NCBI GenBank assembly: GCA_040285855.1
Contig: JAUFOQ010000002.1
Location: 1,426,001 to 1,490,000 of the forward strand
Direction of reading: 5' to 3'
Length of the DNA stretch: 64,000 bases
Source: Eukaryota sp. GEM-RC1
Taxonomy: Eukaryota
A program made the position numbers and the translations under genes. How positions within the stretch are numbered: position 1 is the first letter of the stretch; each line of letters starts with the position of its first letter. A model generated the notes under the pieces. The model was not told the origin of the DNA and did not search any database. It was given only the letters and a program-made list of their open reading frames with translations. Shown piece by piece: positions 1 through 64,000 of the stretch.

Positions 1-556
1 AGACGTGCGTCTCCTGAGACGTTTCCGAGACGCGTTTTTTGGTGTTTACATCTTTTTACTTTTCACACAACGTCTCTCTCCTCTTTTCTTTCATTTTTAT
101 GACTGAACCAGGCATCAACTTAAGAGATTTTGTTACAGTTATTTCAAGAATGTCTTATGAGAGAAGCTATCGACGATATAGTGGAAGAAATGGAAGAAGC
201 AGAAGACATTGTTGTTATTGAAGAACAAGACATTGACCTAGCCGTTAGTGAAAACGGAAGTGGTGGTGAACAAATGGTATTTGACCCTCTTCTTGAAGGT
301 CTTGAAATGTAATTCTAAATTTATTTCATCCAAAGGTGCTCATCCATCGATTTGTTAGTTTTTAATTCAGTTTTTGATGAGTTTCTGAATAAATCTATTT
401 GTTTTGACTTATAATGATGACATTATTACGTTTGTTAAAGCAAGTATCAATGTTAGAAGACGGAGACGTGGAGACGTCTCTGAGACGTAATGTTGTAGAG
501 ACGGGAGACGGAGACGCGGACGTCTCTTGAGACAAGAGACGTCTCGTGCAACACTA
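1..556. mobile_element. Right part of a hAT-type non-autonomous element (left end outside the window)
   Basis: Clusters of GAGACG/CGTCTC subterminal repeats at 1-34 and 460-545. Ends ...CTCGTGCAACACTA (reverse complement TAGTGTTGCACGAG), matching the TAG/CAG termini of the other hAT elements here. Confidence 0.55.
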
Positions 557-954
557 GTTGACAATTAATCTACATAAATCTCTCTGCATAAAACTTCATC
601 TCTCATAAGGTGTAAAAGTAATAACATGTATATTATCTTTTAAAAGCAAACTAGTATGCCTATGTAATTTGTTTGTTGATGTTTTCTATAGTATGTTTTA
701 AAAGTATATGTGATAAGTTATTTTATATTGTAATTCAACGTATCTATATTCAGATTAAAGCAAACAGAAATTATAAATTGATGACAAATGATTTATTCCT
801 ACTGCTGAACATTATTGTAGTGATGTCCTTGTGGAATTGTTTCATGTTTTGAAAGAGTATTTGAAAAATGATGAAAAGACTGGTATGTGTGTTTTATTTG
901 AATTATATTTAATTTTGAAAAGATTGGAAAATATAGGTAATTTTGATAGTTTCA

Positions 955-1170
955 TCTTGTATCACACATCTTGTAAAACATATCTTGTAAAACATATCTT
1001 GTATTACAAATGTTGTATTACACATCTTGTAAAACACATCTTGTAAAACACATCTTGTATTACAAATGTTGTATTACACATCTTGTATTACACATCTTGT
1101 ATTACAAATGTTGTATTACAAATGTTGTATTACACATCTTGTATTACAAATGTTGTATTACACATCTTGT
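955..1170. repeat. 14-bp minisatellite (ACACATCTTGTA(AA/TT) / ACAAATGTTGTATT variants)
   Basis: About 15 tandem units visible directly. Confidence 0.9.
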
Positions 1171-1380
1171 GACAACTAAAAGACAATAGATAGTGACAAA
1201 AGACTGGCATATATGGCTTAACTTTATGAACAAAAGAAAAACATAATGAATCAAGATTTCCAAGTCGACATATGCTTTCAGCTTGTGACGGTCAGACTGA
1301 GAAGATGAAAGATTATCATAAGAAGGAGAATATGCGCTGTTTATAGAGATCGTACTTTGCGAGACAATGAAGAAAAAAAG

Positions 1381-1800
1381 ATGTATCTTCCCCATCCAGA
1401 GATAGGACCAGAGATTTTGATGAGCCTACCCCAACAATTTTCTGACTTGAAGGCTAAACTGGAACGCAGCCGAAAAGATCTTCTTAACAATGTTCATTCA
1501 TCTTCAGTACCTTCAGAGAAACCCATCAGTTCTTCTTCAAACAATCTTCCCAAACAATCTTTTCTAAATCATATTCCATCTCTGCAGCAGGATTCCTCTA
1601 CGTCTAACTCTACAAGATACCTAATCAAAAAATCTCTTGTTCCCACTTCGGAAAGTGCCCAGGAAATCGGTGATTCGATAACAAAAAGGCGGAAGCAGAA
1701 ACAAGACCAACGTACTCACCAGTCTCAAAAGGATTCCATTCTTGAAGTATATTCTCTAGACCAATATCATCATGTTCACAGCAAAGATGATTCAAAATGA
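1381..1800 (+). CDS. Hypothetical Ser-rich protein
   Basis: ORF of about 140 aa from ATG; no recognisable motif. Confidence 0.3.
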   Translation: MYLPHPEIGPEILMSLPQQFSDLKAKLERSRKDLLNNVHSSSVPSEKPISSSSNNLPKQSFLNHIPSLQQDSSTSNSTRYLIKKSLVPTSESAQEIGDSITKRRKQKQDQRTHQSQKDSILEVYSLDQYHHVHSKDDSK

Positions 1801-1891
1801 CAGATATTTGTTCTTCTTGTTCACTTGTTTATATTATCATATATGACTAGGACTATTACGGTACTACAACCAGGACTGGCTCTAACTAAAG

Positions 1892-2502
1892 TTAGCAGTC
1901 CACATCTGGTTGAAGATCTCCCGGATTCAGTTCCTGGTGTTTTGAAAGAGTTATGCATTGGTCAGATTTGCAATATTCGTAAACAAACCCTGAAGGTTCG
2001 TGCAAACACCAACTATATTCTTTCTTTTCATAAACGTTACATTCAACGTCGTTCACAGTTTTCTTTCTGTCCATGTTGACAGCATCTTCGAGGAGGAACA
2101 CCCTTGACAATAATACTTGACAGTCTTCGGTATGAGTGCGACAAAGGCTGGTGAAGCGACGCCTTTTGGTCTCTCGCACTTTTCCATGAGCACAGGTAAC
2201 TGTAAGAGACCATGAATAGTCGTCCAAATACTCCCCTTCTAATTCATAAGTTTTAGCTTCATAATCGAAGCTGGCGGAATAATATCTGTAACCATTTGGA
2301 TCAGCCTTCATCGAGGTAACAGCAGTGAAGCGAGGTTTCAGTCCATCGATAAGAATGTCTGTTGAAAAGAACCAGAGAACACTATGAAACAGATGGCACC
2401 TAAACCAAATAGAAAGACAACAGAAATTATGATAGTATTGTTAGAACGCCGTTTCTGAGAGTAGCCAGCACCGTCAAGAAGTGGATAAGCAGGGTGATTC
2501 AT
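1892..2502 (-). CDS. Signal-anchored (type II) Cys-containing protein, copy 1
   Basis: Paralog of the intact ORF 9634-10248. Needs one extra T in a T4 run near 2366 to join the ATG at 2502 to ORF 1892-2311. Confidence 0.7.
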
Positions 2503-2922
2503 GTATGTTTGGTCTTCTACTAGTAGCAGTACACTGTATGTGGAAGTTCATTTTCCAATTGTTAATTCTAGATTCTGGATTCTGAATTTGATCGATGAAG
2601 ACAACACTATTAGAAATAACGGATGGTCACGGTTAGTGTCAAACCGTCGATGTCCTTCTGAACAACTCTAATCTAGCCCGAGTCCATGTGTAGCTGATGT
2701 TTTCCGAAATTCAAAATACATAAATCAAGAATTATGTTTGGTATACTGTTACAAGTACACGAACTGAAAGGGAAGTATGTAAAGGTTCGCTAGGGGAGAA
2801 TAACACGTAAAACATGATGTTGAAGTTGAGATCATTTCATTTGTCTTGATTAACCGACATCTTCACCCTGTCTACAGTTAATCTTTAAAACCAATGACAT
2901 CTAAAGACCTCAAGATTTCTCA

Positions 2923-4376
2923 ATGACTGTTTCAAAGATACTGTTTCTGTCGCTACTTGTGACGCTCTCACTCGCGTGTGGCCATTTCTGTCCTCAATCA
3001 GAAAAGGAAGTTCTCATCAAACTTCACGATGAACTAGGTGGATCAGAAGTGGAAGCAACAGTGGCCTGTTGATAAAGAAATGTCTGATCACTGCTCATGG
3101 TATGGTATTCAGTGTAAGAACGGTAGAATCTCTGTTCTTGATCTTCAAGACAACAACTTAAAAGGAGTCCTGCCTAAAGAAATTGGTTGTTTAGCTTCCC
3201 TAGAAACGCTCTATTTACAGAAGAACAAGATTTATGGTAAACTTCCAGACTCCCAAGGAGGTATGAACATTGACAAAACTAAAGCTAATCACAGAAGGAA
3301 TTCGATGCCTGCATTTAATCAAACATGTTGATTTGTCTCACAACAAAATTAGAGGACCAATCCCTGAAGGCTTCTGTGAACTCTACCTCTCTCTTCAATA
3401 CTTGTTTATCAACAACAACAAGTTAAACAAGGAAATTCCTGAATGTTTTGATGCTCGATTCTCCAAATCTCTCAAAGGCTTCCGTGCTCACTGTAATGAT
3501 CTAAAAGGTGAGCTTCCTCAAGGATTCAATGAAATGAAGGAACTTAGAGAACTGTGGATCCATTGCAATGATCTTGAAGAGGCTGAAGCACCTAAAAAAG
3601 TTATCTCTTTCAAACAAGGGGAAATGAATTGTGAAGAATTGTGTCCCAAGAAGGAATGTCCAAAGTGTATCTACGACGAAGAGTGTGGATGGTACTGTCA
3701 AAAGGAAGAACCTGTAGATGATAAAGACGATGAAGACAAGGATGATGAAGAAGACAAAAAAGCCATCTACAAGCTTGCTAAATGTCTCAAAAAATGTGAA
3801 GAAAGGGCCAAGGACATCTGTTCAGCACTAGTGGAAGAGGAAGACGACGAAGAGGAAGAAGACAAGAAGGAATGCCGCGGCCGTCGTGGAAAAGACTGCA
3901 AGCGTGATGATGATGACGAAGAGGAAGAAGACGACGAAGAGGAAGAAGAAGACAAGAAATCCAAACGTCGTCGTGGTCGCCGTGGAGATCGTAAACACAA
4001 GGATGAAAATGATGAAGAGGAAGACGACGAAGATGAAGAAGAAGACAAGAAATCCAAACGTCGTCGTGGTCACCGTGGAGATCGTAAACACAAGGATGAA
4101 AATGATGAAGAGGAAGACGACGAAGATGAAGAAGAAGACAAGAAATCACGACGCCGTCGCGGTCGCCGTGGAGATCGCAAACACAAAGAAGACGATGAAG
4201 AGGAAGAAGACAACGAACGCAAATATCGAAAGTGTGTCAAGTCAATTACTAAGAAGTGTCAGATGAGGTGTATTAAAAGATATAGCATCATTAAGGAAGA
4301 AGAAAACGATGATGAAAACGATGATGAAAATGACAACAACGACAAGAATGGAAAAGGAAAGCGTAGACGAAATTGA
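2923..4376 (+). CDS. Secreted leucine-rich repeat protein with acidic/basic repeat C-terminus, copy 1
   Basis: Signal peptide MTVSKILFLSLLVTLSLA; LRR N-cap HCSWYGIQC; plant-type LRRs LDLQDNNLKGVLP and VDLSHNKIRGPIP; 34-nt intron 3261-3294 (GTATGA..CTAAT..CAG); +1 frameshift needed near 3040. Confidence 0.85.
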
Positions 4377-4885
4377 TTGATTGGAACTAGTCTAATTCTC
4401 TTCTCAATAAATCCTTGTGAATGTCTGCTCTACATGTCAGAAGTTCGTTTGTTAGTTTGTTATAATACCCTTTATTGAAATATAGTTTCTTGTTATGTAT
4501 GTCTCAGTCCATAAATCCTCCTTTTGATATCGAAAACGAATCTAAATTGTGGTTTTCATTGAATGCACTACTTACTTTAGGAGACATTATTGAGCCAAGG
4601 TAGAGGAAACTTTCTTAATCCGATATTTGATCGTTGAGGAGTTTGATAATTGGAAGGAATTAGTTTTCCTCTCTTTGATACTTGTCTGAATTATTGGTGA
4701 ATGTTTCTTTTTCATGTCCAAATCGCACATATTTTGGAAATAATGGACCTAATGTTTTTGAACTCGGTTTCACGTGCGAACTATTTGTTGTACCCATTTG
4801 TAGAGTTATAGTTGTTTGTACGGTTCTCTACTGTAGGTGATTCAGCAACATCATTACTTTTTCAAAATTGTAAAAGAAAGAACTT

Positions 4886-6109
4886 GTTACATTTGAAATC
4901 ATACTTGTAAAATACACGAGTTTTCATTTGAAAAATACAAAAATACAAAGAATACAAAAATACATAAAATACATAAAATCCGCTAAAATACAAAGTAAAA
5001 TACACACATACATATCAGTCTGCTAATCTTCTTTAACGATAACTCAACGATAACAGTACAGTATAACGTTGTATTTGTTTCCGTTTCCTGCAGGTCGTTA
5101 CAACCATGTCCAACAAAAGTTCAAGGTTGATCACCACTAATTCACAAATTCCAGCATCTGCGTCTTCCACCACCTTCTCCTTCATATGTTCAAGAAGTTA
5201 CTTCTTGGGTTGTTAGGATGAATTGAGGAAGAGACTACATCATACAGAGGTTGATGAACAAATTTTGTTCCTTTTCACAGATTGAGTTTGATAAATGCAA
5301 GTAGGTCTGAACCAAATGGTCTGAAAGATCTGAACCAAAAGGAGACTGCATCTGGTAAAGGCATTTGATAGCATTTTATTCACAAACATGAGCTGAAGAA
5401 GCACTGGCCAAGCATGTTGAAAAATACAGTAAAATACAGTTTGTATTTTTAAATGACACTGTTTGAAAAATACAAAAAATACAAAAATACAGAAATACAA
5501 AAAATACAGAATTTTGTATTTTTTATAAGTATGTTTGAAATGTTTAAGCTCATGAACTTTTCATGCCAAAGTTAAACCTGTATTTAGTAAGTTGGGTCTT
5601 GATTTAATTAATAATTCTCGTCCAGGTGACTTACATGGTCCTTTTTTTGATTCTAGTCAAATTTTCCTCGATGTTACGACAGTAACCATGTGCTCAAACT
5701 TACGTTAACGGCTTAAATCCAAAAGGTTTGAATCACCTAGAAACAGCCGAAAAACGTAAAATAGAGTTGTATTCCAAAGATGTTGCTAAACTCAATCAAA
5801 ATTTGTGTTCAAAATTTGTATGTGTTCCATTTGCTATTTCCATTTTCGGTAGTATTGATGAAATGGCTTCTCGTTTATTAACTGATGTTGGATCTATGTG
5901 TAAGTCTGAGAATAAGAGATTGAACTTATCAATTTGGCATTACCGTTTGATTTTTCCTCTGTTCCGTTTGATGCCCAAGTTTTTTAAATCAATTATCTCA
6001 CAGTTGTCACTAGAACTGTGGTACTGTTGACCATGAATTTTCTGTGTCTGGTGTTTCTTAACTTTTATTATGATATGTATTGTTGTACCCTTCGTTGATA
6101 AACTTTTTT
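4886..6109 (+). mobile_element. 5'-truncated CRE-like (RLE) non-LTR retroposon remnant, interrupted by a hAT MITE
   Basis: Colinear with 32320-32908; GDLHGP..ILDVT endonuclease core; VPFAISIFG motif. Confidence 0.8.
4900..5533. mobile_element. hAT-type MITE
   Basis: TIR CATACTT(G/A)TAAAA; perfect 8-bp TSD TTTGAAAT (4892-4899 and 5534-5541); AAAATAC subterminal repeats. Confidence 0.9.
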
Positions 6110-6124
6110 GTTTTGTGAAGTTGA

Positions 6125-6282
6125 ATTTCAGATGTTGGAAAAATATAATCGTGTTGTCTATTTTCAAAGGCATGAAGAATTCTCTTTGTCTTATAACGCT
6201 ATAATATCTCTTGGCAGGCATTATGAAGATATGGTGAAAACTTCCAAATAGGCAATTTGGACTTCATGATATTGATTATTAG
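6125..6282 (+). mobile_element. Short 3' fragment of a CRE-like retroposon
   Basis: Aligns by eye with 60840-60993 (TCTCTTGGCAG.CATTATGA...ATAGGCAAT.TGGACTT...ATTGATTATTAG). Confidence 0.7.
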
Positions 6283-6510
6283 AGCGGTTTGCTTTTACAT
6301 ATACCAATACATATGAAGAAATTGATTTCAAAAAGAGGATATCCGTTTCAAGGACAACTGTCTCATTACTAGTACAGTCTACCCTCGATATAGTGACACT
6401 AATGCAGTCACTATGTCGAGGGGAGTCACTATTCAGAAATGTCACTATCCAGACTGTACTGCAAATAGAATTGAAAACTGGTCGATAAACAGCTTTATAC
6501 ATGAAGTAAA

Positions 6511-7314
6511 TTAAACACAAGTCCAGCCACCATCAACTGGAAGAGTTATACCAGTAACATAACCACTCTGTTTAGATGCTAAGAACAAAACAGCTGAATC
6601 CAATTCGCCAACATTTCCCTGTCTTTCAGAAGGACATTTAGACTTGATGAAGGCTTGGAAGTCATCAGTCTCAAGCAGATCCCCAGTGAGTTCACTCAAG
6701 AAAAAGCCAGGGCACAGTGAATTTACAGTAATTTGATGTTTTGCCCAGTCAGCAGCCATGGATCGAGACAAGTTACACACAGCTGCCTTGGTAGCGTGAT
6801 ATGCACTACAGTTGAGAGCTGATCCAACCATACCAAACATGGAGGCAACGTTGATGACTCGACCATACTTTTGTTCAATCATCATGGGACCAAAAGCACG
6901 AGAAACTTTCATGATACTGGTAAGGTTGAGATCCAAAACAAAGTTCCAGTCTTTGTCTGACAAATTCTCAATGGGATCCATACCACCATTTCCTCCTGCA
7001 TTGTTAATGAGGATATGCATTGTACCAAAGTCTTTCTTCACTTGTTCAGCAACGGCATTAACATTTTCAGTAGAAGTAACATCACACTGATAAGTTTCAC
7101 ATCTGACTCCGTACTTACGGACCTCAGCAGCAACGTCATTGAGTTTTTCTAAGCGTCTAGCTAAGAGAGCAAGATCACAGCCTTTAATAGCAAGAGCTTT
7201 TGCAAACTGAACACCAATACCAGAAGAAGCACCGGTTACAACAGCAACAGATCCCTTTAAATCAAAAATGTCCTATGGTTAGTTTACAATATGACATACA
7301 GGCAAGTCGTTCAT
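6511..7314 (-). CDS. Short-chain dehydrogenase/reductase (gluconate 5-dehydrogenase-like)
   Basis: TGASSGIG, NNAG, YHATK and VDGGWT motifs; a 27-nt intron at 7273-7299 (GTATGT..CTAAC..TAG) joins exon 1 MNDLP in frame. Confidence 0.92.
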
Positions 7315-7759
7315 GGGAAAATGTTAATAGGAATGAAGGTTGAAGTTCAAGGTACAGATCAGAACTTTGCAAGACTTCTTCGCATTTCAACGAACCTTTT
7401 TCTGACGTTTCGTCGTATCAATTCCGAACAAACGTCCTTCTTTCCAACCTTGCTGGTTAACATACCTCTGGAGTGCCTAATCTAGAAATAGATTGAGTTT
7501 TTAAAGCTGTCAGTTTGAAGTGAACATTTGACACAATCCTTAATTTTGACAATTGATAAACTAACCAAAGAACAGGGGTGATGTCAGACCTATATTGACA
7601 AGAGAAGTGGAAGAACCATCGGATGATCAGTGAAAACTAGGATGATATTCACTAAGCAATCGAAAAAGACAGTTCCGATTGATAAGAATATAGCTGAATG
7701 TAGAGCAGACATTCACAATGATTTATAGAGAATTATAGAATTAGACTAGTTCAAATCAA

Positions 7760-9213
7760 TCAATTTCGTCTACTCTTTCCTGTTCCATTCTTGTCGTTGT
7801 TGTCATTTTCATCATCGTTTTCATCATCGTTTTCTTCTTCCTTAATGATGCTATATCTTTTAATACACCTCATCTGACACTTCTTAGTAATTGACTTGAC
7901 ACACTTTCGATATTTGCGTTCGTTGTCTTCTTCCTCTTCATCGTCTTCTTCTTTGTGTTTACGATCTCCACGGCGACCACGACGACGGCGTTTGGATTTC
8001 TTGTCTTCTTCGTCTTCTTCCTCTTCGTCATTTTCATCCTTGTGTTTGCGATCTCCACGGCGACCGCGACGGCGTCTTGATTTCTTGTCTTCTTCTTCTT
8101 CATCTTCGTCGTCTTCCTCTTCATCATTTTCATCCTTGTGTTTACGATCTCCACGGTGACCACGACGACGTTTGGATTTCTTGTCTTCTTCTTCCTCTTC
8201 GTCGTCTTCTTCCTCTTCGTCATCATCATCACGCTTGCAGTCTTTTCCACGACGGCCGCGGCATTCCTTCTTGTCTTCTTCCTCTTCGTCGTCTTCCTCT
8301 TCCACTAGTGCTGAACAGATGTCCTTGGCCCTTTCTTCACATTTTTTGAGACATTTAGCAAGCTTGTAGATGGCTTTTTTGTCTTCTTCATCATCCTTGT
8401 CTTCATCGTCTTTATCATCTACAGGTTCTTCCTTTTGACAGTACCATCCACACTCTTCGTCGTAGATACACTTTGGACATTCCTTCTTGGGACACAATTC
8501 TTCACAATTCATTTCCCCTTGTTTGAAAGAGATAACTTTTTTAGGTGCTTCAGCCTCTTCAAGATCATTGCAATGGATCCACAGTTCTCTAAGTTCCTTC
8601 ATTTCATTGAATCCTTGAGGAAGCTCACCTTTTAGATCATTACAGTGAGCACGGAAGCCTTTGAGAGATTTGGAGAATCGAGCATCAAAACATTCAGGAA
8701 TTTCCTTGTTTAACTTGTTGTTGTTGATAAACAAGTATTGAAGAGAGAGGTAGAGTTCACAGAAGCCTTCAGGGATTGGTCCTCTAATTTTGTTGTGAGA
8801 CAAATCAACATGTTTGATTAAATGCAGGCATCGAATTCCTTCTGTGATTAGCTTTAGTTTTGTCAATGTTCATACCTCCTTGGGAGTCTGGAAGTTTACC
8901 ATAAATCTTGTTCTTCTGTAAATAGAGCGTTTCTAGGGAAGCTAAACAACCAATTTCTTTAGGCAGGACTCCTTTTAAGTTGTTGTCTTGAAGATCAAGA
9001 ACAGAGATTCTACCGTTCTTACACTGAATACCATACCATGAGCAGTGATCAGACATTTCTTTATCAACAGGCCACTGTTGCTTCCACTTCTGATCCACCT
9101 AGTTCATCGTGAAGTTTGATGAGAACTTCCTTTTCTGATTGAGGACAGAAATGGCCACACGCGAGTGAGAGCGTCACAAGTAGCGACAGAAACAGTATCT
9201 TTGAAACAGTCAT
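7760..9213 (-). CDS. Secreted LRR protein, copy 2
   Basis: Same structure as copy 1; intron 8842-8875; same +1 frameshift near 9096; differs mainly in the C-terminal repeat tract. Confidence 0.85.
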
Positions 9214-9633
9214 TGAGAAATCTTGAGGTCTTTAGATGTCATTGGTTTTAAGGATTAACTGTAGACAGGGTGAAGATGTCGGTTAATCAAGACAAATGAA
9301 ATGATCTCAACTTCAACATCATGTTTTACGTGTTATTCTCCCCTAGCGAACCTTTACATACTTCCCTTTCAGTTCGTGTACTTGTAACAGTATACCAAAC
9401 ATAATTCTTGATTTATGTATTTTGAATTTCGGAAAACATCAGCTACACATGGACTCGGGCTAGATTAGAGTTGTTCAGAAGGACATCGACGGTTTGACAC
9501 TAACCGTGACCATCCGTTATTTCTAATAGTGTTGTCTTCATCGATCAAATTCAGAATCCAGAATCTAGAATTAACAATTGGAAAATGAACTTCCACATAC
9601 AGTGTACTGCTACTAGTAGAAGACCAAACATAC

Positions 9634-10248
9634 ATGAATCACCCCACATATCCACTTCTTGACGGTGCTGGCTACTCTCAGAAACGGCGTTCTAACAATA
9701 CTATCATAATTTCTGTTGTCTTTCTATTTGGGTTAGCTGCCATCTGTTTCATAGTGTTCTCTGGTGGAATTTCTTCATGGGACGTTCTTATCGATGGACT
9801 GAAACCTCGCTTCACTGCTGTTATCTCGATGAAGGTTGACCCAAATGGTTATAGATATTATTCTGCCAGCTTCGATTATGAAGCTAAAGCTTATGAATTA
9901 GAAGGGGAATATTTGGACGAGTATTTATGGTCTCTTAAAGTTACCTGTGCTTATGGAAAAGTGCGAGAGACCAAAAGGCGTGGCTTCACCAGCCTTTGTC
10001 GCTCTTATACCGAGGACTGCCAAGTATTAATGTCAAGGGTGTTCCTCCTCGAAGATGCTGTCAACATGGACAGAAAGAAAACTGTGAACGACGTTGAATG
10101 TAACGTTTATGAAAAGAAAGAATATAGTTGGTGTTTGCACGAACCTTCAGGGTTTATTTACGAATATTGCAAATCTGACCAATGCATTACCCTGTCAAAA
10201 CACCAGGAACTGAATCCGGGAGATCTTCAACCGGATGTGGACTGCTAA
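9634..10248 (+). CDS. Signal-anchored (type II) Cys-containing protein, copy 2
   Basis: Intact 204-aa ORF with a single N-terminal hydrophobic segment (TIIISVVFLFGLAAICFIVF) and a Cys-containing C-terminal domain. Confidence 0.8.
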   Translation: MNHPTYPLLDGAGYSQKRRSNNTIIISVVFLFGLAAICFIVFSGGISSWDVLIDGLKPRFTAVISMKVDPNGYRYYSASFDYEAKAYELEGEYLDEYLWSLKVTCAYGKVRETKRRGFTSLCRSYTEDCQVLMSRVFLLEDAVNMDRKKTVNDVECNVYEKKEYSWCLHEPSGFIYEYCKSDQCITLSKHQELNPGDLQPDVDC

Positions 10249-11380
10249 CTTTAGTTAGAGCCAGTCCTGGTTGTAGTTTAGTGATGTGTACATTTTCTTT
10301 TAGAATTGTTTTCATACCAACTGAAATTGACGATTGTTCTTTTGTTTTGCACGATTGTAGAAATTGGGATTCCTGTTAATCCTTATTAGAGCATTTTTAT
10401 GGATTCTGTTCATTTTATTGTATTTCAACTACATGCACTTGTATAGCGTCTACTAGGTACGATGTACTTACGGAAACATACATTATTACTGTAGAAAAAC
10501 CATGTGGAACTGTATTTGGATATCATCTTTGTTGGAACTTTGATGCCTGTGATTCACGTATAGCACAAATACTGCTAAAACTGATCGCTATTCAATAGAA
10601 ATACTTCTCTAACATTATTTCTACTAGATATGGGTCCTTTTGGCTATTGGGACTCTATCGACCCTTTCAATCAATTATTGTGATTGGGAAAGAGAGTCAA
10701 ACAGATCTCACAGTCGCTATTGTATCAATAGATTATATTTATAGGATAGTAGTTCTGCTGTAGCATTACTTTGTTAAATCAAATTCAATATAATAAGTAT
10801 ATGGTAGTCGATTTTTGAACAATCGACACCACAATGTTGAGACTTCGTTGTTATTTATGACCACTTAATCAGTGTAGCTGTGGAAATGTGGAAAACAATT
10901 GATCTACTCTCATTTGTTACATTACTTATCGAAGCTGGAAGCAGGTTGCTATTAGCGTCTCAAATACATAATCTATTTGTAAGTGCCACAAAGTTGCTGC
11001 CATTGGTTTCAAGGATATACTGTAGACAGGATGAAGATGTCCTTCTAAAAGGAGTCGATCTTGAAATCTTGGAAATTTCCTCGTATGACAAACAAAGTTT
11101 TGAAAAGACTTTGTACCATTGGAGACGACTCTTATATGATTTCTTTGAGTGTGATAGCACAAGATGTGGATGAAACTGAGAGTTCTGTGGAAAAAACATA
11201 TGTTCCTTAATTGAGCAAGGCATACTTATTGGAACAATAAAGAATGACCAATTACTGGTTGCCAGCTGCTGGGATACTCCAATGAGCGAAGCACAACGAA
11301 ATCTGGCCGGCATCAAAACATCAATAATTTACGATCGTTTATAGATAGATTTCGATAGTACAGAGGAGAATAAAATACAT

Positions 11381-11752
11381 TTAAGACAAGGAGGCTTGCT
11401 TCTTCTTAGATAAGGATTGGGTCTCTCGTCGAAGAACATTCAGCAATGTATGAGAAGACTCTAGGATTTTGTTAAATGCTTGTGAACTTTCTTCTATGGT
11501 ACGAGTAAAATCTTCAAGTCCAGCTTGTTTGTTGGATATGGATTCATTGAGAGAAGTGAGCCTTTCAGTCAGGACTTTGAGGTCAGCCTGTATCTATGGT
11601 TAGCAGTAATGTGAAGAGGAACATCCTTTAGCCTTTTCCTCTTTCTCGCGTTCAATTTGGCGGATGATCTCTTCCCTTTTTTCTTTGAGAGTTTCAATAG
11701 ATTTGACAAGTTCATTGTTGTAATTTTGGAGACGAGCGCCTTCAGAAGTCAT
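11381..11752 (-). CDS. SSNA1: SSNA1/DIP13 coiled-coil microtubule protein
   Basis: [20 protein letters not shown] signature; exon 2 [12 protein letters not shown]...[16 protein letters not shown]; 33-nt intron 11594-11626; 112 aa. Confidence 0.9.
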
Positions 11753-11827
11753 TAGATGTGTATGGGGAAAGAGGAGTGTAGTTGTTTTGGAAGAAGTGTT
11801 CGGTAGCGATTTCAATCTTCTATTGTT

Positions 11828-12319
11828 ATGTCTGTGAAGGTCTTCTTCATTGTTGTTCTCTTCTTCGCCACTATAGCCTCTTCCGAATTGACTTTGGCTA
11901 TCCTTAAACCTAATCTTCTGTCAAACGGTGGAAGAAATGAAACTATGGACGTCATTCATGACAATGGTCTCAAGGTGATTCTATCAAAGAAGCATCACCT
12001 AAACCGTCAATCCGCGACAGCATTCTATCGAGAACACGTTGGTAAAGAATTTTTCAACGATTTAATTAATTTTATTACTGAGCAAGAAGTCGAGTTTTTA
12101 GTTCTAAGCGCTCCTAATGCTATTAAACGATGGCGTCATCTTCTAGGACCCACTAATCCTTCAGAAGCTAAATTGACTCACCCTAATTCCATTAGAGCAC
12201 GTTTTGGTGAATCAGTGACTCGTAATGCTGCGCACGGATCTGACTCCTTGTATTCAGCTTACAGAGAGATTAAGTTAGTGTTTCCTCAGTTGAGTGTTTG
12301 GCTGGAGTATTTCCTTTAA
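11828..12319 (+). CDS. ndk: Nucleoside diphosphate kinase with N-terminal signal peptide
   Basis: [25 protein letters not shown] and catalytic RNAAHGSDS motifs. Confidence 0.92.
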
Positions 12320-12628
12320 TCAATGTGGTCAATTCTGACTTGAAGTGATCCTGGATTTCTGAGTTTTTACATTAAAATACCTAGATATCATCAAGAATCA
12401 CGTGACTGATGAACTTCATTCCAATTTAGTCATTTGGCATTAAAGGAATCAACACAACAGCACTTTGAATTCCTTCTCTTCTGTTTATGTGATTCGCTTT
12501 GTTGATGGGTTTGGAGTTGTGATATCATTGAACAAATTCTGGTTTTCCAAATACCATGGTAAAAAAACCCATTCAATTACTATTAATTTACTAATTAAAT
12601 TACTCAACTGAACTGTAAACTTTTTTGG

Positions 12629-13429
12629 TAGGGGTGGGCAAAAGTTAACCCACTAAAGTCAATCTAAACTGGACTAATGACGCACCAAAGTGAAACGGTA
12701 AATTCATTAGTTGCACTAACACTAAACTAACAAGCAATTTGTCGGGTGAAAACCAAATTCAGATTCCTTTAGTCGGGTGAAAACTAAACTGAATTGAATT
12801 TTGGTGCACTAAACCAAAGGTTAGTGTGAATTAACGTACGTTAAACTAAAATGGTATAATTTGTAATTACATGTATTTCTTCAAACAAAAACTTAATCAT
12901 CTGTTTTTCAAACAACTAATAAGATCACACTAAAACCAATAATCAATCATCTTCAACTACATTGTACAATATCGATCATCTCCTCGTCTCAATTTCTAAT
13001 GTCCAACCACAATTTCAAACACAATTGACTTCTAACCTTTGTGTCGGAAGGACAACTTCATACTAAGTTACCAGCACTGGCAAAACACGTGCACATGGTA
13101 CAGAGGTAGGTTGGATTCAATTTGAGGGGCTTTTTTGAGAGAAGAGCTCAGTGTCAGACTCAACCTCAATGAATTCATTGAACTAAAATGAAAATTTTAT
13201 AGATTATTAACTCATCATTACAATGTAAAAACAAATTAGTTTAATTTGAGTTAACCCACACTAAATGTCTTTAGTCGGGTGAAAACTAAATTTTTATTTC
13301 CTTAGTCGGGTGAACACTAAACTAAACTGTCATTAGTCGGGTGAAAACTGATCTCTGATTTCATTAGTCACACCAAAGTTAACTTTAGTACCGGGTTAAC
13401 CTACCAAATTGACTTTATGCCCACCACTA
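12629..13429. mobile_element. hAT deletion derivative
   Basis: TIR TAG(G/T)GGTGGGCA; 8-bp TSD (T/C)TTTTTGG; AGTCGGGTGAA repeats; minus-strand remnant IQPTSVPCARV..SAG of the hAT dimerisation domain near 13070-13115. Confidence 0.9.
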
Positions 13430-14084
13430 CTTTTTGGTTATCGAACACATTATAATTTTCCAACCGTTTGCGGTGTCGATATACGGTAATGTTGGACCAG
13501 CTGCACAAGGTTTTGAACTTGCTTTGGTACAGTGTGTTCTGATTGCGGTAAAGTTTTCAATGAAAATTTTTTCTTGAGTAGGTTAACGTTTGCACTGTTT
13601 CATACAATGCCCGTATGTTTTAATTCAATTTTAGGTTAGTTGGTAGGTGAAGAACATATGGTCATAGTTTAGAGACTTTAGTTAGTGTCTGTTAGTTATT
13701 ATTTCTTGCAAAATCATATATTTCGCTGATTGATCATAAATCCACGTTTTTGTATATTTTCCAATAAATAAATACAGTACTGTACATTGTAGCACAATGT
13801 ATTGTAAATTGTATTAATCTTACCGCAAAAATATATATTTTTGATAAACATAATCAAAAGACATATGCAGGGTCAAAAATTGTGTCAGCACTATTTCAAT
13901 TAAAGTGATTGGAGATAACCGTTGTCATTTTTCCTTATTTGCAGCAAAGTTGAGGTATTTTAATTCTTCTCCAAACCAGCTCTTTGGATTCAGACATAAA
14001 TGTCGAGGTCTGGGTATCTCCTTTGTAATAGATTGAATGTGCTCTTAATTTGGAACGGATCAAAGGTCATGGGATCATAAAGGA

Positions 14085-14570
14085 CTAGATAAAGTGTGTA
14101 GAGTTTTTGACCACTATATCAAGTTCTACTTTTACACTTCGCCCATGCTGATCCTGAGGGTTGTCTTGTTCGAATCTATAAAAATGGCATTCAGAAGCCG
14201 TTAAACGTAGGTGCTTAATCAATAAAGTTCTGCAGTTTCTCTCGTCTTCTATGTCCCACTTGTTTCCCAAGTTATCAATTATAGACTCCAATCGTGTCAT
14301 TTCAGTCTGACGTTCCTCTTTGTCTTGTTGACGTTCAATCTGACGTTCCTCTTTGTCTTGTTGGCGTTCAATTTGACGTTTAGTTCTGTCCTGTTGGCGT
14401 TCAATCTGATGTTCTTCCTTGTCTTGTTGATGCCGTGTACTGATTGTACCAATCAGCTTGTCAATTTCCAACATTATTTCTGCGTGTACACACTGTCTCA
14501 GCTTCTCCTGAAACTTTTGTTCATCAAGCTTGTCTACATCAATAGGATTGGGCATTTGAATGTTATACAA
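14085..14570 (-). CDS. Coiled-coil repeat protein with a truncated PD-(D/E)XK-like segment (DUF3782-like)
   Basis: 11-aa repeats QQDKEERQIER followed by LGNKW and GRSVKVELDIVVKN; stops before an E-x-K motif. Confidence 0.45.
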   Translation of the reverse strand: MYNIQMPNPIDVDKLDEQKFQEKLRQCVHAEIMLEIDKLIGTISTRHQQDKEEHQIERQQDRTKRQIERQQDKEERQIERQQDKEERQTEMTRLESIIDNLGNKWDIEDERNCRTLLIKHLRLTASECHFYRFEQDNPQDQHGRSVKVELDIVVKNSTHFI

Positions 14571-14640
14571 AATTATCTGGATATCTGTTTCTATCGGAAT
14601 TTAAACCATTGTGAATCACAAACATTTTCTTATGGTGGAC

Positions 14641-15811
14641 CAAATCTGCTTTCATTGGTGGTGGTAAGAATTTTGTCTTTGAATTCTCTAGACGTTACCC
14701 ACGATAAGAAAATCTTCATGTTTCAGCAAGTAATCTTTTCTTGGAAAATTTGAGATCAGAATTGTCGTCAATTTCACCTGTCCTCTGGCAAACTTGTTTC
14801 CCAGCTGATATTTGTGAAATACCAGAACGATGTGTCACTTCTTTAAAATTTGCTCTTAAGAAACTCCAAAAACACCTTTTAAAACATTTTGAATGTCTGG
14901 ACTTTAAAATTCGACTTGGCTCGGTCAAAGAAAAAAAATCCAGTGTTCGCAAAGGTTTTAAACGATTTGAAGGACAGTTCTTCAATTGCTTTGATCAACC
15001 AAATTTCACAGATTTATGGTTTGTTGTTGAATGATCATCAATGGACTGCGTTTAGACTTCGATTCTTCTTGTGGCCCTCTAATAGATCTAATGATCTTCA
15101 ATGTAAATGTGGTAAATTAGTTGTTATTTCTCACCTTTTGAGTTGCAATCGCTTCATTACTTACAGAACTTGCATTCATGATGCTGTCAGAGATTAAATT
15201 CATACCATGAGTAAGTTCTACAAAATCGAAACTTTCGTTGAGCCACTGTTGAGATCACTTGAAATCAATAATTAAAAAAATAGTGATTCTGATAAGACTT
15301 TTGGTAAAAGAAGAGCCGATGTTATAGTTCCATCAGTCAATGATGAACTAACCGTTGTTGATGTGATTACTGTGGATGTTTGCAAAAATAGTACATTCAA
15401 GGATGCTAAAAATGAAGTTTCTCCACTGAATTCTCCAGAACAATACAAGAGAAACAAATATGATGAACCATTGACTGCTCTCAAACATATAAGACATGTT
15501 GAGTACAAATTATGTCCTTTTGCAATTTCAATTTATGGTCGACTTGGTAGAGATGCTCTTGGGTGTTTTCTGTCTGATTTTGAGAAAGTGGTCAAAAAAG
15601 AATGAACAAGACATTTGATTTCGGGTTTGGGTTGAATCGTGTTGTTTTGATATTGAAAACATATCCTATCATAATTTCAAAAGCTCTATTAGCTCTCAGT
15701 ATTTTTTATGAAGAAAAAGCTGATGTGAGTTTTAATGGCAATGAATGTTCCTTTAATGATATTGAGTTCTAGTATTTGTGTTTATCTTTGCGTTTTTGTT
15801 CATGAATTTTT
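14641..15811 (+). mobile_element. 5'-truncated, decayed CRE-like RLE retroposon
   Basis: CKCG..HLLSC zinc knuckle; HDAVRD; EPLL; RRADVIVP..VVDVITVD; PFAISIYG; several stops and frameshifts. Confidence 0.85.
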
Positions 15812-15863
15812 GATAACGTTAGCGGTGCCGGTAAATGTATGTCTCTGATACCTTTGGTATGAA

Positions 15864-15941
15864 TCGGTCATAGTATAACGTTAGTGGTGAGTATCCCCGC
15901 CTGTCACGCGGGAGGCCGGGGTTCGATTCCCCGTGATCGAG
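15864..15941 (+). tRNA. tRNA-Asp(GTC) with a 6-nt insertion in the D-loop
   Basis: Acceptor stem TCGGTCA/TGATCGA; anticodon arm CCCGC-CTGTCAC-GCGGG; T arm CGGGG-TTCGATT-CCCCG; downstream T-run; 78 nt long. Confidence 0.9.
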
Positions 15942-16482
15942 AATTGTTTTTTACATCATTAACGAAGACGAAAAACTTACCCCAAATCGGTATTAAAAGC
16001 AGTAGATTTTTATCCATAGCATCAGTATTCAGAACTCAATAATTTGTCTACTTACCAAAGTACAGACTCACTACAGGTATTGACCTTCAAGCATTTACGT
16101 TAATTATATATATCAGTAATACTGAATAGAAATTTTGGTTGATCTACTAACATCTGGGTAAACTCACTTTGCAAGATAGTTAAAGGACTTATATTACTAT
16201 GTACTAGTACGTTGTAGTAAGTGAGAACCCAATTAACAAAGGTCATTTAAACAAGCTGCTCGTTTAAAGGATCAAAGTACTAATAGTTACGTTTAAAGGA
16301 CGTTATTGTATCTTCGTTTTATAGGTGTAGATTTTATCTTTAGATTTTTGAATGTTGAACTAGAAGTCCAATTGTGTCGGTCTAAATATAAACATGAATA
16401 AACTACTATTGATCGACATTGACTAATGAGGATAAATCGTGCTGTATTAAGATGAATTAACTAGGAATAAAAAGACTATGAA

Positions 16483-16880
16483 TCAAGATTCTAGAAAGGA
16501 TGATGCAATCAGATATTTCAACTGTTGTACTGACAATTGACTGTACCCATTCAAATTGAGAAGAATTTTGTCAGTGTAACGTTGTTTTTGAGACTTAGGC
16601 AACGTATGAAACACATCATAAAAATGATCTTGAAAATACCAAAGTTTCCCTCTTTGAACAGCATTAAACAAGCCACTGTCTGCTTTCTGAGAACTGTGGT
16701 ACTCTGTGGACGAACAGCTCTGTTGGTTGAACAGTCCTCTGTGTGGCAATCATAGCTTTTGATTTTCAAGTCGACAAATGCAGACTCATCCAATGTACTT
16801 GACACATCACTAAGCATGTCCTCTAAATCAAAAGTGTTTGAAACTGTATACTCATGCAAAGGTTGATTTGAAGAAGACAT
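16483..16880 (-). CDS. Hypothetical protein (one frameshift)
   Basis: Overlapping ORFs 16551-16973 and 16483-16749 can be joined near 16655; no motif recognised. Confidence 0.3.
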
Positions 16881-17091
16881 TGTTTTTGTTCCAAAAATGC
16901 ATATTAAAAATGCATAATTAATGCATATTAAAATGCATCTAATGCCAATGTTTGTGATCACCGATAAAAACACAGCTATTAGATATTATTTTATGATGAT
17001 GCTGCGTCTAACATGTCTATTGATCAATTAAAGCAGTTATGTCGAATTGATGTTATCGATTGGATTGAAATCTCAATACTTCTGATCAACA

Positions 17092-20000
17092 ATGCCTCCA
17101 GATCTGTTTTTGGAGCAAATAGCCCTCGCTGATGATGTTGGGGCTTTATTGAATCAGTACGTACCTTCCTCCTATGAGTACATCTTCATCAAACTGCTAC
17201 TGCTCTCTCAATCAGATGTTGTAACAAAGGAAGAGTCGTCATTCATAGATACTTTAAACTCGAAGTTCCCCGGTCATCAGTGTGACGCTTTTCAACTGAA
17301 ACACGACATCCGTCTCCTGTTTCAAACAGAAGACATGAACATCAGAACACGTCTCATCAACAACATAGCGAGAACTCTAAATGTTGAATCTGTTCTGAGC
17401 ACAGCCCACAACGAATCAGACGAATCATACACTTCTCATCTTGATAATGATAAGCTTCAACCACAAACACTGGTCGACTCGCTCATAAGATCTGGATCCT
17501 TCTCATCTCTGTCTTCCGATTCCTTCTCTCTCATTAACCCAGACTCACTCACTGATCTCTCTCTCAATGCCACCCTTCAACTTCTCACAGCCGTTCCTTG
17601 TTTCATTGTTCACCACCACCTTCTACCTACTCTTGTTTCCTATCTCAAAAAAGCAGGAGCTAGTGCATACGACAAACTCAATCTCAGTACGAAACTATCT
17701 CAAGACCAATTACTACATCTACTCTCATCTGTCCCTTCTTGCTGTTCTCTTTCTTTTATACGTGATCTCACATATACTTTCCTTCCCCACGATCTCTTCA
17801 ATGTCTCCCTTGATGACGTGTCAGCTTACTATACCAATGCATTTAATGTGATTAAACAAATCAAAGTTAAAGATCTCTCCTCTTTTATCTACTACTTCTC
17901 CCTTCACAAACTCTCTTTTGATATTCAATTGGGTTTTATTGATTTCGAAGATCTTTCCTTCTTTTTAACACTTGAGAAATCTAAAGCTATTCTAGACGTC
18001 ATACCTCCTGAGCTTGTGCCTGAACATGTGTTTTCTCACGATGATTTGGTTTTTTGGGGACTGGTTGAATATTTTAAAAGTCATTCTGATGGAGATTTTT
18101 CAAAATTTCAGCAGTTTTTACCCGTTTCCTTGTTACAAGAAGCATTGTTAATGTCGCAACTAATTATCAAATCAGATACTGTTCAATCAACTATCGACTT
18201 AATCAATGATGATCAAGTTGTTGAGCGAGTTTATAATAGGAAAGTCTCCAATATTTTAAATCTTAACCAATTCAAATCCTTCTCCGATGCTCCGGTTTCT
18301 ATCTGTGTCTCTTTAAAAAATGTTGAAAATGCGAGTCTTAAGATTTTTGAAATTGATAGCAAACGCTTTTACCGCCAAAATACTCAATTGTTGAGTCATC
18401 AGATTAATTTGGATGGATTCGAACCCAATCACGTTATTGATTTGCCTTCAGTATCCCCTTCCGAATTTCTTTCAAAAGTGATTGACCTCCCCAATTCGAC
18501 AAAACGTGGCAGTTGGGTAGTTGATCTCATTTGTGACGATCACTGCACACGTTCCGTGATTTCTAAGGGTTATATATCAGTTTTTGAAGAAGAAACCGTG
18601 GCAGGACATCATTTTCATTTATTTGATGAATCAGGGGAGAAAATTTTAAATTTTGATGGATATTTGTTTGTTGGAGCTGCAGATGGAACTGAAATCAGTA
18701 CAACTGATGGTGAAATAGTTGTCCCCCACCTTCCTAACGATAAACGATCAAAAAGGGAAAGAATTGTCTTTTCAATCAAAAATGATGGATTCACTGTCCC
18801 TCACACCTTTACTCGAAACTGTGAGTCATATTCTCTTCGATTATCACCTTTGATTGTCCCCGAACAATTCAAAAGTGGTAAGTCCATGAACCTTCCAATC
18901 AAGTTGATTTTGTCCGGTCAGCAGATTGATTTTCCTACTGATATATTGAGAAAGTCTGTTTTCACTGTTACAATTCTTCAAACAGAGAATCGTTCAATGG
19001 TGAAATATTACGACAATATTGAAATTTCCAGTAACAACACAGTACTTCTCCCCATCGATCTACCACACTCTGTTACTTCAATCACTATTTCACTCACGAC
19101 TAAAATCAGCTCAAAAATCAGATCTGGCTTTGTTTTTGACCTTTCTGACTCTCACGTGATTGATTTCCCCCAAACTCAGTACCTTTCACAACCTTTCCTT
19201 TCCTTTAATTCCTCTTCTCCTGAATACTCTGTTATTTTACTGGGAAGGAACGGCGAGAGGTTTCCATCTACAACATTAGATTTGGAAGTAAATTGTGTAG
19301 TTACGAACAAGTCTTTGAACTTCCGGTTAATAACTGATCACGAGGGACTTGCCTGTTTGGGTCCTTTGATTGGAGTTAGTGATATCAAGCTTTCCTCTCC
19401 AACTAATGATTTTGGCTCAAAATCATTCAATTTATCCAATCAAAATCAATCCTTACTAACTAATCAGACATTTTCTATACCAACTGGATACTCTCACACG
19501 ATCCCTCTTGAACATTCGGACTTTGTCCTCGTTCATTCAGCTTTCCATTTCAAATCACGATCCAATCTATCAAATTTGATTGAACAATCGGACCGAAAAG
19601 TAACAATGAAAGAGCTTCCAGCTGGTGTCTATCAACTCCACTGTTTAGGCAAGGGTTTGATTCAGGACAAAGTGATCTCTTTCGTTATTTCTGGCAAACT
19701 CGACACCACTCACTCATTTTTGATCGATCCCTCCCGCATCATTGATTACCTTCCTTTTGGTCCATTAATAGAGTCTTCTTCTTTCGATCCAGAATCTCAT
19801 TGCTTGTCTGTTGAGCTTTCTGAACCCAGCGAATCCTTTTCTCATAGCCTTTTCCAAACAACTTTCTGTCATTCCCTTGACCTGGGGTTCTTCTGGTCTC
19901 GTAATAGCCCTCTAATTTCCTCTACTCCTTGTTTGTCACCTTCGCTGGCTCCATTGGACAAGCCACTGTCTTTGGAATCACGTTATGTGGCTCACAGGCA

Positions 20001-23000
20001 ATCACAACCCCACTCAACAGGAACTCTAGCTGATTTTCCTTCCCTTTTAGTGTTTGATAGAGATCAAGTTGATTTGGTACCACAGCCGCTTAATCAAAGA
20101 CGATCTGATCGTCATCATGCACGTGATTTGATTGAACCAAGATCTGTATCTCACTTCATTGCTACAAACATGCCCGCTCCTTCTTTTTTTACTATTTCTA
20201 TTGACAATGTACCAAGAACAAGCAGTGTTGAGGTTTGTGATTTCCTGGAAAGTGATGTCGTTATGATGAGTGACATTCAGTCTGCTGGTGACGTGATTGA
20301 GTTAGATTTGGAAGGAAACAAAACTGTTTGTGTTGTAATTGTTTTTAATGGTGTCTTGAATGTTATTACAATTGGTGAAGGACCCTCCACTATGCCAACA
20401 GTTGATTTAAGAATTTCTGATTCTGTCGTGATCCCTAATCAATCATCCCAATCACTACAACAAGGGGGGTCAGTATCTACCAAAATCAGACTCAGTTAAA
20501 ATCGAAGGTAAACAATATGCCACGTTTTCTTCCATTTCTGACCTCTTTGAGCTCCTTTCAGTTCTTTCTAAGAAGGATCTTTCTGAATTCCAGTGGTTGT
20601 GTAAGTGGGAAAGTTTAGGGATGGAGGAGAAATGCGAATTATATGAAAAATATAATTGTAATGAAATTAATCTATTTTTGAAAAATCATGATCACGACTT
20701 CTTTTCAGCAGTAATCTTTCCTTTATTACAAGATCGCTTTGAAAAATCTTTTATTGACGATTTCCTTTTAGACAACGACTTATCTCCTTATTGCAAGTTT
20801 CCGCATGAGTATTGTGATTTAAATCTTTTTGAGCGAGTCCTCTTAATTTCTTGGCTTAAAAAACAAGATCAAAATGACCTCACCCAATCACTTTTTGACA
20901 AGATTTCTGATGATGCGAAGTCTTTTACTGATTCTGCCTCTTACTCCACTTGGATAAAGCTAGCACTATCATGTCGTTCGTCATCTGACCTTCTTTCTCC
21001 ACCTTCTCCTTCCTCTTCTGAGGATGAGTCTGAGGAAGTTCCTTCAATTCTTCTTGAAGATGATGGTGAGATCCAGGAAGCTGAGCTCGATGCCATGCCT
21101 GCCTCTTTTTCCTTTGGGGCCTTCCCGTGTGCTCCACCTCCACCTCCTGAAGTCTTCTTTGGTGCTCCACCTCAACAATTTAGCGCTCCTCCTCCACCTC
21201 CTGGAGCCTGCGCTCCTTGTCCTTCAGAACTGTTGGTGAACCAAAGTGCTAAGCTCACTTTTCTTGATGAATGTATGGCTTCCGTAGAAGATACAGCAAG
21301 ATTAGGGGGTTCAGCAACTAAATCCAAATCAATGTTCAAATCCAAGAAAAAGAGCATGCCCTCCATGCCTGTGAGTAGGTCTGGGTCTCGCAGGACACCC
21401 AAACCAATACCAAAAGTTGAAATGTACGTTGAACCTGAAGATACCGCGGAGTTCGTGGAACAAAGGTATTGGGATTTAGATTCTACGCCATTTTTTAATT
21501 CTCAATGTAAGTTTTGGAGTGCCTTGGCTGAACACTTTTTGACCATGTCTACTTCTCCTTTTGTTTCTGAGTCAATTCTTTTCCTTTCACTTTCTCCATC
21601 AATTAACAGTTTATTATTGGCACTGGCATTCACCGACCTTCCTATTACGGCCAATCAATCAGCTCAATTGGTAAAGGAAAGTGATGGAATCCATTTACGA
21701 GCGAATAAGGATCTGATTGTCTTTACTTCTGGAGTTGTTGACTCTCATTCATTGGATTCGGAGGCTTTGATCGTAACCATGAACTTTACTGACCCTCATG
21801 ATGTGATCTCTACTAGTGAAGGTGACGTCTGCCAATCAATCAGTCGATCATTTGACAGTCGAAAACTCTATTGTTGTGAAGTTGCAACCTTTTCCATGAT
21901 TGATACAGATCAATCAGTTGACATCATATTCCAATTTCCAGCAGGTAGCATTCCATTCCAATCAGAAACTTCGATTGTAACCCGGTCAGTTAGACTTTCC
22001 AGATTTGGTCATTATCTGGAGCAGTTCTACTTCTATTTCCCCGTTGCTGGTACTTTCCCCTTTTCTCCTGTCAGAGTTTCTTCAAAGAAAGGTCAACTGA
22101 TTTCTTCTGAAAGTCCATTGACTTCAGGAGAATTCAACATTGTTGTTGTTGATCAGTATGTTTGTTCTTCTTGGAAGGATGTCGTGAAATCAGGATCAAT
22201 CAGTGAGGTGATTGATTATTTGAACGACAATGTTACTAGGTTGTCTGCTGATGATATCAATTTGCTACAAAGCCGGTGTTCGTCAAGCTCAGAATTTGAA
22301 ATAATCTCGGAATTTTTGCTAAATCATGGTCTTTTCAATCCTAACATTGCAAAATATTCTCTACTTCATTCTATTCCTACCACCTCTTCAGTTCTTTCCC
22401 ACTTTTTATCATCAGATACCAAAGTGATTGAGTTATTGAAACCCTGTTTTGAATTTAAAGACATTAAGATTCTTGATACTGCTTCGTTTATCCACATTGA
22501 GTATCTGAACTTTATGAGAAAACGATTTTTCAATTATCCTAAAGATTTGGTTGATGTACCCTCTTTTATAAGTGATCAATATTCTAAATTTTTAAATTAT
22601 TTCATTCGAGCCAATAGGAAACCATCTGATTATGTTGTTTTTTCATTTTACCTTTTAATTGTTGGTAAACTTCAGGATGCTCAAGCTATTTTCGAGAAAT
22701 CACAAACTCTTTCCACTCAGATCTCTGATCCTTTGTTTGATTCGATGATTGACCAACGGAACTATTTAAAGTTGTACCTTTTACTAATTAAAGGAGCAGA
22801 TACAAATGAGATTAACTCATTAGTTTCTGAAGGAAAGTTATCACATCATCCTAAGTTTAGAAGATTGTTTGAAAAAGTTGAACAAGATTTAACTTTTGTC
22901 CTTAATGATCAAGAACAATTGACTCAAGAAATCGCTCAAAATACTCATATTACTTGTAAATTTGACAAATCAGCTAAGAAATTGAAAGTCTCAACCACTA

Positions 23001-23530
23001 ATTTATCCAAGGTCATTATTAAATTCACTCGCTTTGATCCTGAAGTTTTCTTTTCTGTTAATCCTTTCATGGAAGTCGAAAATTCAGATAATTTTAAATT
23101 TCTGAAATCTCATCATACTATTATGTTTAACACCACCGACCCTCAACTTGATTTGATTGATGGACACTTCCATTTCGACGTGCCTAAAGATGATCATTTT
23201 CTAGTAAGATGTACCGGAAGTAATGATTCCCAGGCACTTAACACCTTTGCTACCATTTTCCTGAGCAATTTCAGTATCAAAATCAATCAAAAAGCTGGTC
23301 TTTTGACTGTGATTGGAAATGATGTGGTTTCGGCGTATGTAAAAGTCTTTTCAAAATACAAGAATAATGAAGTAAAGTTCTTTAAAGACGGATATACTGA
23401 TAGATCCAATCAATTCGATTATTGTTCCGTCTCAACTGGTCAATTAGAAAAAACTGTAAAGTTTGCTATTCTAGTAATTGTTCCCGATATGGGAGCTGTT
23501 ATTGAATTCGTTGATCCTCCTAGAAGGTAA
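17092..23530 (+). CDS. Giant (~2140 aa) AbpF-like protein with a C-terminal KDGYTD..FDY motif
   Basis: ORFs 17092-20499 and 20597-23530 join by +1 at the G6 run 20464-20469. INLDG, FYFYFPVAGTF, HIEY and YVKVF..VKFFKDGYTDRSNQFDY match the family of Dictyostelium AbpF and planctomycete homologs as I recall it. Confidence 0.7.
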
Positions 23531-23578
23531 ATAAGAAAAGGTATTAAATCTGTAAATAAATTGTTATAAAACGCGTAA

Positions 23579-26500
23579 TTATTCCTGTATTGGCTGGATT
23601 TTCTCAGAAACAATGCTTTTTAAATCTGCAGAAATTTGGACATTTGAAGTTGCAAGTAAATCAATAAGCGCATATGATAACAGATACTCTCCAATGTTAT
23701 TAAATTCCGTAATAATCAAATCCCAATCATCTAATCCCAGAAGAACGAGAACAGACAAAATGGGGTTATTAACTGCATACGTGTTTGCGAAACACTTTAG
23801 AGATTTTTCAATATTTTCATTATTTTTAAAAGCAACACTGCATAGTATTGCTTCAAGAAACATTTGATTATCCAATAGAATTTCTATTCCATTTTCCACT
23901 TGATTTAACCCTAAAAGAAGGGAAACTGCGACGAGAACTTTTCCATTTTTGAGTAAACTGTCGACTAATATCGTAACATCACTTGAAGATCCATTGACTT
24001 CTGTTGACTGGTGAATGATTGATAACAAAGAAATAACTAGGTGATAATCACAATCAAGTGAATCGGTCAAATATTGAACTGATTGACGACCCCGATTGAA
24101 TAGCATATCATATTCTGAAGACTCAGTTTTACTTTTGAGTGATTTGTTAATGGACATTGAACTGGATAAAAACTCATGACAATTTTGAAAAAAGTCGTTC
24201 AGCGAGGAAAAAAAAGAAGAGTATGAATAATGATTTTCGTGCTTAAGCTTTGATTCTGCTAAATGACAGGCAAAAAACCTCCAAAAATCACCCACAAGTG
24301 CACTACAATAAGAGAAACAAGAAAAAACGAAGAAAACGACTTGTCATCAGGTGCAACCACGATTGAGCTGAATAGCTCACAATCAGACACTTTGATTGGA
24401 TAGAAATTGAACAGATCAATACTACAGAAAGTATTGTGAGAACTAGACTTAACACCTTGCATAAGTTTTAAAGCTAAATTATTTAAAATTTTCCATTGGT
24501 CACGTTTAGGCCTCAACAAAAAGTATCCTGGTTTCAACATTGGAGGTTTACAGGCTTCAAGAGAACAAGGAACTATTCTAACAGAAGAATCAACCGCTAA
24601 AAGCACAGCAAACGAGCTTTCAATACCCCTGGAAGAATGAGCATCGACAAATCTCACGTCAACAGCTCTGGGAAGTCGTGCGATTTCAGCTGGAAGAACA
24701 GCAACAGTCGCGTCATCATCGAGAAATGCAGAGAAATCATTGTTGGACTTTTTTTCTGTTGGATTTGGTTTTTTGATTTTGTCTGGGGTCAAAATCGTGA
24801 CTTGGCCGTCACCCGTGCACGTGGCACTGATGAAATTTGATTGAAGATCTCCCGTAACCCTGATTGTCCTAACTAAAGAGGGTTTTTTGGCGGCAAATGG
24901 AACAGAATGTGTAGATTTTTCCTTAAAAGAGACCAAATGAAAACAACCCGTCACGTCACCAAAGATGACTTCTTGAGAATTCCAATGGATAGAAGAGATC
25001 AATTCCGACACATTAACATGGATTTTGGAAGGGTTCTGAATTACAAATTCCGAATTGGAGTCTGTAGATAGGTCAATATTACATACAGAATAGGCAACTG
25101 TTCCATCAACGAGAGCAATCATGAATCTGATAGTACCAGTAGGATTCTGATCAAAACAGGAAGTTGTCACGTGGCATGAAAAATCAGGAAGATCGATTTT
25201 GACCGGACAAAATCCATTTGAAAATCGATTTGTGTGATTGATTGCCTTGGTAAAGAAAGAACTCGTCATACTGCTATTACCCACAATCAAACTCGACTCT
25301 GAGCTCTTCATCGAAAAGAGATCATACATTTCTGGATTATCATCCTTAAACACGAATAAAATCAACCGACCCTTACAACCGAATGAAAAATGCCTTAGAT
25401 TAGAAGTGATACATGATAGATCAAAAGAGAGCAATCAAAAAGAGGATCGTGATTGGATTTCGAATCATAAATCGAGATCAAGGCCATTTGGTTTCTATAG
25501 GTGCCGTCTTTGTTTAAAGTCCAAGACGAAGCCAGGAAACCGTATTCTGTAAACTCAATTTGCCTAACCGCAGATGAAAACACATATGATCTGTATACAA
25601 GAGTATTTTCAAAAGGAGCAAATATTTGAATTATTCCAGTAGTTGTACCTACAGCAATCAAAAGCTTGTGAGTCTTTGAGAATCCTGTAGAAATACACGT
25701 GGTTGGGCTGACTCCTGGAGAAATAATAGTAGCCACTGACGACGAAAAGAATGCGAATCCTTTTCAGAATTGAGGTCCGAATTCTCGTCAAATTTTAAAT
25801 TTTCAACTTTTTCAACTCGATGAAGTGCCAAACGACCATCCGAAGTAAGAATAGACAATAACAGAGAATCTTCACTAGAACTTGAGAACTTGTAACCATA
25901 CCAAGGATTAACCATTACTGAAATCAATGAAACTGCATGGATTGCACTCTTGTCTTTAACAGACTTATTTAAATTCTTTAGTGGGTCAATAGAAGTGATT
26001 GCTTTGAAGTTATTGGATTTTGTTAAATGATAGATAATTATAATAGATCTACTTGAGACTGCATAGAACATATTTGAAAAGAAACCGCAAGAAGGTGGAA
26101 AAATTGAAAAATCTGGGTTTAGTTTTGGTCCAGTAAGCTCAACTTCCTTGAAAATCGAAGAAAACACAGCTGGCGCCTGATCAAAGGGGTTCTTGACAAA
26201 AGTAGTTATAACTGAAGAACAACAAAAGACAGAAAACTCGAGAAAGTTCTTGGGGGATACACATAAAACAGCTTCATGGAAAGTCAATATAGACTCCTTA
26301 TTAAAAGTCAATTCCATAGATTCAATTAAAAACTTAACACAAATCAGTGACTTCTTCCCATCAGCAGTTAAGAAGAAGAGGTTTCCAAAGAGAGGGTGAC
26401 AGTATACAGAGGAGATGGAAGTGGAAGACGGGATAATGACGTGAGCAATAACTTCACAAGAGAGATTTAGAAGGAGAATGATAGGATGATTGGCCAAAGT

Positions 26501-26926
26501 GACTAGTAGAAATGTTGGACCAACACTGCCTTGTGGTTGAAAGAAAGAAAGTGAGGAGAAGAGGTGGGGATGGTCAGAAGATGTCGATTCAGACAGAGAC
26601 AGAGAAGATGTCAGTAGTTCAAAGGTGGAGTGGCATCGAAGTTTGTTTTGAATGGTATCCCAAATAGTGAGGTTACCATTGACATCAGAAAAGACAATAA
26701 GAGAAGAATCGTCATCGTTTTCATGAGTGGCAATACTAGAGGGTGAAAGAGCAACACAAGTGACAATTGAAGCTGCGGGAATGGTGAGTAACACTCCATC
26801 CATGTTGCACAAATTGACTAAGGTACCACTACCATACGCGATAAGAGAAGAAGCATTCCAAGCAAGTACTTGGGGATGGTTGTGGCGATGAAGCCGTCCT
26901 GGTATTGAATATCCGAATAGAGACAT
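23579..26926 (-). CDS. WDR11: WDR11-like WD40 repeat protein
   Basis: N-terminal IPGRLH..LAW...LIAYGSG; LIAVGTTTG; FGDVTG; DSSVRI; helical C-terminus. Four ORFs joined by -1 shifts near 25748, 25424 and 24325; the last could instead be a 38-nt GT-AG intron. Confidence 0.7.
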
Positions 26927-27054
26927 TGAGAATTGATTGAAATCCTCTCAGTTTTCGTTCTTCAATTTCATACTACACAAACAAAGAGAACATATACATT
27001 GAGATATGGAAATTTTATATAAGTACATTGAACACAAGAAATAAATTACTATAG

Positions 27055-29619
27055 CTACAGATTATTTTCGAAAAATTCGATTTCCATGTTATACTTCTTC
27101 TTATACCAAACATAAAATGCTTTCAGACCGGCAGTTTCGGGAGTCCGTCCTAGTTGATCCTCTAGTGAAGTATACATGGCCTTATTGGCATCTAGATAGG
27201 TCTGCATGGGTTTAAAAAATGGAAACACTTTGACAAGAAGCAAAACCAGGGGCTCAACAAAGAAATTGATAAACTGTAATTGAACTTGTAATACGGTGCT
27301 CTTATCTTCATCTCGAGAGGCAGGAACAGATATCTTGAGCTCTTTTTCTTTCTTTCCTTGAAGGAAGAGCTCATATGACACTCTGAGTGCAGCTTCTGCA
27401 GCTAGTTTGGGTGATTTTGATTGATTATCTAGATCGACTAATTTAATCAGCAACTTCATCAATACTTTTCTATAAGCCAAACTATTCGTCCTCCAAGGTT
27501 TAGTTAGATTTCGACCATATCCTTGGGCACTCTGCAGGATAGAGAAATGCTGTGCAAGATCTGTGGCCATAATGCAATGCTTGACAGTTTTCAACAAAAT
27601 CGTCTTGTTTTCCAATGTAAGAAACTCTAGTAATTTAGACTGATCCAATATAGTCAGAGTATGTCGATAATGAAGATCCTCAAGCGAAACCTCTGATATA
27701 GACTTTCTCCTAGATTTATCTACCAGAGTTGAATACAGATCTGGTCTCAGGGTTTTATCTAAACATGCATTGACTCCAGGATGATCAAGGTCGTGGCACA
27801 GACAAGATATAACGAGACCAAGACGTTCTAGAGGTGAAAGGCATGAAGCCAAGGGACGACATCGAAGTAGGAAAACCATAGATGATGTGACTCCAATGGC
27901 GTGCGATATGTTGTGGAAGGCATTTGATGGTGTGTAGTAATCAATGATTAAATCAACGAAATTCTTGATTGCATCAGAAGTGATGATCACCCGGAAATCA
28001 TCGAGGTCGTTTAAAAAGTCAACAAATCCAGTAAACAACGAACACAAATACAATGAAATCGACGTCTTGTTCTCAGAACCTTTCTTCCAATAATCAAAAT
28101 TCCAACTTAAATTAGCTTCATCCTTTTTAAACATCTTCTCCACCTTTCTACTTCCAATACAAGTCAATCTGAACACCTTAGGTCTATCTGCATCTAACCA
28201 AGAGAAGTTCTGATTAAGCCTATCGTCAGCAGATCGATGGCTAAAGGAGAAGGTGGTAGCAGGGGGACTACCAGTTGCGTAGACAGTAGAGTCACCAACG
28301 ATACCAGGAAGTGAGGTTGATCTGGCAAGAACTGGAGTATATGACGCCGAAACTGATTGGCATAGTTTTGATTGGGATGATGACGGGATCAAACGTCGTA
28401 AAGGGCTCACGTCCTCTTCGAAATCATCAGAAATATTGGAGCTCTCCGATTGAGCAGGTGAAAGTGGCTCGTAACCACCCATTGTCAACGCTGCAGCATA
28501 AGGAACATTGTTGGGGTTATCAACTGAGAGCAGGGGTGAAGTGTAACAACGAGGTACATCATTAGGATGTCCTAAACTGGAGACACTGTCTCTTCTGTCT
28601 GATTTATCCCGTAATTTAGTTGATTGATCTTCAAGAACAATTGGTTTGGTTGAGGGGAGGGAAGATTCCAGAAAGAAAGAAGATGAATCAAAGATTTCAC
28701 TTTCAAAGGAGCAGATGCTGGTATCTGAACCATCATCACTGAAATCACTTTCCTCATCCGAATCACTCAAAAATGATTGAGTGGTGGAGTCATCACTGAA
28801 CTCTTCGTCGCCGTCACTTTCTTCTTCACGAATAGCAAGAGCTTCAAACGTACCGCAAACACGTTCAAAACACCGACCTATCAGTTCCTTTATCCAAGGA
28901 CATAGAGGTGCAGAAGTGTAAGTTAGGGAAACTAAACTGCCCAGATCAAGATCTCGAAGGACGTTGAGCTGGGGGAACCAGGAAGTGATGAAGTCAGGCT
29001 GAGTGGGAGCAGCAGCAACAGTGGAACAAGAATCGAAAGAGATGAATCCGGGCTTGTGGTTGACGGAGGAAGCGGGTGAGAATTGTTCCGTGATGGCTGG
29101 AAGGGAGGAATCAGAGGGAGAATTAGAGAGGCTTTCAGGGACGACGTTTTTTGATCGAAGTGCAGGGAGAAAGTCAAAAAAGACAGACGAGAAAGCGTCA
29201 GAAGTTCGAGTGAGAAGGACTCCAACATCTGGATGGAGTTCGGAAAGAACTTCTTGAAGAGAAGAGCTAGAAAGAACGTAAGCAGTTAAGGGACTGAGCG
29301 CAATGACGTCACTTCTACAAGGAGAGTTGCTAACAAGTTCTAACTCACCAATAAAAGCACCAGGACCGATCGTGGTTACATCCACGAATTGAGAGACGAG
29401 TTCACATTTGACTTTAGCGGAACCTTGTAGGATAATATAAGCAGGACCATACTCACCAGTACGGATAAGGATGTCATCAGTCTGAAAGTGACGGATAGGT
29501 AGGTTTAAAGAATGGAAAGACCAAGAAGAGAGATTTCGCTAAGATGAAAAAAGATGTGTACGGCATACAGGTTTCCAAACTTCTGGTGGAATCGAGGACA
29601 GCGATGTAGAGGTTGACAT
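27055..29619 (-). CDS. Class I cyclic nucleotide phosphodiesterase with an N-terminal cNMP-binding domain
   Basis: GAFIGELEL..PCRSDVIA (cNMP); FHNISHA, HDLDHPG, ATDLAQH, KLVDL, ELFLQG, QFINFFVEP (PDEase I). The 5' end assumes a 30-nt intron at 29539-29568 and is uncertain. Confidence 0.88.
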
Positions 29620-29953
29620 AGGTTCAAAGACACATAAATTTCTGGGTTAAATCTCTAGAAATACCAATCAGATGTTGATTGCATAGTGTGCTCACTTGCA
29701 TCTATACACTGATGAACCGAGAACATTCCAGACCATGGTTTCTGATCTCAGGACTGCAGATGACGCTTATGATTCAGAGGAGAAACTCACTCAGGGTTTG
29801 TTTTCCATTATTGACATAAATAGATGCAGTTCCTCAGTATCAGTGATGACACGAAATGTACATTGTAAGTTGTGAAGGTTTACAGACACCAGTGTTATAC
29901 TAACCTAGTCCAATGTTATTTACAGATTTTCACATTTTATTTTTAGTGCTATA

Positions 29954-30912
29954 GAGGGATGCGAAAAAATATATTGTTATTTTATTTATTGCAATAAATA
30001 TTCACAATAAATTTATTGTTGGTCAAAACAATAACAATATATTTATTGTGAGTCCCAGCAATAAACAATAATATTGCAATAATATTGTTTATTGTGACAA
30101 TAATTTTCATCACTAAAATCATCCATCTGTTTGATGTTACATGCAATTTTGCTTCCATTTGGGAGTAAGAAGATGTGTTGTGGGAGAAGTAGTCCTCTGA
30201 AGAGCTTTCACTTCAGGAAAAACAACCTAGACAAAAGAGTATACTATTTGTTTAAGTCAAATTGTTGACTGTTTGGCTTTTAAACTGCCGTAGTTCAACA
30301 AAGTCTAAATGGCAATCAAGAACTGATGACCGTAAGAGTGAGAAACATTCAGAAGAACTTTTTGCGTGGGACATACCAAGCAAGTCGAACGACTATTTAG
30401 TCGTGCTAACGTGACTACTGAAACCCTTCGCAAAAGACTATATACATCAAGTCTGGAAAAACAACTTTTTTTTTGAAAAAAAACGGATTTATGTGCGGAG
30501 AAAAACACATAATAAGAAAACAACAAATAAATGAACACTATTAAAACAAATTATCAAACGAACTACCTAATTTCGAAAAGTAGTTGCCTCCAAACAACTT
30601 GGACAAAATGGAATCAACATATCTTTTATAGATGTATAACTCTCATCTATGGTGAAGATACTGTTCGCAAAAGTCGTAATACTAACCCTTGACTTAGTTG
30701 TTGGACAACGAAGGAGGTTTTTCGGATGATAGCGAATAGACCACAAAAAAATGAGTCATCGGATTGCGTAGAAATATTGCCAATATATTTATTTATTTAT
30801 TTGTAAACTTGACAATACCAATATATTTATTGTTGGCCACAACAATAACAATATATTTATTTTCGTCGTGAACAATAATTTATTTAAATAAATATATTTT
30901 TTCGCATCCCTG
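29954..30912. mobile_element. hAT-type non-autonomous element
   Basis: TIR (G/C)AGGGATGCGAAAAAATATATT; perfect 8-bp TSD GTGCTATA; CAATA/TATTG subterminal repeats. Confidence 0.92.
30476..30624 (-). mobile_element. 3' fragment of a CRE-like retroposon nested in the hAT element
   Basis: Reverse complement of about 44062-44207. Confidence 0.85.
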
Positions 30913-31029
30913 GTGCTATACCATTAGAAAGGATTTTACTTGTTCTTTATTGATTAATCGGATTAGGGTAACGCCTCTTAGAAGTGTTCCTGATCGTCTA
31001 AGTTCCATGTAATCCAAATTGTATTTGTA

Positions 31030-32908
31030 TTATCACGACTCTCCTGCGAGTTGATTGCGCAAAATACTTGTGCAATTTGCAATTGGGGTCCCTGATGGCA
31101 CATCTTCACCTTTGGAGTTCATTTTTGATGGGCATACTATTCCTTTTCCATTTACAGTGTCGACGCTATTAAGTTTTTGGGTACTTTCATTGGTAATGGC
31201 GCTCAAATACACCTGAAGTTATTGGGAAAAATTTCTGTAAAGCTTAAACAGATTCTTCAGCTGAAAATTGGTAAGCATTTTTCTTTTTCTCTTTTGACGA
31301 CGTGTTTTGCGTCCAAAATCAATCACTTTTGCGCTCAATCAATCCTGTACTGACTCTTGATTTACCGACAAAGTATAATTCTTTGTGAACTAAGTTATTA
31401 AGCAAGGAGTTTTTATATTTATTTGAAAATTTGTGTTCAGAATTTGGCAGGAAGTCTAACAGATCGTACTGGAAGAGTACATTTGCTTTTTCGATTTTTA
31501 GGTCTTTCTATAGATATGTTGATTACATTTTGTCCAAGTTGTTTGGAGGCAACTACTTTTCGAAATTAGGTAGTTCGTTTGATAATTTGTTTTACTAGTG
31601 TTTATTTATTTGTTGTTTTCTTGTTGTGTGTTTTTCTCCGCACATAAATCCGCTTTTTTTGTTCTTAAGTGATCTTGTAGAGGTTAATGACCCGAAATTG
31701 CCTTATCGCGCTTATTCATCGGCTAATTTTGGCGGTGTAGGGTTTTTGGAGCTTCATACTTAAATACAAGTGCGTTAATTGGTGGAATGAAGAATTTTCT
31801 ATTTGAATTTAAATCCAGATACGGTTTTTTGTTTAATGAAAATCTCATTCATCATACTCCTTGGCTAAGTTCGTTAGTCTCAGTTATTGACAATTTGGAT
31901 TTGGATATTTGGAACAGCTGTTTTCCTTCTCATTTACCCAGTATTCCTGAAAAATCTCCATTGTCTCTCCCTTTATGTGTGGTCAAACTTCAAAATAAGC
32001 ATTTGAAGGCATTTGAAAACCTGGATTTTGAAAATCGTTTTAGTGTTACTAAAATTAATAATCCCGTTTTTACTGATTTCTTAAATGATATTACGAATTC
32101 AACTTGTTTGATCACTCAACAACCACGTCCTTTTGGTTTGCATGTGTCTGATGAGACTTGGAAATTAAATACGCGATTGCGTTTAGGTTTGTTTCCTGCA
32201 GAATTGCTGGACAATTCTGAATGTGTTTGTAGTCATCGTCGCATTGCAACTTTTAGAATGTAATTAATTGCCCCAAATTTATTCAATTTCGCTCAGTTCT
32301 TCATAATGCTGTCAGAGATGTTACATTTGAAATGTTTAAAGCTCTTGGATTTCATGCCAAAGTTGAACCTTTATTGATTGAGTTGGGTCTTGATGTAATG
32401 AATAATTCTCGTCGAGGTGTCTTACATGGTCCTTTTGTTGATTCTAGTCAAATTATCCTTGATGTTACAACAGAAAATCCATGTGCTCAAACTTATGTTG
32501 ATGGCTTAAATTCAAAAGGATTCAATCACCTAGAAACAGTTGAAAAACGTAAAATTGATTTGTATTCCAAAGATGTTGCTAAACTCAATCAAAATTTATA
32601 TTCAAAATTTGTGTTTGTTCTATTTGATATTTCTATTTATGGTAGTACAGTATTAGTGAAATGGCTTCTAAGTTTTAACTGATTTTGGATTTATGTGTAA
32701 GTCTCAGAATAAGAGATTTAACTTATCAATTTGGCATAACCGTTTGATTTTTTCTTTGTTCCGCTCGGTGCCTACTAGTAAGATCTTTAAATCAATTTTC
32801 ACAAAGTTGTACAAAAACTGTGGTACTGTTGACCAGGACTTTTCGGTGTCTAGTGTTTCATCGCTTTATTTTGATAAGTATTGTACCCACCATCAATAAA
32901 CTGTTTTT
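31030..32908 (+). mobile_element. Decayed CRE-like RLE retroposon (RT C-terminal part, zinc knuckle, endonuclease)
   Basis: IKFLGTFIG, FGGVG, RLRLG, CVCS..INC, HNAVRD, VEPLL and IILDVTT motifs. Left boundary approximate. Confidence 0.85.
31403..31660 (+). mobile_element. CRE-like 3' fragment nested in another CRE copy
   Basis: Matches 43954-44207; flanked by GTTATTAAG / GTTCTTAAG (9-bp TSD, one mismatch); ends in a T-run. Confidence 0.85.
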
Positions 32909-33171
32909 CAGACTGAACAACTTGATAACCATAAAACAACATCCATCAATACTGAATTTTACAACAGCTTTTTCTTCATAAAAGAACTCAAGTTAAGCCA
33001 GACAGTATACATGTATTGTAGAGTCATTACGAAAGAATTCCGTCCTGGACAAACTTGCTGAATCATTACTCATTCTTCAATGTCTTCTTTTTTGACAACA
33101 ATACAATTTATGGAACAAAAACACTAAAATAAACATAAATACTAGAATTCAATATCATTAAAGCAACAATC

Positions 33172-33904
33172 CAGTGTTGTACCATATCTGCCATGCGCGC
33201 CATGCGCGCCATGCGTCCATAGGCGCATGGCATTGTCTGATTATGGCCGTGTTGTTATGGCGTGTTAACACGTGTTGTTATTCCAACAATGACACTGTAC
33301 TACATGAGCATATACAGTAGTTCTATGATACGTATACTTAAAGAATGTTATTTATTAAACCTATATGAAGAGCTCTAATAGTCAGAATCGCTGTCCATGC
33401 TGTGTTCTGTCCATCTTTGTTTCATAAGACCAGCTTGTTTCTGGAATTTGGAAGTAAAGTGCACATACACTAACTTCCTAGCTCTTTTGGTTGTGAGCCG
33501 GTTCCTTCTGTTTGAGTGAATAAAGGCATAGGAACTCCAAACCCTTTCACATGCTCCTGCTGAACATACTTGTGAAATTTACTTAATGGCAAGCTTCTTG
33601 ACTACACAGGATGCTGTACCATTTGATTTCCACCATGTAACAGGAGTAAGAGAATCATCAAAATCAGAACTCGATTCAAATTGATTGTGAAATGAATTGT
33701 ATGAGAACAGATTTGCACTTACAAACCAATAAAACATACTGGGATATATCGATATGTCTTCATTTACGTAATATCTACTAACTTGGTTGGATATCGAAAA
33801 TATTGCCAATGCGCCATGCGTATTTTCGCGCCATGCGTCCGAAAGCCATGACCCATAGGCCATAGGCGCATGGCATTTGAAAATTCGGTTATGGTACAAC
33901 ACTA
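33172..33904 (-). mobile_element. hAT deletion derivative with a transposase C-terminal remnant
   Basis: TIR (C/T)AGTGTTGTACCATA; GCCATGC repeats; minus strand PVTWWKSNG...ISQVCSAGACERVWSSYAFIHSNRRNRL..RARKLVYVH (hAT dimerisation domain). TSD degenerate. Confidence 0.9.
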
Positions 33905-34574
33905 CAACTGAATTCATTTGGGGTGCTAAGCATCTAGATACTCCCCAAAATCATTTTACCCCAAAAACTCTTCACCCCATAACCACATATCCCCAAACTG
34001 ATTCACTTATACCTTCTTTGATGGATTCCATACATCTTTTGATATCAAGTGTTGAGCTTCTTTCAAGATAGAGACGTGTTTGCAGGTATTCGTTCTTAGA
34101 CTTGTGAACCGTGTTCATCCATGTCATGAATAAACTCAACGTTGTACAACCATCCTACAACACATACATCACATTGACATCTTATCCTCCAAAACAAAAC
34201 ACTAAGGTTTGCTACAACTCTGCTGGTTTGCTACAACTATGATCGTGTAATACACTGCTGTGTCTTCAGTCATTTTGGACTGCATTTTTGTATAGCTAAA
34301 TTGAAGCTAATGATGTGTTTGTAGACAGTACAATGTACCAAACTGACCAATTGCAGTTGTATTTATAGGAGTCAGATCAAATTCTGAATTGACTGCACAC
34401 AAATAATTGCACCTCAATACATGCCCTTTACTTTAACAAACTGGGACCTTCTTCTAGATGGCGAAGAATTTCAACAACTTCGTCAGGATGCTATCTGGAA
34501 TGAGACTAAGGTCAACGACATCAAGTCCATGAAGCTTCCACAGAAGACACAAAGACACAAAGTTATAACTACAT

Positions 34575-34860
34575 GTACAACATTTGGTGATACAACATTT
34601 GTAATGACAACATTTGTAATGACAACATTTGGTGATACAACATTTGGTGATACAACATTTGTAACTACAACATTTGGTGATACAACATTTGTAACTACAA
34701 CATTTGGTGATACAACATTTGTAACTACAACATTTGGTGATACAACATTTGTAACTACAACATTTGGTGATACAACATTTGTAACTACAACATTTGGTGA
34801 TACAACATTTGTAACTACAACATTTGGTGATACAACATTTGGTGATACAACATTTGTAAT
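34575..34860. repeat. 15/30-bp minisatellite (ACAACATTTGGTGAT / ACAACATTTGTAACT)
   Basis: About 19 tandem 15-mers alternating into a 30-bp higher-order unit. Confidence 0.95.
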
Positions 34861-34891
34861 GAAAGTGTCGTATGTGTAATGAATTGTTGAC

Positions 34892-36795
34892 CTAGACATT
34901 GATATTTTTTTTAAACACAACCAATAAAATATACAACCTCAGTTTATCAAACTTAACTAACACTACTATATCCCCCATCACCCTCGCAAACATCACAGCC
35001 AACGAAAACGACTCCTTATATCCAATCCCACAACAATACTCACACATCACTTCACGAAATTCATCCAATATTCCCAAACAATGTTCATCACACATCACTT
35101 CATCATTTAAATCTAATATCGACATAACAAAAGTATTGGTCAACGACAACACATTAAAGTACTTGTCCCTATCATTCAAATGAAAACTCAAAATTTCCGC
35201 CATCAATAAATTTAAATCTTTTAACAACTGAAGTTTCAAACTCATATGTGATTGACAGTCTGATGTTGTACCACTTTGGTTCCAATGCAGTGGTACAATA
35301 TCGTGGACAATTGTAAGAACCTTTGTTTCTGTCTGCATGGAAATAGTACGAGTATTGTTCAAGTTGTTTTCAAGGTCTGTCTGAATACCAAGAGAATTTG
35401 GTAATCTGTTGACAGATTCAGTGTCCACATGATTTGTTAATTTTTTTGATAATTTCAAACTAGGTAAATTCGAATTTGGTTTGAGAGTATTTCGAGACAA
35501 TAGATTTGGTCTCAATTTAGGCAAAGTAGTAATTGTTGTTTTTTTCAGTTTTGGCACATGTTTGTTAAAAATTAAGTCAGAATTGATGGCACTTACACTT
35601 TGATTATTGAGACACTCATCTTCATCATCATTCACAACAAAATCATTCATACTAGACGACGCATCGTCATCATCATCAGTTTCATCATCTCCACTATCAC
35701 TTCCAGAGACAACAACTTCATTATCGAATAATTCTAAAACTGAATTAGAAGTGGTATTCAAATTTTCAATTTTTGGAACATCTTCCACCAAATCTTCCTC
35801 AATTTCTTCATTGACTGGATCAAGAACATCAACAGTTTCCATACTTTCACCAACAATAGAAATAATATTGGACGAAAATTCATCAAAAGTTTTCAACACA
35901 GAAGGCCAATTTCTAACAATTCTTTCATCTTCTAATGGCAAAGGATAAAGAGGTTTTGTAACCGGTCGACAGGGGTGAAAAGTGGAATAATACCACTGAT
36001 AAAGATCAATTCTTGGTTTGGGAAATCTTGAAGAAATATCTAAAATTTTAATTGAGTTCCAGTTCTTCACTCGACTCAATGTAACGTACAATTGGGCATA
36101 TTCCCAAAAATTTAATGATACTTCAATTCCTTCAATTGTTAGTCCCTGAGATCTATGGACTGTTATTGCCCAACAAGGACGAAGAGGATATTGCAATCGG
36201 GATGCTATAATTACAGGCTTTTTCTTCTCATTCAACACCTCAATTTCAAATTTAGTCGGAATAATTTTGATTGGTTCTTCGTCCCTCCCGAATCTTACAT
36301 TAATGAAATGTGAACTTTCCGAAAAATCAATAATTTTGCCTTTTGACCCATTTACTAGGCCCAGATCTGGTCTGTTTTGGGTAAACATTACCAAACCTCC
36401 GACAACACAGTGAAATTTTTGTTCGGCAAAATCGTTTAGCCTACTTGATAATTTTTTTAAATTTAAATCAACAGCCTTTTCCATTTGTTCCTCATTAGGC
36501 TTACCAAATGCCCAACTCTTTACAATTTCTGATTTAATTAAGGGTTCATTGAACTTATCGAGGGAATGAAATTCAACATTTTCATTCCCTTGTTCACATA
36601 ATAATTCAAATTGCTTTAAATTTTCGTCGGCGACATCCTTGTTTCTAGCAAATAATTTGGTTGGACTTTCAATATTTTTGGCTAATGACTTATGTTTCAA
36701 TAAAATATGTTTCATATAGTCATCAAAAAGTCCGAGACGTATTTCATTCAAAAAATTATAAAAATTGACATCACCTTGTTGTCGGATACTTCTGT
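34892..36795 (-). CDS. PIF1-family helicase, C-terminal half plus acidic tail; N-terminal ATPase half absent
   Basis: SIRQQGDVNFYNFLNEIRLG, VMFTQN..LGLVNGSKG, RLQYPLRPCWAITVHRSQGLTI and QLYVTLSRV motifs. An in-frame stop lies just upstream near 36798; no Walker A/B found. Confidence 0.88.
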
Positions 36796-37498
36796 TTTAT
36801 TGATCAGTACTACTCAATTAGCGGTTAACCATTCTGTTCGGGCTGACCTTTGTATAATCTTTGATCTGCCAAATGATGCCAGACATGTTTACAATTTGTA
36901 TGAACATAATCAAAAAATCGTTGTCTTTTACGATTCTATCCGTGATAAGGACAATAAGCAAAATTTGGAAAAACACTTCTTTAGACCCTCAGGATTGCAA
37001 GCACTTGATTTTATATAGTCTTTCAATAATTCATTGATGTTTTTTTTATTATGTAGAACAATATAATAATTATAAGTCTTTATTACAATTTTTTCTTTAT
37101 TTATCAATCAACGAAGAAGTTGATTGATTGGGTTTATCTGGTCTAAATTTATAATTTATACCATGATTTTTCACATAAACTATGCTACCACATCTACACT
37201 GAATATGTAACAAATTGGTCTGGTTTTATATGTCACATTTTCTGACATACTAAATCTGTAACAAATTTCTGTCAGATTTCAGGTGGATGAAATTCACGGA
37301 TTGTTCTGTGTGTAATAACTATGTAACAAAACATTGGTATTCAGACTACGTCTGACACAGTTCAAACTGCAAAATTGAACATTGTAATATTGTACAATTA
37401 TTATTGTTTATTTGCTGTGTTATTCTTATATGTTATACAAAATTATAAATACATCTATATTGTACTATTTATTCTCTATCACTATCAATTCATTTTTT

Positions 37499-39015
37499 TT
37501 AAAGTCTTTTTGATTCCAAAAGCACTTGCAGTGGTTTTAATTCTTCGTTTTCCTGTTTTTTCCCTAAAACGTCATTTTCGTCTTTTGTCTTTGACGATTT
37601 GTTTTCAAATTTTGTTGTTGAAACATCAATTACATTTTGTTCTGTCATCAAATCAGGTTGTACACTCTGAAGTAGATCATACATAACAAGACATAGATTT
37701 TTTCTTGATCTGTTAGTGTATAATTTTGTCTGATTTTGTTCCTGACGTGCATCAACCATTAATCCTTGTAAAATTAAAGTAACATTCAAACAGACAATCC
37801 ATCCACATATAAGAGACGATGTTGACTGTGCAAAAGGTATATAGTAGTCCACCTTATACTCTGGTAATCTTGCAAACAGATTTGTTTCCCCACATCCATA
37901 AACAGTTCTAAAAGGATTAACGATTAATTCAGTGGTTAATGAATAATCCAAAGAATCATAAATATTGAATAATAAAACATTTGCTTCATTTAGAAACAAT
38001 TCAATAAGAATCCAATGACCAGATCCTGCATCACCAGGAACATGTTCTTTCACCAAACATAATGGGGCAAGAATTCTTTTCCTGATTTTAGTGTATCGAC
38101 AATAGCCTTACCAGAATGTAAGGCATAGCATATTGGATCACCTACCAACTGTTGAGTTTCTTGAGATTGCAGGAACTTGTACCTACTTGATTTAAATTTT
38201 TGGAATGCAAGCATCACAATGAAATCAAGTTCAGAACTCAACAAGAGTTGTGTTTTGCCTTCTCTATCATCCTTTGTCAACATTTTTTCAATATCACAAA
38301 ATCCAAATTTTAATTTTGAATTTATGTAAAACTGATCACTGATTAAATCTACAGAAAGAATCAACGGGTTACGTTGTTTTTTGCGTTTCATAGGTTTAGA
38401 TAAATTAGCATTATCAATGACCGGAACAGGAACTATTTCAGATGGTTCAGAGAAAATAGAATGAATATGATTGATTGCGAAGTTATCAATACGACGTTTT
38501 GGTGAAGGAAAAACGACTTGAGATGGAGTATCGTCAATGCGAGTAATGTCACAATCATGTAAAAGATTAGGAGATTGAGGCTGAGGAGGAGGAGGAGAAA
38601 GAGCAATTGTAACTCGTTTAACGTCTTTGAGTAGATCCTTAAGATGATTTAGAGTTGAAGTTGTTGAAGGAAGTGGAAGAGATATGTCACGCTTCTCATA
38701 AGAACCATCAAAAGGAAAGAGATGAACAGTTTCTAGATCAGCATCTAGCACAATGGCAACGGATGATTTGTAGTTGAGGCAAAAATCCATGGTACCCTTT
38801 TTAAGATCATCTGGTAAGTCAGGTGTTGACACTTCCGTTATGTGGATGGATTTAGTTCTCCATGAATTGTATGTTCCATAAGGAAGAAGAACAAGTGACA
38901 AATTAACTGCATGCTTATCAGCAAGCTTTACAACAAGTTTCATATATGTTTTGATGGTACGGGAACGACTTTCTTGTTCAGAAGTATTTCTGAGTTTGAA
39001 GATTGAGTAGGACAT
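37499..39015 (-). CDS. Ulp1/C48-family cysteine protease (SUMO/Ubl protease-like), ~505 aa
   Basis: Joining two ORFs by -1 at an A4 run near 38078 gives RILAPLC..GHWILI..IYDSL..AQSTSSLICGWIV, i.e. His-Asp-Gln-Cys in C48 order. Confidence 0.75.
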
Positions 39016-39129
39016 GGGAAATTCTGATATAGACTTTATTACAGATTTCGTTTTTTAACACGTGAATTCACACACACATGTCCATTACAGTCTGTGTGGG
39101 ATTTCATTTTCCTTCCTCCTACAGTATAA

Positions 39130-42100
39130 ATGTCGTTTGTTCTGCATCCAAACAGATGTTGTCCGCCATCCTGTCCTTATCTGACTCAACTTGTATACAC
39201 TGGTTTAAGCACTAAAAAAAGTAAAGCCAAAATTTCAGATGTTCCATCACCACGAGGTTCACCTTTAATTCAACGAAATCAATTTAGAACTATCAGCTCC
39301 CTTGTTTCAACTGGTGACACTCCAATACGAAAGACTTACCGCCGTATGTCCACATTGGAATCATCTGAAGTACCACCATCTGAACTATCATCGCCATCTG
39401 AATTACCACCATCTGAATTACCACCAAAATCACAGGCCTCCATTATGTCGTATCCATCGCCAATTCAAGAAGAAATCCATAAAATGGAAGTAAATCTACA
39501 TACTGAGCCTATCGAACAAGAAATACAAGTTCAAGTCTTTCTTAATTCCCCTTTACTTTGGAACAATCTGCCAACTTTTTGTTTAATTCATGTTCAAAGT
39601 GATTTTGCCAAAAAGAAAGAATTAATGGCAATAATGTTCAACTTGTTCAAGATGATGATGACATTGAAACTGTTGAAGGTGAAGCTGAAGATCAATTAGA
39701 AGTTAAACGTGATTCTTCTGTTGATCCGATTGTATCAATTTCCATCCAGATCATTGATCACAATGAGTTTAATGAAAAACACTTATTTTCTTATGGCAAT
39801 TTTGAGACTACAAATTTGGATTTGTGTACTTTACATATTTCAGATAGTGAATCCAGTATGCTTAAAAACTTCATCTCCTTCATTACTCAACATTGTCCGC
39901 GATTGTTTGTGAGTTATGACTTTCACTTAGATACATTTCCCTTTCTTGTATCACGTTGTCAAGTCTTCAAAATCAATACAACGTTTACTTTTCCAGAATT
40001 TAAACCCTATATTCCCTTTTGGTTCAACAAATGGTGTAAGGAAACAACTTTTGGTCCGTTTTTTAGTCTCGATTTGAATGCTGTATTGAAGAATTTTTAT
40101 GTCTTTACTGGTGGCCGTTTTTTGGAAAATGTTGTTCAAATTTTTCTTGAAATGAATAATTTTTCTAAAAATGAAACTGTCAAACGCTTGGAAGAACTTA
40201 AGCATGACTCTGATCCTGATGAAGTTCAATTAGTCAATAATGTCCAAAACTTGCATGGCATAATTGACAGTATTAATGTTTTAGTTCCAGACAATCCCAA
40301 AGTGAAGGTCGATAAGATTAAAAAAGAAATTTGTAAGAAATTTGGAGAAAGTAAATGAACTTTGGGCCAAGGAATCGACAAAACCGCTATTGTTGAACAA
40401 CTCAATTCAACAATTAGCTCTGATTGAATACTTGTTGGCTGACCTATTGGATCCCAAAAAGCAAACCTTACGTTCAAAGTCACCAATGAAAGTGGTTAAG
40501 AAACGACTAGACAATGTTGTATCCAAAGCGAAGGTTAAATTTATTGAATCTCGTGTTAAGAGAGCTCACCAAGTAAGAGTCCGTGGTTCTCTCTTTTTGA
40601 AACATTTTTTTGTTCATAATTTTCACCATTCAGGTATTTTAGAATACATTCAGAAGTTACTGCCTGCTACTGTTCCAAATGTAACTGTTAAGGAAGAAAT
40701 GAATTCTGATACAGATGAGTCAACTGATGAAGAAACAGATGTACCTTCAGAGTCTATCGATGCTGCTACTCCTCCTATTAAATTAGAAAATATTGAAGAT
40801 GCGAGTGATGAACCTAAACCTGAACCTGACCTTTGGACTAAAATTCAAACTGCCAAAATTGAATTGCCATACTGGAAGAATTTTTTTACGTTGAAATCAA
40901 TGGAACAAGTGTTGTCTATGATGACGATTAGGGACCACAAACTTGTAAACAATCAGAATCATATTAGGACTGTACAAGAATCGTTAACAAACATAATTTC
41001 TAAACCAAATGAGGCCTCAACTCAAAAACAGTTTGCTCAACATTTCTTGATGCATTACATTCCTCGTTTAGAACTAGCTGCTCGATCTGTTGGACTTGAT
41101 AGAATTGTGTTTCCCAGTAGTTATCGTTTATCTCGTTTATTGCATTACATGGCTACTGAAATTATAACGAATTACAAGACAAACATGAGTGAACACTTTC
41201 ACGAATATGTTTTTCAAGTATTTAATTTGGTTACCCTGAAAAAGATAGACTTAACAAGCTTACTGATAAGAATCAACGACAAGAGTTGTGTACAAAGCTT
41301 AATGAAGTCAGACAGTTGATCATTAATGGGGAAATTTCAAAAATTAATTTTCAAGATGTTGAAGTGTTTCCTGATCCCAATTCTAGACTGAGTTTACTAT
41401 TTTTTAACTATTTGTTTACTTTTTTTGAAGGTAAAATGGAGAAAACAATCTATTATGCTGAAAAAGTAGATCCTTTGAAATTCTTAAGTCATGCAGTGTA
41501 TTTGAAACGTCTTGTTGAGGACTCTTGTCCTGGTGTTACTGCCAATAATCCTTTTCCTCTAACAAAATCACTGATTCCTAATCATATCAGATTGGATACT
41601 ACATGGTTTAAAGAAGTTTATGCATCAGAAATTAAAGGTAGCTTTGATGACGTTCGAAAAGATATTTGGCACTCAGTTTTGAAACCAAAGTGTCTTCCAA
41701 AGTCATTGTCTCATGACTTCAAATACAGTTCTATTTCTACAGATGGAGTTAGCTGTAGTTTAATGATGATGCGGAAAGATCTGCTTGATGGGAGAGGAAA
41801 TCCTCATAAGAAGGTGAAAGCAGTTGACTACACAGCTACTCAAAGGTACATTGATTCTTTGAGTTCCACAGAAATTCAAAACTTAAACTTGAAATCCAAA
41901 AGAATTGTTGCTATTGATCCTAATCAGCATGATTTGATGTATTGTGCTTCTTTAAAATCTGAGGAGGAAAAGAAAATCGAAGGTTTCGATACATCAGCCA
42001 ATCTCAGAAGAAGAAAGATTTCTCCAAAATCATCAAAGAAAAAAGGAAGCTTGAAAAAATTAAAAAAGGAATTGAAGGATTGGAAAGACGCACCCACTAT

Positions 42101-43367
42101 TGACAAACCATCAACTGTCAAGTTGAAAAATCGTGATGATTGGAAAGTATTCAGATACACTGCTGGGGAGCGCAAGGCAGATATGAACAAGTCTCCATGG
42201 AAAAGAAAAAAACAAGGAATGAAAGAAAAAGAGCTAAGAGAAAGAAGAGGAAGCTGGAGAAGAAAATAAGACGATATAATCTCCACCGTTTATCTGAATC
42301 CGAACGGTTACAACAATATTCTACCCAATTTATCCACAGTCCAGATGGCAGTCGCATTGACATAAATGGGCAACAAATTTTAGATCAATGGGGCTCTAAC
42401 TCACCAGGCAGTAAATCTTGTGATTTGACTCAGTATTCTGCTTTTGTACTTGGTAAAGAAATTACCTGTTCTTTATTACGATCACCCACTACTGATCAAA
42501 GAACTACTGACGGAATTTACGAAGAAAAGTGGTTTAGACGTAGACGCTTAACACAATATTCAAGAAAGGAACGAAGTGAAAAAACATGCTTCACAGATTT
42601 GCTCTCCAGTTTGGAAACCCAGATGAAGTCGTTGTTGGGTATGGAGACTGGAACGACACTGCTTTTCGTCGAAGAAGAGGTAAAGCATCGACTGTAAAAG
42701 GTGCTTCAATTCGGAAATTATTGAGAAAATTTGGATTTAAAGTGTTCCTAGTTGATGAATTTAAGACCAGCAAATGTTGCTCTGCATGTGTTTCCAGAAA
42801 CGACGAAGGTATCTGTTCCAATCCTGAAAGGATAAAAGTCACTGATCCTCATTGGAAGAAGAAGTTACAGAAGGAAGAGAAAGAATTAAAAAGGAAATTA
42901 TGGAACACAATCAATTAGACAATATTGTGGAGCGTAACTTTGATGATGAATGGACCAAACAGTTGCCATTATCAAAAGAAAGATTGAAGAACAACAAAGT
43001 CTCACCATGGGGCTTAGTTGAATGTGCTAAATGTCATGTCCTCTGGAATAGAGACTTCAACTCTGCTATCAATATTTACAATATTGTAAATGGAACCATT
43101 CAAGGTCAAGGTAGACCTGCCATCCTCGAGAGACCAAAATCTCAAACAACACCTGTCGTGGATGGCGGGAATACAGATCAGATTCCTAAGAAAAAGACTG
43201 TGAGTAAGGGTAAGGGTAAAGCGAAGCGTCCTCTAACAAAAGTCAGAGGTCCTAACAAGTGTGGTATATGTTTTCGGCCTGGGCATAACAGAGCAACTTG
43301 TCCAAATAAGCCTAAGAAAGATGTACCCAAGGACTCACACGTAAACCATAAAGATCAGGAATCTTGA
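39130..43367 (+). CDS. Fanzor1 (TnpB-family RNA-guided endonuclease); core from ~40486, possible ~450-aa N-terminal extension
   Basis: SISTDGVSCSL; RuvC-I VAIDPN (D 41916); FRYT; YEEKWFRR; FGNPDEVVVGYGDW; RuvC-II LVDEFKTSKCCSAC (E 42757); CAKC..WNRDFNSAINI (D 43053). Six single-base frameshifts needed (near 39610, 40325-40345, 41240, 42208, 42582, 42890). Confidence 0.9.
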
Positions 43368-43525
43368 ATCTATGAAGTTAGCTCGTCTTAAAAGACTTTG
43401 CGAATGAGGACATTTATTTGTCAAACTGTGAGTTTTGCTCATGAGTTTGCTTACGAGCTTGCTCATGAGATCATGAAAATGTGAAGGGTTATGTCCTTAT
43501 GCATTTGGAATGAAATTCACAGTAC
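43368..43525 (+). ncRNA. Candidate Fanzor omegaRNA (scaffold plus flanking guide)
   Basis: Nested stems directly after the Fanzor stop: 43385-43396; 43399-43413 with 43491-43503; 43438-43469. Position agrees with known Fanzor/TnpB omegaRNAs; boundaries are inferred. Confidence 0.55.
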
Positions 43526-43541
43526 AACAATCATTGCCAAT

Positions 43542-44207
43542 TATTTTCTCATTTGGTCAATTGTTCAAAGTTCATATATTGTCGTTCAATTTTGCACAAC
43601 AGTCTTCGAGATACATGTTTGGAAGTGTTTAAGGCAAATGGTTTCCATGGCAAAGTCGAACCATTACTTTCTCATCTTTCAGATCACCCTGATTCTACTC
43701 AGAAACGTGGTGATTTTATTGGCCCTTGGTTGTCATGCCAAGAAATTGTTGTTGATTTTACGACCGTTGATCCTTGCAAAGCTTCAGCTATTGCCAACAT
43801 TTTGAATCCCTCAAATGATCCGCTGAAAGACGCTGAGAACGCCAAAGTGTCTAAGTATGGACATCAAGTTGCTGCATTGAATTCACGAAGACACAATAAT
43901 ATCGTCTTTCAGCCTTTTGCAGTTTCATTGTACGGAAATTTCGGTTCTTCTACCAAGGAGTTTTTAAGTTTATTTGAAAATTTGTGTTCAGAACTTGGCA
44001 AGAAGTTTAACAGATCGTACTGGAAGAGTAAATTTGCTTTTTCGATTTTTAGGTCTATGTATAGATATGTTGATTCCATTTTGTCCAAGTTGTTTGGAGG
44101 CAACTACTTTTCGGAATTAGTTCGTTTGATAATTTGTTTTAATAGTGTTTATCTATTTGTACTTAACTTATTATGTGTTTTTCTCCGCACATAAATCCGT
44201 TTTTTTT
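43542..44207 (+). mobile_element. 5'-truncated CRE-like RLE retroposon with TSD
   Basis: HLVNC, HNSLRD, VEPLL, KRGDFIGP..VVDFTTVDP and PFAVSLYG motifs; perfect 12-bp TSD ATCATTGCCAAT (43530-43541 and 44208-44219); 3' T8 tail. Confidence 0.93.
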
Positions 44208-44217
44208 ATCATTGCCA

Positions 44218-44604
44218 ATGTCTTCTCCACACCAACCGCAACTGCTACCTCTCAGTCCTTTCAAGTCTTTCGGTGATAATCATCTGAAACCTTTGCCTCC
44301 AAAATTCCATTCTATGCAACGTTCTAGTAACTCTTCTAGTCCACGGTCTCCACTAATTTATGCGCTACATGAAGGTGACATCAAAGATATCCGCAAACCG
44401 GCTCACTCAATTGTTTCGGAGGCTCGTCAACAACTGCTAGATCGTAGCGTTTGGGTACCAAAAGCTCGATCAATACCTAAAAACTACTGTCAACGTCCAC
44501 CAACTCCTTTCCCTTTCTCTCTCTCTGCCAGATCCAAATCTGGTCCGGTTACGATCCCATCTCGTCACTTCAGCTTATCGGACCCAAAAATGTGCACTAC
44601 GTAG
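44218..44604 (+). CDS. Hypothetical Pro/Ser-rich basic protein
   Basis: 128-aa ORF from ATG 44218, convergent with the next gene. Confidence 0.5.
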   Translation: MSSPHQPQLLPLSPFKSFGDNHLKPLPPKFHSMQRSSNSSSPRSPLIYALHEGDIKDIRKPAHSIVSEARQQLLDRSVWVPKARSIPKNYCQRPPTPFPFSLSARSKSGPVTIPSRHFSLSDPKMCTT

Positions 44605-44691
44605 CCCTGTCTCGTTCCCTTGCATCTCTTCTGGTAGAGTTTTTCAATTCTCCTCATGTTTATCTGTATATATATTCAATATAAATCTGTT

Positions 44692-45846
44692 TTATTTCTT
44701 GTGCATGAAGCCTGCTATTTCAATGCCTAATCTACATGCCACTAACTTGACACAAGGAACAATGATTCCTGCTGCCCTTGAAGACCACCGAACCGCTCCT
44801 TGTGACGAAAAGTATATAAATCCGAAATCAACCAACTCAGTTAGAGTACTCTGAAACAACAACCGCATCAAAGATTGCGAATATGGTTCTAGTTCAACTT
44901 TGGCAAGAAGAGAAAACCAGGCAAAAGCTTCAGGCAAATGAGAGATCGACCGTACAAAAACGGTCTTTCTTGATTCTATGTTATCAAGATTGTGTTTGCG
45001 ATTTCTACTACGTTTATTGTTGTTGTGTGCAAAGTATGTACAAGTCCCCTTTTCGTTAGACATGTCAAGATAAATTCCTAACAAGGAGTAGTAAGCAAAT
45101 CTCGAAAGAGAATGTACAATAGACTCAATTTCTATTAGTTGAACTTCTGAAGTACGAGGTTGGGCCAGAATAGTAGGTATGAAGGAAGAAACACAATCAG
45201 GAATGGGTAGTTGAGATGATTGGTGTAATTCAAGTAATTTGTTGAAAGAATTACGCATGAGATCTAAGCAATCAGAAATAGGAAGATTAATGGAAGTTGC
45301 GTGACTTCCAAGAGCAGTGCCGAAACAAATCCATAGTTCTTGTTCCACCTGGGATAATGAAGATAGTAATGTGTTATCGGACAAAATTGATGAGAACAGT
45401 TCAGGTGAAAAAGGAGAAAGAAAGAGAGACGGCGGTTCACTGAAGTTTCTGAAGCAGTGAGCAAACGAAGACGGATGTTTGCGAGATATGAAGAGAATAA
45501 GTAAAGAATCTTCAAATGAGAGACCAAGCCATGAATGAAAGTCCAAAGAAGGACGTTGGATGCACTGGGGGTAGGAAATAACAGCGTCAACGTCGTCTAG
45601 GGTTAGACAGATACGATTATAAGTCTGACCCTGCACCAGCTGCTTTATGGACGAAGTTAACGCAGATTTTAAAGCACTCCAAGATGAATATGATGAAGCA
45701 GAAACAATATGAGCACGAAAAAGACTCTGATTCTTTAACAGAGCTGAATTAACTGAGGTGGATTTCGTAGAACGAGGTCCATACAACCAAAAACTGAGGC
45801 ATCCTTCTCGAAGGGGTGTCTTTAAGAAAGCGTTTAAAGACTGCAT
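44692..45846 (-). CDS. ORC5: Divergent origin recognition complex subunit 5-like protein
   Basis: LYGPRSTKST (degenerate Walker A); LTLDDVD (Walker B); ILFISR; C-terminal LSRFAYYSLLGIYL and VKLVACRLGIEI resemble ORC5_C. Confidence 0.55.
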   Translation of the reverse strand: MQSLNAFLKTPLREGCLSFWLYGPRSTKSTSVNSALLKNQSLFRAHIVSASSYSSWSALKSALTSSIKQLVQGQTYNRICLTLDDVDAVISYPQCIQRPSLDFHSWLGLSFEDSLLILFISRKHPSSFAHCFRNFSEPPSLFLSPFSPELFSSILSDNTLLSSLSQVEQELWICFGTALGSHATSINLPISDCLDLMRNSFNKLLELHQSSQLPIPDCVSSFIPTILAQPRTSEVQLIEIESIVHSLSRFAYYSLLGIYLDMSNEKGTCTYFAHNNNKRSRNRKHNLDNIESRKTVFVRSISHLPEAFAWFSLLAKVELEPYSQSLMRLLFQSTLTELVDFGFIYFSSQGAVRWSSRAAGIIVPCVKLVACRLGIEIAGFMHKK

Positions 45847-45937
45847 ATAGCCTCCAAGAGAGTATTGTATACTAAATGAAGTATCAAAAAGCAGACTATA
45901 GCTTCTACTTGTGGTAGGTTAAAAGAACAAAAACTAA

Positions 45938-48900
45938 ATGCCAGTGCAAGCAAGCTTCTTCGATATCACTCTCTCCCCAAAGGATCTGCTCTCTGATGAT
46001 GCTGGCTATTATGCAGAACATTATGTTGATGCTCTGTCTTGTTCTTCCTTGGAATCTCTCCTAGCGGACCCTCTCAATCTTCTTGCCAATGACGTGTCTC
46101 ATCTTCATCAGTCAGAAGTTTTTGATTTGATTTTTTCAGTAGTTCTGCATTGGCATGATCTTGCTAAATCTCCCGATAACCATTCGCTGTTGATAAAAGT
46201 TGGGGAAGTGTGTGTGTTTGCCTTGTCAAGTTTTTGTGATGATCATACCAGCATTCAATCTGATCATTCACCTCTAGGATCACTTCGAGATCTTTTGAAC
46301 AAGGTTTTATGTCTTTCAATCTGGTTATTATCACATCATTTCTCATATGTTAAAGAATTCGAAAAACTTAATCCCAAACGTGCAAAATCCACTAAAACCA
46401 AGGACAAAGAACAATCAGACAATCGATTAGGTTTCTTTGATGACGTGAGAGACCAGATGTTGGCTTTTCTAGCTCATTTGTTCTCCTCCGACGTACTAGT
46501 GACCGTAATTCAACACGACTTTGACGTTTCCCTTGCTTTAACTCTTGTTTTGCCTGCACTCTATAATGCTGCTACCGATCTCCCTGCTCGTCGTCACCAA
46601 GACAAGCACTTACGTAGTGGTATCACCAAAGCCCTCGTTAATGGCATCACTATTAGTATGTCCAATCACCAGGAATATCCCACACCTGCCACTACGCTAA
46701 TCTCCACAATCATTGATCACTTTAGAGATCAAAAACCACGTGTTGAAGTGATTGAAGGGATTCTGTTGTGTTCCAATCAAAATTCGGTGCTTTTGTTTTG
46801 TACTAACTTGTTCTACAGTCTTACTAATATTCTCGAGTCTATTAGTGAAAAGTCATCTGAAGGAACTTGTTTATCAAAACTTTTAAATATCTTTGGAGAT
46901 TCTGCTCCACTCATTATCATTCGACAACTAGCTATTGTACAAGGGCTCATTTGTTCATCTTGTCCTCAGGTCAGAGGTTCCTGTGCTCACGTTTTAGCTA
47001 GAGTGATTGGCCATTCGGAACAGTTGGTCAAAAAGAAGAACAAATCAATGATGATTCAATCGAAACGTCATTTGATGAAGATTCAAAAGAGCTCAATGAA
47101 GGTCAATCAAATCAGCATGGTCAGCTCTATTCGATCTTTGCTCTTCTTCGATCGTTAGCAATCGACGAATCATTTACAGTTAGAATTGAAGCACTCAAGG
47201 CCATCAAATTCATCATCCACCATTTCGGACTCAATCAATCAGACGTACTCTTAGAGATTCTAACTACTGACGATATAGCCTTCAGTGGACTTCTCATGTC
47301 ACGTTTGTTAGACAAGTCAAGCAGAGTCCGCAAGACTGCCTTTGTTGTGTTGGTTGTCTTTATACAGTACATGAATTATGTCTCAATGCGGTTTTCTGGA
47401 ACATTGTTAGGTCCAATGTTTGAGTCTGGTCTCAGATATCTTAGAGCAAAAGCTCAAGTGGAGGTTCGAATGGAAGTGTTGGACTTATTAGGATCTGAAC
47501 GCCAATTGGTTCTGTATATTGAAAGTTTTCGTAAGTTTTTAATTTCCACTCTCTATTATTGTGATGAACTGTTGTTCTCTGAGGTGGAATCCGATATCCT
47601 CTCAGTATTTTCAGTATACAAGGCCTGTTTAATGTGCTCACACGAAGTATTTCCTCATGTCAAGCAGTGTCTGTTCCTGATCGACTCCAAGGCAGAAAAC
47701 ATTTCTAAAGCTGTTGTTGAACTTTTCACAACTCTCCTTATCAAGGAAAATGAAGAAGTAACAGATCCCGGTCTACTTGAATTAGTAATCGGTAGACTCT
47801 CAAGACTAGTGCATCATATTGGTGGTGTTTGTTCTCCTAAGTTTAGTTTTCTATCAACTATTCTCTCCAAGTTAAGGAATGATGGGTTATTCAGTGGGGA
47901 ACTTATCAGCCATTTAGTGAAGATTGTTCATAATCTAGAGTTCTTAGCTGGTCATGAGAAGGAGAACAGTGTTAATGTTACTTTGGCTGTGAATTCTTTC
48001 CAAATCTTGGTTTTGTTATCAATGACTAGTCAAGATCTTCAATCTAATCTACAAGAATTCTACAGATTTCTTCCAAATTCAAAAACTTTTGACATTGTTA
48101 AATCACACGCCCCTGAACTTCAAGACGCATTTGTCACTGCAATTCTACGTTTAATTTCAATGGAAAATGGGTCACTCCAACCTAATCATTTTGTTTTTAG
48201 AAAAACCATTGATTTAGTTTTGAATGGACCTCATGTTGTTTTTGATTGGTTGGCAGTCACTCAGGAAGCTATCACGTGTATTTTTAAATCATGTAGTGAT
48301 CCCTTTAAGGTGATGACAGTGTTGATTAATGAGTTTTCAATTAATTGCCAAAATTTTACAAATCAACAGATTGATTTCATGAAGATTGCTTGGTTTGCTG
48401 GAAGTGTTTCTTATGGTTGGTCTGAGTACTTTGACTCTCAAATGGGTGAAACTACGTGAAAATCAAGAAGAAAAAAGAGAAGATTCGGAATCAGTTACTC
48501 AATCAGAGTCAGAGATCATGATGGAGAAACTTTCCAAATTCGGAACTTTCCTAGTACGTCACTCCTTGATTGCCCCTCATGTTTCGATTGTCATGAAGCA
48601 CTCACTATCTGAATGTAGGAAATCTACAAATCCCTCATACACCTCCGCTCTTTTAGTTTCTTTAATCAAGCTATTACTTTCCTGTTCTGACCTTTGTTCC
48701 GAGTACATTGATAACGTGATTGAGTTCATCACTATGACAGATTGTTCTTATGCCAAGTTGTCGGTTGCTCCATATCTTTGTGATTTAATTATTCGTTATC
48801 CATCCATAGTAGAAACAAAGGCTTGTGTTTTGTTCAAGTTTCTACTTGATCACGATGATTTATTGTCAATTACTGCTATTAAGACATTATCTTATTTAAT

Positions 48901-49709
48901 TATGAATGAGCTTTTAAAACCAAGAGACTATTTCATTTTTGTTATTTTGGCTACTGAGTTTGGGTGTCCTGGAAACTAAAGCTATGGCCAAGGGTTTAAT
49001 TAGTGAAGTTTCATGTAAGCCTAAAATGTTGTATAATCTACTAACTGGCTCATTAGGGCTGTTGATCTCAATCGTTCTACGTGATTTTGATTCAGAAAAG
49101 GAAGGTGGTGATGATACCAACGAAACTGAGTGCGATCAAACAGCGAATGATGTCGTCGATGCTCTCTTTTGAATTCTAATGTCATCAATGATATTAAAGT
49201 TTTACCAATTTCGATTGATCAATCAAAGTTTGTATCAATTTTAGATTTAATGGCAAAGAGTTTAAGCAGTTTTACTGAGCGCAACTCAATTTCATTAAAG
49301 TATGTTGATCGACTTTGTACAAGTTTTAATGTTGAACAAAACCTTGCATTTTTTAAAATTATTGGGAAATTTTCTTTATCTGGAACTCGTGCACTCAAAT
49401 CCTTTTGCAAATACTTCCAGATATAAAACATGTCTATAGTAATCCTGTATTACTAACAGGATTTCAGGCCCTTTTGAAAGTCATTAAGCCTAAAAAGACT
49501 GTTAAAGAAACAACAGCCGACACTTCTGAAATATATTCTGAAATTTGTGGAAAATTTGAGAATATTTGCGAAGAGATGGGCATTGAATTAAATGCTCCAA
49601 AAAACCAAAAACAACAAAACCAAAAACAAGCAAGAAGACGAAAGTTAAAGAAGAAGAGGAAATCTCTGAAAGTGAATTAGATGAATTCTCTGAAGATGAC
49701 GATTTCTAA
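45938..49709 (+). CDS. NCAPD2: Condensin complex subunit 1 (CAP-D2/Cnd1), HEAT repeats
   Basis: RLLDKSSRVRKTA, DLIIRYPSIVE, TLSYLIMNELLK and LYNLL motifs; ~1250 aa after joining ORFs across six frameshifts. Confidence 0.75.
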
Positions 49710-49749
49710 AATCCTTTAAATTAAAATATTCAAAATAAATTCTGTACAC

Positions 49750-50745
49750 TTACTTTTTTTCTTTCACAACTTTCTCCACATTATCTGCGAAGCCTCTGCC
49801 CTCATCAGACGAATCCTCTTCTAAACACACAGTTCCATTCAAAACACTAAATCTATACACTGTTTCCTCGACCATTCTACTATGAATCCATCCTAAAACA
49901 TATTCCCCGGTACCAAAGATTCTTCTTGGGTCCCATTCACGTACGTTATTGAACTCAGTTGTTCGTGGTAATCGTCGGCAAAGAGTTGGGTAGTAGTTGA
50001 CATCACGAAGTTCAGATCCGGAAACTATTCCATTTGAATGGTAAATTGTCAGAATTTGGGAAACACCACCTAGAGCTGATTGAACGAAGGTTTTCATTGC
50101 TTTTTCGCATTTAGTGTAATTGCTGGATTTGGAATTAGTATGTGCGGTTTTAATCTCAGTAAACTTTCCATTTCCGTCGATGCAATCAGTTTCACAGGCA
50201 ATCAAAATTTTGATTGGATTCTGGTGATTGTTTCCGATAAAAAACGTTTCAACTAAATTTACAAAGGAAGCATCACGTTGTTGATTCAGCATAACTCTCT
50301 CCACTTGACGTCCTATATACATACTCCTCCGATGATTTTCATTAACAACACGAGTAGGTGAATGAATCATTCCAAAGAAGACAGTGTTATTATGCTTGAC
50401 AGCAAATGCAGAAAAGGTATCATCTGATAGATAGGACAACATTGCAATACGTGAAATAGTATTACGGTAACTAACAAAATGGTAAGAATTCCATGGTATG
50501 TTCTTTTGGTTGATGGCAGTGAGAATACAAGGTGTTTCTTCAGCTGCTGAAGGATCAGAGATACTGGAAGAAGAAGAATAACCAGAGAGAAGGTTGGTAC
50601 CTTTATTGGGTAACTTACAGACTGGAAAGGATACGTCATCAGTATTAATAGTACCATCCAGCTTTTGATAGGAGCATATGATACGGGGAGTTCCTAAAGA
50701 CCCAGCTAAATGGGAGGTGCAAGGTTTGGGTAGAGAGAGGTTCAT
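49750..50745 (-). CDS. DXO: DXO/Rai1 family decapping exoribonuclease
   Basis: FVSYRN, GRQVE, ACETDC, FTEIKT and FVQSALGGV motifs in family order. Confidence 0.8.
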   Translation of the reverse strand: MNLSLPKPCTSHLAGSLGTPRIICSYQKLDGTINTDDVSFPVCKLPNKGTNLLSGYSSSSSISDPSAAEETPCILTAINQKNIPWNSYHFVSYRNTISRIAMLSYLSDDTFSAFAVKHNNTVFFGMIHSPTRVVNENHRRSMYIGRQVERVMLNQQRDASFVNLVETFFIGNNHQNPIKILIACETDCIDGNGKFTEIKTAHTNSKSSNYTKCEKAMKTFVQSALGGVSQILTIYHSNGIVSGSELRDVNYYPTLCRRLPRTTEFNNVREWDPRRIFGTGEYVLGWIHSRMVEETVYRFSVLNGTVCLEEDSSDEGRGFADNVEKVVKEKK

Positions 50746-50847
50746 CAATTCAATTTGGTCTGGTCAGGGCAAAAACGGTTATACCTTTATAACTTATACG
50801 ATTAAGAAAAAGTTGACCATTTTGTCACACGTATAGATCTAGCCGAT

Positions 50848-51532
50848 CAGGGGTCATTCAAAAAGTAATTGCAATATATTGTACGTTGTACTTTTCCACC
50901 GTACTTTCCACTGTACTGTAATACTGTACTGTAATACTGTATGTCATTGCAATATTGTATTACAATAATTGGTCCTCCTGCAATACGATATTGCAACATT
51001 TTCTCAACGACAAATTCTTTTTCTTAACATATCTCTAAATAAATTCTGCATGCAGTGTATCTATCAATGTATTGTTTACAAAACTAGTTTTCGGTGAGCA
51101 ACTGTTTCAGCAAATTGATTATTCCAATTGTACTCATCTTTTAGATGAAAATACTCCATGTTTCAGATGGAAATACGAATGGATCTCTTACTGTCGATTT
51201 GCTGAGACAGCTTTGATCACTGAATTTGGTTGCTTTACTTACAGGGTCACACAACTAATGACTCAGCTGACATAACAATTCGTCTTTTCAAATCCATCAT
51301 CTTAGTTACGCGTTAGATTATTCACTTTACAACACCAGCCAATTAGTCATATTATTAGCTATGAATACACCACTACTAGTAGTATAACAAGAAAAATCAA
51401 TAGAATGTGTCCAAAAGTCGTCTGATTATTGCTTACAATAACTGCAATCGATCACACGCAATATTGAACTACAATAATCCAAGTATGTGCAATACAGTAT
51501 TGCAAAATGCAATTACTTTTTGAACAGTCCTG
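50848..51532. mobile_element. hAT-type MITE (older)
   Basis: TIR CAGG....TTCAAAAAGTAATTGCA at both ends; TSD degenerate. Confidence 0.8.
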
Positions 51533-52631
51533 AGTCTGGTATGTAGTGGTGTCAAATGCAAACTTTTTCAGAAATGAAATGCGTCAAAGTATCTCAAATG
51601 CACACATCTCTGAGGATTTTAACAGGCGTTTTGATCACTGTTGTAAAAAAAATGCGTACCGTACTCTATTTGCTGTACATCACCGTAAAATACCAGTGTC
51701 TCAGAAGTTGTGCGTAGTATTACTGTAGTAATAGATCAAGTATGTAAGTCTAATTGTGGTGGAACAGTGTAATGTCAGGCTTTTGTTTACGGATGTAACA
51801 TCAAATGATAGAGCCACAATTAGATGTGAAATAAAACGCAATTATCGTCGTGGTCCTACTTCAAGACAGGAACCAATAATACAAGCATAGATAACGGTAT
51901 GCATGTATTTGACGTAACGTTCTTTTCAAGTACACAAACTGCTAGTTATTTTGATTCAGTTTTTTAAACTAATTAAGAAACTAGGAAAACACTTTAGAAA
52001 ACAACTGTTTTGGAAGAACAGTTTCCTATTGTTTTTACCCGTAGAAAGGCCATATCAAAGATCAGGGTTCTAATGTTCTTAAATACTCGGCAAAAATCTA
52101 CAGAATTAGATGGTGAAAGAAATCGAACAAAAAGAGCGTCACAATGAGATTCACTTTACCAGAGTAACACTGTTAAAAGGAAAAATTTCAAATGGTTTCC
52201 CCAAGTAAAGTCAGAACCAGTTTTAAGTTCTAATGTCAAAGAATTCAAGATGTACAAAAAATCTATTTTAGTAGAATATAAATTTTTCGTTCAGCAACCT
52301 AAATCATGAAGGGCTGATTACGGTAAGAAGATGGTAGTATGTTAATCATTGAGGGACAAAGTTACTTTACTATTGCAAAAACATTTCGGAACTTTAAAAC
52401 TGAGAAGGTTAATAAATGAAACGTATATAGTCGCAACAGTATCTAAATCGTTCAATTTGCAATACATTTAAATGAATTGCAAAAATTCACTTCATGAAAG
52501 ATCATCAACAAGTTCCTACTAAAGGTATATGCTCAGATTTAGGAGTGTTCAATTTACTGAGCTGCTCAACTCCTAAATCTGAGCTCCATATAGTTTTCAA
52601 CTGGAAACGTAGAAATTTTTGACCGCTACGA

Positions 52632-53120
52632 ATGACTGTCTCTGCACTTTCCCTTTTGCTTGTTCTTTCTTTGGTCATAGTGATTGATGCCAAATGCGCT
52701 GGAGGTTCTCCTTATCTGTGGGGTAACATGCGATGCTTCTGTGATATGCAAAAGTATGCCAATGACCATGGATCTCCCCCTGATGCCAAAGCTTACTGGA
52801 TGGGTGCATCTGCTGGCTTTAGTCAGGGATACTGCAAAGTTTGCAGTGCCTACTTCAACGGAATTGATGATACCGATGAAGAATCTCTTTCTACTAACGT
52901 TGGTACAGGTGCTGACTTAAGCAATGAGAAAATCGTTTTTCCTGTTATGCAATGCCTAACCAAAAGGTATATTTCTCGTGGTACCTCTAATTCTAGATCT
53001 CAATCTATGAATTATGCTATTTGTGTTGAATGGGCCAGGACCAAAACACATGTTTTTGTTAACAGCAATTGGAACATTCGATTCTCTGAACAACATAGAA
53101 CTTCTCCTGCTTGTATGTAG
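52632..53120 (+). CDS. Small secreted Cys-rich protein
   Basis: Signal peptide MTVSALSLLLVLSLVIVIDA; 8 Cys in the mature part. Confidence 0.7.
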   Translation: MTVSALSLLLVLSLVIVIDAKCAGGSPYLWGNMRCFCDMQKYANDHGSPPDAKAYWMGASAGFSQGYCKVCSAYFNGIDDTDEESLSTNVGTGADLSNEKIVFPVMQCLTKRYISRGTSNSRSQSMNYAICVEWARTKTHVFVNSNWNIRFSEQHRTSPACM

Positions 53121-53500
53121 TTCTCTTCAATTCATCTTAGTTTGTAGCCTGTGTGGTCCTACCGATCCTTGTAATGGTGAGATTCGTGGTTAATCTCAAC
53201 TCTATTAATAGGTAATAGTCACTGTACATATTCATTAAATTATTTATTAATTGACTTGACTTACTGATTACAGTATCTAATGATTGATTTGAATGGAAGT
53301 CGCTACCAACTAGATCATCAGTATTTCTTACAATGCTACATGTACAAGAAAAGTGAAAGAACAGAGGGTGTAGCTTTTACTCCCTGAATATGCTGTCTAA
53401 AAGGTTCAATAGACGGAATATTCTAGAAAGAATCGTTTATAGGGAAAAACTAATTTTGCTTAATTAATTAATTTGTGAAACAATTTTAGTGATCTCCTTT

Positions 53501-54029
53501 CAGGGACAGACAACAATTTATTGGTATTGCAATAAATTGGTATTGGGAATACTTTCTATTGATTGCAAACCGTGTTCCAATAATTTTCCAATACAGTACA
53601 ATATATTGACAATAACTCTTTGTTGTCAAATGTGCCTACTTTTGAAGAATAATTGTCAAGGTGTACATTTTTGACACTTGACTTGATCAAAGTAAAGTGT
53701 CATAAGCACCAACATCCTTTGTAACAGTTTGTGCTTCGTATATTTCACCAACGAGTAGACAGAAATAAGCTAGATGCTATTGCTGAACGTTTCTTTTGTG
53801 ATTGAAGATGCTTCTGTTGTGGTTTGTATTCGAATTGAATCATGTGATCAGTGTGAGTCAATAACTTCAAGTATTTAGTGAAATTTGATCTGTACTTATG
53901 TCTCTTTGACATGTGTTTTATCTGATTTTATTGGACCAATTTATTGCAGTAATTGGACCAATACCAATTATTGATTGGGATCTAAGATTTTGTAGAAATA
54001 CTATTGCAATAAATTGTTGCCAGTCCCTG
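53501..54029. mobile_element. hAT-type MITE
   Basis: TIR CAGGGAC(A/T)G(A/G)CAACAATTTATTG; both flanks contain ATCTCC (degenerate TSD). Confidence 0.85.
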
Positions 54030-54221
54030 ATCTCCCCTCATGCTGCATTGTTTTTACATTGAAATCCATCTTGTGACACTTGTTACTGTAAAAGTCTATA
54101 TGTCCCCGAAACTCTACTATTGTAACAGACTCATACTAGCAAAGTAGTTTAGCGGGAGGACCAGAAGCTTTTGTTTGAATTGAGGACATGTTACTGGAAT
54201 TAATCACATCAAAAATCGAGA

Positions 54222-55127
54222 ATGTTTTTGACCTCGCCAGATAATGTTTTTGCGGAATGCCCAAGCTACTTCGCGTTCCATCGTGCTCGATTTAAATGGA
54301 TCCTACTTATCATTGCTGTTGAATACATACTAGTCGGCCTTATCTCTTTTTTCAAGTTTCTCAAGGCAATCCTATACGAAAAACACAAAGTCTTCTCATT
54401 CAAAAGTCTGTTTCTACTAGTCTGTTCCTTTGCAATGTTCTTCAGGGTTTACCCTATACTAACCAGTCCCACAAAGAAGAGCATGTTCTATGTCATTCTT
54501 GTTTGTATTGAGGGTCCACTGTATTTGCAATTCATCATTGTTAGTATGCTGCTGATATTCATTCTTCGCGCCTACTACTTTCTCCGATCTCGATCTGCTT
54601 CCGTTTTCCTCCCTACATGTATCTTTGCCTTTACTCTCCTGTTCCTTTGTACTGTTTTGGTTGCAATGTTTGCCTCTGACATCATTTCCAAAGACCGTGA
54701 TGACGTTTTAGAGCAGATTGCGGTGTTAAATGGGGTTATTTTTGGGATTTTGTTTCTACTACTCACTGTTCTAGGACGTTGGCTCTACAGCTCAATGTCT
54801 TCTCTCGCAATGACCAGTGCGTTAAGATTCAGACTCAAAGCCTTTCGAAAGATAATATTCATGTACAGTTCGCTCCAACTTTTCCGTTGTCTCTTCTCCT
54901 TTGCTAGGATATTTGGTTTTAATGCTATTCAGGAGCTAGCTGACAAGTGGTTCCAGGATCCGTTACTACAACACTGGTACTTCTTGTTCTATGTGATTTG
55001 GTATAATCTTGTTGAAATTGTTCCTTGTGTAATTGTAATTGTAGTTCTTGAAAATGTATTCCCTAGTCCAAGAGGGAGACTGTTGAACAAGAACATTGTA
55101 AATTATTATAGTCTTGTATTGCCTTAA
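54222..55127 (+). CDS. Multi-pass (about 7 TM) membrane protein, GPR137/TOM1-like
   Basis: Seven hydrophobic segments; EIVP motif in the last helix. Family assignment tentative. Confidence 0.65.
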   Translation: MFLTSPDNVFAECPSYFAFHRARFKWILLIIAVEYILVGLISFFKFLKAILYEKHKVFSFKSLFLLVCSFAMFFRVYPILTSPTKKSMFYVILVCIEGPLYLQFIIVSMLLIFILRAYYFLRSRSASVFLPTCIFAFTLLFLCTVLVAMFASDIISKDRDDVLEQIAVLNGVIFGILFLLLTVLGRWLYSSMSSLAMTSALRFRLKAFRKIIFMYSSLQLFRCLFSFARIFGFNAIQELADKWFQDPLLQHWYFLFYVIWYNLVEIVPCVIVIVVLENVFPSPRGRLLNKNIVNYYSLVLP

Positions 55128-55519
55128 AAAAGTTTTTTTCTCGAATCAATTCTCTTTGTAGTTAAGGTTAAACTCTCGTTCTGGATGTTAACTTGTTTGT
55201 TTCTTTTTAAATTTTTGGTAATACAGATGGTATGAGTATGGATGAACAATCGTTTGGTAATGTTGAACAAGAATTGTGTTTAGATAAATGTCAAAAAACA
55301 GATTTGTTACTTACATCTATATTAAGCACTTTATCTAGTGCCTTCCAGTTTTGGTTAGTGTACATTGTACGTGGTAAGTTGGTGTCCTCAAATAAAATAG
55401 CTTCCGTAAGCTCTATCCAACATCTTCTGCTGAGACAAAACTCAAATTCAACTCAAGAAGCAAACATTATTTGTTTACATAAATACAAAAAAAATATACA
55501 AAACAAAAAACTACTAGTA

Positions 55520-56212
55520 CTACTGGGCAACCGCAACCCTCTTTGATTTAGTTGGAGGACTTTTCTCCTCCTCCTTCATTTCTTCTTCAGAAGATTCCGC
55601 CGAGACGTCAGCTTGAGGAACGACCGTAACAGGAGTTGTTGGGAGAACTGGGGTTTTCTCATTGAATTCAAGTAGTTGTGATGTAGAAACTTCATTTAAT
55701 AATGATTCGTATTCATCTTCCACAGAGTCAATGTCTTCAGTTGATAAAGAATCAGTAAGTAAACGTGATATTTCTTCATGGTTCTGTTGATGGTCACGGA
55801 GTTCATCCATAATCATCTCCACCTTTTCCACAGACATTTCCTCCCCAATCTTACGTAGTAGAGAATTACCTTCAGTGATACCTTCCATTACAGCAGCTTG
55901 GATCTCAGCATCCTCTACTTGACTTAGAAGTTGTTCAAGGTTCATTAGATTCTGATCTGCTTGTTGTAGAAGGGTTTCTTGATACTTTTTCTGTTTGAGA
56001 CAGAGTAGAGCACGGTCCCGGTTGTTGTTTTTGACAAAAACATTGGCCTTGTGTTTAAGGTCCACAATAACTTTGTCTATTTTGAGTTGATATTGAGTAA
56101 GCTTGTCACGTTGAATTTTCAGTTTGAGAAGAACCTTATCAGAGTCAGAGACAACAGGACCCCGATTCCGTGGCGAAGGAGACGAAGGTTTTTTGGAGAA
56201 TAAGGCCCCCAT
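55520..56212 (-). CDS. VPS20: ESCRT-III subunit Vps20/CHMP6
   Basis: MGALFSK myristoylation start; DKVLLKLKIQRDKL; ALLCLKQKKYQETLL; acidic tail. Confidence 0.93.
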   Translation of the reverse strand: MGALFSKKPSSPSPRNRGPVVSDSDKVLLKLKIQRDKLTQYQLKIDKVIVDLKHKANVFVKNNNRDRALLCLKQKKYQETLLQQADQNLMNLEQLLSQVEDAEIQAAVMEGITEGNSLLRKIGEEMSVEKVEMIMDELRDHQQNHEEISRLLTDSLSTEDIDSVEDEYESLLNEVSTSQLLEFNEKTPVLPTTPVTVVPQADVSAESSEEEMKEEEKSPPTKSKRVAVAQ

Positions 56213-56267
56213 TAGAAATTGCCAGTGTGGGAAGGGAAGAAAAATCCTTCAACCGGCAGATTTCCTG

Positions 56268-57760
56268 ATGTCTTCAGTGACAAGGAAACGTCGAGTTTCT
56301 ACCAACAATTCTGCTGTTACAGCACCCCGGAAGCAGTCCCGTAACTTTCCTTCGTTAAAGTCTTCCAATGACACATCATCTCCTCAACTTGATGGTCCTG
56401 CTTTGATATTGAAAACCCAACAGTCCCAGAACGTCTCTCATTCTATTCTCGATAACTATGGTCAAAAGAATCCTCAGGAGCCGAGCTCTCATCTATTCTA
56501 AAGAAAGGCAAAGTCACCCTTCCAAAACCTAAGAGGGCTCTAGAGGAACCAACCAACATAACAAATGACTCCTATGTTTCTTGTTCGGAATCTGAAGATC
56601 CCATATGTGATGAAGATGGATACTTCATCGTCCGCCCGGGAGAGTTTCTCACTGATCGGTACAAGGTACAGAAGAAGCTGGGGGAAGGAACCTTTGGTAC
56701 TGTTGTTCAATGTTATGACTTCAAGAGGAAGACAACTGTCGCCATTAAGGTAGTAAGAAACGTTGAAAAGTACAGATATGCCGCTTTGGTGGAGAAAAAC
56801 CTGCTACGAGTCCTCTTCCAACGCAAGGCTTACAAGTACCACGCCATTACTTTGCTGGGATACTTCCAGTTTAATGGCCATATCTGTCTCTCTTTTGAAA
56901 AGGGTGGACCCTCGCTACTAGACATTCTACGCTCTTTCTCTCCAGATCCGGCTAAACCTCGAGGATTCAGTAAGCTATTGTTTGAAATGGTGGCGTATCA
57001 AATGTTTAGAGGTATATGCTTCCTTCATCAACAAGGCCTGATCCACACTGATTTAAAACCTGAGAACGTGCTGTTCGCCCATGAACCTGTTGATAGAAAA
57101 GAGCTCGATGTCCTCGCAAACCTGCCTAATGCCTCAATCAAAATTATTGACTTTGGATCTGCTATCTACAATGATGACCACCACCCAGCTGTTATTACAA
57201 CAAGACAATACAGAGCCCCTGAAGTTCTACTTGATCTAGGCTACTCCTTTCCTGCTGACGTTTGGTCCTTAGGATGTATTTTATTTGAGTTATATGTGGG
57301 ACGAATTCTATTCAGTACTCACAAAACTTGGGAGCATTTGCATTTAATTGAAGCTGTTACCCGAAAGAAGTTCCCAGTGGCAATGACTCGAGAGTTGTTA
57401 AAGAAGTATACTGTTGATTCAGCCAGGTGTTACTTCAATTCTGGTACGTGCCGGCTGGCAGAAATCACTGATAGAAGAGCTCAAAGGAAGGTTGGAAAAA
57501 CGGCAAGTCCAAGAAGTAGGGATATGATTGGTGATGATGCTGAGTTGGCCAAGACTGCTGAGAGGGTTCTCAAGTATAAGACAATTGAATCGCCATTGCA
57601 GTTGATTGATGACCCTAATGCACGTGATCTGATTTCAAAGTGTTTGATTATTGATCCTGATAGTAGAATCACTGCCATGGAAGCTTTGGAGCATGAGTAT
57701 TTTAAGGATGTTATGAAAGCTCCTTGGAGGACAAAACAAGCAGTAAGGGGAGGAAAATGA
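56268..57760 (+). CDS. CLK: CLK/LAMMER dual-specificity kinase
   Basis: DEDGYF, LGEGTFG, AIKVVR, IHTDLKPEN, IIDFGSA, TTRQYRAPEV and EHLHLIE (EHLAMME-like). A -1 shift at the A4 run near 56465 joins the N-terminus. Confidence 0.88.
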
Positions 57761-57899
57761 TGGAACTTTACGATTTCTTTTTAGTATTATTCGTTATGTT
57801 TTATATTTTTGAACGGTTTTAGAAGATATTCACAAATTTCAATCATTTGGCACATTCATTCCATAAAAATTAAATTTTGGAAATGAAATATAAAATACT

Positions 57900-58376
57900 T
57901 TAATCTTTGGATAATTGAGTCACACTTTTTGTATCGTTTAACAACTTAACTGTTGAACCTATTTCTGCTTCGAGATCCTTGATCCTTTGTTGAATTTCCA
58001 ATTTCAGTTTGTTGGAAAACTCAATATCTCTGTAATGTTCTAATAAGAACTTGAAATTGATAATAATAGTTTCAATCTCAGTGACTTTCGGAAGGTATTT
58101 CGAAGGAAACTTTATGGCGACACGGAGCAGTTCCATGAAGTTGAACAAGAGAGAACGATTCAGTTTCTTTAGTTCGGACTTAAGATCTGTAAGATCGGAT
58201 GGAAAGAGTTGTGTTGCTTGGTCGCTAAGGTTTTGTGCTTGTTTTACTAAAGGAAATGATTCATCAAAGGAGATGAAGGTGTTACCAGAATCTGATGGTG
58301 GTTCCGGTGGATCTAGACTATGTTCTTCAGTATACAATTGATAAAAAGGAGGAGGTGGAGGATATGTTGTGGACAT
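57900..58376 (-). CDS. MED7: Mediator subunit 7
   Basis: YPPPPPFYQLY; ELKKLNRSLLFNFMELL; INFKFLLEHYR. Confidence 0.9.
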   Translation of the reverse strand: MSTTYPPPPPFYQLYTEEHSLDPPEPPSDSGNTFISFDESFPLVKQAQNLSDQATQLFPSDLTDLKSELKKLNRSLLFNFMELLRVAIKFPSKYLPKVTEIETIIINFKFLLEHYRDIEFSNKLKLEIQQRIKDLEAEIGSTVKLLNDTKSVTQLSKD

Positions 58377-58607
58377 CTACTAGTAGTAGTACTTAGAAGT
58401 GTACTAAAAACTGTCACTTAATGCTTGAAAACAGTATGAATGCTATAAGACGCTCTGTTCACACTCCTGACTCTACATGGTATGACTAACTCACAAAATA
58501 CTGTAGAACAGTCCAGGGTACATAATTTACATTTATTACAGTGAACCGAATCTACTTCAAGACACGGTTACACTTAAGACATTGGTTATAATACAGCGAA
58601 ACCCTGT

Positions 58608-58980
58608 TTAGAAACTTAGGTTCGGATTGTTCTCCTTATTCTGACTGGTAGGATTAGTGTTGGTATCCTGTCGTGTTCGTTGTTGTTTGGGAGCTCGCAT
58701 TCGATTTATCGATAGATTGGAATTGGTGGATGATGTCACTCCAAAAGAACTGTTCAGAGACAGTTTAACAGAAGAACAAGGAGGGAAAGGACGTACGTTT
58801 GGGACTCTTTGTTTGAGTTGTCGGGAAGCAATCGGACGTGAAACATGACAAGGTAATCCCCCCGTAAAAAAATCTACCGGACACAAAGATCGCTGGCGAG
58901 GATCGAGGGAAGCAAGATGGATCGTACTGCCATTCTTCCTCCAGTAGAAGAGGAAGAAGCGGATCAATTGGATCACTCAT
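58608..58980 (-). CDS. Hypothetical protein (one +1 frameshift at a G6 run)
   Basis: ORF from ATG 58980 can be joined to 58608-58976 near 58860. Confidence 0.35.
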
Positions 58981-59574
58981 GTCTTTGCTATTTGAGCGCT
59001 GACGATTTGAAACTAATTTTGTATCAGATTTTCTGCAACTTCATTCACCAGCTTGGTGGTGAAATTTTACAGTATTAGTTCATTCCTCAACCAATGCATG
59101 GTCGCTGTGAGCTTTCTAAAAATCCACTAGTGTTCAAAGTTTGATGGAAAATTTTAGATAGCTTGTTTGTGAATCCGTTTTGTCTTTGAACACTTCTGGT
59201 ACTTTGTTCTTTACTAGTATATGTTATGTATAGTAAAAAGAGTGGCAGCACTATCCTATCCGTCTTTGATGGAACGCGTTAGATTTTAATGTTAGTTGCC
59301 GTAGGTGATTCCAAGCTGTGTTCAACATGGTGTTGGAAAATATTTAACACGTGTTGAGTGTTGGCGCCAACACGTGTTGAATAAATTCTGAGCAGGAGAA
59401 CAGAATAACTCACTTTAAGATCAACCAACGGAAAAACACATCTATTTTTCACTCATGTTACACCCGAACCAAGTTGATAAATTGGAACTGATTTTCAACG
59501 ATTCCAGAACTGATAACATGAGGAGCTCATCAATAATCTCTACAAGTATAGTATAGTTACGTAGTCATTATAAT

Positions 59575-61032
59575 TCATCTAATTGTTTGGAAAAAATTGG
59601 TTCAGAACTCAACACAATTTCTTCATATGATATTGAAAAACATATCAAGTTTTTATTTTAAAAATTTGTTACTCCGGAAAAATCTTTTGAGATGTACTGC
59701 TCCTTCAGTCGCTCTGAACTTTTGAAGATCTTTTTTTAACGAGTTGAGGATTCATTTTTTTTTGCTTCATTGTTAGAAGTTGATTCAACGTTACTTAGAA
59801 GTCATTTGTTTACTTCTGCTCATTTTGGTGGTATTGGTTTTACGAAATCTTCAATTCTTTGCAAATCTGCTTTTTTTGGCGATTGCGGTGGAAAAAATTT
59901 ATCTTTGAATTTGTTAATCGATTCCCTAATGATATTTCACTTATTAACCCCAATTCATGTAAATATTTATTTGACTTAAACGAAGCGTTAATCAAATTAC
60001 CTTTTGACGTTTGGTCTCAGTGTTTCCCAGAATCTGTGCCTGAAATACCTGAAAGATGTTTGACTAATCTTCAGTTCTGTCTGAAAAAGTTACAACACCA
60101 ACTTACAAAATTATTTGAAAGCTTGGATTATAATGTTCGACTTGGCATGGCCAAGGAAAAAAATTCCGCTTTTGCAAATTTCTTAACGGATGTTTCTAAT
60201 AGCTCTGCGTCATGTCTGATTACTCAAATCCCTCAAGTTCACGGTCTTCTTCTTGATGATAACTCTTGGTCATTAAACATGCGTATACGGTCATATATTT
60301 AGCCTGATAACCTTCCACATAATTTGAAATGTCAATGTGGGCAATCTGTAACACCTACACATTTATTGAATTGTAACCGTTGTATTTCTTTTTAGAAGTA
60401 AGGTTCATGATTCAGTAAGGGATCGATTATAGTGTATCTGTAAATCTTATGGAATAGTTTCCTTTTTAGAACCAGTTCTGGCTGGTTTGTTTGATGATAC
60501 AGATGTTGACAAATTGTTTGGAAATAGCCGTGGGGATGTCATATTTCCTGGTCTCGATGGATCTTTCATTATTGCTGATGTTATGTCTATCGATGTTTGT
60601 AATGATTCCAACAAGAAACTTGCTAAATCTTATGCTAAAAACCCCTTGTTGATTGGTGAAAAATTTATAATGCAAAAATATTGTGCTAAATTGAAATTAT
60701 TGAATTCGGCTTCACACTCGAATTACTTGTTGTACCCTTTTGTATTTTCACTGCACGGTTCTTTAGGTGAATCTGCAACATAATTACTTGAAATCTTTGT
60801 GAAGATTGTAAAAGAAAAAACATCTAGGACTTTTGATCTTAGATTCTGGAAAAATCGAATCGTGTTTGCTATCTTTAAAGGCATGGTGACTTCTGTATCT
60901 AGCGCTTTATTATCTCTTGGCAGACATTATGAGGATAAGGTAGGTGAAAATTTGCAGATAGGCAATCTGGACTTTGAGGATATTGATTATTAGATGTATG
61001 TACAATGTAGTGTTTTTGTCAATACAACTTTT
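59575..61032 (+). mobile_element. Decayed CRE-like RLE retroposon
   Basis: FGGIGF, CQCG..HLLNC, HDSVRD, RGDVIFP..IADVMSID and PFVFSLHG motifs; many stops. Confidence 0.85.
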
Positions 61033-61238
61033 CAATGAAAAAACAAATATAATTCATTTATAAACATCTTGTAGCAGGAATCGCTACAGTTTAAAGAACA
61101 ATGATGTTGGATTGAATTTGGACATCCTCAGTATCAATCACAGGACTGCTGTACCTATATCCATTAAGAAACAAGGAAGTCTTATCATTGTGGCGTGAAC
61201 TATTCATCAGCGCGTATGGAGCAACTTATCTTTGTACC

Positions 61239-61309
61239 GCGTGAATAGTACAATGGTAGTATGCCTGCCTTCCAAGCAGATGACCCGGGTTCGATTCCCG
61301 GTTCACGCA
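61239..61309 (+). tRNA. tRNA-Gly(TCC)
   Basis: Acceptor stem GCGTGAA/TTCACGC; anticodon loop CT-TCC-AA; T arm CCGGG-TTCGATT-CCCGG; T5 terminator. Confidence 0.95.
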
Positions 61310-62278
61310 CTTTTGTTCACTTATCGACATTTATTGAAATATCTCGCAGCTTGTTTTCTGCTTGAGCTCACTTCATTGTATCAGAAATTTTCATGGTAAT
61401 TGTGTGATAGAATGTCGATGAATGAAATACTATCCAATCCTTTACTCGCACTCAACATCATGATTACATCATTTTTCAACTATTGAAATTGAGAAGAAAA
61501 CGTCTTCTATTTACTGTTGAACAGTAAAGGTTACCATTGAGAAAATGTATACTAAAATCTCTACATCTCCTCAAGTCCTTTTCTAAAACAAAAGAGACAG
61601 ATCATAGTCGAATGAATTTCCCAGCATTTCCCTCTTCAATCACGTCCCTAATTGGAAACTAAATTCATTAGTTTTTTTGGTTCATTTCAGTTTGTAGTCA
61701 AGTTGAGCAGAACCTTTATAAAACAGATTGTTCATAATATTTTGTGTATAAAAAACAATAAAAATTAAACCACCAGTGGCTGATACAACATTAAAATTTT
61801 GACTGTCGAGTTCTAATAACTTCGGCAAACTGAAATACTTGTTCTCTTTCTTCTAGGCAAATAGAACAGAATAAAACAACGAACTGTGGAATAAAGAATA
61901 AATCTAGATTATTGAAAGACTTCTAAAGACTTCCTTAGCAGGGGTAGATACTTATCAATTTACAGTGCACCAAAACGTCACCTTTGATAACTCTAATCAA
62001 AACACGTGTTAGATGTTTGAGATGAAATCTTCAACAAACAAACTTCAGTGATAGTGAATGTCATTAATATCTTAGATTATTTAAAATAATGGTGAAATAT
62101 ACAGTAACATGTTCAAAATTGTCTCGGTTTAACTTATTGGCTGACGTCGTTCAATCAATCAATCAAATCATCGATCACTAAACCAATCATCGACGTGACG
62201 GTAGAAAACTGAATACGAAAGCGTCAGTTGCAAGTGGAAAACGCAAACATCAATAGAAAAAAGCAATATTATCAGTGA

Positions 62279-63327
62279 TTACCCTACTAATTGACTTAAA
62301 ACAGTTGGTCTAGAAACTTTAGTTCGACCTAGAAACTGTAAGGAACTTGTCCTTGAAGAAACTGATGACGTCTGCAGCTTCGAAACTGACTTTGTTCGGT
62401 CCATTCCACTTACTAACTGAGCATTGCACTTATCAACGAACTTCTGAAGATCAGGAAATGGAGAATGCAGGGAATAGTCTAGATAAACTGATTGACATGA
62501 GCAGTCAACGTGACTATTGGAAACTTTCAGACATTGGCACAAACTGTTGAAGCCTTTGGTGTGAAAGCGAACTGAAACAATTCTAGGATGATTTTGGGGT
62601 AATTGAAGGGGTTTTCGAAAAGAGTTAGACTTAGACCACAAAGCAACAGAGCAATGGGGAAGATCGTCAAGTGTAGAAAAAGGTCGTAATTTGTTCAAAA
62701 AATGAACATTTTTTGAAATAATACTTGAAGAATTGACAGGAGTTGTTCAGTTACGAAGAGAGAAAGATCTAAAGAATTCACCAGGAATATCATCAACGGT
62801 TCATATCCAACTGACTCAACATCGAACAGCACAGTATGTTGAGGGTGACTAGAGAGAATTTCTTTTACAAGAGGAAACACGTCCTGTTGCAAGTCAGGCA
62901 TGGGCTTTAAACGTGAAGCTAGTTGGTTATCTATGATAAGTTCGGTTAAGGGACTTTTTATGATATTGAGGTGACTGTAGAGAGAAGAGTCAAGAAAACG
63001 GAAGTAACACGTGACAAGAATTGTTTCATCACTGTAGAAACAGAACATGAGAGAACCAGGGCTGTGGTTGCTATCAAAAGCATGAACAGAAAAGTTGGAG
63101 TCAAGTTGAAGTTGTTCTTGAGAGTTGAGAATAGAAATGCGGGAAGAAGGAACATTATTCAGCTGTTGTAGTAGGTTTGCACAAGTAGTAGAACAAAAGA
63201 TAGTACCGGTGTAAGATTCGATGTGCTTTATGTTGTCAGAAGCATAATTGGAGAGAAACCTGTATCGAAAATGAGGAAGAGGAGTCCAATAGTCAATAGA
63301 AACACTGATATTGGGGAGCAGAAGCAT
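62279..63327 (-). CDS. SNM1/Apollo/Artemis-like metallo-beta-lactamase beta-CASP protein, degenerate active site
   Basis: SIDYW, FLS, IFCSTT, NHSPGSLMF, VGYE and YSLHSPF motifs; -1 shift near 62715; 3' end uncertain. Confidence 0.7.
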
Positions 63328-64000
63328 ATTAAATAGATACTTATCGTCGAGATTCCAATACAAGCATACCAGAAGGAAAGGCTTGTTAAAAGAAAGTTTA
63401 TTTTATGAGGGTAAAAAATACATGTACAGTAAACTCTCTCTAATTGCAACCTCTGTAATTTAAAACTCTCTGAAATTGCAACAAAAACCCATGCCACTGA
63501 GTAAAACAATACCAAATTGAAAATTGAAACACTGTTTGAGACCTAATTGAAACATTGAAGTCAACGTTATGCAGTATTCTGGGTGTCTATAGCTAGCTGC
63601 CATATATTGATGTTAGTGTGGAGAAAGTGGAAGACGTTGTTGTTTTTCATAAATCCTACTGTACTCCTCTGGTTTTTCCCATCATCAACTTCAATATACC
63701 GTACACAGTACTGAACATCAACCAAAAGTCAAATACAAAAGCATGTTCGTCAATATTTTGAAGACGATGAAAACACAGAAACTGTAACAGCAGAATCTTT
63801 CCCCAAAAAAAGAACTGAATCATTGTATGAGAATTTTCTCCAATTGTGTTCAAATACATTAGTTTAATGACCTCTCTGCTCTAAATCAAGTGATGATAGA
63901 TCTTCCAGTAGTACTGGGGGAAAAGAGGGAGAATCATTGGTTCATTATTTTGTCAACCTTACGAAATATCGAGGAAACACTTTCTATGTACCATTGTATA

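Follow-up and report, generated by a model that had tools for sequence, protein, structure and literature searches.

Seven overlapping open reading frames on the plus strand of a contig from Eukaryota sp. GEM-RC1 (39130-39699, 39603-40358, 40306-41319, 41226-42269, 42140-42697, 42580-42918 and 42846-43367) raise the question of whether they belong to one gene and what this gene encodes. Positions refer to the window, the whole stretch of 64,000 nucleotides that we analyzed, and the parts of the gene, the predicted RNA and the later insertion described below lie on its plus strand. An earlier note on this DNA had read the fragments as a Fanzor1 RNA-guided nuclease broken by six one-base shifts at A-runs, and left open whether the protein has about 1410 or, starting at an internal ATG, about 960 residues. 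Fragments and shifts are present as it described: one base is missing at five junctions and one is extra at junction 2, with A-runs at 39610, 40320, 41239, 42201/42206, 42579 and 42888 (junctions 1 to 6). Allowing for the shifts, the fragments likely form a single gene of a multi-copy mobile element (39130..43367), for which coordinate arithmetic gives 1,413 codons, or 961 from the ATG at 40486.

Sister copies about 95% identical to the gene are annotated in the same organism, likely an anaerobic protist with a free-living habit, and the family comprises many dispersed copies, with clusters of 18, 8 and 26 members; our family tree is a quick version rather than the product of a careful search. 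We found no related loci in metagenome contigs or viral contigs. To judge the junctions we used paralogs as stand-ins for the window copy. At junctions 1 and 2, 11 of 12 paralogs each are in frame, at junction 3 five of 12 and at junction 6 ten of 11, while only two of the 21 copies of subfamily A cross junction 4 cleanly in frame. Junction 5 is in frame in all five gene models spanning it, and a further eight begin just past it, so there are more breaks here than this count implies. Each junction is read through by at least two close paralogs, and none of the fetched subfamily A models covers the entire gene. P0070 (1,182 aa, subfamily C) spans the exonuclease up to the zinc finger in a single frame, and the distant relative P0098 (1,473 aa) is unbroken and complete. 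We rejected introns at the junctions, since the paralogs align colinearly there with no more than one base of difference. Because paralogs read through junctions 1 and 2, the comparison favors the long form of the protein and indicates that the 961-codon form is incomplete.

The Fanzor1 core (WED/REC, RuvC and zinc-finger TNB; about 880 residues including inserts) occupies 40486..43135 and aligns from its first residues onward with the ordinary Fanzors P0002 and P0003. The motifs named in the earlier note occur along the open reading frames in the order it gave, and the RuvC Asp-Glu-Asp triad is intact. Reading by hand, we located the WED-domain hallmark motif of Fanzor1 (PMC10711439) at 41739-41747, with its acid and glycine both retained in 38 of 40 paralog matches; the RuvC-I aspartate at 41916..41918, which aligns with the RuvC-I motif of SpuFz1 and is kept in 41 of 41 matches; and the RuvC-III aspartate at 43053..43055, kept in 13 of 13 subfamily A matches (two subfamily C models break upstream of it). 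The RuvC-II glutamate (42757..42759; kept in 18 of 18 matches) lies six residues ahead of the zinc finger, which is the Fanzor position according to PMC13565253. The zinc finger itself is of the C4 type (42778..43034), with its cysteine pairs, also read by hand, at 42778-42789 and 43023-43034. All elements of the C-terminal motif of Bao and Jurka (Asp, Thr/Ser pair, C4 finger, Arg-Asp) are found in the right order; owing to the inserts, the first spacer, at 283 residues, exceeds by 8 the range of 125-275 in the 2013 set, which we treat as descriptive rather than defining (272 in PpFz1).

These inserts are large, as had been noted before. The RuvC aspartate and glutamate are spaced 281 residues apart, a distance of 158-211 in all but one of the 56 ordinary Fanzors in which it was measurable (the outlier has 335), and the two inserts after RuvC-I consist of 33% and 52% lysine and arginine. 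The zinc-finger insert is 78 residues long (median 33 for the 45 Fanzors in which it was measurable) and is modeled as two helices with pLDDT 91-96, at residues 474-495 and 503-520 in P0092. The basic C-terminal tail contains a Cys/His pattern suggestive of a CCHC zinc knuckle (43260..43301; PF13696 E 0.01, below cut-off), which we also found by eye in P0099 and P0110, but not in P0098.

Sequence and fold together support the assignment to Fanzor1. A 95%-identical paralog matches SpuFz1 at E 1.7e-15, so that the similarity is not due to chance. For the fold comparisons we used models of the paralog P0092 and the relative P0098 in place of the window copy, and these recovered the Fanzor1 fold. 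The top seven Foldseek rows were to Fz1 proteins (E 2.5e-21 to 3.4e-16), with Fz2 reaching only E 0.017, and structural Z-scores of 15.7-16.9 for SpuFz1 and PpFz1 exceeded those for Fz2 (8.8) and TnpB (9.8). An Atlas search with P0070 pointed to DUF8286/TNB clusters at low scores of 0.77 only, and we regard this as no more than a lead. Given this family membership, the protein is predicted to be an RNA-guided nuclease.

While the Fanzor core had thus been read correctly, the additional N-terminal length had not been recognized as a family-B DNA polymerase 3'-5' exonuclease-like domain (39571..40450, ends approximate). Its match to PF03104 has an E-value of 8.3e-08 and 32.4 bits against a cut-off of 23; subfamilies B and C as well as P0098 also exceed the cut-off of this profile, and the domain scores 0.94 to PF03104 clusters in the Atlas. 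An active family-B exonuclease carries carboxylates in its ExoI, ExoII and ExoIII motifs. In the motif alignment the ExoI and ExoII acids are replaced in the window subfamily and ExoIII is not confidently alignable; overall, subfamilies A, B and C have lost the acids, whereas P0098 retains those of all three motifs. We therefore predict that the domain is catalytically dead in the window subfamily. The fusion of exonuclease and Fanzor is found in four diverged lineages (subfamilies A, B and C, and P0098), between which the exonuclease domain is 30-47% identical. The best solved-structure match of the P0098 exonuclease is Pol delta (E 4e-4). In the P0098 model, the exonuclease part mostly has pLDDT <50, so that its fold and packing are tentative, and among the Foldseek matches listed for this low-confidence part none was to a polymerase.

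The earlier note had also overlooked that the window copy has lost a 2A motif and an Ulp1-type protease present in its sister copies. A leader remnant (39130..39198) meets a Ser/Pro-rich linker at about 39196-39198; the linker (39199..39570) contains a short tandem repeat at 39362-39426 and is 84-98% identical to those of the paralogs. P0012 and P0013 begin with the same residues as the window copy, yet reach the linker only after 459 and 393 residues, respectively, compared with 23. Among 12 paralogs covering the linker start, all have protease sequence upstream and 11 have a canonical 2A/StopGo motif, which also occurs in P0098 (residue 73 in P0015, 111 in P0098). PF02902 (Ulp1/C48) is above the Pfam cut-off in all three scanned sister copies that cover it (P0012, P0015 and P0022), and their His-Asp-Cys triad is intact by eye. 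The window copy lacks both the protease domain and the canonical 2A/StopGo C-terminal motif, and the left neighbor of the gene does not genuinely resemble the protease of the sister copies (best E 1.2). By comparison with its paralogs the window copy is an internally deleted family member, missing about 370 codons through a deletion of about 1.1 kb. The protease is also absent from P0098 and from the longest subfamily B and C models.

Downstream of the gene, a predicted three-stem RNA (43425..43523) is a candidate omegaRNA scaffold (z −5.6, 0 of 200 shuffles). It was picked after a scan of 16 windows, and 0 of 80 background windows reached −3.4; the minus strand of this stretch also folds (z −4.2), and one stem is a tandem repeat. 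An Rfam search yielded a chance match only. The roughly 15 nucleotides 3' of 43523 would be the putative guide. The right flank is bounded by a later, separate insertion (43542..44207), a 5'-truncated non-LTR-like repeat with a T-tail and a 12-bp target-site duplication (43530-43541 / 44208-44219, 0 of 100 shuffles), related copies of which lie at 31403-31660 and 30476-30624. We presume it to be a retroelement from its motifs; it has no Pfam match. No significant direct or inverted terminal repeat was found between the gene flanks, and no transposase within the gene. We rejected an 8-nt direct repeat (39065-39072 / 43515-43522) as a target-site duplication, as 124 of 200 shuffles score as well; its right copy coincides with the predicted RNA end. 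The left gap folds at z −1.15, and we saw nothing that connects a PIF1 helicase fragment 2.3 kb left of the gene with the element.

Taken together, we consider it likely that the locus is one gene of a multi-copy mobile element, a putative RNA-guided Fanzor1 nuclease that would serve homing and stands behind an exonuclease head predicted to be dead, with the window copy internally deleted and its shifts due to error. The right-end RNA (43425-43523 and about 15 flanking bases) would load into the Fanzor protein and direct a break at an empty insertion site, and repair from the occupied copy would restore the element, similar to bacterial TnpB, for which a homing role has been shown (10.1101/2023.03.14.532601). 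Where a copy is full-length, ribosome skipping at the 2A motif would yield a product of about 1,650 aa in which protease, linker, exonuclease and Fanzor are joined. The roles of the added domains are proposed by analogy only: the protease would most plausibly strip SUMO off host chromatin or repair proteins, while an exonuclease head with intact acids, as in P0098, might trim 3' ends at the cut, and one without them, as in subfamilies A, B and C, might only hold DNA ends.

The frameshifts are probably homopolymer errors of long reads that polishing did not remove from a repeat; the assembly holding the named paralogs was built from Nanopore R9.4 reads, polished with short reads, and is 48% repetitive (PMC11316075). 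Of 42 paralog breaks that leave an out-of-frame tail, 35 are located no more than 9 nt from a homopolymer run of at least five, against a background of 11%. Although the copies differ by about 5%, an in-frame end away from any such run is seen in just two of the 48 truncated models. A control on other open reading frames (102 runs of at least five in 11 open frames) is weak because these frames were picked for being open. The low counts of clean copies at junctions 4 and 3 speak against error, and real slippage mutations occur in homopolymers too. Were the shifts such mutations, the window copy and most others would be dead Fanzor pseudogenes of a once-full fusion family, which would fit with every fetched subfamily A model being broken somewhere, with the count at junction 4, with the internal deletion and with the wealth of mobile-element debris in the surrounding region. 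Yet not one in-frame stop in the 1,413 codons of the window copy results from a base change, no paralog motif match departs from the triad, the breaks fall nearly always at homopolymers and almost never at nonsense changes, and P0051 is in frame where its A-run at junction 3 appears interrupted; we judge a family of pseudogenes to be unlikely. It is less probable still that junction 4, and perhaps junction 3, are sites of programmed −1 ribosomal frameshifting that rations the nuclease. The seven-A slippery run after RuvC-I (42206-42212) would suit this, as would the recurrence of the shifted form, which is plain in 15 of the 21 copies of subfamily A and leaves the longer A-run as it is, but a stimulatory structure downstream of junction 4 was not found (z 0.07), P0092, P0093, subfamily C and P0098 are all in frame there, and several other junctions are often shifted as well. 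It would be a highly uncommon gene that depended on at least three programmed shifts.

Two further alternatives concern the fusion itself. That the Fanzor starts at ATG 40486 (961 aa) behind a separate upstream gene might be suspected from the opposite direction of the shift at junction 2 alone and from the beginning of the Fanzor core, and of five gene models, at this methionine. However, nearly all paralogs are in frame over junction 2 and subfamilies B and C as well as P0098 likewise have a continuous fusion, which largely refutes a separate gene and leaves it with next to no probability; an internal start may be used beside the long form. There is also a slim chance that the Fanzor is mainly an RNA-guided carrier, bringing SUMO protease and dead exonuclease to chosen loci for anti-silencing or repair steering, with cutting secondary. 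The intact protease of the sister copies and the retention of a dead exonuclease in three subfamilies agree with this; conversely, all three RuvC acids are conserved, as expected of a cutter, and P0098, the window copy and the longest B and C models lack the protease. Beyond the homing element that we favor, we tentatively entertain a natural RNA-guided cut-and-trim machine, in which a captured proofreading exonuclease, active in the P0098 lineage and released by 2A with the SUMO protease, would trim the cut ends and steer host repair to copy the element. This is possible, though we doubt it.

Were the cut-and-trim machine real, no natural exonuclease-Fanzor fusion and no metamonad Fanzor would precede it within the literature that we searched, where we met no description of this family. 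Most Fanzor1 proteins have 600-700 aa (PMC11423790), and the median is 656 among our 85 matches of at least 550 aa; the fusion lineage more than doubles this length through the exonuclease, the 2A motif and the SUMO-type protease, in agreement with the unusual size claimed earlier. A Fanzor naturally joined to a domain that would trim or hold ends offers a direct handle on events after the cut, and P0098 with its acids intact and subfamilies A-C without them provide a ready-made comparison. An engineered T5 exonuclease fusion reduced editing by SpuFz1 (PMC13434818), so that adding a nuclease need not be of benefit. Given such poor hand-made fusions, an evolved one is a useful reference for design, but it is large for a compact editor, which restricts its use as such. 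The locus also illustrates how long-read repeats conceal such genes from annotation.

Among known systems, SpuFz1 of Spizellomyces punctatus (PDB 8gkh; PMC10432273) is the best sequence match, and its fold is reproduced by the models of both P0098 (TM 0.75 by target length) and P0092 (Z 16.5, rmsd 5.0, 371 aligned). It shares the RuvC-I Asp-x-Asn, the relocated glutamate and the third aspartate with the window protein. Yet SpuFz1 is a single-module protein of 633 aa in an element with inverted repeats (PMC3627910), whereas the window protein has 1,413 codons, full-length copies have about 1,720, and we found no inverted repeats. Beyond SpuFz1, the family adds the exonuclease head, the protease, the 2A motif, bigger RuvC and zinc-finger inserts and the zinc knuckle. 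PpFz1 of Parasitella parasitica (PDB 9cf0/9cf1; PMC11423790) is the second sequence match (E 2.3e-10) and the top fold match (Z 16.9). It likewise has a RuvC insertion of about 100 residues, but this is the cyclophilin-binding FRI domain, whereas the window inserts are basic and helical, with no match to FRI in the sequence search; neither an exonuclease nor a protease is mentioned in the sections of its description that we consulted.

The added domains have relatives elsewhere. Family-B polymerase exonucleases (Pol delta, 3iay; archaeal PolB, 3a2f) share the PF03104 profile and the acids kept in P0098, but in our family the exonuclease is followed by a Fanzor instead of a polymerase domain and has lost its acids in subfamilies A, B and C. 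In the non-LTR retrotransposons L1Tc, Ingi and CR1, too, one long open reading frame has a canonical StopGo motif close to its N-terminus, at about 40-80 aa (PMC3708506); unlike in these, we found no reverse transcriptase or APE domain, and protease, exonuclease and Fanzor lie downstream. Helitron2 elements (CRe-1/2/3; PMC3627910) differ in their Rep-helicase gene or terminal hairpins with short asymmetric inverted repeats, as we found neither a Rep domain nor significant terminal repeats here, the nearby PIF1 being a fragment, but like the present element they carry a Fanzor1 without a transposase of its own.

Seven overlapping plus-strand ORFs at 39130..43367 carry the named motifs of a Fanzor1 nuclease, as stated in an earlier note made from the sequence alone, and the six one-base shifts that it called compatible with A-run errors all lie at A-runs (6/6 junctions). 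One base is missing at each of junctions 1, 3, 4, 5 and 6 between consecutive fragments, and there is one too many at junction 2. The coordinates yield 1,413 codons from 39130 and 961 from the ATG at 40486, in agreement with the proposed ~1410 and ~960 residues. The acids of the RuvC triad lie at 41916, 42757 and 43053 (+). Of the two cysteine pairs of the zinc finger, one is encoded at 42778-42789 and the other at 43023-43034 (+); a CCHC knuckle follows at 43260-43301 (+). In Pfam, TNB profile matches of single fragments were below threshold (E 7.6e-4 and 1.9e-3); above cut-off, fragment 2 matched the exonuclease domain of family-B polymerases, which the earlier note had not mentioned.

Homology searches and cluster look-ups returned two ordinary Fanzors along with gene models of Eukaryota sp. 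GEM-RC1 and one of Eukaryota sp. TZLM1-RC. Subfamily A, to which the window copy belongs, has 61 proteins with a mean identity to the window of 95%; subfamilies B and C are ~52% and ~40% identical to A. All counts exclude six proteins identical to stretches of the window and, for the two largest clusters, rest on the members listed (15 of 18 and 15 of 26). The entire protein is tiled by overlapping gene models, one of which (P0070 of subfamily C, 1,182 aa) spans exonuclease to zinc finger, and a representative search yielded an unbroken, diverged relative of 1,473 aa, P0098. Junctions 1 and 2 are each in frame in 11/12 paralogs, junction 3 in 5/12 and junction 6 in 10/11; the 5/5 at junction 5 is a biased count, as 8 models begin right after it. 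At junction 4, a script score of 4/23 became 2/21 clean in-frame copies after correction by eye, two rows being subfamily B and two passing via a compensating shift just upstream. The subfamily A model P0035 skips from directly 3' of RuvC-I to the last cysteine pair, either as a copy with an internal deletion or through an intron in the gene model.

The window gene is a real Fanzor1, very large and exonuclease-fused. Its paralog P0092 matches the Fanzor1 of Spizellomyces punctatus (SpuFz1) at E 1.7e-15 and that of Parasitella parasitica (PpFz1) at 2.3e-10, and superposition of the P0092 model (pLDDT 76.7) gave Z-scores of 15.7-16.9 for PpFz1 and SpuFz1, versus 9.8 for TnpB and 8.8 for Fanzor2. 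For residues 260-1445 of P0098 (model pLDDT 70), the first seven structure matches were Fanzor1 chains. The RuvC triad, reported as intact, is retained in every paralog motif match, and the inserts claimed after RuvC-I and inside the zinc finger are borne out by spacing, the P0092 model and composition. A quick tree was built from 59 rows trimmed to unequal lengths, with the first 45 of the 580-900 aa matches included, and has several long branches. In it, subfamilies A, B and C, P0098 and five fragments split from 47 ordinary-length Fanzors; the long branch dividing the two sides has an SH-aLRT of 100.

The fragmentation of the window copy is probably technical. Early termination affects 48 of the 61 subfamily A models, only 2 of these 48 ending in frame away from a run of five or more; where the tail is out of frame, 35/42 models have a run of at least five no more than 9 nt from the break (background 11%), or 14/20 when counted by distinct site. 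Slippage mutations would leave the same homopolymer signature as sequencing error. Repeats are poorly polished by short reads. The assembly with the named paralogs is a short-read-corrected Nanopore R9.4 assembly, 48% repetitive (excerpts of PMC11316075), and breaks at homopolymers in such a repeat-rich assembly lead us to favour technical error. A programmed frameshift is thinkable at junction 4 alone, but a stimulator is absent downstream of it.

The exonuclease profile PF03104 scores above cut-off in subfamilies A, B and C and in P0098. A profile of the domain, run against 149 other proteins, many of them fragments, gave no match. In P0098 the domain matches Pol delta (E 4e-4) and PF03104 Atlas clusters (score 0.94). 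According to a motif alignment, P0098 retains all three exonuclease motifs, and the acids of those that we take to be ExoI and ExoII are gone from A, B and C. Among the subfamily A models covering the linker start, 12/12 have protease sequence upstream and 11/12 a canonical 2A/StopGo ribosome-skipping motif; the Ulp1-type profile PF02902 is above cut-off in 3/3 sister copies scanned, and P0098 has the 2A motif and no protease. Full-length copies carry both the 2A motif and the protease. The window copy shares its first residues with the paralogs P0012 and P0013 and then passes directly into the linker, with ~370 codons lost; judging from its sequence, it is a member with an internal deletion. 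By arithmetic from the paralog P0015, the predicted full-length subfamily A protein has ~1,720 aa, and ~1,650 aa after skipping.

The 163 nt 3' of the stop fold with a z of -3.4, reached by 0/80 background windows. Their core at 43425-43523 (+), picked following a window scan and with a tandem repeat as one of its stems, has a three-stem structure (z -5.6) like that described for Fanzor1 RNAs in excerpts of PMC10711439; the choice after a scan, the tandem-repeat stem and a minus-strand z of -4.2 count against the RNA reading. A second stable RNA fold within the ORF (43060-43200 (+), z -3.8) lies where ordinary Fanzor ORFs end and could be a relic or a second part of the guide RNA. Searches of the flanks and gene for terminal repeats and a transposase of the Fanzor element found neither. 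Right beyond the predicted RNA lies a separate repeat, 43542-44207 (+), 5'-truncated, with a T-tail and a 12-bp target-site duplication. It is probably a non-LTR retroelement, from its motifs presumably of the restriction-like endonuclease type; it lies within the would-be Fanzor guide stretch, an ATG follows directly at 44217, and shorter copies are found at 31403-31660 and 30476-30624.

Host genes for a cyclic-nucleotide phosphodiesterase with a cNMP-binding domain (27055-29385), a RAI1/DXO nuclease (49750-50748) and a protein kinase (56786-57760) mark the window as eukaryotic, and it likely stems from a skoliomonad, since GEM-RC is named as a Skoliomonas, a free-living metamonad, in excerpts of PMC11316075. 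A divergent ORF at 39015-37499 (-), in two fragments (38050-39015, 37499-38107) with one frameshift, starts 115 nt from the Fanzor gene; its His, Asp and Cys motifs are Ulp1-like by eye, and it matched neither a Pfam profile nor a solved structure and does not resemble the protease of the sister copies. The C-terminal half of a PIF1 helicase lies at 36796-34892 (-), without N-terminal motifs (solved PIF1 match E 2.3e-15), and beyond it a 15/30-nt tandem array (34576-34856) resembles a 14-nt array at 953-1170. The window also holds a large, near-perfect inverted duplication (1863-4399 / 7737-10277, 1,675 nt at 100%) with two copies of an LRR and acidic-repeat gene, a dispersed repeat family (5559-5975 and 32350-32772, identity ~89%) and, at 17092-23530 (+), two long neighbouring ORFs (1,135 and 977 aa) for which Pfam gave nothing convincing.

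By analogy with TnpB and the studied Fanzor1s, the protein likely binds a right-end RNA and, once loaded, would cut the empty site, whereupon repair would restore the element (for TnpB, excerpts of 10.1101/2023.03.14.532601). The exonuclease head may trim or hold the cut ends, the 2A motif could free the large product from its leader, and the protease might act on SUMO conjugates.

In literature outside subscription journals and Repbase, we found neither a description of the exonuclease/2A/protease-Fanzor architecture nor a paper on Fanzors in metamonads. Among the matches listed, which for organisms also covered Fornicata, none joined Fanzor with Skoliomonas or Barthelona or described this architecture under polyprotein or StopGo; Fanzor with Ulp1 gave only papers whose titles were unrelated, and excerpts of the literature on Fanzor exonuclease fusions held no natural one. 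Exonuclease, protease and organism terms are absent from two supplement files of PMC10530073, whose figure S1B, on domains, may bear on novelty. Compared with excerpts of the Fanzor literature (PMC3627910, PMC10530073, PMC10711439, PMC10432273, PMC11423790, PMC13565253, PMC13434818) and of other work (PMC6338049, PMC3708506, PMC11316075, 10.1101/2023.03.14.532601), the very large exonuclease-fused Fanzor1, with 2A and protease in its full-length copies, is new.
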